Of a stretch of 64,000 nucleotides of DNA, positions 1-64,000 are shown piece by piece. The notes under the pieces are model-generated. The model made no database searches. It saw nothing but the letters and a program-made list of their open reading frames with translations, and had not been told where the DNA came from. The position numbers and the translations under genes are program-made. The DNA lies in NCBI GenBank assembly GCA_965644315.1, contig CBFFRQ010000013.1:248001-312000 (forward strand), written 5' to 3'. Every line of letters begins with the position of its first letter. Position 1 is the first letter of the stretch. This stretch comes from Caecitellus pseudoparvulus. Taxonomy: Eukaryota; Protista; Bigyra: Bicosoecida.

Positions 1-93
1 GAGATTGTACTGCCTCACGCCTCTTTGCTGCGCTTGGGCCTGTGCCAGCTCAGCCAGTGTAACGCTCGCGAAACGCCGCGACACAACTCCACC

Positions 94-2994
94 ATGGCTG
101 GCGCATCGTTGGAGCTGAGTCTGGAGAAGCTCGTCACGATGCAGCGTAATGCTGCTACCGGAGATGAAGCTGCGGCCAAGATTTGGCAGAAATGCGTCCA
201 GACACAGACCATTCGCGACGTGGAGCTCAACGCCGAAGCGCTGGCCAGCATGTGGGACATGGTCACCAAAGCGCCTGCAAGCCAGCGTGGTGGCTTGATC
301 CACGCTGCAAATGAGCTTTCCCAGTTCCCTGAGTTTGACCGGGCCCTTGCAAACGCCTGCGTCGGCGCCCAAGTTGTGCCCTCAGTGGCACGGAGCATGG
401 TTGCGGGTGACCCACGCACAGCCAGTGCGGCTCGCCGCATGCTTGAGTGGCTGTACTCCTCTGGCGCCTCCCACCGCGTGCGAATACGCGTAGCTCTGGG
501 CGATATCCTGCGAGGCTTTGCGCTTAGCCCCTCTCCTTCATGCCATGGAGTGTTTCATGCGCTGCAGCTGCTGCGATTGGTGGTGCAAGGCATGCCGGCT
601 GGCGCGGCGACCACCGGCAAGGTGCTCGGGCACCTCGTCTCAGACCTGCTCCTGCCCCTGCACGCACCCAATGTGATGGTGGGGGAGGTGACTCCTGTTC
701 TGGGGCAGTACCACAAAGACCTCCTGCTCTGCATGCTTGCCTGCGGCAAAGTCGCACCACCCACGCTGCGGCTGGCTTTGCAAGGCATGCGCGACATTTG
801 GCCTGCTGCGTCAGATGGCCAGAGCCCTAAAGAGGTGCTGCTCATGCATGGCGTGAGCGGGCTGATCCAGGGCGCCGAGCGCGCCGGTCACGGCGAGCAG
901 GTGGACGCCGCGCTGCCTGCACTGCTGCCCCTCATCGCTGCAGGCATCCGCTCGGAGTACAGCCGCCTCACACAGGGCACTCTGGGGCTGTTCAAGGATA
1001 AGATGGTGCTGCAGGCGCTGCGCCGGAACGCCACAGCGGTGATTCGTGCTCTGGCCGCCCCTGTCCTGCGAGGCGGCAAGCGCCACTGGAACGACACCGT
1101 GAACAGCATGCGGCACAGCGCCATCCAGCACATGCTGGAGTGGGACCGCCCAACTTTCATGGCAGCTGCCCTGGAAATTGGAGGGGGGCGCATGGCCGCA
1201 GCCCCACAGGCAGCGGGTGCGGCAGGCCCCCAGCGCCCCCCCAAACCTGTGCCCCGCCCAGCAGACTCCCCCGCTGCTGCCTTAGCTGCTGTTGCGGCTG
1301 GTGGTCAGCCCCCTGTCACAGTGACGGGCGTGGCACCCTGGTCTAGCGCGGGCAGGCCAGGTGGAAAGGACCTGACCAAGTACATGGCAGTGGCGCCGAC
1401 GGCTGGGGTGGCCGCCTCCCCCCTCGGCGGGCTGGCTACAGCTCAAGACAGCATGCCGCCCCCACCCCGCCGACGGCCCGCTGGTGCAGTTCCCGATGAG
1501 GCTTCCGTCCAGGACATGATTGATAACCTCCAGCCAACAACCGGTGGAGGGGCACTGCCTGGACTGGAGCGTCTTGCAGCTGCTGCTGCGGACACCACGG
1601 CAGGGAAGGAGTCGGCCCAGGCAGCCAGCGACCCAGAGCACATGAGTGCCAAGCCGGTGGCGCTGACGACATTACGATTCCACGATCTTGTGTTTGGGAA
1701 GGAGCTGGGGCGTGGGGCTTTCTCCGTAGTGAAGTATGCCAAAGTCATCCGCAGTGGCTTCCCAACTGCCCAGTGGCCGGAGTACGCCGTGAAGACCATT
1801 GACACTGACGTGCTCAAAACCCACGACTACGAACTGCCTGTGCGCAGGGAGATTGCAGTGCTGGGGCACATGCAGCACCCCTGCATTACTCGCCTCGTTG
1901 CCAGTTTCCGCTCCGGAGGCAACGCGTACCTGGTCACCGAGTACGCCTCCAAAGGAGACCTGCACACACACATCACACGCACAGGCAGCATGTCCACTGA
2001 GAGCGCCCGATTCGTCCTAGGTGAGATCGTGGCAGCTCTCGCTGCGGTGCATGCGGCTGGCTTCGCGTTTGGGGACTTGAAGCCTGAGAACATCGTCCTC
2101 ACTGGATCCGGCCACGGCAAGCTCACAGATTTCGGTGCCGTGCGACCGCTTCCAGGTGACGCAGGGGGGCCTGCAGCTTCCATCCTTGCGACTATCCCCA
2201 GTGTCGTCGAGAGCTTGCGGGACGGGCACTGGGCTGCAGAGCTGGACCTTGCAGGGGCGACCCCCGGCGACTCCAGCGCAGCCGCCGTGGACAGCGCTGC
2301 TCAGGCGGAACCAACAGCCGCAGCAGAGGACACAAGGGTGGAAGCGACTGCGGCGTACATGGCGCCTGAACTCGTAGCGGGAGGCAGCATTTCCAAGGCG
2401 ACCGACGCTTGGGCCTTGGGGTGCACGCTGTTCTTCGCCCTCGCAGGCAAGCCGCCTGTGTGGGCAGAGGGGGAAGCAGAGATCATGTCTGCCATCGTGA
2501 AGTGGGACCCTGCCGCTCTGGGGGAGGCATTCCCGCCTGGCTTCCCGCCCCAGGCAGCCGACCTGGTCATGGCCCTGCTGCAGCGCGACCCCGCGAAGCG
2601 GCTGGGCGCCCGCGGCTTCGAGGAGATCGCGCAGCACCCATTCTTTGAGCCCTTGCATGACCTCGTACAAGGCAGAGTCGGGATGGGCTGTCTGAATGGC
2701 CTGTGGCAAGCCTCTCCCCCTGAACTAGCTGAGGGCATGGCTGCTCCGGTCGCCAATGCGAAGTGGTCCCAGCGGCAGTTCAGTCGCATGTTCAGCCCAG
2801 CCCTCGCCGACTACAGCGCAGAGGATGTTCCACAAGAAGCGGGCGCAAACCCCTGCATTGTTCCTGGCCGAGAGTTTGGCGCAGTCATCGCGGAAGGAGC
2901 GGAGGAGGCAGGAGTGTTGTTTTCCAGCGCAGGCAAGCCCGCCGCAGTGCCTCGCACAGCGACCGTCCAAGCCATGCCAGCCATCGGGGAGTGA
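94..2994 (+). CDS. Fusion of a PP2A regulatory B56 (B')-like HEAT domain (~450-1170) and an AGC/PDK1-like Ser/Thr kinase domain (~1690-2650)
   Basis: ATG at 94 in ACCATGG context. B56-like motifs LLLPLH, LGQYHKDLLLC, WP...SPKEVLL, HWNDTVN. Kinase motifs ELGRGAFSVV, YAVK, DLKPEN, DFG, YMAPE, DAWALG, HPFF. Confidence 0.85.
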   Translation: MAGASLELSLEKLVTMQRNAATGDEAAAKIWQKCVQTQTIRDVELNAEALASMWDMVTKAPASQRGGLIHAANELSQFPEFDRALANACVGAQVVPSVARSMVAGDPRTASAARRMLEWLYSSGASHRVRIRVALGDILRGFALSPSPSCHGVFHALQLLRLVVQGMPAGAATTGKVLGHLVSDLLLPLHAPNVMVGEVTPVLGQYHKDLLLCMLACGKVAPPTLRLALQGMRDIWPAASDGQSPKEVLLMHGVSGLIQGAERAGHGEQVDAALPALLPLIAAGIRSEYSRLTQGTLGLFKDKMVLQALRRNATAVIRALAAPVLRGGKRHWNDTVNSMRHSAIQHMLEWDRPTFMAAALEIGGGRMAAAPQAAGAAGPQRPPKPVPRPADSPAAALAAVAAGGQPPVTVTGVAPWSSAGRPGGKDLTKYMAVAPTAGVAASPLGGLATAQDSMPPPPRRRPAGAVPDEASVQDMIDNLQPTTGGGALPGLERLAAAAADTTAGKESAQAASDPEHMSAKPVALTTLRFHDLVFGKELGRGAFSVVKYAKVIRSGFPTAQWPEYAVKTIDTDVLKTHDYELPVRREIAVLGHMQHPCITRLVASFRSGGNAYLVTEYASKGDLHTHITRTGSMSTESARFVLGEIVAALAAVHAAGFAFGDLKPENIVLTGSGHGKLTDFGAVRPLPGDAGGPAASILATIPSVVESLRDGHWAAELDLAGATPGDSSAAAVDSAAQAEPTAAAEDTRVEATAAYMAPELVAGGSISKATDAWALGCTLFFALAGKPPVWAEGEAEIMSAIVKWDPAALGEAFPPGFPPQAADLVMALLQRDPAKRLGARGFEEIAQHPFFEPLHDLVQGRVGMGCLNGLWQASPPELAEGMAAPVANAKWSQRQFSRMFSPALADYSAEDVPQEAGANPCIVPGREFGAVIAEGAEEAGVLFSSAGKPAAVPRTATVQAMPAIGE

Positions 2995-3008
2995 ATGCAT
3001 TTCTGCCT

Positions 3009-4460
3009 TTACTCGAGCACTGGTGGAGAGATCAAGAAGGCAAGTGTGTGGACAAAGCTGCCGCCCCCGGCCGCTGCCTTCTGGCCATGCTGCGAATTGA
3101 ACAGCAGAGGAAGTGTCGGTGGCACCTCGCCTCGCACGACAGGCCCTAGCCATGCATCAGACATGTCATGCACAACAATGTGGAGGGTTGAACACGTGTC
3201 CAGGAAGTGCTGCACTGTGTCCGGGTTGCGCAGCGTTGCAGTGAGGATGAGGCGGGACTGCTCGCTGTGTGCCAACCCCTCTTCTGCCTGCACCTGCCAC
3301 ACCGCCTTCAGCACGTGCACCAGCGCCTCACACAGGTCCTCTGAATACAGTACATCAGCTGCGAGGAGCACTTGGGCTGACAGCAACTTTGCCAGGGTCG
3401 GACCGATGGCATGCAGCCACTCCAAAGGAGTGCCCGCACGCTGCAGTGCTGCCTCAGGCGTGGCACGGCGCAGCTTCTGGAGCGAAACATCAAGCCAGTT
3501 CAGGGATGCAGCACAGACAGAGGGCATGGGTGCTTCTCCAGCCGGTCTCTGGTTCAGGGTGAGGTTGTGTGCCAAGGAGTCTGTCGGCCTGCCCGGCAGG
3601 TCAGTTGCAAGAACAGCCGAGCCTGGGAACAGGTGTGCTACAATCATTGAGACAAGCCCTGTCCCTGCGCCAAGTTCCAAAATCCGCTTGTCTGTCAGTG
3701 AAGGCCATGCGGCCTCCGGTTGGAGAGCGTGCACGCCCCCCGACACAGCACAGCAGTCAGCGAGGCCGTGGGCAGCAGGCCACACCTGCTCCGCGAGGCT
3801 GGACAACTCTCGCTTCACCCGCAGCTGGCAATACAGCATTGAAGTTTCTGGGAAAACAGGCCCATTGCTGTCTTCTGGCCACGAGAACGTGGCTGCCGAG
3901 GAGGGTGTGTGCAGCATGGGCGGTGCGGTTTCGGGGGCCAGTGGCATGCTCGCGAACCCACCGCGAGCACGGAGGCTGGCAGCATGGTCGTACAACAGAC
4001 CCTGCGGAACTGACGTGACGCTGCTGGGTGGAAAGAGCTGTCCATCGTGCCCGGCGGCCGTCGCGGCCTGCAACGGCGCCGCGGCGGGGACCACAGAAGT
4101 TGGAAACAGAAAAGGCACGGCCAGGGGCGAGGTATCAGACGAGCCAGCCACGGCCAACGTGGCTGCTTTTCGGCCTGCAGCCTCCAAATCCGCTGGCAAG
4201 AACTTGTCTGATCGAGTTGCCATGGCCAGCGTGGCATGAGCAGCTTCATCCCCCAGCTCTGCACCGGGAATCTCCCCCCACCGCCTCAGAACTCGGCACA
4301 GCGTGTCTCCATCCACCCCGCCTGTGAGGCAACAGCTGGCTGCAGGTCCAAACAGGCTCTGCAGAAGGACATGCTGGGTGGGAGGGGATGTGTCCTGGAA
4401 CACCTCCTCGTGCACGGCAAAGGGCATGCACCCTAGTACCACAGCACGCTCGAGCTCCAT
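3009..4460 (-). CDS. SAM-dependent protein lysine methyltransferase, Methyltransf_16 family (METTL21/EEF2KMT-like)
   Basis: QVWPAA, motif I ILELGAGTGLVS, post-I VLATD, LNW, LLAADVLY. Confidence 0.85.
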   Translation of the reverse strand: MELERAVVLGCMPFAVHEEVFQDTSPPTQHVLLQSLFGPAASCCLTGGVDGDTLCRVLRRWGEIPGAELGDEAAHATLAMATRSDKFLPADLEAAGRKAATLAVAGSSDTSPLAVPFLFPTSVVPAAAPLQAATAAGHDGQLFPPSSVTSVPQGLLYDHAASLRARGGFASMPLAPETAPPMLHTPSSAATFSWPEDSNGPVFPETSMLYCQLRVKRELSSLAEQVWPAAHGLADCCAVSGGVHALQPEAAWPSLTDKRILELGAGTGLVSMIVAHLFPGSAVLATDLPGRPTDSLAHNLTLNQRPAGEAPMPSVCAASLNWLDVSLQKLRRATPEAALQRAGTPLEWLHAIGPTLAKLLSAQVLLAADVLYSEDLCEALVHVLKAVWQVQAEEGLAHSEQSRLILTATLRNPDTVQHFLDTCSTLHIVVHDMSDAWLGPVVRGEVPPTLPLLFNSQHGQKAAAGGGSFVHTLAFLISPPVLE

Positions 4461-4761
4461 TCTGTCCGGGAGCCTTCACCAATTTCCGCACCGACTTTCT
4501 GACACACTAGGCTGAGAACCTCCTGGTCACTCACGAACATGTAGCTTGTACAAAATGGAGCCCCCTCTCACAACGTGCACAAATCGAGGAAAACAAATTT
4601 CTCTTTTCGCAGTTTCATGTCTGCTGCCTTGCGTACAGGCACCTGTGGAGAGCGACGCCACTCTTCCAAAATCCGCAAATCGTCCACAATCGGACGGCTC
4701 GCACGTTGATCCGCAGACGAAGCTGCTGGGGGGACCCCGTTGAAGCTGTTCCGTACTTCAA

Positions 4762-5811
4762 ATGTCTGCTGGCTCTGCCCTGGCCGCGGGTCTTGTGGCC
4801 ATCGCGGCCATCCTAGTGGGCCTCGTGGCCGACCGAGCTCCAACGGCAATCGACGAGCACCCTGCGCTGAAAGAGTGGGCTTCCAACGGAAACTTCCTGA
4901 ACTACGCCGGGCACTCCTTATTTTACACATGTGATTCCACACCCGGGCAGCTTGATCGACCGGCCATCCTGCTGTTGCACGGCTTCCCGACGTCCAGCTA
5001 CGACTGGAAGGAGGTACTGCCAGCCCTCCGCCAGCGCTTCCGGGTGGTTGCGCTTGACTTCTTGGGGTTTGGACTGTCTGCCAAGCAAGCTGCAGGGCCT
5101 GTCACCATCATGTCTAGTGCGGACCAGGCCTTGGCGGTGCTGCGAGCTTGCTCCGTGCGGACCACGCACATCCTCGCTCACGACTACGGGGACTCCGTGG
5201 CGCAGGAGCTCATTTCCAGGCAGGCGCAAGGAACAGCAGAGGGCATCACCATCGAGTCCCTTGTCTTGCTGAATGGGGGCATTCTCCCCGACTTTCACCG
5301 GCCGGTCCTGACACAGACCTTGCTTGCAAACGCATGGGTGGGGCCGTGGGCTCAAGCATTGCTTGGCCGCCAGTTGTTCGGAATTGCCTTGTCTAGAGTG
5401 TTTGGGCCGAGAGCCAAGCCGTCGAAGGTTGCTCTGGACGAGTGGTGGGCACTTGTCAGCCATAATGGTGGCCGTGACCTGCCCCATGCACAGCTGCAGT
5501 ACATGGCAGAGCGCAGACAGCATGGGGAGCGGTGGAAACTGGCGCTGCAGCAGACCAACACCCCATGGTTGCTGATTGACGGCCCTGCCGATCCAGTCTC
5601 AGGAGCCCACTTGGCTGGTGCCGTCCGAGACATGCTTGCCGCCCACGACACAGCACCCACAAGGTCCGTTGTAGTCCTGCAACTTGATGTCGGGCACTAC
5701 CCTCAATGTGAGGATCCACGCGGTGTAATGAAGCACGCGGGGCACTTTTGGGACAGTGTGCTGCCCGCGAAACAGAGAGGCTCGCCAGGTGTGCCATTGG
5801 GCACATCTTGA
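4762..5811 (+). CDS. Alpha/beta hydrolase, MEST/epoxide hydrolase-like, with N-terminal signal or anchor
   Basis: LLLHGFPTSSYDW, ALDFLGFGLS, nucleophile AHDYG, DPVSG, GHYPQCEDP; hydrophobic N-terminus. Confidence 0.88.
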   Translation: MSAGSALAAGLVAIAAILVGLVADRAPTAIDEHPALKEWASNGNFLNYAGHSLFYTCDSTPGQLDRPAILLLHGFPTSSYDWKEVLPALRQRFRVVALDFLGFGLSAKQAAGPVTIMSSADQALAVLRACSVRTTHILAHDYGDSVAQELISRQAQGTAEGITIESLVLLNGGILPDFHRPVLTQTLLANAWVGPWAQALLGRQLFGIALSRVFGPRAKPSKVALDEWWALVSHNGGRDLPHAQLQYMAERRQHGERWKLALQQTNTPWLLIDGPADPVSGAHLAGAVRDMLAAHDTAPTRSVVVLQLDVGHYPQCEDPRGVMKHAGHFWDSVLPAKQRGSPGVPLGTS

Positions 5812-6133
5812 GCAACTGAGTGGCCACCGGCTCAACGCACATGCCTTGCATCCTGCCGACCTGGAGAACAAAGGCGGGTGTTCACATCCGTGGTCAATGC
5901 AGTTGATGCAATTGAGTTTCGGAGGTACATTTGCGCCTTCAAGTTGAGAAGCCACCAATTCAAAAGCGCTGCAGTGGTCTCTGCCGGTGCGGAATCCAGC
6001 AGCCTGCCGCAGAGGTGTCCAGATGACCACACGCAAAATCCACTGGAAAACTACATAGGCATTCCCTCCGTGCGGAGGGCTGTCCCCACTGCTGCCTCCA
6101 GCCGCTCCTACTTTCTCTGTCAGCTCCTCGGCA

Positions 6134-7621
6134 ATGGCAGCAGAGGGTCAACCGCCGACGCCAGCGCTCTCTGAGAAGCAGGAACAAGAGCATCAGCCAC
6201 AGGACAAGCAGGAGTCTCAGCTTGAAGCAGGTATGGGTTCCCTCCTCCGCCCTCTGCGCTTGTCACTGCTGCCAGCTCACACAGCAGGCCCTGCAGTGCA
6301 AGCGCGCCGGCGATGAAACGCAGCCTGAACGCCCCTGGGACCGCTCCGCGCAGGCACTCTCGTGTGGAAAAGCGAAGTCACCGGCAAGGATGCATGCGTA
6401 GGCCTTGCAGTTTGCCTCCAGGAAAGCATAAAACAATCGCCATTCATTCACGTCGTCGCGCCTGAAGCAACACTCACCGATGGAGGCGTCGACGTCTCTG
6501 GTCTGTACAACCTCTCTACAGCCTTCCTCCAAATGACGAGCATCCGGACTCTCGATCTGTCCGGGAACTGTCTAAGGGCCTCAGGAATGCGTGTTCTTCG
6601 GCGTGGACTTCGCCACTTGCTACAGACCTCCCTCCAAGTACTTTCTCTTAGCAGCAATGCCTTGCACAGTGGTGGCGCTCGGGTGCTGGCGGACGTGCTC
6701 TCAGCGCAGCGCCAAGACAGCACGCCCCCGGAAGGACTTTGTGGTTCCACACCGGTGCAGCGAGGCAGCGAGCACGTGGATCAAGCTGCACCTGCTCCTT
6801 ACCTCCATGAATTGAGGCTCGCAGGGAACAATCTCTGCGACTTTCAGCAGGCATCGGGTGGCGCGATTGACCTCTTCAAGGCGCTGCCACCCTTGCCAGC
6901 CCTGCGCACCCTTGACCTGAGCCAAAACCGCCTGAGCCACGCTGCCATCACAGCTCTCACACAGTGCGTTGGGGAGTGCCCCACCCTACGAGTGCTCGCC
7001 CTGAACTCGAACCGCATGCGCGGTGCAGCAGCGGTGCAGCTTGCACGTGGCCTGCGAAGGTCAAAGACCATCAGCAAACTGGAGTTGCGGTCAAATTTCA
7101 TCGACAGCCGGGGAGCAGAGGAGCTCGCCAAGAGTGTGGCAAGCGAGTCATGTGCTTTGAGAGAGCTGGACTTGCGAGACAACTTGCTTACGCACTGGGG
7201 GCGCGTGTGCTTGATTGGAGCCGTATTTCCCGGGAGCCCACAGGTGCAGGAAGCACTTCGAGACCTCGGCATCCAAGAGACCTGTTTGACCACGAGGACA
7301 AGCACGCCGCGAATGCCGATGCAGTCTGCGGCTGTGGAAGTGACCCCGCCCTGTCCGCCACCCTCGGAGAAGGACCCGGACCTGGGCGTCCAGGAAGCTG
7401 CCAGCGAGGCAAGCCACCTGTCTCGGCACATTTCCATCCCAGCACTCCCATTGGAGCCGCTGCCAGCTGCGCTTCTGCATCTCATCAAAGGCAGCGACGA
7501 TGCCTCTCCATTGCAGCTCACCTCTGATGCCGGAGACCATTCAGCTGGAACCGCTTCACAGGGAGGATTCTCGTACTTCCAAGCGCTGTCCAAAAGTAGC
7601 CGCATGCAAGTCCTGTTTTAG
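6134..7621 (+). CDS. Leucine-rich repeat protein (RNI/NLRC3-like LRRs); probable intron 6231-6353
   Basis: Repeated LxxLxLxxNxL (IRTLDLSGNCL, LQVLSLSSNAL, LRTLDLSQNRL, LRELDLRDNLL). GTATGG donor at 6231 and CAG at 6353 join the two ORFs in frame; the 5' model is tentative. Confidence 0.75.
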
Positions 7622-8760
7622 GCCAGCTTGAAGGGTGAGTCGTCTGCCCAGTTAAGGTACAGCTCCTCCAGCATCGGGCCGCCGTGTTCCCTCATGGCCT
7701 GGTCAGCAACACTGTCAGGGCAAGCGAAGACCATCTCGGTGATGGTGTTCGCCACTGCATCAATCGCAATGTGCATGTGGTAGTGTCGCCCACTGGCATT
7801 CGCATCCGAGCCTGCATGGCCGCTGGGAGTCACAAACTCCACGCCGAAGCTGTCCAGGCCATGGAACGGGGTGAAGTGCCAAGCATCAAGGATATCTGGC
7901 TGCACCACTGCCTCTGCTTCAGCCGACTGCATGACATTTCGGCGCCAGTCTCCTTTGGCGTGACTCTGCACTTGCCCTGCCGCCATGGCTGCTAGGGCTG
8001 CCTCGCTCGGCATGTTGTGTGGCATGGAAGCTTCAAGGGAAGGGTGAGTCCCCAGCGCCGCCGCGACCTTTGCGCGTGCGTCAGAGTCACCGGCGGACAC
8101 ACTATCTGCGGCTTTCAGCACCTCAGCAGCCCGCGACTGCGCCAGCGAGGCGGCATCTGGGTGCTGTGCGGTGTTCGGCCCGGCCCCAGCCGCAGCTGCT
8201 GCCTCTGCGCGCCACTGCGTCGCCCGCCTCATCAAACTCGACAGCATCCACTCTGCAACATCGGCGGGGCTCTCTCGCACAAAGAGCCCCCTTCCCAGCA
8301 GTCCCCGTGACTGAGCAATCCACAGCCCCATGCCCAGGTTGTCAGGGACTGCCCCGGGTGTTATGAAGAGCTTGTCCACAGGCGAGTACAGCAGCTCGCC
8401 CTTCCCGGCAAAGACCCGCCAGTTGTCCGGTACAAGCACTGCTGTGCGCAAAGGGGGTGGGACCCACAGCCAGCTAAATCCTGCTGGGGCAGCAGGGATA
8501 CTCTCCGGCAGCTGGCTCGCGGTGTCCTGCACCTCCACCGGCAGGTACCGCTTCGGCTCGCCGTAGGCTTCAATTTCGCCAGTGCTGCGCGTGGAACTTG
8601 CTGAGGTTGCTGCCTGCAACTTGTTGGCACGCGCGGTGTCTTTCTCTCGAGACCGCCCCGCAAAGCACCTGTGTGCTGCTGCGGAAATTGGTCCTCGCAC
8701 GGAGCCCCATTTGCTGCTTCTCAAAGCTTGCCAGAGAGGGTTCGTAGCCACACGCAGCAT
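7618..8760 (-). CDS. Hypothetical protein with mitochondrial-presequence-like N-terminus
   Basis: 380-aa ORF; Arg/Ser/Ala-rich, acid-free N-terminus (MLRVATNPLWQALRSSK...HRCFA); no family recognised. Confidence 0.6.
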   Translation of the reverse strand: MLRVATNPLWQALRSSKWGSVRGPISAAAHRCFAGRSREKDTARANKLQAATSASSTRSTGEIEAYGEPKRYLPVEVQDTASQLPESIPAAPAGFSWLWVPPPLRTAVLVPDNWRVFAGKGELLYSPVDKLFITPGAVPDNLGMGLWIAQSRGLLGRGLFVRESPADVAEWMLSSLMRRATQWRAEAAAAAGAGPNTAQHPDAASLAQSRAAEVLKAADSVSAGDSDARAKVAAALGTHPSLEASMPHNMPSEAALAAMAAGQVQSHAKGDWRRNVMQSAEAEAVVQPDILDAWHFTPFHGLDSFGVEFVTPSGHAGSDANASGRHYHMHIAIDAVANTITEMVFACPDSVADQAMREHGGPMLEELYLNWADDSPFKLA

Positions 8761-8764
8761 GTCA

Positions 8765-10750
8765 ATGGATCAGTTGGTGGGATTGCGGGGGGAGCGCTGT
8801 CTTTTGGCGAGGCCTGGTCTGCCTGGCCACTCAGCATCAACGATCAGCGGAAAATGCACTTCGCTCTCACAATCCCTGCCGAAGCTCGATCGTGCATGGC
8901 ATGATGTAGGTGTCCATCTTCACCGACGGGAGAAGACACATCTGTGTCAGGTGAAATTTTTCTGACATCGGGTCAACCCACCAGTGGCATTGCTGAGTGC
9001 AGTCTTGGCACTTCGCAGCATGGCACGCCTCGGCAACTGCTCGATTGCTGAGGCGGGCACTCTGGGTGCTTTTGTGCTGCATCTCGTCTTTTTTACACTG
9101 CTTGGTACTAGCGATGGTCAAAGTACGTGCCTCGCCGCCCTGGCACTGAGCGGCGCGAGGCTGGCACGCGTTTCGCTGGCGTTTGCAGGTAAGGCTGAAA
9201 GCGCCCAGCTGGCGGCTCATTTTGTGACGCTCATGTTCGTTGCGACCTTCCTCGGCCTGATTCTGGGCCTACTTTTCTTCGCCATTCTCTTCACGGAGGC
9301 CCGCTCTCGCGTGGTGAACGTAGCGCTCGCCGTCGCGGCTGTCCTCGTTGTGGTGTTGCTTGGCTCCCTGTACCAGCAAGGGCATGTCCTGCTCCCGACT
9401 CTTCTGCTGGTGTTGAGCTTGACGGAAATCATCAGGGTGCTGCAGCCTCACATGATGCCGCAGTACATGGAGGCAGTCCTGGACCTCATCACGTCCATGG
9501 TCTCTGACCTACCAGGGGTTGTGGGTGTGGCTGCGTGCGCTGCTGTGGCGCAGGTGCTCTACCTCGTGTTGTGGGTGCTGACATTCGGCAGCGTCCTGCG
9601 AGCACCTCTCAGCGAAGCGGCAACACTCTGGCAACTGGCCTACCTCTTCCTCTCACTTCGCTGGACTCTCGGCACCGTGCACGGGGTGGTGCACGGCGTC
9701 TCCGGTGCAGCCATGCGGCACTGGCTCCAGGACAAAGCGAATGCTGCTGCTGTCAGCGAGGCTGCAGCGGAAGCCCACGGCCAAGTGACGTCTACTTCGC
9801 ACGTTCCTGCGGCTGACGACGCGGAGTTTGGCCTGGGAAGCCCGCAATCCCCGCCGCCCAGTGCAGCCGCATCGCCACCGGGCGCCACTGGCCACATGCC
9901 TGAGGGGACAGAAGACTCGCCTGTGCCCCCGGCGGAACCCCAGGTGCTTGCTAGTGAAATAGATGCCGATGCGCCCTGGGAGAGCATGGGTGCGGCCCAT
10001 GTGGGCTCAGCTGGGACTGCCATGGCGGGGGGAGCGTCCCACATGCCACTCTCTGCAGAAGCTGAGGCGTCTCGCACGGAGGGGGTGCAGCTGCCCTTCC
10101 AGCTGGCGGCCAGAGCTGCAACCCTCTCGCTTGCCTCCTTGTCTCTAGGCAGTCTCCTGGGGCTGGTGAGCCCGGTCATGTGGCCCCTGCTGCGATGTGG
10201 CAGGCTGATGGGGCACCGGTGTGGTTGGGCGGCTGGGCGACGGCTCGGCAATGGCGCGGCGGCAGGGGCCGAGGCCGTGCTCATGCGAAGCCACAAGTAC
10301 ACCTTGGTGAATGTGGTGTGGGGGCAAGAGTCATGGGCGTCAGCTGCGCGCCAACTGTGGCGAGAGTTCGTCATGCGCGGCTCCGAGGCAGTGGTCACAC
10401 ATGACTACACTGACCGCTTCATGCTGCACGTGTGCGTTTTGGGGGGCGCCATGGTCACTTGCTTGACGGGGGTTGGCTTTATCTACGGGCCTACATTCAT
10501 CAGCCTCCTCTTGGCAGTGTTCTGGCTGGGTTTTGCTGGTGTAGCGCTGTTCATGGGAGTCGTGGAAGGGGCGGACGCGGGCTTGGTTGTTGCGTTCACG
10601 CAAGCTCCTGAGGTCATCTCCACAGCACACTGGACCTTGTACCATCGCTATGTGCGACTTGCAGAGACACAGGTCTTGCGGCGAGGGCCAGTTCCAGGGT
10701 CTGAAGCGGCGCCGCAGGCTGTCGGAGCTGATCGTCAAGTCGCTCCGTGA
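8765..10750 (+). CDS. Choline transporter-like (CTL/SLC44/PNS1) multi-pass membrane protein; probable intron 8910-8984
   Basis: About 9-10 hydrophobic segments; YLFLSLRWT...VVHGVSG, SLASLSLGSLL, HKYTLVNVVWGQESWASAA, VVEGADAGLVVAFTQAPE resemble the CTL C-terminal core. An upstream in-frame DRAWHD segment is linked by a GT..CAG intron; start uncertain. Confidence 0.65.
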
Positions 10751-10910
10751 TCGCCCTAGCACTGCGTGCTGCGTGCCCAGCTACGCTCAAAACACTCCGC
10801 CTCGAGCAAGTCTTGCAAGTTTCAGTGACTGCGGTCAGTGCTGTCTCCGAGGGCGGGGTGACCTGCATGTGTGTTGAGCGCTCGTGAGCGGTGCGCGCAG
10901 GGTAGGCAGC

Positions 10911-13900
10911 ATGGCTGCAGCCAGTGGCCAGCACCAGGCCGAAGCCTTGCTCAAGAGGGCGGCTCCAGTGGACGAGGAGGAGCTCGGCGACTTTCTTGCT
11001 CGGGTTCAGGAAGTTAATGAACAGATTCAGCTCCTGAAAGCAGGGGCCGACCCGGATTCCATCACAGACGTGCGTAGTTGTGGCAGCGTTTCCAACGGAT
11101 GAAACGCTCGCCGCACTTTCCGTCCTTCCACTCCCTTGTGCAGGCTCATGCCCGGGAAAAGGCAGAAAAGGCAGCCAAAGCAGCCGAGCGAGCTAGGGCG
11201 CGACAGGAGGCGGAGGATGAGGAGCGCATTCGTGGCTTAGAGATCTCCCGTCGCCTGGACAAGGAGGCAAAGGTACGTGCTCTGGGCAACGGAGGCTCAT
11301 GGGGCACACGGCAAGGCGGCCGCTTCTCACACCGCGCAGGCATCTGAGATGAAGCGAGAGCGCTTGAAATGGTGGCGGTATGCACTGCTGAGGTTCGGGC
11401 GAGAGCCATCAGACCGCGCAAGCCCGGTGGCCGAAGCGGACGCCGCCGAGCTGGTCGAGGATATTGCAGCCGTCAAGGCAGAGGGTGCTGCCGATGCCAC
11501 AGACGCCGAGAGGGAGGCTGCAGCAAAAAAGCAAGGCTACACTGGCTTGGACTACAGCGTCTGGGAAGCTTGGGAGCCAGATGACCCGGCATCCAAGGAA
11601 GAAGCTGCAGAGGCTGAAGCGGCCAAGCAAAAAGCGGAAGACTCCGCCTTCGAGGCTGCCAACCCCCAGTTCTGCGGGCAGTTTCTGGCCGACATGCGCA
11701 AGCGGCGGGAGAAAGAAGCCCAGAAGGTGGAGGACTCGAAGCGCCTGCGCCTCAAAGGCAATGCTGCGTTCAAGGCAGGCAGGTCGGAGCGTGCACTCAC
11801 CCTGTACCACGAGTGTCTCTCCCTCACCCCCTTCGACGTTGCAGTGTTGAACAATCTGGCTGCTGCGGCTGGTGCAACGGGGCAATTGGAATCCGCTGTG
11901 GACTTCGCAGACCGCTCCCTGTACTTGGATGCGCACCAGCCCAAGGCCCTCTTCCGCCGTGCCGGCCTGCTCCGACGGCTGGGCATGTCCGCCGCTGCGG
12001 TCCTGGACCTAACCCGTGCTGCAGCGGAGAAGCCTGGCAACGCTCAAATCCGCCATGCACTCTTGGATGCGCAGGCAGCGCTTGAAGAAGAGCAAGAGGT
12101 GAAGGCAGCCGACGCCCTGCTGTCAGCAGGTGACTCCAAGGAGCACGAAGGGAGCGACGGTACTTTTTCGGTTCGAATTTGTGCCCCTTCTCCGGCCGAG
12201 TCAGTAACGGACTTGTGTGCCTTCATTGTGGCCGCAGGGGACGAGACCTTTGGTTCCAGAGCACAGGCAGTGGGCCGAGCCTGCACTCTGCTGCACACTG
12301 CACTTCAGCGCGGCTCGCTTGCTGGGGCTGAAGAGACGCCCCTCCCCTCCCCGCTGCAGTGGAGCACAGTCGCAGCACCTGCCGCTCCTGCTCCTGTCCC
12401 CACCACTGCAGCGGTGCTGCACGCGTTGATTCGTCAATCAGGCGCTTTAGACGCGTTGTTACACAAGCTGACTCACCTTTCTCGCTCTTCATTCCCCCGA
12501 AACGGCAACACGGTCCTGCCTCCGATGCTCGCACTCATTGCAGTGGTGTTGGAGCGCCCCCTGTCAGCCTCTGTTGTCCGCGAAGCAAACTGCATTCCAC
12601 TCCTTGCTGGCTGGCTGGCGGGCATTGCTGCAAACGCTGCGACGCCAGCTCTAGCGTTTGTCACGCCGCAAGGCTGGCCCGCGCCGCCAAAGGCGCCCAG
12701 CAGCTCCCACCCGCGTGGAAGGCACACACTTGAACAGTTGTCATTGGCTGGGGTATCATCAGTAGCCTCTGACAAGGTCCCTTCCGCACGCACTGTGGGT
12801 AAGGCAGTGTCCCTCCTTCTCACCGCAGTGCGCCAGGCTCGCCCGCACGATACTGACGGAGAGAAAGACGAGCGGTTCTTGCGTCAGCTTGTGCAAACGG
12901 ATCGCGCCTTGATTCACACAGCACTCCCGCAGCTGCTCCTGTGGATTGTTGCCTGTTTGACTGTGCTGCCCGCACCTGGTGCGGGGGACACTTCCAGCGC
13001 CAGTGTGTCCAGTGACGAGGCACAGCACGCTCAGGAAAGCTGCATGGGATTGTTAGATGACGTAGCCAGCCTGGTGCAGTTCGTGGCCTTGCGTTCAAAC
13101 ACGGATGCTGTGCCCGGTGCTGTGACGGATGGGGCAGTGGAGGCATGGGCCGAAGCCACAGCCTTGTGCCCTGTGCCGCTGCTGCTGCGCTCTATCGGCG
13201 CGGTACTTCCGAGGGCCATGCTTGACGAAGGAGTCCTACTACATCCATGCTTGCAAGCCGCCACGGCCGCCCTTGCGAACTGCGCGCATCACCCAGCGCT
13301 GCGTGAATTCTTTGCGACGCGGATGGACACAGGCAGCGCTGCTGCCCGCGGCGCCACAGCGCTGCAGCCCCTCGTCAGCCTGCTGCACCTGCCTTCTTCA
13401 GACAGCGGCGCGTGGGAGCGCGTGAGCGCTCAGAGCATGGCAGCTCTCACGAATGCGTGCACGCAGTGCCCGGCCGTCGCTGCCGCCGCAGTGGAAGCGG
13501 GGGCGCCCGCTGCCCTCCTTGCTGCCATATCTGCAACGTTGGGGCTAGAGACAGAGGCACCCGTGCCTGCTGTCACGCCCTTGGTCTTGCTGCGCACCAG
13601 TGGCTTGCTTTCTCGGCTGGCCATCATGGATTCGTCGGGCGCGGCTCTGCTGCACCTCCGCAAGGCCTCCACGTGCAAGCAGTTGGCAGGCTGCCTTGGG
13701 GCGCTGATCGACAGGCAAGTGTTTGGCAAGGGCCCCGCGCTCCCCATCTCCGGCAGCGAGGGCGAGCACGTCGCTGGCTGCACGGACTCCCTCGTTTTGC
13801 TGGTTACCGCCATGACCACGACCAAGCAGGCAGCTTCCAGCACAGGGAAGGCTGGTGCCGCAGCAGCAGGTGCAGCTTTAGCTATCCTTATTCGGTGCGG

Positions 13901-14375
13901 TGCTATGGGCTCTCTTGTCGCTTGGCTGGGACACTGTGTGCGGCAGGCGCAGGCAGCTGCCAGGGCCCGTATCGCGCCCACAGTTGCCGCTCTGCCAGCA
14001 GGCGGCGCTGCTGGTGCCGACCCAAGGCTCGTAGAGAGGCTGCCTGTGCCGCCATCTGCGCTGCGCAGTTCCTTGGCACCGCGCCTTAGAGCTTGTGGCA
14101 ATGTGGCCAAGTTCATCACCAACTCGGCTGCAGCTGCCACAGCAGGCGCCGCTGTGGACCCTAGCGATGTCTTCGAGGCAGCCTTGCTTGGCAACGCAGT
14201 GGAGGCCCTCACAGAAGTGGTCAAGGCGGCAGAAGAAGGAAGCCCCGTCCGCCAAAATGCTGCCATCGCGCTTGCTCGCCTGGCGAAGGACCCCGCTTGC
14301 CGTGCAAGGCTTCGCGAGTGTGGCGGCATGGGCGTGCTCATGCAGCTCCACAAGGAGATAGCGCCTGCAAAGTGA
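10911..14375 (+). CDS. TTC12: TPR plus ARM-repeat protein, TTC12-like (dynein-arm assembly co-chaperone); introns 11070-11143 and 11273-11339
   Basis: N-terminal LGDFLARVQEVNEQIQLL, TPR clamp LRLKGNAAFKAG...KALFRRA, C-terminal VRQNAAIALARLA...LRECGGMGVL. Both GT-AG introns restore one frame. Confidence 0.72.
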
Positions 14376-14511
14376 CCCTCGGCAGACAATTTAGTCTCAC
14401 CCATAAACAGCCCAGAAGTTGCACACCCTACATGCCCCATAGCCGCGATATTGCAGGCAGGTCTAGAGCACCAGTTGCTTGGCTCTGCGCTTGGGCAAGG
14501 CTTGCCCCACC

Positions 14512-16211
14512 ATGGCAGCAACCAAGTCGAAGACATGGAGCGAGAAGTTTAGCAGCGCCCGGCGGCGGATGAAGCAGAAAGTGTACGAGTTCGCAGGGCG
14601 TGCAGATTCGAGCAAGGACACTGAAGCGTTCGCCCGTGATGATCATCGGTGCGTTTGGGCTCCGGCGTGGTGCTGCCAGCTGAAACGCCACTGCAACGCC
14701 CGCTGCAGGTTGGAGGCTGCTGTTGCATCACTGCGGGAAATGAAGGTGCACATCACCGAGTTTCTCGAGGGCATGCACATGTTCACGGCGACATCTCAGG
14801 AGCTATGCAGCGATCTTCGAAGCAAGACGGCCCGGCATTCGGCAGCATCTGTGCAGTTGGTGCACGGCACAGGCGACGGTGTGAGGGCGCTGAGCAAGCT
14901 GAATGCGGACATGGACGCATACATCACAACGCAGATGAACCTGAAACTGGCTGTGTATCGGTCCTGTGAGCGAGTGATGACTGAGCGCTTGCTGCGGCCC
15001 ATTGCGGGGCTGCTTGGCAATGTCGACACTGTGCGACACCTGCTGGAGAAGCGCCGTAGGTACCAGACAGATGTCGATGCCTACAAACGCAAGGTACGTT
15101 ACCTCCACGATGCTCACGCCTCCTTGCGCGCTGCAGGCACCCGCTTGCGCCTTCCGCTCTGCAGCTTGACTCTGCGAGAGCGAAGGCCAGCAAAACGGGA
15201 AGCGCCAGCGACCACAGTGAAGTGACGCGTCAAACAAGCAAGCTGCGGGACGCCAAGGATCGCTATGAAGCTGTAGAAGAGAGTGTGACGGCATCTCTGG
15301 ACGCTCTGGAGGCGAGCATGGCTGCCTTGACTGCAGACGTCTTCCACACCCAGGTCGCAGTGACCTTTCAGCTCCATTCCTTTGCTGCAGACGCGCTCAG
15401 CGGCCTCTTGCCAGCGGTGCCACAAGCTGCAACACCCATGGTGGAAGTTTCAAGGTACATCAAGCAAGCCTCTGGTGGGCTCGTGCAAGGCTCTGGCGGC
15501 AGCTCCGCCAGCACTGCCCTTGGCTCGGTCTCTGCAGCTTCGGCCGGCGCTGGGCTGGACGAGCGTGCCAAGAGCGCACAAACGCGCACCCGGGCAGGCT
15601 ACGCCTTCCCAAGTCTGGCAGAGGCCAACCGAGAGGTGGCTCGGGGAGAGTCCTTGCCACCTCACTTGTGGGGCACCGACGCGCCGGCCGCCACCAAGTC
15701 GCAGCCGGGCCGGGTGAGCCTGGAAGGAACCCTTCAGACCCTGCACAACCTCCTGCGCGACCCGGCCACAGACCTGTACGCGATGGAATCAGGATCCTCT
15801 GCACCCTATGCGGGGGAGGCCTTGGCTGGCATCACTGAGGATGTCCCAACACCTCCGCCTGCTTCGTCCCAGTCGGCTGGTGGAGGCGCAGATGAGGGTG
15901 TTGGGGGGGGCTCACGGGGAGAGGCTGATGCCTCCCCCCCATCGACTCCCACAGGGGGCGAATCCGCAACAGGCGGCTTCTTGGCCACAGCTACTTTTGA
16001 CTTTGACTCGGTGGACGCAGACGAAGTGTGCATTGCGGAGGGAGACGTGCTGAGGGTGTCTGAGGCGGAGGGGGAGTGGTGGCGCGGCACCATCATCAAG
16101 GCAGAGCGAGATTTGCCGCCCCCCGGACCGTCCGCCAAGGCCCGCCTGGGCAGCTCCGGACTCTTCCCAGGGTCGTACGTGTCCCGGCAGGAAGGGGGTG
16201 GTGCTCCGTGA
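14512..16211 (+). CDS. BAR domain plus C-terminal SH3 protein (amphiphysin/endophilin-like); introns 14649-14708 and 15094-15164
   Basis: Helical BAR-like region (LLEKRRRYQTDVDAYKRK); SH3 motifs ATFDFD...EGD...EWWRG...GLFPGSYV; the introns join the two ORFs in frame. Confidence 0.82.
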
Positions 16212-16224
16212 AGCTGGGCGCCCG

Positions 16225-17463
16225 TCACATGCGCGGCGTCTCATCCAAGATGCCTGACGAATCCACCATGTCTTGCTTCTTCATCAGCTCCAAGCCTTGC
16301 ACGCCCTGCGGCAGCTTAAAGTGGCCGTCCACGCTGGCCTGCTCCAGCTGCTGCAAGGTGCTCGGCTGCCACACAGGCTTGCGGTCCTTGTCCACGAGCT
16401 GGGCGCGGACGCCTTCGTAGAAATCTACGCCCCGCATGCAGTTCAACGCCACTGCGAACTCCATCTTGAAGACATCCTCCAGGGACATGGTGCTCCCAGC
16501 TTGCTGTGCTTGGAAGGTCACTGCCAGCGAAGTTGGGGAGACGCGCTGGAGAGTCTTGAGGCTGCGCTTGACCCACGTTGCAGAGGCATCGTCCTCGGCA
16601 CGGCTGAGGGCTGCACCCAGCTCCGAGACAATATCAAGGACGCTGTTGTGGGTGAATGCCTGCTCGATCAGGCTTGCGTGCTTCACGTGGTCGGCATCGG
16701 CAGCCAGTGCCGTGACCTCCTCTCGGGAAGCAGCCAGGCCCTGCACCAAGTCCTCCACCTGGGCTCCAGACTGGCATTGGCCCAAATCCGCCTTCAGTGC
16801 AGCCATGGACTCCGGCTTCACGTAGTGTGTTGCCAGGCCTGCTTGCACCGCGGCTGCACCTGTGATGGGTGACCCCGTCAGCGCCATGTACATGCCAAGG
16901 CCTGGGGCCAGCCTGGGCAGGTAGTACGAGCCACCCACATCTGGAAACAGACCGATACCAGTCTCTGGCATGGAGAAGTGCGTGGAATCTGTGGCCACTC
17001 GCACAGAGGCCCCGATTGACACTCCGAAGCCTCCGCCAATGACCAAGCCCTCCAGCAGTGCAACGTATGGCTTGAACGCCGAGCTTCGAGCAATGAGATG
17101 ATCCAGCGTGTACTCTTCCCGGAAGAACGCCTCTTGGGCAGCTCGGGCCTCGGGTGCTCCATCCTTCCCTGCCGTGAGCACCTTGATGTCCCCACCAGCG
17201 CAGAAGGCTCGCCCGCCCGCGCCTTGCAGCACCACAGCTGCCACGGAGGGGTCAGAGTTGAGCTTCAGGAGTTGCTCTGTCAACGTCCGCACCATGCTCA
17301 AATTCAGTGCGTTCATGGCCTTCGGCCGGTTCAGCGTCACCTGCGCCACGGCTGCATGCCGATCGATCAGAACGTCAGGCGCAGTGGTGCAAAGTCCGCA
17401 TGCCCACGGTCCAGTCAGGCTGCGGGCCACCGCCGCACTGCGCTGGCTGGCGCGAGACAGCAT
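16225..17463 (-). CDS. HIBCH: 3-hydroxyisobutyryl-CoA hydrolase, mitochondrial
   Basis: LNRPKAMNAL, RAFCAGGDI, FFREEY, MPETGIGLFPDVG, SPTSL, DFYEGVRAQLVDKDRKPVW; presequence-like N-terminus. Confidence 0.95.
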   Translation of the reverse strand: MLSRASQRSAAVARSLTGPWACGLCTTAPDVLIDRHAAVAQVTLNRPKAMNALNLSMVRTLTEQLLKLNSDPSVAAVVLQGAGGRAFCAGGDIKVLTAGKDGAPEARAAQEAFFREEYTLDHLIARSSAFKPYVALLEGLVIGGGFGVSIGASVRVATDSTHFSMPETGIGLFPDVGGSYYLPRLAPGLGMYMALTGSPITGAAAVQAGLATHYVKPESMAALKADLGQCQSGAQVEDLVQGLAASREEVTALAADADHVKHASLIEQAFTHNSVLDIVSELGAALSRAEDDASATWVKRSLKTLQRVSPTSLAVTFQAQQAGSTMSLEDVFKMEFAVALNCMRGVDFYEGVRAQLVDKDRKPVWQPSTLQQLEQASVDGHFKLPQGVQGLELMKKQDMVDSSGILDETPRM

Positions 17464-17781
17464 GTTGAAAGGCTATGGGACTGTGCACAACAAGGCGCCA
17501 CGACTGCCTCAATTTGCATTCACGAAGGAGTTTTGTTTCCAGTGCCAACCGGCAGTTGAGGGGGAGTTTCAGCACTGCATTTCACTGTCACAAAGAAGAA
17601 TGGTCCGGCCCCAGACGTCCCACCCATACCACCTGCCCATAACTCACAAGCTCTCAATACTGGCTCCTGAAGAATAGTCTGCGAAGTGGATCGGGCGCAC
17701 CCTGCTGAACTGCCTTTGGTGAGGCGCGCGTCCTGTTTGGCAAGCAACGGAAACTCGTGGGGATGGGGGAACCAGCGGGCA

Positions 17782-20700
17782 CTACTGCATGCCCAAGACG
17801 TGACGGGCTTTCTCCGCGGTTGGCGCTTTGCTCTGGATGCCAAGCATGCGGCGGGCTTTATCACCGGCGTCCACCTCCTGCAACCCCAACGTCCCCGCTG
17901 CCTTGCTGCTCACCTCTCCGTTCCGCCCGGTATTTGGCTCATGCACGAAGCTGGACCCACCAGCCCCTGGCGGAGGGGGTGGAACTTGTGCGCCTGCTGA
18001 CGCTGGCGGAGGTGGAGGTGGCGCTTGCAGGCCGGATTGTGGTGGAGGCGGCGGCGGCGCCGTGGCAGTGGTCACTGGCGGAGGAGGGGGGGCTGGGGAG
18101 CCACCTGGTGGCGGGGGCGGGGGGGCCTGTCCAGCCTCACCTTGCGCTGCAGTGGGTGGCTCGGGAGTCGCTTGCGGGATCGCAGCACCCTGAGGAGGTG
18201 GCGGTGGTGGTGACGCCGTTTGCTGGGCAGCTGCTGGCTGGGGCTGGGACTGAGGTTCCGGAGCTGGAGGGGATGTGGTCGGCGTTTGTGCAGCCACCAC
18301 ACCACGTTGGCTTGCCCCCCCAGTGCTGTTGCCACGCATGTAGGCAGTATCAGTGCCAGCTGAGGTGAAGGTGAGAGAGCAAGGCAGCACGCGGTGCAAG
18401 GGTGTCAGGGGAGGGGAGCAGTGGGCAAGTGGCGCGAGGTGGCAGGTGACTTACCGTCTTCTTCTTCGGCCTCGGCATCGATGATGACCCACGAGCGCAC
18501 ATTCACGAAGCCAACAGCAGGCCCGTCTTTCTGGGTCCGCAAACTCAATTCAATTTCTGTGCGAAGGAGGAGAGCGTGTAGTGCGAAGGAGGGGGGGGGG
18601 GCGCATACGTGTGAAAGCAAACTACGCACCAGGCTGTGTCAAAAACTGCTTGTCAAACACTTCATCCAGCTCGTCATTCACAGGGATCACGACAGGGGGC
18701 AGCACTGGGTTGGCCTGGGCAGGCCTTGGGAGCTGGAATGGCGAGACGAAATGCTGCACAGCGTCATGCGTGTCCACGCGCAGGGTGGCAGAGCCGCAGA
18801 ATGCGTGCAGAGGGGTGCTGGCCGGGTCCATCGCAGGCGCCTCGCTCATGGGACATGCCCACACTTGCACAACGACGGTGTTGGGTGTGGCTGTCTTCGT
18901 TGTGGTTTGGGATGGGTCGTCTTCCACGTGCCACTGCCAGATCGTGTTCTCGAACAGGCAGGAGGCGTGTGGAGCCTGCACGACTGCGGGAGGAACCAGC
19001 CCTGCACTGGAGTGCCGCAGCTTCAACTTGCCGGTTTGGGGATTGGTGAAAGCCAACTTGACGATTGCGTACACCTTGCGAGGGCTGTTCTGGCCTTCCG
19101 GATCGTCAGGGAGCATGCCGTCACCCACAGCGGGGACGCTGAGCTGTGAAATGCCAGTGATCATGGCCTTCACAAAAAGAGGCAGCGGCTTCATGGAGGG
19201 GTCCCCTGCTTCTGCAACTGGCATGGGTGCCGGCGCCACAGTGGCTGAAGGTGCTTCGGGTGCCGTTTCAGACTTAGTGGAGGGCAGTGGCGGAGCAGGG
19301 GCGCTGGCTTGCCCGACATGGTCAGCTCCAGGCTGCGGAGCTGAGCTGTGTTGGTCTGGTGGTGGTGGAGGTGCTGTTTGCTGCGGGGGCGGAGGAACTG
19401 GGGCGGCGGGGGGTGCAGGCGGCTGGGCCGGAGGCGGCGGTGCTTTATCAGAGGTCCCAAATGGCCCAGCTGGGGAAGGAGGCTGGCCACGTGCGCCCTG
19501 ATCCACAGCGGCCCGCTGGGGAGGTGGTGCAGGTACCTCCTCAAAGCCCATGCTCTGGCTCCCCGCCCCAGCGGAGGGTGATGCTACCAGGGCTCCCGAC
19601 AGAGACATGCCAGGGGCTGGCAAGCCAGAAGCCACTTCTGTCGGAGCAGGGTGTAAGGAGGCCTCATTTGGCTCGGCAAAACTTGCTGACAAGTCGAAGT
19701 GAGGCTGGGCAAGTTCGAAACAGTCATCGCTTCGGCGTGTCATACCGAACAACGGCTTGAGCAACGAAACCAGCTCGGGGAACGTTCGTGCAGTTGGCTT
19801 GTACAGTCCCGAGCCCAGCTCTGCTTCCATGTACCACTGAATGGTGGCCTGCGCTGCTGGCACTGCGGGCGGCGAGCGCAGTGTTAGGCCTGAGACCCGC
19901 ACAACCCAATTCTTCGGATTCTGAGTCGACTCTGTGGCGACGGAGAACTTGACGTTTGGCACAAAAGCAAAGTCTCCAACATGGCATGGCACAGGCCCTC
20001 CATCGTGCGGCTTCATAGTCGGTGAGCACAGCACCCGGTCACTACCAGAAGGCGGAGCATCACCGGCCGCCGCGAGCTTGCTTTTCGCGACCTCCGAAGG
20101 CAGGGGCGTGTCCCCTGGAAACAACAGAGCATGGGGTGGAGTGTACTGGGGTGAAGAGGGGTCGCTCTTGGGGCCCCGCGCTACCCCTTCCCGCGCCCAA
20201 ACATCGTCTGCTTTTCGGTATGTCAGCCCGCTGGGCAGCTCCCTGACAACGCGGGGCCGCTCACTGAAAAACTCCCCCGTTGCGTTGTACAATCCGCAAC
20301 CAGGCTGCACCTCCCTGAACCACTGCAACCTCAATGAAGCACTCTCAGCAGCTGTACGTTCAACAGTGCCTGCGTCAGGAGGGACCCTGCCGACATAGAC
20401 GGCCGGAAGCGATCCTCCTGACGGAGCCTGGATGGCAGTGATGCGGCACACCCAATACCGGGGGAGGTCTGTGTCCGTATCTGCTCCACCCAAGAAACGC
20501 GCATTCTTCATGTATACAAAGGAGCCAACCGAGAGCTTCTCGCCGTACTTTCCATGGCTGTCTGCTACCGCGTCTGTCACCCCTGCCTTGCCTCCTTGCC
20601 GCGGGCCGTGCGACTTGATGGCAGCCTCGTTGGCTGACAGTGTGTCCTCGTCGACCTCGGGCGCTTCCACCACAGGGAAGCACTGCCAAGCTCTAGTTCC

Positions 20701-23700
20701 CCGGTCGAAAACAGCTGTGCGGAATGGTCGCAAGAGGCTGCTTTGCTCAGAAAATGGGAATCGCGTGGGAGCATACAAGCCACTGCCCAAAGATGTCTCA
20801 CGGTGCCACTCCAACTGAACTTGGCCGCCTGGCTGGATGGTGTTCACCTGGCCGACCCAGTACTTGGGGTTGTCCGGAGAGTGCGGCTTCCCAGCAGCAA
20901 CTGATGCTTCAAACTGAGAGTTCTTCACGTACATGAAGGAGCCCAGCTGCCCTCCTGTTGGAGCAGTTTTCGGTTTACGTGCTTTGCCTCTCTTGGACCT
21001 TCCGCTCGGCTTCTCATCACCTGAGCTCCCGCCTGCTTTGCTTGCCTTGGGCCGATCTGTGCTGCGATGAACCTCCTTGGCACTTCGCCGAGGAATCGAA
21101 GCTTCTGAATCGGTGCCTGACAGCCCGGCAGCAGGCATGGGAGCTGATCCTGCAACAGAGGGGCCTTGACCACCCGTCAGTGGCCCAAGACCACCGCCTC
21201 CAGTGCTCAGGGCTGCTGGTCCATGAGAAGGTGATGGGGAAAGAGCTCCTGCAAAAGCGTTTCGCGGCGGGATGAAGTGAGCACCCGGCGGGGATCCCGC
21301 CGCTGAGGCGGCTGTGGCTACAGCAGCCACATGCTGTGCATATGACTCAGAAGCAGACTGGGGCTTCCCGGCAGGGAGGATGCGCCCGTCAGGAAGCATG
21401 ACCATCTGCACTGGACCGGCTGGCCCGTGCACGATGAAAAATGCGCCATCTTGTGGGCTCGCCACTTGCTCTTCGTCGGAAGCAATGACAGACGGCCGAG
21501 GTGGAGCTGGCTGAGTCGGTGCAGGAGGAAGCGTACCACGAGGCCCAGCCGGTGCGCCACGAGGCCCAGCCGGTGCACCACGAGGTCCAGCCGGTGCGCC
21601 ACGAGGCCCAGCCGGTGCGCCACGAGGCCCAGCCGGTGCACCACGAGGCCCAGCCGGTGCACCACGAGGTCCAGCCGGTGCGCTACGAGGCCCAGCCGGT
21701 GCACCACGAGGCCCAGCCGGTGCGCCACGAGGCCCAGCCGGTGCACCACGAGGCCCAGCCGGTGCGCCACGAGGCCCAGCCGGTGCGCCACGAGGCCCAG
21801 CCGGTGCACCACGAGGCCCAGCCGGTGCACCACGAGGCCCAGCCGGTGCACCACGAGGTCCAGCCGGTGCACCACGAGGTCCAGCCGGTGCGCCACGAGG
21901 CCCAGCCGGTGCACCACGAGGCCCAGCCGGTGCACCATGAGGTCCAGCCGGTGCACCACGAGGCCCAGCCGGTGCACCACGAGGCCCAGCCGGTGCACCA
22001 TGAGGTCCAGTCGGTGCACCACGAGGTCCAGCGGGCACTGGCGCTACGTTAGAGTCACCTTGTTCGGACCTCTTCGCCTGAACTAGTGACCGCGCAGACT
22101 TGCCACGCTGAATGGCTTGAATACGGGTTGCTGCCTCCTCTTTTCTCAGTAGGGACTTTCGACGAGCAAATGTGTGCCGTTGTTTGCGACCACGGTGGAC
22201 TGCCTGGATCCGCGATGCTGCAGCATGGCGCTCCTCTTCCTCTCTGCGGCGTCTCTCGCGCTCCTGAGTCACGAGGGCTCTAGCGGATTTGCCGCGCTGC
22301 ACTGCTTGAATACGACATGCAGCCGTGTTCTTTCGGCGCTCGAGGGCCTGTGCCTGCTCGCGCTCGCGCGCGACAAGTTTTCGTGCAGATTTGCCGCGCT
22401 GCACTGCCTGGATGCGAGAAGCAGCAGAGTGCTCCTTTCTCTGAGACTGAAAGGTGTGCCGCTGTGTGCGACCACGGTGAATGGCCTGAATGCGTGTGGC
22501 AGCGACAGTTTCATCTGGAAGAGGGGCCCGCTGAAGCTCGCCAGTTCGCTGGTTGAACAAACTCCGCACAACTGGCTGCGGGCCACTCGTGCTCTTCGCG
22601 GAGCGCTTTGGAGAGAGAGGTCGCGAGGTAGGAGAACGCGGGTGCCTCCACGATCCCGCTGCTGCTTTGTTGCTGGACGGGTACAGCTCGTCTCCGCCCC
22701 GGGGACTTGGTTGAGGGGGGACAGACTGTGCGAAGACAGCGCGTTGAACTGGTTTGGGCTGCCAAGCCGAGTGCTGCGACTGACGATGAGACTGCCCACC
22801 AGTCTGGCTTCGCCCGCTCCAAACTTCTTCCCACACCTGCTGCTGTGGGGTGTGCTGGAGCTGTGGGCCATATCGAAGTGCGTGAATGTCTTCCTTCAAC
22901 GCAGCCATCTCTTGCGCAAGGGCTGCATCAATGCTTAAGTGTGACGACCGCTGTGTTGGTCTCGGCATGTTTTTGGAACGGCCTCGACTAGGGCTGAAGT
23001 GTCCTCGTCCATGGGAGTTCAAGTCTGAACGTCGATCCCGGGCAGCCACACTTGCTTTGCCTGCAGGGCGCCACACAGGCTTCTTGCCAGGACTCTTGCG
23101 AAGCGTCGACGCAAACCGGCTCTGGGAGGCATTGGAGAAGTTGCGGGCAACTTCAGCATCACCGCCATCTCTGTGGTACAAGCGCTGAGCAGGGCCGACT
23201 CCAGCACTGACGGATCGTGGAGACAAGGCATGAAGGAAGACTTGACTTGGCTGAGGGGAGAAGTGGTCAGGCATCTGTGGTGCCAAATGCATAGCGCCCG
23301 GCATTCCTGAATGCTGCTGGTGCAATGGCGTGGTCATGTGCGGCGGGGGCTGAGGCATCCCACTTGTCGCCGCCTGGGGCAGCTGCTTCGGCTCTCCCAC
23401 ACTGCCTCCTTTCTGGCCGAGCAAGTATGCCTTGTAGTCACGCAGCTGGGCGACCGTCAGCGAAGCCAGCTGCTCTCTAGTCAGCTTGAAAGCTACAGGG
23501 TTTGCACGGCCGGTAGACTCCTTGGGCTGGGGGGGCATCTTGGCTTCCTCCTTCTCGGCGAGAGCTTTAGCGAGCTTTCTAAGCATTTCCTTGTCTTCAG
23601 AAACTGCACTGAGCAATGTACGGGTGTGCTCATTCAAGTGGGACAGCGAACCACTGTTGATTGCCGATGCAAGGTCAGCTTGAACTTCTGTGAAGGAGAA

Positions 23701-26700
23701 TAAGAGGTTGGTGAGTGCGGGTGTGGTGCGAGAGGACATCGCAGTCTTGTTGGCACGCAAAACGGAAAAGGGATGCACTTGGGTGGGGGAAAGGAGACAA
23801 TGGGCACTTACTCGAAGGTCGAACCTTTCGAACTGAAGGGGAAGGGGCTGGCTTGGGCGGGGTCTGCAGCTGTGGCGCTGTCCGCTCTTGCGGTGGCGGG
23901 ATCGACCGTGGGCTCTGAGCCACGCGGCGACGCTCTTCCAAAACGCGGCGAGCTGACCGGGATCGCTGCACAGCCTGAATGCGAGTCGCAGCCGCTTCTT
24001 GAGCTAAGCGAGACTTGCGCATCATGAAATGCGACCGTGCTCGCTTGCCTCGGTATCCAGACTGAATCCGGGTGGCAGCTGCTTCTTGTGCAAGGCGAGT
24101 CTTTCGGAACATGACATGCTGCCGTGCTCGTCGTCCCCTGAACACAGCTTGGATGCTGGTCGCAGCTTTTGCTTGCTTGGCAGAGCGCTGCCTGTTGAAG
24201 CCTTCCTTTCGACCAGCGAATCCTCTGTACACCGACTGCACACGAATCGCAGCCTCTTCTCGTGCATGATGGTCTGCCTTATCGTCCCCGGGATCAGTCT
24301 CGGAAGCCTTGACAATGACTGGAGCACCACGAGGTCCTGCCGGTGCACCACGAGGCCCAGCCGGTGCACTACGAGGTCCAGCCGGTGCGCTACGAGGCCC
24401 AGCCGGTGCACCACGAGGCCCAGCCGGTGCGCCACGAGGCCCAGCCGGTGCACCACGAGGCCCAGCCGGTGCACCATGAGGTCCAGCCGGTGCACCACGA
24501 GGTCCAGCCGGTGCGCTACGAGGCCCAGCCGGTGCACCACGAGGCCCAGCCGGTGCACCACGAGGCCCAGCCGGTGCACCACGAGGCCCAGCCGGTGCGC
24601 CACGAGGCCCAGCCGGTGCACCACGAGGCCCAGCCGGTGCACCACGAGGTCCAGCCAGTGCACCACGAGGTCCAGCCGGTGCGCTACGAGGCCCAGCCGG
24701 TGCACCACGAGGTCCAGCCGGTGCACCACGAGGTCCAGCCGGTGCACCACGAGGTCCAGCCGGTGCGCTACGAGGCCCAGCCGGTGCACCACGAGGCCCA
24801 GCCGGTGCGCCACGAGGCCCAGCCGGTGCACCACGAGGTCCAGCCGGTGCACCACGAGGTCCAGCCGGTGCACCACGAGGTCCAGCCGGTGCACCACGAG
24901 GTCCAGCCGGTGCGCTACGAGGCCCAGCCGGTGCACCATGAGGTCCAGCCGGTGCACCACGAGACCCAGCCGGTGCACCACGAGGTCCAGCCGGTGCACC
25001 ACGAGGTCCAGCTGGCATAGTGCCGGGCTGCTTCTGGACTTGAAGCTCAGCCCTTCGTTTGGCCATCGGGGCGTCCTTACGGACCGCACGGCCACGCTGA
25101 GCAGCCTGGATCTTGGCAGCGGCCCCATCCCTCGCCAACTGATGCTTCTTCTCTCGCTCTTCTGACATTGCGGCTGCTTGCTTTCTCGCAGCACGCCCTT
25201 TGTACACGGATTGGATGCGTGTCGCTGCTTGGGCTTCAGATTCCTGCCGGGCACGCGCCTGCTGCTTGGCAGCCTGCTCCGCCCGAACTCTGCGGCCTCG
25301 GTGCGTGGCTTGAATACGAGTAGCCGCTGCGTGTTGAGCAGCACTTTCCTGCTTTCGGCGCTGGAAGGTATGCCTTGCTTTTCGCCCCCGCTGCACAGCT
25401 TGGATGCGCGAAGCAGCTTCGTGCTCCTTGGCTGACACTGGTGCTTTGGCCTCCTTCACAGGCGGGGCAGGCTTCTTGCCTGGTGGCGGCGGGGAGAACT
25501 TGGAGCTTGGGCGGCGGGCAATTGAAGACCGCACTTGAGGAGATGGTTTATCCCGTACTGGAGGCGCAGGTTTTGTAGAGACCGGTGGTGGAGCTGGAGA
25601 ACCCCGTCCTCCAGCCTCTGGGGCTGCAGGCGGAGTCTTGGGCGGACCAGGCGGGCCCGACTTAGTTGCAGGCTTCGCTGGTGAATCTACCGACGCACCC
25701 GACCCACCCGGCGGAGGTGGCGCACCTGACCCGCCAGGCGGAGGTGGAGCACCTGACCCGCCAGGCGGAGGTGGCGCACCTGACCCGCCAGGCGGAGGTG
25801 GCGCACCTGACCCGCCAGGCGGAGGTGGCGCACCTGACCCGCCAGGCGGAGGTGGCGCACCTGACCCACCCGGCGGAGCCGGAGCACCTGACCCGTCAGG
25901 CGGAGGTGGAGCACCTGACCCGCCAGGCGGAGGTGGCGCACCTGACCCGCCAGGCGGAGCCGGAGCACCTGACCCGCCAGGCGGAGGTGGAGCACCTGAC
26001 CCGCCAGGCGGAGGTGGCGCACCTGACCCACCCGGCGGAGCGGGAGCACCTGACCCGCCAGGTGGAGGTGGCGCACCTGACCCACCCGGCGGAGGTGGAG
26101 CACTTGACCCGTCAGGCGGAGGTGGCGCACCTGACCCGCCAGGCGGAGGTGGCGCACCTGACCCACCCGGTGGAGCCGGAGCACCTGACCCGCCAGGTGG
26201 AGGTGGAGCACCTGACCCGCCAGGCGGAGCGGGCGCACCTGACCCACCCGGCGGAGGTGGCGCACCTGACCCGCCAGGCGGAGGTGGCGCACCTGACCCG
26301 CCAGGCGGAGGTGGCGCACCTGACCCACCCGGCGGAGCGGGAGCACCTGACCCGCCAGGCGGAGGTGGCGCACCTGACCCACCCGGCGGAGCCGGAGCAC
26401 TTGACCCGCCAGGCGGAGGTGGAGCACCTGACCCGCCCGGCGGAGCGGGAGCACCTGACCCGCCAGGCGGAGGTGGCGCACCTGACCCACCCGGCGGAGC
26501 GGGAGCACCTGACCCGCCAGGTGGAGGTGGCGCACCTGACCCACCCGGCGGAGGTGGAGCACTTGACCCGTCAGGCGGAGGTGGCGCACCTGACCCGCCA
26601 GGCGGAGGTGGCGCACCTGACCCACCCGGTGGAGCCGGAGCACCTGACCCGCCAGGCGGAGGGGGTGCACCTGAGCCTTGGTCCTTTGATGGGGGAGGAG

Positions 26701-28878
26701 GTGGACCAGTACCTGAGCTCTCACTGCCCCCCGCTGGAAAAATGGCAGGGGGGTCAGATGACGGGCCGGGCGGGGGTGGGGGTGTGTCTTGCATGCCTGG
26801 TGGAGGCGGAGCGCTGCCTGGAGGGGGCGGCGCTGGGGCATTGCCCGGAGGTGGGGGAGCACTGAGCCCACCAGGCGAATGGGCCTGAGTGTCAACCATA
26901 GCAACAACAATTGGGTCTTGCAGAGCACAACATGCAGAAGCAGGAAGGGGGTCAGTGGGCAAAAGAATGAAGTGTGTGCCTAAGTACGTACCACTTTCTG
27001 TTTTGGTGTTGGGCGGAGCGGGCTTGATCAATCCTTCGTCAGGAGTCTTTAGGCTGTCTTCAAGCACGCTCATCATGCTGTCAGCTTTTGCTTTCCACTC
27101 CAACGAAGCTGCTGAGGGACCTGTAGATTTGGACGGTGCTTCACACTGGACACCTTTGTCTGATGACATCGCAGGCGATTGAGGTTGACGGGGCGTTTGA
27201 CTTGCTTTCGTTTCAGCGACAGCACTTGACGACTGGGCACTGTTCTGCTCCGCATGCGTTGGGCCGGACAGGGGCTGAGTGGCGAGTGCATCGCCAGGAC
27301 CAGGGGATTCGCTTGGCTTGCTCGCACGCCCGGTTCGCCTCTTCGGAACTTTGGCTTGCTTCTTCTTGCTCTTCGTCAGCCCTCCACCGCCGAGCAAGTG
27401 CTCCAGCGCAGCTGCCCGGCCAGAGATATCACCGGCCAGGCTCACTGTTTCCGATCTGCCAGCGGTTTTGTTCCCACCTGCAGCTGGCACAGTTGCGGCA
27501 TCTTGAGCGGGAGTTTGGGACTTTGGACCCTGTGGCTTCCCGTGTGAAGCGGTTGCCACCCCAGGCCTCGGCTGTTGCAAACCCATCGGCCGTGGGCGAG
27601 GTCCAGGCCGGGGTGCGGCTCCCACAGGGCGTGGGCGTGGTGTGGGGCGTGGAGCTGGCATCGTGGGTCTACCTGCCGGGCGTAGGGACGGTCGAGGTCG
27701 CGGCGGTGCGGGCCGTGGTCGTGGGCTGGCAGTTGGTCGTGGCGTGGAAGCAGGTCGAGGCCCAGGGCCAGAACGCGGGTCAGGCCGGGGTCTTGCACTC
27801 AGTGGCCTGGCCGAAGGCACTGGCCTTGGAAGAGCGCCGAGGATCGGCCTGGCCACCGCCGCCGTCGGTGGGCGGGGAGGGGGCAGTTTTGCGGCTGGGG
27901 GTGGCGGCGGGACCCCCTCCGGAAGTTCACCAATGATTGGAGACACAGCATCAGGCGCACTTCCTTCAGTAGGTGCATCTTTGGAGTCTGCAGGTGTGGG
28001 AGTCGCTGCGTTGGACCTAGGCGGCGGTGGCGGAACCCCTTCTGGCAAGCCCAATGCCAAGCCATCACCGGACCCGGGTGCAGGGGACACACCCGAGGAT
28101 CTCGGCGGAGGCGGCGGTACGCCTTCTGGTAGCGCGTTGGGTGCCTGTGCAGTTTCAGGAACCACTTGTTGCTGGCTGCCGGGAATCGTGCGCGGTGGCG
28201 GCAAAGGCACACCCTCCGGCAAGCCGAGCATGGAAGTGTTGCCCAGCATTGTGGGAGGGTCATCCAATGCTGGAGGTCCTTGAGGAGTGCCATGAAGCGA
28301 TGCAGCGCCGCTTGCATGGCCAGAGCTGTGAGTGCTGCCGTTGACTGCGCAGCGCGCGGGACAAGCAAGTGGCAGCGTGAAACGCAAGACTCGCCAGAGC
28401 ACCGCTGAATGACCGGGCGCATGGACCTTTGGCGCTGCAACAAGCACACAATGGGCATAACATGCACGACACGCTTGTGTCCACACAAGGCAGCAGGACG
28501 TGCGCTGCTTTCAGGCGCTCGGTGTGTGCCTGCTGTACCGCGACGTTTCACGCTGGCTTACCTGCGAGAGATTTGCCGCCAGGGCGTGGTCGCGGGGCAG
28601 AGAGGGGCAGCTCCTCGTCCGGCGGACCAATGGGGCTCTCTCGTCCATCCATCTCAGTCTGGCCTTCCTCCTGCCGGCTCGCGCAGCGATGGCTCTGCTG
28701 CAGTGTGGATTGCAGTTCGGAGCTGCAAGGTGCAGTGCACTCCTCGACGATAAGCACTTGCCGGGGCTAGAGGCAACGGTGGGCTGGGTGTGCCACCCGC
28801 GGTACGCGCGTAGCGAAGGTGATCAGCCTGGCAAGCACCGTGTGTTTTGGGCAGCCGCGGTTGTTTGCCACTGGCCAT
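17782..28878 (-). CDS. Giant (~3500 aa) Pro/Gly-rich protein with 13 IQ motifs, three tandem-repeat arrays, three copies of an unassigned ~90-aa domain and a C2-like domain
   Basis: Minus-strand GT-AG introns at 23688-23811, 18557-18629 and 18360-18454 join the 1603-aa, 1718-aa and 205-aa ORFs in frame. IQ motifs of type AATRIQAVQRGKSAR. 5' exons above ~28350 are uncertain. Confidence 0.75.
21537..22030 (-). repeat. Coding 21-bp minisatellite, ~23 copies, encoding (APAGPRG)n
   Basis: Plus-strand unit ccacgaggcccagccggtgca with a few recurrent variants. Confidence 0.95.
24325..25014 (-). repeat. Second array of the same 21-bp minisatellite, ~33 copies, encoding (APAGPRG)n
   Basis: Same unit and same variant positions as the 21537-22030 array. 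Confidence 0.95.
25698..26672 (-). repeat. Coding 27-bp minisatellite, ~36 copies, encoding (GGSGAPPPP)n
   Basis: Plus-strand unit gcacctgacccgccaggcggaggtggc with variants. Confidence 0.95.
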
Positions 28879-29235
28879 TCGGTGCATCCCTCTTGCTGTG
28901 TTTAGCGGCAGGACTGATGGGCTGTACTCAGAAGCAAGCACAGTGCCCGGCTCAAGTAAGATCAAGTGTATCTAGATAAACACTGTCTTGCCCAATGCGC
29001 AGCTCCCTTGTGGCCCCTTGACGTGCTCCACTGCACAGTGTTCGCCCACTAGCTGCGGCGTGTCGAGGAGCATCCAATTTCCGCTCCTCAGTCCACACAA
29101 TTTCTTCGGAGTCCAGGGCTAGAAACCTGGTGACGAACGGCAGTACACGGACCAGGATCGAGAACACCCGTGTCACCATCTCACTGACCCACAGAGACTC
29201 CCTGGTGCTGCAAACTGGGATTCCGCCCTGACGTC

Positions 29236-30741
29236 ATGGCAAGCATGGCTGCGGAACCGGCTGCCGGTCCGGGCGCATCAAGGGTGCTCTGCCTGCCTGA
29301 GCGGTGCCTCACGAAGGTGCTTGATTTCATGACCCCCATTGAGCTGGCCCGTTGCCAGCGGGCCTGCACGGCGTGGAGGGAGGCTGCCAGCGACGAAGGG
29401 CTGTGGCGGGCTCACGTAAAGGCGTGTGTGAGGGTGAATACCAGCACCAGGACAGTCGAGGCTGTGCGTGCTCGAGCAGCCAAGGGAAAGTCTTGGAGAA
29501 AGGCATTTCCAAGCACACCAAGGCTCCTCCATGATGGCTTCTTCGTCCTGGAGCAACAGTACTACAGCCCTGCGTACAACGACCTGTGGCACAAGACAGA
29601 CGAGGCGTACCTGCGCATCATCTTCCAGCGGGTGTGGTGGTTTTTCCCCGATGGGACGCTGCTGTATCTGATGAAGCCGGGAGATGAGGTGTCAGTGTGC
29701 CGTGCGCTGCGTCGGGGCGCTGCGGAGGCCAGTGCGACCAGCCACGGAGTGAAGCGTCTGAGCATGATGCGAGTGCACGAAGCGTTTTGGGCATCCCGCC
29801 GAGGACCTGACGCACGCTCCTTACTGTGGGTCATGGCTCGCGAGGATGGTGCTGACGAGTCCACCCTCGCGCTGCTTGCAAGTGTCTTCGAGCCTCCACA
29901 GCCGGGGCTTGCTGGCGCCGCGCACAGTTCTGCGGGGCCAACCACCCTCCCTGCAGAAACGCAGGGCGCTCCTACGCATGACACTGCTGAGCCACTGGAG
30001 CCGTGGCAGGTGCAGCGCAGCATTTGGCTGGGCGGTGACATGTACGCTTCGCCAGCGGAGTTGGGCGTGACGTCCCGCGAAGGCTTGGCGTCCATCGTGC
30101 CGCCGCCGGCGCCAGGCGGTGAGTCAGCAGTCCCACCAGCCCTGCCTCACGGTCCTGCCATGAGCGGGGGGTCGGGCCCCAATGCGGGATCAGGTGTGGC
30201 GGAGGCGTGGAAAGCGTTTGCACTGGCGGCCGCGCGGGGTCCGGCTCCCGGCACTGCACCTTCTCCTGAAGGTGCTGAGCAGGCCTCTGCGCTTCGAGTT
30301 GGTGGAGGAGTGGGTGGGGCCGCTGCTGGGCGTGAGGACCCCGCCGGCAGGCCCGCTGCCCGGCGTGGGCGAGCCCGGGGTGGCAAGCGCGGGGGCGCTG
30401 CAGTCGGAACAGAAGGTGTGGGGGGGCAGAATGAGAGCAGAATAAGCTTTGGTGTATGGGAGCTGCACGGCAGTGAAGTGTGCTGCACGATCGAAGTGCC
30501 CAACACTGCCCGCCCAGGAGCCCCTGCACATGTGTGTGCTTGGCGCCTCGGCTTGGGCAGCGGCGGAGAAGCTGATGGCTGTGCGAGGCTGACAATTCTT
30601 GAGCAAAGTATTGTCGAGGCAACTGCGGATGCAGAGTTGGGGGCAGATCCATCTCGACCTCGCCGGTTGAACACGATCGAAGGCGAAGAACTGCATTTCG
30701 TGGCGAATGCTCGGCGGGTGGGGACCGCGCGTCCAAGGTAG
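29236..30741 (+). CDS. F-box protein, FBXO9/Hrt3/Pof7-like
   Basis: F-box LPERCLTKVLDFM...ACTAWREAASDEGLWR; FBXO9-like PRLLHDGFFV...RVWWFFPDGTLLYL. Confidence 0.8.
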   Translation: MASMAAEPAAGPGASRVLCLPERCLTKVLDFMTPIELARCQRACTAWREAASDEGLWRAHVKACVRVNTSTRTVEAVRARAAKGKSWRKAFPSTPRLLHDGFFVLEQQYYSPAYNDLWHKTDEAYLRIIFQRVWWFFPDGTLLYLMKPGDEVSVCRALRRGAAEASATSHGVKRLSMMRVHEAFWASRRGPDARSLLWVMAREDGADESTLALLASVFEPPQPGLAGAAHSSAGPTTLPAETQGAPTHDTAEPLEPWQVQRSIWLGGDMYASPAELGVTSREGLASIVPPPAPGGESAVPPALPHGPAMSGGSGPNAGSGVAEAWKAFALAAARGPAPGTAPSPEGAEQASALRVGGGVGGAAAGREDPAGRPAARRGRARGGKRGGAAVGTEGVGGQNESRISFGVWELHGSEVCCTIEVPNTARPGAPAHVCAWRLGLGSGGEADGCARLTILEQSIVEATADAELGADPSRPRRLNTIEGEELHFVANARRVGTARPR

Positions 30742-31081
30742 CCCGGACTCATGACGGATTTGAATGAGTAGGGTGCATGTGCAGTGGTCCCATTGCTCCT
30801 CCACTTGGCAAGCACGGGCCGCCCCTGAGCAGCGCCTGAGTGAGATTTTCGGCCGGGGGGCAAGCCTGTGTCAAGGGGGGGTCGGGGGCCATTTGGGCAC
30901 ATCGCCCTGAGTTTGACCATCAGACAGGGAAGGTCAATTCAATGCATCACCCTGCACACCAAGCAGAGCGATGGTATGCGCCTTCTTGTACCCCCGTGTG
31001 CCCCCGCGCGAAAGTGCGGAACTTGCTAACGGCTGCGCCACGCTAAGTGACAGCCGCGGGAGCTGAAGCCTGGGCGTCGAC

Positions 31082-34000
31082 ATGGCTGACTCTGACTGCT
31101 ACGATGAGCCCGTAGGCCGTCTGTTCATCGTGAAGGACGACGACACGGATGGGAGTGCCTTTCCAGTGTTCGACGGGGAGATCATGATCGGGCGGTACGG
31201 CTGCCGAGGCTTTCCACGGAGCTTGACAAGCGAGCATGACACCGTCTCCTCCATGCACAGAGCGACGGATTGTGAAATCCGCATTCGCAAACCCATGGTC
31301 TCCAAGCGACATGCCCTTCTGAGCGTGGAAGGCGACCAGGTGAGCCCCGCGTGCACAGGGGCAGTGCCGCGCCGACAAGTGACACAAGCCGCCCCTCTGA
31401 CACGCGCGCAGGTGTACATCCACAACTTCTCCAAGCACAACCGCACTGCTGTAAACAAGCGTCTTGTCACTACATCAAGGAGGCTGAAGCACCAGGACAA
31501 AATTTACATCCACGACCGGGTTTTTCGCTTCGAATATGGTGAGGCAGAGAGTGCCACGGCAACTTCCGCACCTAACGCATGCCAACCTCAAGGTGCATTC
31601 TCCCCATTACGTGTGTGCGCAGCCCCTGAGTTGATCAACGCGAAGTCACCTGGGGTACGAATTTCTTCCCCTGTCCCTGCATGCGATGAGAGCACCTCAC
31701 TGTTTCCCCTCTGCTGCTTGCAGTTGTCTGGCAAGTCCGTTCAGTGGCCTGGAAGCGTTGAGGGAGGTGACGAGACCCAGGTCTTGGACGCAAGCCTCGT
31801 GCAAAGCGTGCTCGGCGACAGCACCAACGCAGGCGCATCTGCCACGAAGAAAAAGCAGCCCCCTGCTTCCGCCATGGAGACGGTGGTGGAGGAAACGGCA
31901 GCGCCAGCAGGCATGCCAACGCCCCTGCGTCGGGAGATCCAAGCACGACGCAAGAGCACAGGCGAGAAAGCAAAGCAGGGGAAGGGACTGCCAACGCCAA
32001 TCCGTGCTCAGATCAACGCCCGCCGCCAGAGTGCGGGATCTTCCATGGCCGCTGTGGAGGCGCCAGCAGAGTCAGCTGAGAAGGCCATCGCCGCCCTCCC
32101 CACACCGTTGCGCAAGGCGATCCAGGCCCGGCGCAAGAGCACTGGCGGCAAGCAGCCTGCCGCCAAGGGCCTGCCCACTCCTCTCCGGGCAGACATTCAA
32201 GCACGGCGCATCAGCTTCGGCTCCACGGCCCCTCAATCCGCTGCCAAGAGCACTCCAGGCCGAGCTGCGGTGTCTGCGGGGCGTGCCGCTTTGCCCACCC
32301 CCCTGCGCACAGCCATAAATGCGCGTCGTCAGAGCATGTCCACCCCGGAGGCGCAGCCTGCGTCCGCTGGTCGACAGGTGAGCCTCACACCCGCCAAGGA
32401 CGGCGAGGAGAAGCTCTCTGTCACGTTCACCGCCGCTTCGCCCGAGGTGAAGGCTGCCGCCATGGCTGCCCTGCCTACACCAATACGTTTTGCCATTAAC
32501 TCACGCCGCAAGAGCTATGGGAGTGTATCCCAGTCTCCTGCAGCGCCAGGCAGCGAGGCTGGTGTGGAGTCTGAGGAGGAGGATGTGTGCCTGGAGGCTG
32601 AAGCTGAGCAAGCTCACTCTGCCTTGCCCACTCCACTGCGGGCAGCCATCAACGCTCGTCGGGTGAGTGCTGCTACCCGGCGGTCTTCCGTCGGCACCGT
32701 GGGGGCAGCGACACCCGGTACGACCGTCACTTCACACGCTGCGCCGTCCACTGGCAAGTCAAAGTACGCCGCGGCTGCAGCTATGTTCGACCATGCTGAT
32801 GCCGAGGCTGCAGCGGCGGAGGAGGATGCGGCCGCTGATGTCGCGTTTGCAGGGGCACGTGCGCTGCTCATGACCCCTGGCACCGTCAAGTCCCGGCGAG
32901 AGAGCGCCGTGTCAGTGCCAGCGTCCGTGTATGCATATGCTGCCGAGCTCATGACCGAGGGCGAGGACGCGTGGCTGGGTGACGTAGTGGAGACTGAGAC
33001 GGTGGAGACCCAGCACGGCAACGTGCACTTGTTCTTCGACATGAACGGCGAAATTCTCAAGAGCCTCGTGGAGCCGCTGGAGGCGGGCAAGGCCGGTGAC
33101 GTGCAACCCGCCCTCCACACAGTTTTCGATGCAGATGGCAATGAGGTGGCCACACGCGCCGTCTACGAGGATGACTTCGCCTTGCCGGCTGAGGCAGATG
33201 ATGCAGCTCTCGAGGCAGAGGAGGAGGAAGCCGAGGAAGCAGATGGCGAGTACCTTGCGGAGGGAGACGACGTCGCGGACGAGTGGGGTGCCGATGCCGA
33301 GGAGGAGTGGGTGGCCGCTAGCGAGGAAGGGGACGTTGAGTTCAAGTCGCGGTACGCGGCTCGCCGCAGCATGGGCCTTGGCGACGGTGAGGGGCGCCCG
33401 AACCAGCGCATGACCTTCTCAACTGCGGCCGAAGTGCTGTCCAGCACTACGCCAGGCTCAGTCAGGTCTCGTAAGAGCCGCCGCACCTCCACCTCCTCGA
33501 CCCCAGGGCAGCCTGCTGGCGCGACAGCGTTGGCGTCCCCAAGCCCCGCTTTCATCGATGCTGTGGAAGCGGCTGATGAGGCCTTTGCGGCTGCATCCGC
33601 CGTGTCCAGCCGGCACAGCATGGGCAGCACGACCTCTCAGGGCAGCGTGAAGCGCCCTCGATCCAGCATGGGCAGTGCGCCCGGCACTGCAGAGAAGGCT
33701 GCCCCTGCAGTGGAGGCAGACGCTGGAGAGTGGGAGGCGGAGCTGCGAGCAGCTGAAGAAGGCGTCGACGAAGATGACGCTCAAGCGGAGGCAGCGACGC
33801 TGGACGCAACGTCCGAGCAAACCCTTGGCCCAGCGCTGTCCTCGGTGGCTGTTGACGATGCCGCCGATATTGAAGCTGGTGCAGAGGAAGATGCAGTGCT
33901 GGAGGAGTCAGAAACCCGTGTCGGTGACGACGCCTTCGAGGCAGGTGAGCTTGCCGAGGAGGAAGAGGAGGAGGACTACTTTGGGCGGCAAGAGTTCAAC

Positions 34001-35035
34001 CCCACACTTGCCACTGTCGTGGAAGCTGACAATGAGGACGGCACTACAATCGGCACGCGCACCCCAGGGTCTGCGTTGCGCAAGTCCCGCCGGTCATCCG
34101 CGACGTTCAGTGTCACTGTGCCTACGTTCCAGGAGGAAGCCGCCTCCGACTGCGATGCTGCAGAGGATGCCGAGCCTGCCGCTGAGCTCTCTCCAGTTCC
34201 AGACACTGTTTCTGCGGAGCACAGCGCCGAGGCTGAGGCCGACGATGAGGAGGCCGACGAGGCTGAGGAGGCTGACGTGGACTTTGCCGCCATGAAGGTT
34301 GCCGAGCTGCGCGCAGAGTGCGAGGCTCGTGGCTTGGACAGCAAGGGCCGCAAGGCAGAGCTGATCGAGCGTCTGGAGTCAGCGGCTGGCGGTGAGGGCG
34401 TGGAGGCTGAGGAGGCCGGCGAGGCTGAGGAGGCTGACGTGGACTTTGCCGCCATGAAGGTCGCCGAGCTGCGTGCAGAGTGCGAGGCTCGTGGCTTGGA
34501 CAGCAAGGGCCGCAAGGCAGAGCTGATCGAGCGTCTGGAGTCAGCGGCTGGCGGTGAGGGCGTGGAGGCTGAGGAGGCCGGCGAGGCTGAGGAGGCTGAC
34601 GTGGACTTTGCCGCCATGAAGGTCGCCGAGCTGCGCGCAGAGTGCGAGGCTCGTGGCTTGGACAGCAAGGGCCGCAAGGCAGAGCTGATCGAGCGTCTGG
34701 AGTCAGCGGCTGGCGGTGAGGGCGTGGAGGCTGAGGATGAGGCGGCCGATGAGGCTGAGGAGGCTGACGTGGACTTTGCCGCCATGAAGGTCGCCGAGCT
34801 GCGCGCAGAGTGCGAGGCTCGTGGCTTGGACAGCAAGGGCCGCAAGGCAGAGCTGATCGAGCGTCTGGAGTCAGCGGCTGGCGGTGAGGGCGTGGAGGCT
34901 GAGGAGGCCGACGAGGCTGAGGATGTGGACTTTGCTTCCATGTCCTACACAGAACTTCAAGCAGCTTGCAAGGAGGCTGGCTTGCCTGCGACTGGCAAGA
35001 AGACTGCTCTGATCGCCCGCCTGCAAAAGTCGTGA
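31082..35035 (+). CDS. FHA domain, 7 basic phospho-repeats, acidic region and 5 SAP/HeH domains (Ki-67-like architecture); introns 31195-31260, 31340-31411, 31539-31622, 31655-31723
   Basis: After splicing the FHA reads IMIGR.ATDCEIRI...VSKRHA...NRTAVN...LKHQDKIYI. SAP motifs MKVAELRAECEARGLDSKGRKAELIERL x4 and MSYTELQAACKEAGLPATGKKTALIARL. Confidence 0.88.
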   Translation: MADSDCYDEPVGRLFIVKDDDTDGSAFPVFDGEIMIGRYGCRGFPRSLTSEHDTVSSMHRATDCEIRIRKPMVSKRHALLSVEGDQVSPACTGAVPRRQVTQAAPLTRAQVYIHNFSKHNRTAVNKRLVTTSRRLKHQDKIYIHDRVFRFEYGEAESATATSAPNACQPQGAFSPLRVCAAPELINAKSPGVRISSPVPACDESTSLFPLCCLQLSGKSVQWPGSVEGGDETQVLDASLVQSVLGDSTNAGASATKKKQPPASAMETVVEETAAPAGMPTPLRREIQARRKSTGEKAKQGKGLPTPIRAQINARRQSAGSSMAAVEAPAESAEKAIAALPTPLRKAIQARRKSTGGKQPAAKGLPTPLRADIQARRISFGSTAPQSAAKSTPGRAAVSAGRAALPTPLRTAINARRQSMSTPEAQPASAGRQVSLTPAKDGEEKLSVTFTAASPEVKAAAMAALPTPIRFAINSRRKSYGSVSQSPAAPGSEAGVESEEEDVCLEAEAEQAHSALPTPLRAAINARRVSAATRRSSVGTVGAATPGTTVTSHAAPSTGKSKYAAAAAMFDHADAEAAAAEEDAAADVAFAGARALLMTPGTVKSRRESAVSVPASVYAYAAELMTEGEDAWLGDVVETETVETQHGNVHLFFDMNGEILKSLVEPLEAGKAGDVQPALHTVFDADGNEVATRAVYEDDFALPAEADDAALEAEEEEAEEADGEYLAEGDDVADEWGADAEEEWVAASEEGDVEFKSRYAARRSMGLGDGEGRPNQRMTFSTAAEVLSSTTPGSVRSRKSRRTSTSSTPGQPAGATALASPSPAFIDAVEAADEAFAAASAVSSRHSMGSTTSQGSVKRPRSSMGSAPGTAEKAAPAVEADAGEWEAELRAAEEGVDEDDAQAEAATLDATSEQTLGPALSSVAVDDAADIEAGAEEDAVLEESETRVGDDAFEAGELAEEEEEEDYFGRQEFNPTLATVVEADNEDGTTIGTRTPGSALRKSRRSSATFSVTVPTFQEEAASDCDAAEDAEPAAELSPVPDTVSAEHSAEAEADDEEADEAEEADVDFAAMKVAELRAECEARGLDSKGRKAELIERLESAAGGEGVEAEEAGEAEEADVDFAAMKVAELRAECEARGLDSKGRKAELIERLESAAGGEGVEAEEAGEAEEADVDFAAMKVAELRAECEARGLDSKGRKAELIERLESAAGGEGVEAEDEAADEAEEADVDFAAMKVAELRAECEARGLDSKGRKAELIERLESAAGGEGVEAEEADEAEDVDFASMSYTELQAACKEAGLPATGKKTALIARLQKS
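34262..34925 (+). repeat. Four near-identical 162-168-bp coding repeats, each one SAP domain plus acidic linker
   Basis: gaggctgacgtggactttgccgccatgaagg recurs at ~34268, 34430, 34592 and 34760. Confidence 0.93.
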
Positions 35036-35158
35036 GGCATGCAGGGGCACACCAGCGAATGAACAAAACAAAACTCACGACTTCACGTTCTTATTGCTGT
35101 CCCGGGCCACCTTGCCTTGGTTTTGGCCGCCAGGACTCCACGAGGGACCCATAGCGGC

Positions 35159-35859
35159 ATGGAGTTGTCCAGCTCTTCCTCTGTGACGGCCTACAAGCAG
35201 GGGTATTCCTGGAAAGCAGCAGCGCTTTTCTTCGTCATCACTGCGGACCTCATCATGAATGCCTTTGCTGACCACTATCACAACCCTCAACACGGCATCT
35301 GGTACCCTGCGACCTTGGTCGGGTGTGTTGGCGTTTACATGGTCAGGCAGTAACGTGTGTGAAACGCCAATGCCTCGCTGGCTCTCGGCTTGCCTGCACA
35401 GAGTTCAGTTTCTTGTGCAACTGATCGTGTTTCTCTTGATCTTCATGATGTTCCTGTCCACGTACCTGTTTCAAGTGGGACTTTTGGACACGCTTTGGTC
35501 CGAGTTCAGGCTCGTGACGCTCACACTGCCAGCCTACTTTGTGGTGTTTGTGGCGTACTTAGTCGTTAAACTGGTCAGTGGTTCGTGTGCAGCATGAGCT
35601 TCGTGTTTGTGCAATCGTCACATGCATTTCTGCGCAGATTCTCGTGTTTGGAGATCGGATGGACCACAGGCGGCTTTGGGAGGACGGCCTCTTCATCGCA
35701 GTCGCCTTGACACAGAAAGTGGCAGCGACGGCGTATTATGCCGTAATCATTGCGACGACGCTAAAATTTGGGGAGATGAGGTGGTACCTGAAAGACCCAT
35801 GGGTGCGCCAGTACCAGCACAGCCAGCGAAGCGGCCCCCAGGGGCAACTGGGTGTGTAG
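35159..35859 (+). CDS. TMEM138: TMEM138-like ciliary membrane protein; introns 35323-35401 and 35574-35637
   Basis: ADLIMNAFAD, FLSTYLFQVGLL...EFR, LWEDG...QKVAATAYY...YLKDPWVR resemble TMEM138; exon phases are consistent. Confidence 0.8.
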
Positions 35860-35917
35860 GCACACCACCGTCTGAGCAGCGAAGTGACATCGACATGCAG
35901 CCTTGAGGCATCGCCCA

Positions 35918-36349
35918 CTAGTACTTGTACTTTGTACTGTAGTCTTTCGGGGCGACGACCAGGCCACGCCCCTTGCTTGCGCCCCTGTACACTGTTTCCA
36001 CAATGTCAATGAACTCCTCCTTGTCCTTCAAGGCCCACGTCAATTTGTTGTTATTGCCTGTTCCAGTGTCAATCATGATGTGCTTGTTGCGGTAGAAAAA
36101 CATGAGGTGCAAGTCCTCCTCGTACAGCTCATACATGGCGTTGAAATCTGGCACTTCACTCAGAGAGACGAGGTAGACAACGGCCCAATCCTTGATCTCC
36201 TCGGCAGCCTCACTGAGTGTCTCATCCATCTGCATGCAGGCTGCGTTGTCGTCCTCGCCAAAGCGGATGACCACAACTCGGTCCTCTTCTCCAAGAATGG
36301 CTTGGTCCACAGCCCACCCAGATCGCAGGTGAGGCAGCAGGTAGCTCAT
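35918..36349 (-). CDS. DIM1: U5 snRNP thioredoxin-like protein DIM1/TXNL4A (143 aa)
   Basis: MSYLLPHL.SGWAVDQAIL.EEDRVVVIRFG...VPDFN.MYELY...RNKHIMID.GTGNNNK...KGRGLVVAPKDYSTKYKY; true ATG at 36349. Confidence 0.97.
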   Translation of the reverse strand: MSYLLPHLRSGWAVDQAILGEEDRVVVIRFGEDDNAACMQMDETLSEAAEEIKDWAVVYLVSLSEVPDFNAMYELYEEDLHLMFFYRNKHIMIDTGTGNNNKLTWALKDKEEFIDIVETVYRGASKGRGLVVAPKDYSTKYKY

Positions 36350-36672
36350 GGTGCCGTAGTCCGGTGCTTTCGTCAACGAGGACCACTTGATCACACGTTT
36401 GAACACACAAAACGTCCTCGGCTTGCAGCGGGACGGCCAGCGGGCTCCTAGAATGGGCCGGGAGCGGGCAGAGTTTCGCCGGGGTTTCCACGCGCGCAAG
36501 CAATTGCTATGCGCGCCACACAACCTGAACGCCGTCGTGGGTGCGAGTAGAGTTGAAAGATTCAAACCCTTGGAGATGAAAATTTCCTGTGTCATTTCTG
36601 TTTTGACCTGAACACTTGATTTGTGACGTCCGGCACGTGCAGCGTCTCCGCATCCGATTTCCGCGGCACGCC

Positions 36673-37400
36673 ATGGACGACGCTGCGTTCGATGTCCTGG
36701 GCGATGCCATCGCTGGCAGCATCATGGAGGGAGTTGAAGCCAGCATGGAGGATCCTGCTGTGCTGCAGGCCCTGTTGGAGGCGTCAAGCGTCGCTGGTGA
36801 GTGACCTGCATGTCAAGTTGTCGTACAGCGAATGTGCACTGCCTTGCCGCGCCTCGAGCCTCAGCAGGAGCCGCCGAGTTCAAGCAAGCGCCGCCAGGGG
36901 AGGTGTCTGCAGCTGCAGGCACAGCAGTTGCTGCGCAGCCGCCCGCGGCAATCGCTGGAGCTGGGGCCGCAGAGGCTTCCCCACAGCCGGCACTCCCATC
37001 TGGCACTCCCGTGGACGTTACAAGTGCAACTTTTTCCAGTTTTGACAGGAAGCTGACAGCATGTGTGCACCACTATGAAGGCATGCTGTATGTGTGGGTG
37101 GGGGGGGCGGAAGCAGCAGCAGCAGCGGCCGAGGCCGCCGCGCCCCCATCGCAGCCAAACCTTTCAGTCGCCTATCCACCCCGAAGCCTGTCGTCCAGCC
37201 GCATCCCCGCAACTTCAACCGTGGTGTTCGGCGGGGACTCGATTCCACAGGCAGCAAGCAGCGTGGCTGCGAATCTGGCGACGTGGGCGAAGCAGCCTGT
37301 CTTCCTGACGTGGGCGCTGCTGCCCAGTGGAATGGAGCTTGGCGTTGGCATTGTGGATGATGCTGTGACTGCCGTGAAGGCTGCCGTCGAGGGCGTGTGA
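36673..37400 (+). CDS. Proteasome assembly chaperone 4 (PSMG4/PAC4)-like; intron 36797 to ~36864
   Basis: LYVWVG...NLSVAYP...ATSTVVFG...SSVAANLATWAKQPVFLTWAL matches the PAC4 pattern. Confidence 0.65.
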
Positions 37401-37408
37401 AATGCATT
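37401..37408. promoter_or_regulatory. Palindromic AATGCATT in the 11-bp gap between convergent genes; candidate 3'-end signal (also at 2994, 61450, 63507)
   Basis: Exact 8-mer seen four times, each at or downstream of a stop codon; function inferred only. Confidence 0.35.
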
Positions 37409-37411
37409 GCA

Positions 37412-38250
37412 TCAAATGTCTGCAGGGTACTTCTCCATGTACCGCGCGAAGTCGAACTCGGCCGGGCGGTGGTTGAATGCCTCCACGTATTCTCTGCGCT
37501 TGGAATCCAAGTAATGCATGTTCAAGCTGCGCAGCAGGGCTGCAGCCTCGCCCTTCGTGATGTGCCCCGAAAAGTCCCCTCGAATGAGGATAGTATCCTT
37601 GCGCTCCGCAAAGTCTGAGAAGTACGACAATGCCATGTATGGCTCTGCAAAGGGGGGTGGGTGGTGTAGGCCGGGTGCTCTCCTGTCTCTGCGGCCAAAG
37701 CCAGGAGGCCTCACCCGCTGCGGCCGGGTTCTTCTTGTAGTCTTCCAGGTAAGTGAAGATGCAGTGGTCATCTTGGAACTGACTGATCACCATGAAGTAC
37801 TTGCCTTCGCCCTTGAACACGGGGAAGATGAACATGGGGCTGCGGGGGGAGGATTTATGCACGCGTGGCGCTCAGTTCCGCAGGCAAAAACCGCAGTGCT
37901 GCCTCTCACTTGGCCTTGGTGTAGTTCTTCATCTCACCCCACTGAGCCTTGGTCATGAAGGATGCAACAGAGTCAGTGCGCGTGCCGTGGTACTCTCCCC
38001 AAATGCGGCGAATGTCCTCGGGTGATTCACGCTCTAGCAAGGCATACTGGATGATCTGGTCCAAGCGCCTGGGAGCTGGGAAGGAAAAGCCCGGCATGTA
38101 CCTCGCAGAGCCTGTCAGGTACGGGTGTGAGGATGCGTCTCCTCCAGACGTGCTCAAAGCTCGTGCAACAGAGCGCTGCAATGCCAGGCTCGGCGCCGCC
38201 GAGCTTGCTCTCAGAGCTGGTAGGGCGGCAGCCGCTGCTCGTGCCAACAT
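37412..38250 (-). CDS. ATP11: Mitochondrial F1-ATPase assembly factor ATP11/ATPAF1; introns 37840-37909 and 37645-37714
   Basis: Presequence; FPAPRRLDQII...IRRIW.EYH; PMFIFPVFK; IFTYLEDYK; EPYMALSYF...ILIRGD; both 70-nt introns restore frame. Confidence 0.88.
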
Positions 38251-38532
38251 GTTGCACTCTTGCTCAAGCTGAAGCAGAGAAGAAGTGCGGAAGGGTGTCT
38301 GGTCGCTTCAGGCGTCGTATGGCGCGGGTTTTAGCCTTCGAATGCGGCACAGGCGGAGCATGGGCTGTGTGGCAGGGACAGGAGGGGTGTGCAGGGGGGC
38401 TCAACGCAGGCTCCATCCCTACAGATCTCCACTCCCCTCAAACCCAACTTCACTCACTCTTTTCGCTCACTCAAATTTGTCCTTCTGACAACCTTCGTTG
38501 TTCGATTGCCCAACCACCCCCAACTAATCACA

Positions 38533-40101
38533 ATGGCTGAGGATGACGTGCAGGCCCTCGTACGTACCAGCTGCCAGCTCACGTTGCATTCCCGCTCGGA
38601 GCTACTCCAACCGCTGGCGCGCAGCGCCGCCACGGCACCCACTCCTCAACCAAACACTCCGTTCTTGTCTTATGCAGGTGGTCGACAACGGCTCCGGTAT
38701 GGTGAAGGTGCGTGTTGCCGCGTGCTCGCAGTTTGAAGTTGGCGTGTTGAACTCTTGGCCACACCAGCCACTACAGCATCTTGCACTTTGCTCTCCCCCT
38801 ACGCCCCCCACAGGCCGGCATTGGCGGTGACGATGCTCCCCGCGCTGTCTTCCCTTCCATCGTCGGGCGCCCCAAGCACCCTGGCATCATGGTGCGTCTC
38901 GAGCACTGCTCGCGTTGCAGAGCTCTCTGCGGCAGTTCCGCACCACGCTTTGAACCACGTCAGCGGACCGCACACTCGACTCCTCTCTCCAAACTCAGGT
39001 GGGCATGGACCAGAAGGACGCCTATGTCGGTGACGAGGCCCAGTCCAAGCGCGGTGAGTGTTTCCTGTCACGTTCTGTGTGCTTGCCCTTGTGCAACGTG
39101 CACTGCCACCACGCCGGAGCAACCTGTGCTGCACCTTTCTCTCCCCGCGTGCAACCGCAGGTGTTCTGACCCTCAAGTACCCCATTGAGCACGGCATCGT
39201 GACCAACTGGGACGACATGGAGAAGATCTGGCACCACACCTTCTACAACGAGCTGCGTGTGGCCCCTGAGGAGCACCCCGTTCTGCTGACCGAGGCCCCC
39301 CAGAACCCCAAGGCCAACCGCGAGCGCATGACCCAGATCATGTTCGAGACCTTCAACGTGCCCGCCATGTACGTGAACATCCAGGCCGTCCTGTCCCTGT
39401 ACTCCTCTGGCCGCACCACCGGTGCCGTCCTGGACTCTGGTGATGGTGTGTCCCACACCGTGCCCATCTATGAGGGTTACGCCCTGTCCCACGCCATCAA
39501 GCGTCTGGACCTGGCCGGCCGCGACCTGACCGACCACCTGATGAAGATCCTGACCGAGCGCGGGTACACCTTCACCACCTCTGCCGAGCGCGAGATCGTG
39601 CGCGACGTCAAGGAGAAGCTGACCTACGTCGCTGAGGACTTCGACGCCGAGATGAAGGCCGCTGAGGAGTCCAGCCAGGCCGAGAAGCAGTACGAGCTGC
39701 CCGACGGCAACACCATCAAGATTGCCAACGAGCGCTTCCGCTGCCCCGAGGTCCTGTTCGACCCCTCCATCATCGGCAAGGAGGCCTCTGGCATCCACAC
39801 CACCCTGTTCGACACCATCATGGCTTGCGACGTCGACATCCGCAAGGACCTGTACGCCAACATCGTGCTGTCCGGTGGCACCACCATGTTCCCCGGCATC
39901 GCCGAGCGCCTGACCAAGGAGATCACCGCCCTGGCACCCCCCACCATGAAGATCAAGGTGGTCGCTCCCCCCGAGCGCAAGTACTCCGTGTGGATTGGCG
40001 GCTCCATCCTGTCCTCTCTGTCCACCTTCCAGAGCATGTGGATCTCCAAGGAGGAGTACGACGATGCCGGCCCCAGCATCGTCCACCGCAAGTGCTTCTA
40101 A
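38533..40101 (+). CDS. ACT: Actin; exons 38533-38559, 38678-38707, 38814-38891, 38999-39053, 39161-40101
   Basis: Spliced product [21 protein letters not shown]...[10 protein letters not shown]; four GT-AG introns of 106-118 nt; strong C-ending codon bias. Confidence 0.99.
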
Positions 40102-40406
40102 ATTTGCAGCCTCGCAGCGGAAACTGTGCCTCGGGCTGTGTCCGTAGTAGCAGTTCGTCCTCCACGGCTTTGCCATGTTGAGGCATTTGGTGCTTCCTGG
40201 TCTTGCTAAGGATGATTGGCTGTCTCGAAATGCACTGCTCAAGGCATTCTCACTTGTTTTCATAGTTGTAGGAAACGGTGGCGCACTTTGAAACGCGACT
40301 CAAGCTCACAATCCTCACACCCGCTGTTACTGCAGCGGATTCTGAACACCTCTGCACGAGCTTGCAAAGCCTGTGCATTGGGTTTCGCTTCCTCGCGCCT
40401 GCAGCC

Positions 40407-43400
40407 ATGGCTCGCACGCGCCAAACAGCCCGCCGCGCCAGCGGTCGGGCTCCACCTCGTCGTCCGCCAGGACGCCGGGGTGGTGTGCCTTCCTCCTCTG
40501 GCTCCATGCAGTCATCGTCTGCTCAGAGTGTTCCTTGCCGTACGGTGCCTCCCAAAGCGGCCATATCTGACGACGACCTGCTGAAGCTGGGCTTGGAGAC
40601 GGTGCGTGCACGTTGGCGTGGTGGGCCACACCCTCGCTGCGCCCTTGCCTGAACAGCTTGTCGCCAGCCTCGCTGACCTTGCCCCGGCATCCTTGTAGCT
40701 CCACGCCCCACACCACAGGTGCTCAACAGCGAATTCATCCTGCAGCGCCACGTCGCTCGTGATGAAGACCTGGAAGAGTGTGAGTGATTCCCGCAGGTGG
40801 GCAGCAAGGGCACTGCTCTGAGCGGGCACCTGGCGTCCTCCCCTCGCAGTCCGGACGGTGCAGACTGATGCCCAGGCTCTACAGGCCTCTTCCACCTCTG
40901 TACGTGCTGCTTGCTTGCTCTGTTCTTCTGCAGCGACGCTTCGACCGGCGAGGGAACAGAGGTTGCTGGCGCAGCGCCACCACGCCAAGGCGTGCCCCAT
41001 GTCCGCTTGCCGATCGCATGGCATCAAGCCGTTGCAGCTCTGCAGGCCGCCCCTCTACGAGGCCCTGCAATCCGAAGCTGCACTAGCACCACTTGTCATC
41101 GCCATTTTCCATCCTCCTTTCGTCCTCGTCCCGTGCGCAGGAGAGCAAGCGCGAATACGCCAGCGCAGGCTATGGCGACGAGGGCGACCGCTCAGCCAAC
41201 GCCTACCGTCGCGCCCGCGAGCTTGCAGCTTTGTCTGTGGCTGGAAACTCGGGCTTTGCCGCGACCGTCGCGCGTCGAGGAGCCAGCCTGCTGCGCTACT
41301 ACCGCGCTCAGAGCAAGTCAGCGGAAGGTGCGGGAGACACAGCTCTTTCCGTGCAGCCTCCTGGCCCCATCGAGCTGCCCCCTCACGAGGACTTTGCCAA
41401 GCGCGCTTCCTCTGCCACCCTACTGGTCCTGCTGGAAGATGCTGTCCTCCGCAACCCCCTCCTCGCGCTGCGCCTGCTGACTGAGGTGGCCAACCTCTTG
41501 GCCCAGTCGCCGGGCAAGCTGCACCCGTTCCAGGCTTCCCAAGGGGCTGTTTCCTTTGGCCAGGCGAGTGGACAGCCTGGGCAGCTGCAGTTCTCCATGG
41601 ACTCCATCGCCAAAGTGGCTGACCTGCTCACCCGCGTTGCGGCCGGCCGTCTGCCTGTAGGGTCCCAGTGGACTGCGCCCGAAGGCAGCCCCGCTGGGGC
41701 GGAGGATGCCGTGAAGCGGCTGGTCCGCCTGGCTGCCTTGGAGACGCTCCTGTACATGACTGCTGCACGGCAGTCCTTGACGGATGCGCTGCGCGCCCTG
41801 AACCTGCTCCTCTTTGTTGCCCCTGACGAAGAGCTGGACGTGCACGGCGTCGTGGAGGCGCTGTCCCTCACCACGTCTGGGCCCAGCATGCCCATTGCCT
41901 TGCGCAGCTCGCGCAAGCATTCCTTTGTCATGCAGAGCTCCTTCCTGTTCCTGGGAGGCGCTTCGTCAGTGTCCCAAACTTCTGCAGGCAAGGCTGCCCG
42001 CCTCGCGTCCAAGCTGAAGTTCATGTCTGTGGCCAGCGACGGCACGTACCTGTACGCGCACTCCAACTTGGGGCTGACCAAAATCGGAACAGGGCAGCGA
42101 GGCACGACTCCAGGGAATGTGTACCAGCACTTGACCGGCTACCGTGCAAACCAGCCGTCCTCCATGGCATGTGTGGGCGGCATGCTATACCTGCGCGTCG
42201 AGGACGCAGGTGCCACCGAGGACAGGCCAGCAACGCCATGGCTTGTGGCCATCTCCTGCTCCTACCTGCAGGAGGTGGGAACAGTGTCCCTCGCAGGGGC
42301 CTCCACGCCCTCGCTGCCCACCGTGTCCCCCGCTGCTGCCCTGCAGGTGGCGCAAGCCCTCGCAGCAGCCAATGTCGACCCAACACTGACCCAGGCCGTC
42401 ACGGAAGCCACCGCAACAGCCGCTGCCGGTGCTGGCGCACAGGCTGGGCAGACCCCGCTGTCTGCGGCGGCTGCTTCAGCCATGAGTCAGGCCGCTTCAG
42501 ACGCGCTGTGCAAGGCTTCATGGCGCATCACCGGTGATGGCACGTTGCTGTACGGCCTTGCCGCTCACAGTGTCATGACGACCGACGACGCGCTGCCGTT
42601 TGCGGTGTCCCGACGGGTGAAGCAACTGGATGCTGCCGAGGTGCCAGCCGCACAAGCCGCTGCTGGCGAGACGAAGGAGGAGGAGGCCGAGGCTGAAGAA
42701 GCTGGGCTGGAAAGCAAGGAAGACATCTCTTCCCCTGCCCCTGAACCAGAGGGAGCACCTGAGGGCGACAGCCAGCCAGAGGCCACCCCAGATGAGCCAG
42801 TTGATGCTGCGACTGGCGCAGCTGTTCCTTCGGAAGAGGTAACTGTGTCCCTTCACGCCTTTGCCCCGGGGTCGAAGCTGAAGGGGAGTGACGGCGATGA
42901 GGAGGCATCCACCGTAGGCATGTCCCACTTGAAGTCCTTGGTGCTGCAGCGACCAGCTCGCAAGGCGTTCCCCGCCAGCGCCATGCTGTCCTTTGGGTCC
43001 GTCGTGCAGAACAGCACAGCGATCGCAGGGCTGGGCATGGCCATGTCGGCGGCCGCAACATCCAAACTTGACGAAGCCGACTCCAGGTCATCCTCAAAGA
43101 AAGCATCCAAGCGCCGCAAGCAGATGAAGGACGCGTCCAAGGCGGCCGAGGCTGCCTCTGCCTCCATTGCAAGCTCCATGTCCTGCCCCGGTGTGCACAT
43201 CCCAGGCGCACCACACTTGCGAGGGCACCGCAGCCTGACTCTGGAGACTTGGGTGCGCATGGACTCCGTCTCCCTGGCCAGTGGCCCGTCTTTCGGCTCA
43301 CACTCAAGTGGGGGGTTCTCCAAGGCGGGTTCCAGATCTGGGTTCGCTTCGAAGGCAGCTCGGAAGGGGGCCACCTCTGACTCTGAGGATGACGCAGGTG

Positions 43401-46400
43401 ACGGCACCCAGGATCCAGAGGCCAAGAACAAGTCCATCAACGAAGCCAAGCACTGGACGGGGATCGCCGAGGAGGCGGGGGATGCCAAAGTGGCCCCCGT
43501 CTTTGCCATTGGCCCTGCCGCCGGCCGACCATCTGGGCCCACCTCAGGTCGCTCCCTGTCCTCGAATGTCGCTGAGGACCCCAGTTTGATGGTCGTGGCT
43601 TCCCCCGGCAAGCTGCACATTGCCATCAAGTACTACAAGGGCGCGCTGCCGCACCCTGTTTCTGTCCCTGACGCACCGACCACCGGCAAGGCAGTGTGCG
43701 GGGACGCCTCGGTGCGCTCCCAGGGCGGCGGCGGCCACACGAAGCGCACGGAGCGCATTTACGGCGTGGCAGACATTCCCGAAGCCCCCTGGACTGACGC
43801 TTCCACGACTGATCAGTGGCTGCACGTGGCCCTCGTGGCTGACGCAGAGGCGGGCGCTTTTGTCCTTCTGGCCAACGGCCAGGAAGTCTGGCGCCAGGAT
43901 GCCGGTGGCATCGATGTTGTGGCTGCTGTGGCATCCATCACACAGGGCAGGGACGTCTTCTCCACGCCGAAGGCGACTTCCACCGTGTCCTGGGCATTTG
44001 GTGGCGTGTACGAGGGTTGCTCGGGCCAGGTGCAGCCCAATTTGGCCAAGGTGCAGGTAGCCTACTCCCGAGTCTGGTGCACTGCGCGAAGCACTGAGGA
44101 CATCGCAGCTGGCATGCGCACCGGCTTCGGCTCAGCTGTAGACACCGCAGCTGCCATCGCAGAAGCTCCATCCGCGGCATCCGCCCGCTCAATGGAGAAG
44201 GACGACGAGAGCCTGCTGCCAGCCAGTGTTTCGGATGGCCTGATCGGCTGCTGGCCTTGCGACGACGGATTTGGGGTCCGTGTTGCAGATTTGAGTGGAT
44301 TTGCCAACCACGCCACGCTGCTTGGCATGTTCTGGGTGGACCCTGCAGTTCCTGCACCTGTCACGGCCCCAGAAGTCGTTCCCGCCGCGCCGGAGGCTGG
44401 CCAGGACGGGGGCTCCGACGAGGCACGCATCTTGGCTCCTGCCCGCTTTTCTCGAGAAGCACTCGCTCGTGCCAATGTGTTCACGAATGGCGAGTGCCTG
44501 GGGGTGTATTTCCCGGTGGAAGTCGCCCGCAAGGTTCTCAGCTTGAGGGCTCTCTCTCGCTGTGGGCTGTACCAAGTGTATGAGCTTGCCACTGGCGTTG
44601 CCATCTCAGAGCAGCTGGTGCTGGAGGGTGTGACGTCCATCGGGTCGACCAGTGCTTTCGTGGCCCCCAGCACCATGTACGCGGTGCACCTGGGCTCGTA
44701 TGCGCTATCTGCGGCAGTGACACAGCCAGATTCCAAGCTGGCTTCCGTCGTTGCAAAGGGCACTTTGGATGCCTTTTTCTCTGATGGCATCTTGCCCAGC
44801 GCCCGCTACCCAACGGCCACACTGACTGTCGCCCCATCGGGCTCTGGGGCACAAGACTCACCGAGCGGTATTGCCGTCGACCAAGTGTCCGTGTTCCCAG
44901 CCCAGCGCACGCCCAAGTGGGCCGCCAGCCGAACAGGCGCAGTGGCCAAGTCGAACGCTTCGTTCGCCCAAGCAGCCAGCCTCATTTGGGCGCGCCTGTC
45001 ATCTGAGGAGTCAAAGGACTCAGCCCTTGCATCCACGGCAGAGGCTGTGAATGAGGCGTTGTCCACATCTGGTGATGAGCGCGGCAGCCTCACAGACGGC
45101 CTTGCGACTCTAGACCGTGCTGCCCGTGCAACCACGGCTGCCCGGGACGACCTGCTGAAGACACTGCAAGCAGCACAAAAGTCTGCCGAGGAGGCCGAAG
45201 AGGCAGATGCCGCTGCTTCGCTGCCTGCTGGGCATGACCGGGTGTCTTCTGCCCTGGGGCGCCTCGTAAGTGACTTCCCTGTGTACCAGGGGCGATACAA
45301 CCAGGCCCTGGAGGCCCTAGGTATGCCGCCATCTTCCCTGGGCATTGCAGGGGCTGAGTCCCTGGGCGTCGTTGCAGGCGGGCAGGAGAGTGATCCGTTG
45401 GAGGGCATTCTGGGCGCTGACGACGTCTCCGCTGTGTCCCTCTTTGGTGCCGAGGCCACCAGCACGCAGCCGTCTCCGGCAGAGCTTGCCGCGAAGCAGC
45501 ACGCAGATGCCATCAACGCTGCATGGCCTCGCTTCCACTCGTCAGTTGTCGCGCACGTGCTGCTGCAGCATGTGCAGTCTTCGTGCAGCCAGCGCTCCAT
45601 TGAGCTGGCCATGGCAGCAGATGCACGTGCTGCTAGTGCACAGAGTGCCCAGCAAGCCAAGGACAACAAGTCCAAGTCTTCCAACCAAGCGAACACAGGG
45701 AGCGGAGGGTTTGGTGCTACGTCGTCTGGAGGCTTTGGCAACGTTGCCTCTAGCGGTGGCTTCGGTGGCTTCGGTGGCGCCCAGTCTTCCAGCTTCTCGT
45801 TCGGCAACGCAAGCTCCTCCGGCGCCTTTGGCAACACCTCTGGCGGAGGATTCGGCAGCTCCCAGCAGCAAGCCCCTGGCTCCAGCTCCAGCGGCGGCAG
45901 CGGCTTTGGCTCGGATTCCCAGTCCCACCCGCAGTTCGGCGCGGCACGCATGACTCCGTCCAGGCCCATGTCTGTCGAGCTGAGTGCGGATGCCTTCTCC
46001 GCCCTGCGCGGGCTCCTCGCGAAGTTGTCTGCTTCCTACGCAGCCCTGCGTGACGTCTCTGCAAAGGTCGCGTCGGCCATGCTGACTGGCGCCGGTGCCA
46101 GCGGCGACGGCCCTGAGTGGCGCACTGGCTCAGCCCAGAATGCCCTGCTCACCCAAGGGCTCGTGGTGTGCTTGCAGGTTTTCCGCTGCAATCTGGAGCA
46201 TCTCGTTGCATGGAAGATGTCCCCGTCTGCTGTTGGCTTCTCCGCTGGCGCAGCGGCGGACTTCTCGGCAGATATCGCCGCGGCGCTCATTCCCACCGCC
46301 CAAGCCGCGAAAGCAGACGCCGAGACAGCCCTAGCAAAGGCTTCTTCCCAGCCCCCCCTCGCCGCGATGCTGCACCGACTGGCCAACTCTACCCTGCCTG

Positions 46401-49400
46401 TCACGGGCACCATCCGTGATGGCGCCCTGGCTCCCGGCTGGGACCAGAACGAGGCAGCCGCCACTGCCGCCGCGACAGCCCTGTTCATCACTGCTGCTCG
46501 CCGGCGGTACACGGGGCAGCTGGCAAAGGCGCCATTCGTTGACACGCTCAAGTGGCTCATGGAGGTGTCCCCTGCTGCCAGCCTTTCAAGTGAGGTGTCC
46601 CACGCTCTGCACACTGAAATCGCTGAGAGCTTGTCTTTGGGCATGCCAGTCTTCTCGACCACTGCTTCTGCAAGGCTGCGCCTGCTGTCAGGACTGTTGG
46701 CCCAGCAGCTGGGCGTTCACGCCACCCTGCCTGCAGCCGGAGCAGACGATGGTGGCGCAAGCGAGAGCAAGTCAGGTGCCGTCGTGTCTGCTGCCTCCGG
46801 CGCGGACGGACTTGACGCCTGCGTCGCAGCCGCCACGTCGCAGGACGACCAAGACAAGCGCAACCTGCGCGAGATGCTAATGGCACGCTACTTCAGTGCC
46901 ATGTCCAAGCCGGCTGCCGTGTCGCAGCTGTTGAGTGCTCTGAAGAGCTCGTCTTCCTCCCGCAGCGGGGCAGTGTTCGCCTCTGGGTGTGTCCCTGGCG
47001 AACTCTTGGAGGCCCTGGTCATGGTGGGCGTGGACGGTGAGGGGGCAGCCGTGCAGAAGGACTTTGCGTCGCTGATGGAGAACTCCACCAAGCTGCTGCT
47101 GCAGTTCACGGAAACTCGCATGCTGAATGCCCTGGCTGCCGCGGCGGCCCAAAGCGAGGGTACCGCCACGCCTGCAGTCGGGTCATCGCTTGACCAAGTC
47201 CCCGAGCACATCTCTGCTCTCGCAGCATTCCTGCTGCAGACGCAAACTGTCATGCTGTCTCGGGCCCTGTCCAACCCCAAGCCACGCAACCCCTACTTCT
47301 CGTACGGTCTCAAGTACTGCCACCGCATGCTGGCCAGTGCAGCGGAGCTGGTTGAGTTTGCGAATGCGTCGGAAGAATGGCCTACGTCTGCAGCGGACGC
47401 CAATGCCGCGCTGCTGGAAACGAAGGCGGCGGTGGTGTCCATCTTGCACGACCAACTGGGCTCGCTGCTTTCATCCATGCTGTCTGTCTTGGCAGCGCTG
47501 CCCATGTCGCTGTTGACAGCATGTGCAGTCCTCCCCACCCTGCAGCGCTTGCTGAAGGCACTGGACGCGCTGTCCCTGGGTCTGCCTGAGGTCGTCTCGG
47601 CTGAGGCTGAGGACGCCAAGGGCTTGCCCAAGTGGGCCATGACCACCAAGCGAGTGGCGCTCGAGACCAAGCACCCCGTGCCGCAAGGGTCCACACAGGG
47701 CACAGTTCACATCCCAGGCGCCAAGAACATGCTGCTGAAGTTTGACGATGCGGCCTTCTCGAACTCTGGCGGGGGCGGCGGTGCTGGTGGCCAGGGCGTG
47801 TCCATCGCGCTGTACTACGACGCAGACATGCAGAAGCCTGTGCCCAACGGTGTCTTTACCCTGCCCTCATCGGGCTCAGCACCTCAGCGTGGTGGCAAAC
47901 GCTCTTCCTCTTCTGATACACAGGGCATGGGCACGTCCATTGACGACTTGATGCCAGACCTTGACGTTGTCGGGCAGGGCGCCTCGGCTTCTGGGGCCGG
48001 CGCAGCCGCTGTTGTCTTCGACGAAGACCTCGTCACCGTTGCTGACGATTCGCAAGGGGGCGATGAGGAGGAGGAGGAGGAAGCTGAGGAGGTGTGTCCC
48101 TATGCCAACGCCTCGGCTCGGGACCGGGCCATCTGCGAGGCAGTGCAGGACAGCGGGATGAGCAGCAACATCTTGAGCAGCGTGCGCAACCAAATTTCCA
48201 GCTTGGGCTCCACTGTGAACCAGTTTGTGTCCAACCAAGGCTATGACCCCGACACCGCTGTGTCTGCCTTGAACACCGAGTATGGCTACTCCACACAGCT
48301 GGTTGGGCTCTTCCAGGTGTACTGTGACGTGTCAGGCACACCGCCCGATGCCGTGGCCATGGGTCCCGTCAGTGAGGAGAACGTCGCAAACGCCATCTAC
48401 GCGTACGCCAACGACCCCAGCGCCTACGGAGCGCCAAGCCTTGAGCAAATGCTGATGAACCAGATCGGCGTGTCGTTCAACGAGGTTGACTTCATGTCGG
48501 CGTCCAGCGAATCGCAAGCGTCGCGTGGCAGCGGGCCACAAGCCACACCAGGCGCACTGCCGAAGGCTGGCTTCCGCGTCAAGGGAGACACCGTGCACAT
48601 TGTGTACAGCACTGGGTACCAGAGCGGCTGCTGGGGCTTCCGCGTCGCTGCCGCCGCGAAGGTTGGCTCTCAAGTGGTCTCCCTCCCTTGGCTGCTGGAC
48701 GTGCACCGCAACACCGCCTTGCTGGCAGGCCGCCTGGCGTACACGCTGACGGTGGGAGGCTGCCACGACGAGCAGACTGGTGATGAGGACCCGCTCTCTG
48801 TGCTGACTTCCCTCGCCTCCAAGGGCAAGAAGGAGGCCCTGGCCCAAGGAGGCGAAGCTGCTGCTGAAGCGACCGACTTCCTGGAAGACGCCGCTTTCCT
48901 ACTGGAGGCGTCTGCTGATGGGGACATTGGCCTTATGAGCAGGACCACCGAGGCATCTGCTGCGACGTGGTTGTCCTCGGAACTGACGCACGGTGGCCTG
49001 GTGCTGTCAGCCCAGGAACGCATGTTGGAAGCCCAACACTCCAACGTCTTCCACAAGGTGGTAGATGCTGTTGGTGGTGCAGAGGGTAGCTTCGTGGGTG
49101 GCGCTGGCCTGGACAGCTCTGTGGCTTCCGGGGAAGACGTCGTGTCCTCGGCCATGGCGCTGGTGCAAAAGCTCGTGCCGGTCATGGCCGCTGCCAAGGT
49201 GCGCACTGACAACTTCCCAGTGCCGGCAGATGTGAAGCCCATTGTGATGGAGACCATCCACCACATGGCAGCAGTGCTACTGCACCACAACCACCTCCTA
49301 GCTGACGCGCGCGCGTACTTGGAGGAAGCCTCGGCTGCCATTGAGGCGCGCGAGGCAGCTGTGGCTGCTGGCACTGCCACGGGGCCCAAGCGCTGGAAGG

Positions 49401-52400
49401 CCCCCGCGCCCCCCGCACCTGTGGCCAGGGCCTGGCAGACTGCCCACCGCATCAAGCGCTCGCTGCGGTCCAAGTTCCAAGCGCACTCCCTTGCCATCAC
49501 AGCAGCTGCCAAGGAAGCGATGGGTGGGGAGAAGGACGGCGCAGAGGTGGAGCTGGGTGACCTCGACGTGGACCGCGTGGCCATCTACCGTGACATGTGC
49601 AACTCCATCCGCCAGCGGTGTGACTTGCTCCTGGCCTTCGTCCCTGTGCCGCTACCTGTGCCTGACACGCCAGACCTGGCATTGGCTCGTTCGTCTTCCA
49701 CAGCCTCTTCCGGTGGCGGCCTGGAGCAGCTGGCAGACACCGCCCAAGAGGTCGAGGAAGAGACAAAGGCTGAGCCTGGCAAGGAGAGCGAGGAGGCCCG
49801 CAAGGAGCGAGATGCCAAGGCAGCGCTCCTGGCCTGGCAAGCACTGCAGCGCCGGGGCGGGAAGGTGTCCCTGAAGGCAGCCACGCCTGATCAGCGCCAT
49901 GGGCTGGTGTGGCGCTTGGCGCACACGCTGGCAGTGGACTCGGACATCCCCGTGGGGATTGTGCGTGCTGCCGTGCTGTCCCGCCGCCACCGCGCGACAC
50001 TGCGCATCGCAGGTGTGAACGCCGTCCACGCCCTGCTGTCAGGCATCTCCACGCCTTCCGCCCAGCGGGAGATCATCGCGCAGGTTTTCCCCGCGCTGTG
50101 CTCTACCCTGTCTGAGAGCGAAGAGGGCGCCCCCGCTACCTTCCTGCATGGCACCGAAGGCTGCGGAGAGAGCCTCGGCGCCCTGCTTGAGGATGCCTTC
50201 GTCCGTCTGTACGGTCTGTACGTGAACATGCTCAAGTGGGCAGGGAAGGAGCCCGCTGCGGCTGACGGCCCCAGCACAATCACGCCCGTCAGCGTGCCGC
50301 TGCTGCAGGCTGTCCTGCGAGCATTCGCGCTGAAGTACACCAAGGAGCAGTACAGCGCGGTCGTGGACATGGGTGTGTACAACGCCCTCTTTGGGCTCCT
50401 GAACACCATCCGCTCCCTGACAGGCGAGAGCGACCAGGGTGTAGCCTCCACTGCTGACGAGCATGCCGGCTTTGCGTCCCTGCAAACGTCTGTCTGGTCC
50501 CTTCTGGACCTGCTCTCCACGTCCTGGCTGCGCTTGAACCCGTCGGCAGGCTCGCTGGTGGCGGAAGTAGGCGTCCCGCCGCCGCCAGAGGGTGCTGCCC
50601 TTTCTCTGCAGCGCGGCGCCTCCATTGGACGCTCAGCAATTTCCTCTGGGCTGTCCCCGGTATTCCGTATCCTGGTCACACAAGTTAACGCCATTGCTGG
50701 GCACTACGCCACTGAGGCGCTGCTGCCGGGTGGTGTGGAGTCCAGCGCGCTGTCTGCTCTGAAGCCGAGCGAACGCCTCGTCAAACTGCGCAGCATGCTC
50801 TCCTCCTCCACCGTCTCCATGCTCTCCTCCTCTTTGGTGGGCGTGCTGTCCGGCAAGGTTACACGCAAGTCCAAGCGTGCCGCCACTGCAAAGCAGCCGG
50901 CGCAGCTGAGCATGGCAGAAGCCATGGCAAACAAAGTCGCCGCTGCCACCGACGGTTTCGGAGGTGTGGCGCCGGGCACTGGTGTTGAGCCTTCTGCCAA
51001 GTCTCGCCCAGGAAGCTCCTCTGCCAAGGGGTCCTCGACCAAGAGCCAGGAGCTGCGTGACGATGCTGGCGAAGCAGAGGAAGACGGCATGTATGTCGAC
51101 ACCTTCACCATCAAGTTGCTGAACTTGGTGTACACCGTTGTGCAGCTTCGGGAGGGGCGCGACGCCCTGCTGCGCTCTGGCACGGAGCACTTGCTGCTGG
51201 CTGCGCTGCTGCGGGGCAGTGCGCCTGCCGGCACCACAACCACGGAGATCACCCACGCAAGTGGGCACCCGCTTGCTGCCTTGTTCTCCATCCTGCGCCT
51301 GGGGTCCCCCAGGGCTCGCCATGTGGTGGCACGCATCTTGCGCAAGCTGCTTGCCCGTGAGGACGCGGCGCTGGACAAGACCCTGTCCAAGAAGCGCTCC
51401 CGTGTCGGCTTGGGGCAGGCGCACGTCGCCCCCCTGCTCGCAGAGGCAGATGACTGCATGCTGCTCGGGCTGGGAGATGCCTCGGGCGTCCTCCGCACCG
51501 CCTCCTCTGGCATGGAGAGCAAGGATGATGGCAGTGCGAGCCACGGCCCGCTTATGGACGACCTGGCCTCACTGCGCGGGGCACCCCCCACTTCGTGGGA
51601 ACAAGGGCAGGTGACGGCACTCCCCCTGCTCGCGCTGGTTGGCAAGGCAGGCGTGGCGCACGTCGCCGCGGCTGCGGGTGTGAACAACGCGTTGCTGAGC
51701 AGCCGCAAGCACAGCATTGCCACCTTGTTTGTGGAGCTGCAGGAGGCCGCTTCCACAGGCACCGGCGGTGTCGTGCCGGTATACTCCCTTGTGTCCATGT
51801 TGCGGGATATGTGTGCTCGCAACACTGCATGGCGGGCTGCTATCCGGGCCTGTGCCTCGGCCGCCCTTGCCTACATGCCAGAGCTGGTGCAGGGATTGTC
51901 TTCCACAGCCTCGGCGAGCCTCAGCGACCCCCTCCAGGAGGGCGGCATCTTGCTGCCTTCCACACCAGCTGAGCGTCTCATGCAGGTCAAGCTCTTCCTG
52001 GCCACGGGCGCCATGGCGGTGATGGGTGGGTTGGGCACCCCCCTCGTTGCAGGCACCCCAGTGTACAACAGGAGCGCGCTCCTTACCGGCAGCATGCCTG
52101 GTCTGGGCTCTGCAACTGGCGAGACTGGCGTGGTGGAGCACCCAGCCGGGTTCGTCGCAGTCCGTCGCGCTCTGGATGTCGGCGGGCAAGATGCCAAGCA
52201 GCTGAGCAAGGTTGCTGGCACCACTACGAAGACTGGCATCATAGGCGCGCGAGTAGGCATGCAGACAACTGCTGCTCAGTCAGGCGCTGGCGGTGGCCCC
52301 TCAGTGAGCCGCATGGAACAGTTCACGCTCCTGGTGCAGCAAGAGGGCGCCACGGGCGATGCTGACGGCGTCCTCACAGCAGGCGAGGCCACCGCTTCCG

Positions 52401-55400
52401 CGGCAGACACCGACGAAGGCACGTTGCGCCGGGCCAAGGTGGAGGAGTTCGTTGCCACAGCCGAGGTCCCCGTGCGCCTGTCTTGGTTCCTCGGCCCCGA
52501 GGAAGGCGGCTTGACGCCCAAGGGCCTGCCAGCCCTGCTGGGCCAGCTCGTGGACGTCATTGCCTCATCCCGCAAGGTCGGCAACGAGATCCTGTCTGCG
52601 CAGGGCGGCTCAGGCTCCTCTGTCGCTGGGTTCAGTCACGTGCCCCTGCCGCGGCTCCTGCTGCAGTCCATGGAGCTGCATGCCATGCGCCTGCTGCACG
52701 GCATGCTGCACGTGGCGTCCTTGGCGCCCCACCTTGCGGCCCACCCCACTGCCGTGCCGTTGCTCCTGCAGGTGTCCGGCATTGAACAGCCATCGGACTC
52801 TTCGAAGCGCGCTGAAATCGAGGAGGACCTCACTTCTGCGGAAGCGCTGCAGTGCACTGCGCTGTCCACCTCCCGCGTGGAGGACCGCCTGCTGGCTGTC
52901 AGTACGGTCCTTGGGCGCCGCATGAAGGTGCCTCTGGATGTCCGCATGCGCATTGTCCCCCCCACTTCAACTGAGAGTGCAGATGCTGCAACTAAGTTCG
53001 GCATCGTTGTGGGCGATTTTTCCCTGGCTGAAGCCGAGGGCGCCGGCTCCACGGACCTCCCAGACGAGGCGGCATCCAGCCAGCAGCAGAGGCTGCTCAC
53101 ACCAGAGGAAGCAAAAGCTCTGCAGGACTCACAAGAGGCAGGGGCAACTGTCACCATCCATGCTTCCAAGTACTTCGGTGGCGAGCTGTGTGGCCGCCTG
53201 TGTACGGCTGTGGCTGCCAAAGCGGCAGCATCCCAGAGCGCGGCCGTTAAGTCAGCTCCTATGGCTGCAACCAAGGCATCTGCCCCTTCAAAGGCATCTG
53301 CACCCTCAGGCTTCGGTTCCACGGCAGGCGGCTCTGCAGGCGCTTTTGACTTTGGCGGCCGTGGCGGGTCCAAGTTTGAGATGAGCATGGGCGGCAGCAA
53401 GGGTGGTGACATGGGCGGCGGTAAGAGTGGTAGCAAGGCGACTGCTTTTGGCGCGCCCACTGGCGGCATGGACTTCTCGTTCCCTGCCAGTGCGCCCAGC
53501 CTCCCGGCGTCAGGCGGTGCTCCGAGCCTTCCTGCCGCTGGCGGCTTGCCAACCGGCAGCAGCTTCGGCGGCGATTTCTCAGCGGCGGCTGGGACGCCCA
53601 GCTTCCTCACAGCCGGCGGGGGCAGTGGAGGCATGGGTGGCCTGCTGGACGGCAGCGACAGCGACAGCGACCAAGATGCAGGCGCGGGTGCATCCTCGGC
53701 ATCTGCTGCCCCAATGGCCATGGCCACAAGCGCCGCAGCCAGCAAAGCTGCAGAGCCCAAGGACTTGCCTGCTGAGCCTGTTGCATACCCAGAGCAGGCT
53801 CGTTTCGTGTACGTTCCCTTGGCTTCCAAGCCCAGCCGTGCCACGTGCGAGGGCGCTGTCGTGCTGATGGACACCCGCATCGACACGTTCAGGACACGCC
53901 TTGTCCAAGCCGAGGCTGCTGGCGCAGTGGGCATTGTGCTGGCTGTGCACGACATTGGCGTCATGAAGGAGCTGGGCCTGAACAACACGCTTGCCATGCT
54001 GAAGGCGGCAGCTGAGAAGGCAGCCGCCGTGGAGGCCTCCAAGGCCAAGGCCAAGGCCAAGTCCTCCAAGAGCAAGGCATCTGGCGCGACAACGGTCGCG
54101 GAGAAGCAAGCAGCCGCGCTAGCTTCGGCGGGGCAAGAGGACACGTCAGCTGCCGACGCTGCAGCGGCCGCCTTTGATGCCGACCGGGAGCTTGCCTCCG
54201 CCATTGCGCAAGGATTGCTCACTCCCCCGGGGCCAGCCCCAGACGCCGCCACTTTCGAGCGGCTGCACATTCCCGTGCTGGCTGTCGACCGCGACGTTGG
54301 CAAGCACCTGCGCCACTCTTTGGGTGTGCCAAACCACGAGGAGCCTGACGTGCAGTACAAGGCAATGATGCTGGCTCAGCTGGAGGAGGAGGGCTACCCT
54401 CGCCAGCTCTGCGAGAAGGCGTGGGCCAAGTCTGATGGCAACGTGCTGCGTGCTCGGGCATGGCTGGCCACCAACGCCAGCTGGATGATGGAGCAGCAGA
54501 ACCTCATGGCAGAGCTGGAAGAAGACGTGGCGGCCGAGCAGGCCGCTGAGCGCAAGGCGCGCAAGGGCCTGGCGGCCATGTCGGAGATGCCTGAAGATGA
54601 GGACGACATTGCAGCCAAGGCACATGCTGCTCTGAAGAAGGCTGTCGGTGGGGCAGGCATGGCTGGCGAAGACGACTTCGGCATGGGGGATGAGTCCGAG
54701 GAAGAGCCAGAGGACGATGGCGCCTTTGACGTCGTGGCTGCTATGAAGGCGGCTAGGGAGGTCATCGCGCCTCTCGTCGGGCCACTAGTGGTGGATGAAA
54801 TGCTCGCGGACATTGAGGAGTGCGAGCCAGATCTGGAGATGCTGTTCGAAATGTGCGAGGAGCTCGTCATGGACGCTGGTGTGGACATTTCTGAGCACGG
54901 GCTGGGCCGAGAGCTCAACGCAGCATACATCAGGCACTCGAAAACCAACCGCAGGAGCAAGAAGGCTGCAGCACGGGGCCTGTTTGAGAAGAAGCCCGAT
55001 GAAATTACTTGGGAAGACCTTCTGTCTGCGGACGTGGGGGAGACGGCACGTGACACCATTGAAGACGACAACGCGATTTGGCCATTGGCTCGGCGATTCC
55101 AGGAATTCGCCAAGGAGGCTTCCAACACTGCCAACTACGACATGGCAGGAGAAGAGGCCCTGGCAGGGGCACAAGGTGGCGCCTCCTGGGCAGCCTCTGG
55201 CCCCAGCCAGCTGTACGAGGATGCGGAATTCTTGGGCAAGCTGCCCTCCAAGTCCACCCAGGAGCTCGTCAGCACTCTGTCCAAGACGTACGGACAGGCT
55301 GCCATGCACTACGCACGTCGTTGCCTAGTCGCAGCCTTCACGTACTGGCCCAACCCAGGACACCACGCGCTGCTGCCTTCACCTCCCACAAAGCCACTGC

Positions 55401-58400
55401 CGCCATTGACGCAGCTGTGCAGCTCGTCCCTCTTGCGCTACGTGCTGCACGTGGGTCTGGCTACGCAGCCATACCCTGCTGCAAGCCCCACACCCGAGTG
55501 GATCGACGTGGATGGAGACGCGGGCACGGACTGCGCCGTCGAGCTGCCCTGTGCCCCGCCATTCCAGGCCCACCTGCAGAACGTCCTTGTTGCTGAGGTC
55601 GTCGGGTACGGGCCGGAAGGCATGGGTGCTGGGTCGGGGCAGGAGGTGTCTGCTGTCATCCTGAAGGACTGCATGGACACCATGGACAGCGTGAAGACTG
55701 CAGGTCAGGCCACGGACAGCGCCTTCCTGGCTGCCAAGGCCAAGGAGGAAGCCAAGAAGGCCAAGGAGGCAGAGGAGGCTGCGGCTGCCGCAGGGGGGCC
55801 GAAGAAGAAGTTCGCGATGAAGGCCTCGGTGCGAGCTTTCGATGCGCCGGATATGGATGATGCTGTGGCTGGCGACTTGGACGATGCACTGGCCACGCCA
55901 GAGGAGGCAGAGGCCAAGGCTGCTGCGACGCAAGTGAACGAAGTCCTCGCCTTGGTGGTCAAGCCCTTCCTGTCCTCGCAGCATGGCGGGCCGACGAACC
56001 CGAACGGGCAGTGCACTGAAATCAAGGTGCCTGGGGCTGTGCGTCTGCGCATCGTTTTCCAAGCGCCCAAGGGGGCTGAGGACGACATGGATGGTTCTGG
56101 CGAGGAGAAGCAAGATGGCGAGTCACCTGCTGCATCCACTCTTGTCGACGAAGCAATTCGGGTGTTCGGGCTTGAGTCCAGCAGCTCCCGAGGGGACAGT
56201 GGGGGTGAACCCAGCAGCTCTTCCTCCGGGCGGGGTGCTGCTCGCCCCGCTTCCAGGCCTGTGGCAGCATCAAGCAGCTTTGGTGGAGGCGGCTTCAGCT
56301 TCTCGCAGCCTACCCCGGCCTTCGGAGGAGGCTCGAATTGGGGCGGCGGCTTTGGCGGTGGCGGTGGCTTTGGCGGCGGCTTTGGTGGCGGCGGCTTTGG
56401 TGGCGGCTTCAGTGGAGGTGCCACTTCGGCCAGCACAGGCGATGCTCAGGAGCTTAGCTTCCCATCGTGCGGCAGCTACCTCCGCTTCTTCAAGGATGCT
56501 GCTGGATCTGGGCACATCCAAGATGTCAACTCCCAGTCTTCCAGCACTGACTTGGTCGTGAGCGGGGATTCCTTGTTCTACAATATCTTCGACAGCAACC
56601 GTGGCACGACTGCCAACAACAGCTCCTTCAACCAGTACATGAGCTATGCACAGAGCCAAGGCCCAGCCTCTGGCCGAACCTACCTCACGTACCGCTTCTT
56701 GGTGTATGCTGAGCTGGACACGTCGCAGAGTGAGGCGGCAGTGCGCGCCGGTGGCCTGCCCTGCACCATGCAGCTCATTGGCATCCAGCTCGAGGCTGAG
56801 GATGCCATCCAGCGCATCCAAGCGGCCAAGAAGGGCTCAAGCGCAGATGGCACCGGAAGCGGTGCGGCTGCTGAGAGCAAGGTGCAGCTTGAGGAGGCCA
56901 AGAGTGCCGCTGGGGATCTGGACCCCGCCAAGCGCTTGCCTCTCCTTCTGCGCTCGCTCTTGGCTGCCTTGCCTTACGCTCCTTCCGGCCGCACAGCAGC
57001 TGCCTGCATGCAGATGGGGGCGCGCCTGTTCCGCAGGTGGGGAGCCAGCGGTGATGCCGGGCTCGCCAAGGTGGACGCGGAGGATGAGGCTGTCCGCTTC
57101 ATCACCGAGCACGTGCCGTTCCTGGACAGGGCACACTCTTGGCTACGCACGACGCTGCTGGCTGAGTGGGCACAGAGTGTGCAGCTGCCGCGCCACGTGC
57201 AGAGCTTGATGGAGATGATGCTGGCCGCGAAGAAGGCCCTGTCAGCTCTGCAGCTTCCCAACTCCCTGGCCGACGTGCCGTCGATTGCTGCCGTCACAGC
57301 AGCTGACCTGGCCGCGCTGGGATTGACCGAGGAGGACTTGCTGGGCGGCGACGATGAGGAGGAGGCTGAAGAGGACAAGGGCGAAGCTGGCCAGGCCTCT
57401 TCCAAGCGCAAGGGGGGAGCCGCTGCTGGCGGCTCTGCGACTGCTTCACCCACACCGGTAGAGGGTGCCGAGGGCACCCCCATTGATGCCTTGGTGGGTG
57501 ATGCTGACGAAGAGCTACGCATTGGCACGTCCGCCCTGCCACGGCGCGTTCGCCAGGCGCAGGCCAAGATGCTGCAGTACCTATCAGATCGGGAGGGTCC
57601 CCAGCGGGTGTCCATGCTGGCCCTGTCCAGCGGCGCTGTGCTGCCAGACTTCGCTGCTGTGAGCACGACAGGCAACAGCGTTCCCAGCATTTTCGCCTCT
57701 GACACTGTGCTTCGAGGCGGCAAGTGGTACTTCGAAGTCGTGTTTGACCGTGTCGCTTCTGCTTCTCACAACGCGTACGCGAGCATGGGCTGGATGACGC
57801 CCAAGTTCGAGGTGAAGAAGCACAAGGCTGGCGTCGTCAACTCCGGCTACCAGCAGCAGCAGCCCCACGTCGGAATGGACCAGCAGGGCCAGTCCTGGGC
57901 CTTCAACGCCAGCAGCCACGGTTACTACCATCGCCAAGCGAATGTGCCCCTGGACCAGAAGTTCCTCTCCAAGAAGAGCTTTGACATGGAGACTGCTGAG
58001 GCTGTGGAGAGCCGCGTGGAGGCCTTGCGCAAAGAGGTGGCTGGTGCCCAAGGCAAGAGCGCCAAGGCCAAGGCGTCGTCCAAGAAGGGTGGCGAGAAGG
58101 CGGGCGCTGCAGCGGATGATGAGGCAGGGGACGCCAGCCCTACGGACGAGTCCAGCGAGGCGTCCAAGATGGCTGCCATGATGGCAGCCATGCAGGCAAG
58201 CGGTGCTGACGCGGAGTCCATGTCTGCCATGATGAGCCAGCTCATGGACATGAAGGCCGGCAAGTCTGGCAAGAAGGATAAGAAGTCCGGCTCTTCCAGC
58301 ACCAACCAGTGGTCCTGGAAGCACGGTGCCATCATTGGGTGCTGCGTGGACATCGACAAGGGCACCTTCTCCTGGGTGCTTGGTGGCGTGCATCACCCGC

Positions 58401-61213
58401 CCGCCTTCAAGGGCGCCATGATCCCAGGCAAGGCCTTGGTGCCTGCAGTGTCCGTCTCCAGCAACTCTGGCATCAGCGGCGTGTCTGTGAACTTCGGGCG
58501 CCAGCCGTTCGTGTTCCCGCCGCCAGAGGGCTACTTGCCTGTCGAGGACCCGGCGCGCCCCTTCTCCTCATGGCTGGCACGCTTTGAGCACGCCGCCGAC
58601 GTGACTCGCCTGGTCCACCAGCGCTTGCCCCTGCCGCACAACGTTGTGAACATGGCGCTGAACGAGGAAGGCTGTGCAGGTGACGCCAAGGCCCTGCCAG
58701 GTGAGTTCGTGTCCGTGGACATGAAGTCCAGCAACTCATCCTCGTACCCCCCGGAAAACTTGATGAATGATGACGAGCACGCCATCTCATACGTGCAGAT
58801 CGGCGGTCAGCCAACGCACATGGTCTTCCGTGTTGCCCCTCGCACGGAAGCAGAGACTGCCGGGGATGGCGAAGAAGAGGGCGATGACGAAGAAGGCAGC
58901 AAGCCCGCCCGCCCGCAGCCGAAGGAATCCTCTGGCGTTGTCATCTCGCAAGTGCAGATCACCTTCGGCATGCCCTACAACTACGGCAACTACCCCGTGG
59001 AGGGCTGCATTTTCGCGTCCCAGCACGACGTGACAGACTTCGGGCAGTTCCAGTGGGCCAACCGCTTCACAGACAAGCACTTTGAAGCTTTCGCCCGCAA
59101 GAAACAGAAGGAAGCCATTTCTGCAGCCAGTGCAGCTGCATCCAAGGAGGGCGACGAAGCCGCCCTCGCCGCCAGGGTTGCTGACGCAGCCTCGGCTGCC
59201 CTGCGCAACCCCAAGACGCACGAGCCTGTGGGCTTCTTCTCCAAGAAGGCGCAGGAGGCGAACTGCACTGTGCAACTTCCGGTGCCGGTGAACGCCAAGT
59301 ACATCGTGGTGAAGTTCATGAAGCCCAACTCTGCTGGCATGCAGGCTTCCTCGTACTACTACGGCGGCAACACCAACGTGGCTGTGCAGTCCATCAAGTT
59401 CATGGGTGTGCTGGCTGACCACCCCCTCGCCTCTGTGTTCGGGTCCCCCTCCTTCGTGCCCAAGGCCGAGGAGCTGATGCGGGACATGAAGGCCCACGCG
59501 CTGAGCGAGAAGGCGGTGTGGACCTCCGAGCGGGATGCCTCCCTGGTGGAGCTGGCGCAGAGCGAAGCGACGAAGAAGGGCATCACGCCCGCCGACTTGG
59601 ACGCTGTCATGCTGACGCCGTCCCCGGAAGACCTCATGCGCTTTGACCCCATCAAGTTCCTGCCGCTGGGCGCCATCCAGGCGCGCTTTGCCATTATCAA
59701 GTACCTGAACCGCCTGGTGACTCCTCTGCTGAACTACGTGGACGTCTCCTCGCCACCTCCCCCGCCATCTGCCACCGAACAGTTGGCCACCATGCGTGCC
59801 ATGGCGACGGGGGACACTGTGGCAGCGGCCGCCAGCGGTGCTGGGGCCAGCCGCGCTGTGGATGAATCCCTCTCCACAGTTGTGCACCGCCTGAAGGGCA
59901 TGTACTTCACCAGCACGAAGATGACGGTGCTGGAGTCCCTGCTGGAGGCCAGCGGTGGTGGCAAGAAGCAGGCCAACCGCGGGGGCTTCGGCTCCTTCAA
60001 CTCCGGCTGGGAGGGCGCCCGGTCCATCCGCATCGCCGTCAACCGCATGCGGGCGAGCAAGGCCAAGGAGGAGCCTGAGACTGACCCTGAGGGCCTGCGC
60101 TCTGTGTTCGGGCAGGTGTTCAGCGCCCTGCGCTACTCTGACTACGCCCGCTTCCGAGGCGCAGGCAAGGGGGACCAGGCCTGGACTGTGGATCTGTTGG
60201 GGGAGGGCTCCATCGACGTCGGTGGCGCCTACCGTGAAATCGTCACCATGCTGTGTGAAGACTTGATGTCTGGTCTGGTGCCGCTGTTCATCCGCTGCCC
60301 GAACGGCGTGAACGAGGTCGGCCTGAACCGCGAGAAGGCCATCCTGAACCCCTCTGCGACATCCCCCCTGCACATGGCCATGTACGAGTTCCTGGGCGTG
60401 CTCTTCGGCATTTCCCTGCGCACTCGGTACAGCCTGCCCCTGGACCTGCCCTCCATGGTGTGGAAGCAGGTCAGCGGCGACGCCCTCACGCCGTCCGACC
60501 TGGACGGCGTGGACAAGCTCTGCCGGCAGGCGCTGGGCTCCATGGCCAACATGTCCGAAACTGACTTTGCAGAGCTGGAAGACACCTTCACCACAAAGCT
60601 GTCTGATGGCAGTGAAGTGGAGCTCAAGCCTGGCGGCCGCAGCATCCCCGTCACGTACGAGACCCGCACGGAGTTCATCGCCCGCGTCATCTCAGCGCGC
60701 CTGTCCGAGTCCAGGGCCCAAGCTGCTGCCATTCGCCGTGGCTTCAACCAAGTCGTGCCGCTGGGCATGCTGTCCCTCTTCGCGTGGCACGAGATTGAGC
60801 TGCTGGTCTGCGGCTCTCCCCGTATCGACATCGACCTGCTGCGCAAGCACTCCACGTACCGCTCAGGGCTGTCTCCCAACCACCCCGTCATCCAGAACTT
60901 CTGGATGGCGCTGCACAGCTTCAGCCAGGCAGAGCGCCGCCTGTTCCTGCGCTTCGTGTGGGGCCGCAACCGCCTGCCGACGCGGGAGGAAGACTGGACC
61001 TCGCCCTTCAGCATCACTGCCCTGTCGTCGTCCCGCACAGACTCGGACGACATGCTGCCGGTGTCCCACACGTGCTTCTTCCAGCTGGACTTGCCCCTGT
61101 ACTCCAACTTCGAGACCATGCGCAGCAAGCTGCTGTACGCCATCACGAACTGTACCGCCATCGACACGGACTTCTCAGCCAATGCGTCTGCCGTGTCCAT
61201 TTGGATGGACTAA
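40407..61213 (+). CDS. Giant (~6790 aa) HECT E3 ubiquitin ligase (HECTD4/HERC-like) with LamG, CUB-like x2, PA, UBA, SPRY and DOC/galactose-binding-like modules; exons 40407-40601, 40719-40779, 40850-40899, 41141-61213
   Basis: HECT motifs LLGEGSIDVGGAYRE, PLFIRCPN, LFLRFVWGRNRLP, LPVSHTCFFQLDLP (Cys codon 61073-61075). SPRY GKWYFEV...IIGCCVD...VNFGRQPF; UBA EGYPRQLCEKAW; PA AEAAGAVGIV...IPVLAV; LamG TLETWVR...WLHVALV...GLIGCW. Three GT-AG introns with matching phases (0,1,0). Confidence 0.9.
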
Positions 61214-61511
61214 AGCCTGCCCGTCCACCTTGTGCCAAACCATGTAGCCTGGCCATGCTTCAGAGTGTCTGCGCCAACTGCTGGTCGTTTAGCGATGTGG
61301 GGGTCTCGGGGGGGAGGCACCCAGAGGATTGCCCCGCCACCAAGTCAAGCGTGGGGCGTCGCCCTGAGTGCTCCCGCATCGCAACTTCGAACAGCAACGG
61401 CAAAACACCTTGTGACAGCCTCTCCCAGTGTGGGTGAGGTGCATGCTCCAATGCATTGACACGTGGTCCACAAGCCCACCTGCCGCCAGCTCTTGCTCCC
61501 CCCGCTGCACC

Positions 61512-62220
61512 ATGCAGGGAGCAGTGGAGGCTGCTGCAGCTGAGCTGCTGCACCACGGAGTGCGCCTCTTGGCCGGCAAGCCACATGCAACTGCAGAGCT
61601 CAGACGCAAACTACTCACTGTGTGCTGGAGGCGTCAGAGGTTTGGGAAGCGGCGAAGTACGCTGGCAACGCTTGGAGCTCGGTGCGGTATTTGAGCACGG
61701 CCCACCCCACGCTGTTTCTCCACAGGCGCCGAAAAGTACCGCGAAATCGACTGCGAAGCAGCTGTGGACCAGGTGCTTGTGCAACTGGATACGTACTTGG
61801 ATGACAAAGACTACGCCAACTGGCATGTGCGGCAACGGGCTCGTGCGTTGCCATGAGTTGAGAGCTGAAGCTGCAGCACGCTACAGCTTGCTGGGTAGCC
61901 CTCCTCCCATCACAGGGAACCGACCAAGATCCACCATACAGCTGAGATCTGAACTAGCGTTTAAGGGGGTCGATGGCGAGGTTGTAGCCACTGCGCTGGA
62001 TGAGTATGACGAGCCAGAGGCTGCCGGCAAGCTGGCACGCAAGCGCCTGCGCCGGCTAGGTTTCCTTGATGCAGCGGGGGCGCCTGTCGAGCAGATTACA
62101 GGTACTATTCGGCAGGATGTCGTAAAGTATTTGCTCGGTAGGGGATTCAGCATTACCTCCATCAAAGCTGCGCTGGCGGAGGTGGGTTCCGGACCGCCTC
62201 GCAGCGCGGAGCCACGGTGA
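61512..62220 (+). CDS. recX: RecX family protein (RecA regulator); exons 61512-61656, 61726-61842, 61916-62220
   Basis: Three helix-bundle signatures appear after splicing: GVRLLAGKPHATAELRRKL; VDQVLVQLDTYLDDKDYANWHVRQR; RSTIQLRSELAFKGVD...VVKYLLGRGFS. An in-frame upstream ATG at 61443 is an alternative start. Confidence 0.8.
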
Positions 62221-62382
62221 AGTAAGAACTGTCAAAACCAATGCTGCACAGCTCGCCTCCCGTGCCACCAAGTTCTGGGTAGCTTCCAACCTGGGGCTTG
62301 TATCAGCCCTTTGCCTTGTGGCGCCGCCCTTGCTTGAGCGGAGTCAGAGCAGTGCTCCATTGAGCATCCACGTTGGTGCCGA

Positions 62383-63483
62383 ATGAAGTGGCAGTTCACC
62401 CCCTTCGGGGAAGACCCACCGCCGGCTTTGCCTGCACAATGGAATTATTTCTACGTAGTCATTGCTTTAGCGCTTGCAACGGTGAGTTGTGGAGAGCAAG
62501 CAGGGGAGGGCGGCGCCTGGCGTTTCGCTGGCGTGCCATGAGCCTTACAAAGCTTGCCACACCTCGAATGTGGTCCCCTGACGCCCCCGTCTTGCAGGTG
62601 GGAGCATACACAGCCATCCAGTTCATTGAGTCGTTGGTACGGACGCCTGCGTTTTCATCCGCCATGGCCTTCCCGACAAGAAGCTTGCCAACGCTGCCTG
62701 CAGGTGGCAACGCAGGAGCGTTTGTCTCGCACAGAAGAGAATCAAAGCAACCTGAATGTGTTTGGCATCCTCGCCGCATCATTTTGCATCGGAGTGAACA
62801 GTGTTTGGGTCATGCACTTCATCAACACCAGCGCTGTGCGCCACGGTGTGAAGGTCGAGTACAACCTTGCCGAGACGCTGCTGAGCTTGGTGTTCATCCT
62901 GCTCTGCGCCTTTGTGGGCATATCCATCACAGCCTGCCATAAGGATGGCTTGCTTGGCCCCCCCAAAGCCTCCACGTACCACCTCACTCGCCTGCGCATG
63001 CCAGCCCCCGGCGCCTCCATCGTGCAGCACCTGAGCTTCATGTTGGAGCAGGTGCAGGACGCCGTGGGCTGGCGCCTAGCCTTGGGCGGCACCATTCTCG
63101 GGGCAGGTGTCGGGGCCATGCATTACACCGGCGTCAACGCTATCCGAGCCAACTTGGAGTTGTACATGGACCCTGTCTGGATGCTGACCAGCGTCCCCAT
63201 CGCTGCTGTCGGAGGCATGGCCATCATCTGGCTCATGTTCCACATGCACGGGTTCGTGAAGCGCTGCATCGCGGCAGTTATTTTGGGAATTGCAGTTAGC
63301 TTTGTGCACTTCTACGCTTACTTTGCCGGGACGTACTCTGCCCTTCCACGCGACCGCTGGGACCCAGACGCGTTTGCAAAAGAGGTCTTGGTAGAGGCGG
63401 AGCCCGCTGTGGTCGCTGCCACGCTGCTCTCCTCCGTCTTCCGCTTCCTCTTCCTTGGCATAATTTCTGCGGGTGCAGAGTGA
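62383..63483 (+). CDS. Stand-alone MHYT integral-membrane sensor domain protein (~305 aa); exons 62383-62481, 62598-62636, 62704-63483
   Basis: Motifs VWVMHFI, GAGVGAMHYTG, FVHFYA, each after TM hairpins; N-terminal VVIALALATVGAYTA is typical of MHYT. Confidence 0.82.
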
Positions 63484-63538
63484 GTGGCGCCAGACGTACA
63501 CCGCACAATGCATTCCTGGGGGAGCGGGCGCGCTGCGC

Positions 63539-64000
63539 TCACCAAAGGCTTTCGGTGCCGTTCTTCACGAACGTCATGTTGAAAAGCCGCCATCCCACCA
63601 CGTCTTCTGAGTAGGAGTAGGTGTTCCTGTTGAAGCCTGGGTCATTCACGAAGAGAGTGTCCACCGCCTCGTAGCGAGACTGCCCACCGCGCAGCTGGGC
63701 GGTGTCGGCCTCCTCCGCTCCGTCCCATCCAGTGACCAGCACGAAGTGGTGCCCATGCATCACATTTGCAATGACAGGCCTGCCAGACTTGAGCAGCTCG
63801 ATGATGGTGGTCACCGGCAGGTTGTTGGTGGGGTGCATCGCGTCAGACGGCCAAGAAATGTGCTCCGGGTTCACCCTGGGCACCACTGACTCAATGAGGT
63901 CGTTGCCAGAGGTGTACCCGCCGTGCGTCTTCAGCCAGCTGTTTAGGGTGCCGGGGTTGCTGGAGTCGCCCGAAATCTTAATTCCCTTGCCACCAATGGC
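63539..64000 (-). CDS. Peptidase C39-like (papain-fold) protein, 3' part; runs off the window end
   Basis: Frame open to 64000: NPGTLNSWLKTHGGY...GRPVIANV..GHHFVLVTGW...FVNDPG; the catalytic Cys would lie outside the window. Confidence 0.65.
   Translation of the reverse strand, partial: AIGGKGIKISGDSSNPGTLNSWLKTHGGYTSGNDLIESVVPRVNPEHISWPSDAMHPTNNLPVTTIIELLKSGRPVIANVMHGHHFVLVTGWDGAEEADTAQLRGGQSRYEAVDTLFVNDPGFNRNTYSYSEDVVGWRLFNMTFVKNGTESLW

Follow-up and report, generated by a model that had tools for sequence, protein, structure and literature searches.

Why should a very large ubiquitin ligase of a marine protist begin like histone H3, but with the lysines of the H3 tail replaced by arginine? 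The gene that raises this question lies on the forward strand of the window (the whole 64,000-nucleotide stretch of Caecitellus pseudoparvulus DNA analysed here). An ATG at 40407, in the context GCAGCCATGG, opens an H3-like peptide; the translation agrees with what the initial annotation had claimed for it. This is the first ATG downstream of 40230, there is an in-frame stop upstream, and the next ATG is Met34 at 40506. When three GT..CAG introns are taken out, a single open frame of 6792 amino acids remains, ending at 61213. The parts of the gene are given below, with the RNA runs X1 and X3, two close orthologues found by tail-based searches (P0131 and L092) and a homologue (P0052) as points of comparison.

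40407..40436, + strand: Met and H3-like residues 1-9 with Arg for Lys4 and Lys9; the conserved core, by amino-acid identity with L092, P0131 and P0052
40437..40505, + strand: decayed remainder of H3 10-18 and an Arg/Gly/Pro/Ser linker; differs between the window, L092 and P0131
40506..40508, + strand: Met34, where an older or alternative start may lie; the start annotated for the Cafeteria orthologue aligns here
40407..40601, + strand: coding exon 1, 65 codons; donor at the same position in L092
40602..40718, + strand: intron 1, phase 0; joint in X1 and X3, same position in L092
40719..40779, + strand: exon 2, 61 nt; in RNA contigs, 17 of 20 codons with the same residue in L092
40780..40849, + strand: intron 2, phase 1; joint in X3 and, with two letters changed, in X1
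40850..40899, + strand: exon 3, 50 nt; in RNA contigs
40900..41140, + strand: intron 3, phase 0; joint in X1 and X3
41141..61213, + strand: exon 4, 20 kb, open to the stop; RNA contigs placed to 43400 only

RNA contigs from four of the 23 listed runs (X1, X2, X3 and X19) were placed on 40130-43400, with X19 yielding none. All three introns are present as joints in contigs of X1 (study P1) and X3 (study P3), two of the four runs, which bears out the frame-keeping introns proposed earlier. X2 contigs stop short of the intron junctions, and no contig of the placed runs covers the intron interiors. The two letters that differ in X1 at the start of exon 3 make a synonymous change. An X2 contig runs without gaps from 40335 to 40559, across the ATG, and a spliced X1 contig runs from 40497 to 41897, into exon 4. 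Since these overlap, exon 1 is joined to the HECT exon as had been suggested, by contigs of different samples and not by one molecule. The X2 contig codes T6S in the tail (one allele); the variants of X2 in the coding part of exon 1 are two replacements (T6S and one more) and one synonymous change.

An actin gene (window region 40101-40407) stops 305 nt upstream of the ligase ATG. X2 contigs break off at 40243 and restart at 40335, a weak hint of a transcript boundary between actin and ligase. Immediately before the ATG is an acceptor-like pyrimidine tract (window 40385-40406), with a CAG 2 nt from the ATG, which is unspliced in X2. The same acceptor-like tract is found at L092:270-294, there with the CAG 1 nt before the ATG.

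The remainder of the protein was described initially as a ligase of about 6800 residues, which fits the 6792 found and the strength of the HECT match. The following segments were recognised in exon 4.

41141..42290, + strand: family N-domain, a predicted helical region and then the first beta-propeller blades (AlphaFold mean pLDDT 72, pTM 0.46)
43796..43912, + strand: weak Laminin-G3-like segment (Pfam E 0.005, below cut-off)
53834..53986, + strand: weak PA-domain-like segment (Pfam E 0.0008, below cut-off)
58265..58474, + strand: SPRY domain, matched in part (Pfam E 2.5e-10)
60251..61156, + strand: HECT domain (Pfam E 3e-68; best PDB match HECTD3, E 2.4e-64)
61073-61075, + strand: presumed catalytic Cys6747, located in the HECT alignment and tree set

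We predict from the C-terminal HECT domain and the presumed catalytic Cys that the window protein is a HECT E3. It appears to belong to class I, with a SPRY domain and a HECT domain nearest to those of HERC1/2 and HECTD3; HERC2 is among the homologue matches of the ligase. In the HECT tree the window groups with Cafeteria P0003 and with P0004 (SH-aLRT 97), which makes a stramenopile origin of the DNA probable. The HECTHe1 and KIAA0614 class I HECTs (Grau-Bove et al. 2013, PMC3673628) have in common with it a HECT domain near HECTD3/HERC2 and SPRY; for HECTHe1, Laminin-G3 is described as well. For the HECTHe1 combination of Laminin-G3 and SPRY, the window has a clear SPRY and a LamG segment below the Pfam cut-off; homologue P0002 has a strong Laminin-G3 match. 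The word "histone" is absent from the main text of PMC3673628, and no H3-like N-terminus is described there. The N-domain has 69 homologues by HMMER with exon 4 only. Its Foldseek rows are mostly propellers, none reaching E<=0.001, its profile finds nothing below E 0.06 among PDB sequences, and a word-based search among long proteins gave no match. A protein labelled Symbiodinium (P0030) clusters with the Cafeteria ligase at 90% identity and is probably contamination.

The likeness to H3 is short in the window and longer in its relatives. Against an H3 reference sequence taken from the PDB alignments to P0052, the window is in exact register over residues 1-9 only and continues A-S-G-R-A-P-P-R-R. 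Exact register goes past residue 9 in the orthologue P0131, where it holds through residue 18, and in P0052, whose PDB matches span residues 1-29 only. Of the Lys-to-Arg changes claimed at first for K4, K9 and K14, those at K4 and K9 stand in exact register, but the "K14 equivalent" does not, because in the window it aligns only with a one-residue gap. The tail gave one match in the window versus none in 100 shuffles, and the chance of the fixed 9-mer by composition is p ~4e-11; a chance match is excluded. No Histone Pfam match was found in exon 1, exon 4 or P0052, in keeping with the earlier statement that no histone fold follows.

A HMMER search with exon 4 alone (exon 1 excluded, the tail not being in the query) gave 69 matches. 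The top match, P0052, begins with H3 1-25 and has Arg for Lys at 4, 9, 14, 18 and 23. Its first ten residues are the same as those of the window protein, and its body is ~30-32% identical. P0052 is a 509-aa fragment that would, judging from its relatives, have a HECT domain. Its tail is predicted to be disordered (pLDDT ~36) and shows no confident docking on its own N-domain in the model; the ESM Atlas gave no usable match for P0052. A single clade of P0052 and the window was rejected (AU p=0.0007, 26 rows), so the tail is either old and lost several times or was gained twice.

In the close orthologue L092, the donor, exon 2 and intron positions match those of the window. Codons 1-10 differ between the two by four synonymous changes and no replacement, and the 26 codons that end exon 1 by eight synonymous changes and two replacements. 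In the linker 11 of 20 residues are changed (ungapped comparison). The position of Met34 is Met in P0131 and Ile in L092, so the tail ATG must be the start in L092. With the first nine H3-like residues kept in L092, P0131 and P0052, the orthologues do not have a merely Arg-rich N-terminus.

Elsewhere the tail is often missing. It is absent at the predicted, machine-called start in six of the seven distant homologues that reach the start of the N-domain (P0002, P0004, P0055, P0070, P0103 and Cafeteria P0003/P0031, taken as one count). Most of the 97 homologue matches are fragments or distant families and are not informative on the tail. The N-termini of P0002, P0055 and P0070 are acidic and aromatic at the position of the basic H3 tail of P0052. 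Across the ligase family, alignments suggest a tail that is conserved but patchy. We consider it supported that a genuine tail derived from H3, with its Lys replaced, is spliced onto the ligase and has been kept by selection.

The same tail is present on other proteins. A tail search found 13 proteins among 727 candidates: P0052, P0131, ten of SIMPL/DUF541 type and one unknown. Eight of the ten SIMPL-type proteins pass the Pfam cut-off, P0128 falls just below it, and the fragment P0129 was placed among them by eye. Eukaryotic SIMPL/DUF541 carriers with an N-terminal tail are P0125-P0130, P0132, P0133, L032 and L073; in a separate SIMPL group (P0134, P0135 and L065) the tail is inside a C-terminal loop. 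The internal tail of P0134 and P0135 is preceded by Gly, and these proteins are ~19-35% identical to the N-terminal SIMPL group. Among eight SIMPL proteins, tails are 77-95% identical versus ~19-63% for the bodies. An ESM Atlas search with P0133 returned only SIMPL matches below 0.9. P0136 and L058 represent a 131-aa protein that has no Pfam match and an N-terminus in the Arg form of H3 1-14.

A scan of metagenome DNA for the pattern gave 94 matches, nine with H3-like flanks (6-15 of 15); most of the matches are chance. L092 has a flank score of 5/15 and was recognised through its downstream orthology. A control on prokaryote genomes gave 62 pattern matches, none with more than 5 of 15 in the flanks, and the Arg-form pattern had two matches in viral contigs, both chance-like. 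Two loci, L056:18-2273 (-) and L028:73-2223 (-), encode VWA-U-box proteins with an H3 tail, and thereby a second type of ubiquitin ligase. These tails have Arg at 4 and 9 and keep Lys18, 23 and 27. The GC-rich contigs L022:1728-2141 (-), L012 and L090 encode a true H3 variant (Histone Pfam E 8e-34) in which residues 1, 4 and 9 are Glu, Ser and Arg and the 17-27 region is rewritten. The viral contig L174:898-1332 carries an H3 tail (1-22) that keeps its Lys on a non-histone frame of 144 amino acids.

Lysine was counted in 18 non-histone tails from six groups; the true H3 variant was left out, as were three DNA loci that duplicate or nearly duplicate listed proteins. Lys is kept in 3, 1, 1, 4, 2 and 2 tails at positions 4, 9, 14, 18, 23 and 27, and there is bias in the counts for positions 2-12, which were part of the search patterns, since all tails but that of P0052 came from Arg-bearing queries. 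As the rows are also related to one another, the comparison is given as counts and not as Fisher tests. G12 is present in 18/18 tails and P16 in 17/18. For a viral comparison, 34 matches to a Lys-permissive pattern were obtained, and the 32 with a histone fold were used; these keep Lys in 32, 29, 32, 21, 26 and 25 cases at the same six positions. Position 14 is outside the DNA pattern, and there the seven non-histone DNA matches have five Arg, one Met and one Lys. Replacements other than Arg at position 14 (M, M, C, Q, L) are more numerous than Lys, a sign that Lys itself is selected against. The Lys-to-Arg change also occurs at loci with GC of 0.34 and 0.39, and GC drift as the sole cause of the loss was rejected, as low-GC loci changed too. 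A lysine-poor H3 variant of the organism may have been the donor of the tail.

What the tail is for is suggested by mimics already described. The H3TMs (VRK1, BCL11B, SALL, FOG, TSHZ1; Chen et al. 2021, PMC8166343) are characterised in that paper by a small residue, Arg and X after a removable Met, and when unmethylated they can bind NuRD. The ligase has Met-Ala, for which the rule in PMC8166343 predicts Met removal, and Arg at position 2. Lys4 is defining for H3TMs, and a methylation switch is proposed (PMC8166343); the window, L092, P0131 and P0052 have Arg at position 4, and in the window this switch is absent. The ligase likeness is also 9-25 residues long, which indicates an H3 copy and not a short convergent motif. 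The tail probably acts as H3 N-terminal mimics do, yet stands outside the H3TM definition. A second parallel is PAF15/PCLAF with UHRF1, where an H3-like tip is bound through Arg and Thr and there is a link to ubiquitin; the PHD finger of UHRF1 needs R3 and T4 of PAF15, and the effect of K5A, at the nearly dispensable Lys4 equivalent, is small (PMC7060239). In that case the mimic is on the substrate, which is itself ubiquitinated (PMC7060239), whereas the present mimic belongs to the ligase and is lysine-free. The internal mimics influenza NS1 ARSK and G9a ARKT engage H3-binding proteins and are internal or C-terminal, like the internal SIMPL copies; they are four-residue motifs in which Lys can be methylated and read (PMC8166343), while the ligase tail removes Lys.

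We lean, tentatively, towards the tail being a portable, constitutive and unmodifiable docking handle for proteins that bind the tip of H3 and are insensitive to Lys4. A 5' coding piece of H3 would have been captured upstream of an older start at Met34. With Ala next to it, Met1 would be cleaved off, and A1-R2-T3 would then be free at the end of a disordered arm. A partner that reads R2, T3 and the backbone of residues 5-9, and not Lys4, might then bind the tail as the UHRF1 PHD finger binds PAF15. Without Lys, neither the methylases and acetylases that act on histones nor the ligase could mark the handle, which would make binding constitutive and prevent self-ubiquitination. The bound partner could tether the ligase to chromatin complexes or could be ubiquitinated by it, and we think tethering likelier, since proteins that are not ligases bear the same tag. 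The earlier idea of a bait for degradation would be one branch of this docking model.

PHD-type readers require a free N-terminus and R2 (PMC8166343), and importins bind H3 residues 11-27 (PMC7752055). The window clade keeps 1-9, the reader-binding tip, and not the importin segment, which supports docking. That SIMPL non-ligases carry the tail, two of them internally, speaks more for a general tag, for docking or targeting, than for a substrate bait specific to ligases. Counting against docking are the six of seven distant homologues without a tail, the decay of the window copy past residue 9, the two internal SIMPL copies without a free amino end, the T6S allele in X2, and the Lys18, 23 and 27 retained on VWA-U-box tails. 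With somewhat more reserve, we suggest that protists may have made the H3 tail a portable lysine-free tag repeatedly. The tail would have been captured separately by two lineages of HECT ligases, by the VWA-U-box ligases, by both SIMPL groups and by the unknown protein. All of these would have converged on Lys-to-Arg, giving ubiquitin ligases a constitutive "never-marked H3" ligand with which to find, hold or destroy chromatin readers.

The tail might instead be a borrowed nuclear import signal, a reading we hold to be unlikely though well worth weighing, in which Arg keeps the charge read by importins and the absence of Lys averts acetylation or ubiquitination. Several importins use the 11-27 segment of the H3 tail, and an acetyl mimic at K14 weakens this (PMC7752055). 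Much of 11-25 is retained by the P0052, SIMPL and VWA-U-box copies, the internal SIMPL copies indicate that a terminal position is not always required, the window and L092 linkers remain Arg/Gly-rich, and a protein of 6792 amino acids, if nuclear, would require active import. However, the window clade loses 11-27 and keeps 1-9, including the uncharged Q5, T6 and A7, and uncharged residues stand at K14 in five tails.

We give a rather low probability to a switch written by kinases or arginine methyltransferases, in which the change of Lys9 to Arg makes an R-R-x-S/T site at position 11. R-R-x-S/T is a basophilic kinase consensus. T3, T6, R2 and R8 could still be modified, and the X2 variant T6S retains the hydroxyl. 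The R-R-x-S/T motif is present at 8-11 in 17/18 tails, with Thr or Ser always at position 11 and Ala at position 10 in two, and it is preserved as R8-R9-A10-S11 where the window tail runs into the 40437..40505 region; but positions 8-12 were part of the search pattern. Such a switch also does not account for the missing Lys at 14, 18 and 23. The switch and docking models are compatible and not mutually exclusive.

A functionless relic of an H3 fragment, its Lys lost through GC-biased drift or weak selection against self-ubiquitination, is very improbable. The patchy distribution, the decay past residue 9 and the two replacements against one synonymous change among the X2 variants of exon 1 fit a relic. 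It is opposed by the purely synonymous change of codons 1-10 against L092, by the ten residues shared with P0052 despite ~30% body identity, by Lys-to-Arg at low GC and by SIMPL tails that are more conserved than their bodies.

Least probable, and hardly credible, is a tail left untranslated because the start is Met34 or because an upstream exon is spliced to the CAG before the ATG: the annotated Cafeteria start and the pyrimidine-rich CAG in the window and L092 allow it, but the X2 contig is unspliced from 40335 through the ATG, the different CAG-ATG distances (2 nt here, 1 nt in L092) mean that an upstream exon cannot share the frame, L092 has Ile at Met34, and conservation at the codon level indicates coding.

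As a variant of histone mimicry, the lysine-free H3 tail reverses the PAF15-UHRF1 arrangement. The literature searched, mostly open-access main texts and with the literal motif included, contained no description of the tail or of such a ligase, consistent with the initial remark that no E3 built this way was known. Described histone mimics mostly bear Lys and are read through Lys marks, and a natural, conserved Lys-free tail separates the roles of backbone, Arg and Thr from those of the Lys marks. If docking is true, its place on an E3 would put chromatin readers directly under the control of ubiquitin, or amount to a natural "bait plus ligase". The independent carriers are ready-made peptides with which to ask which H3-binding proteins ignore lysine.

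The window contains further genes on the forward strand. A single open frame at 1-2994 combines a protein kinase domain with one like PP2A B56, and 31067-35035 encodes an FHA domain with at least five SAP repeats after it. A eukaryotic gene at 62542-63483 has repeats of MHYT, a bacterial-type sensor.
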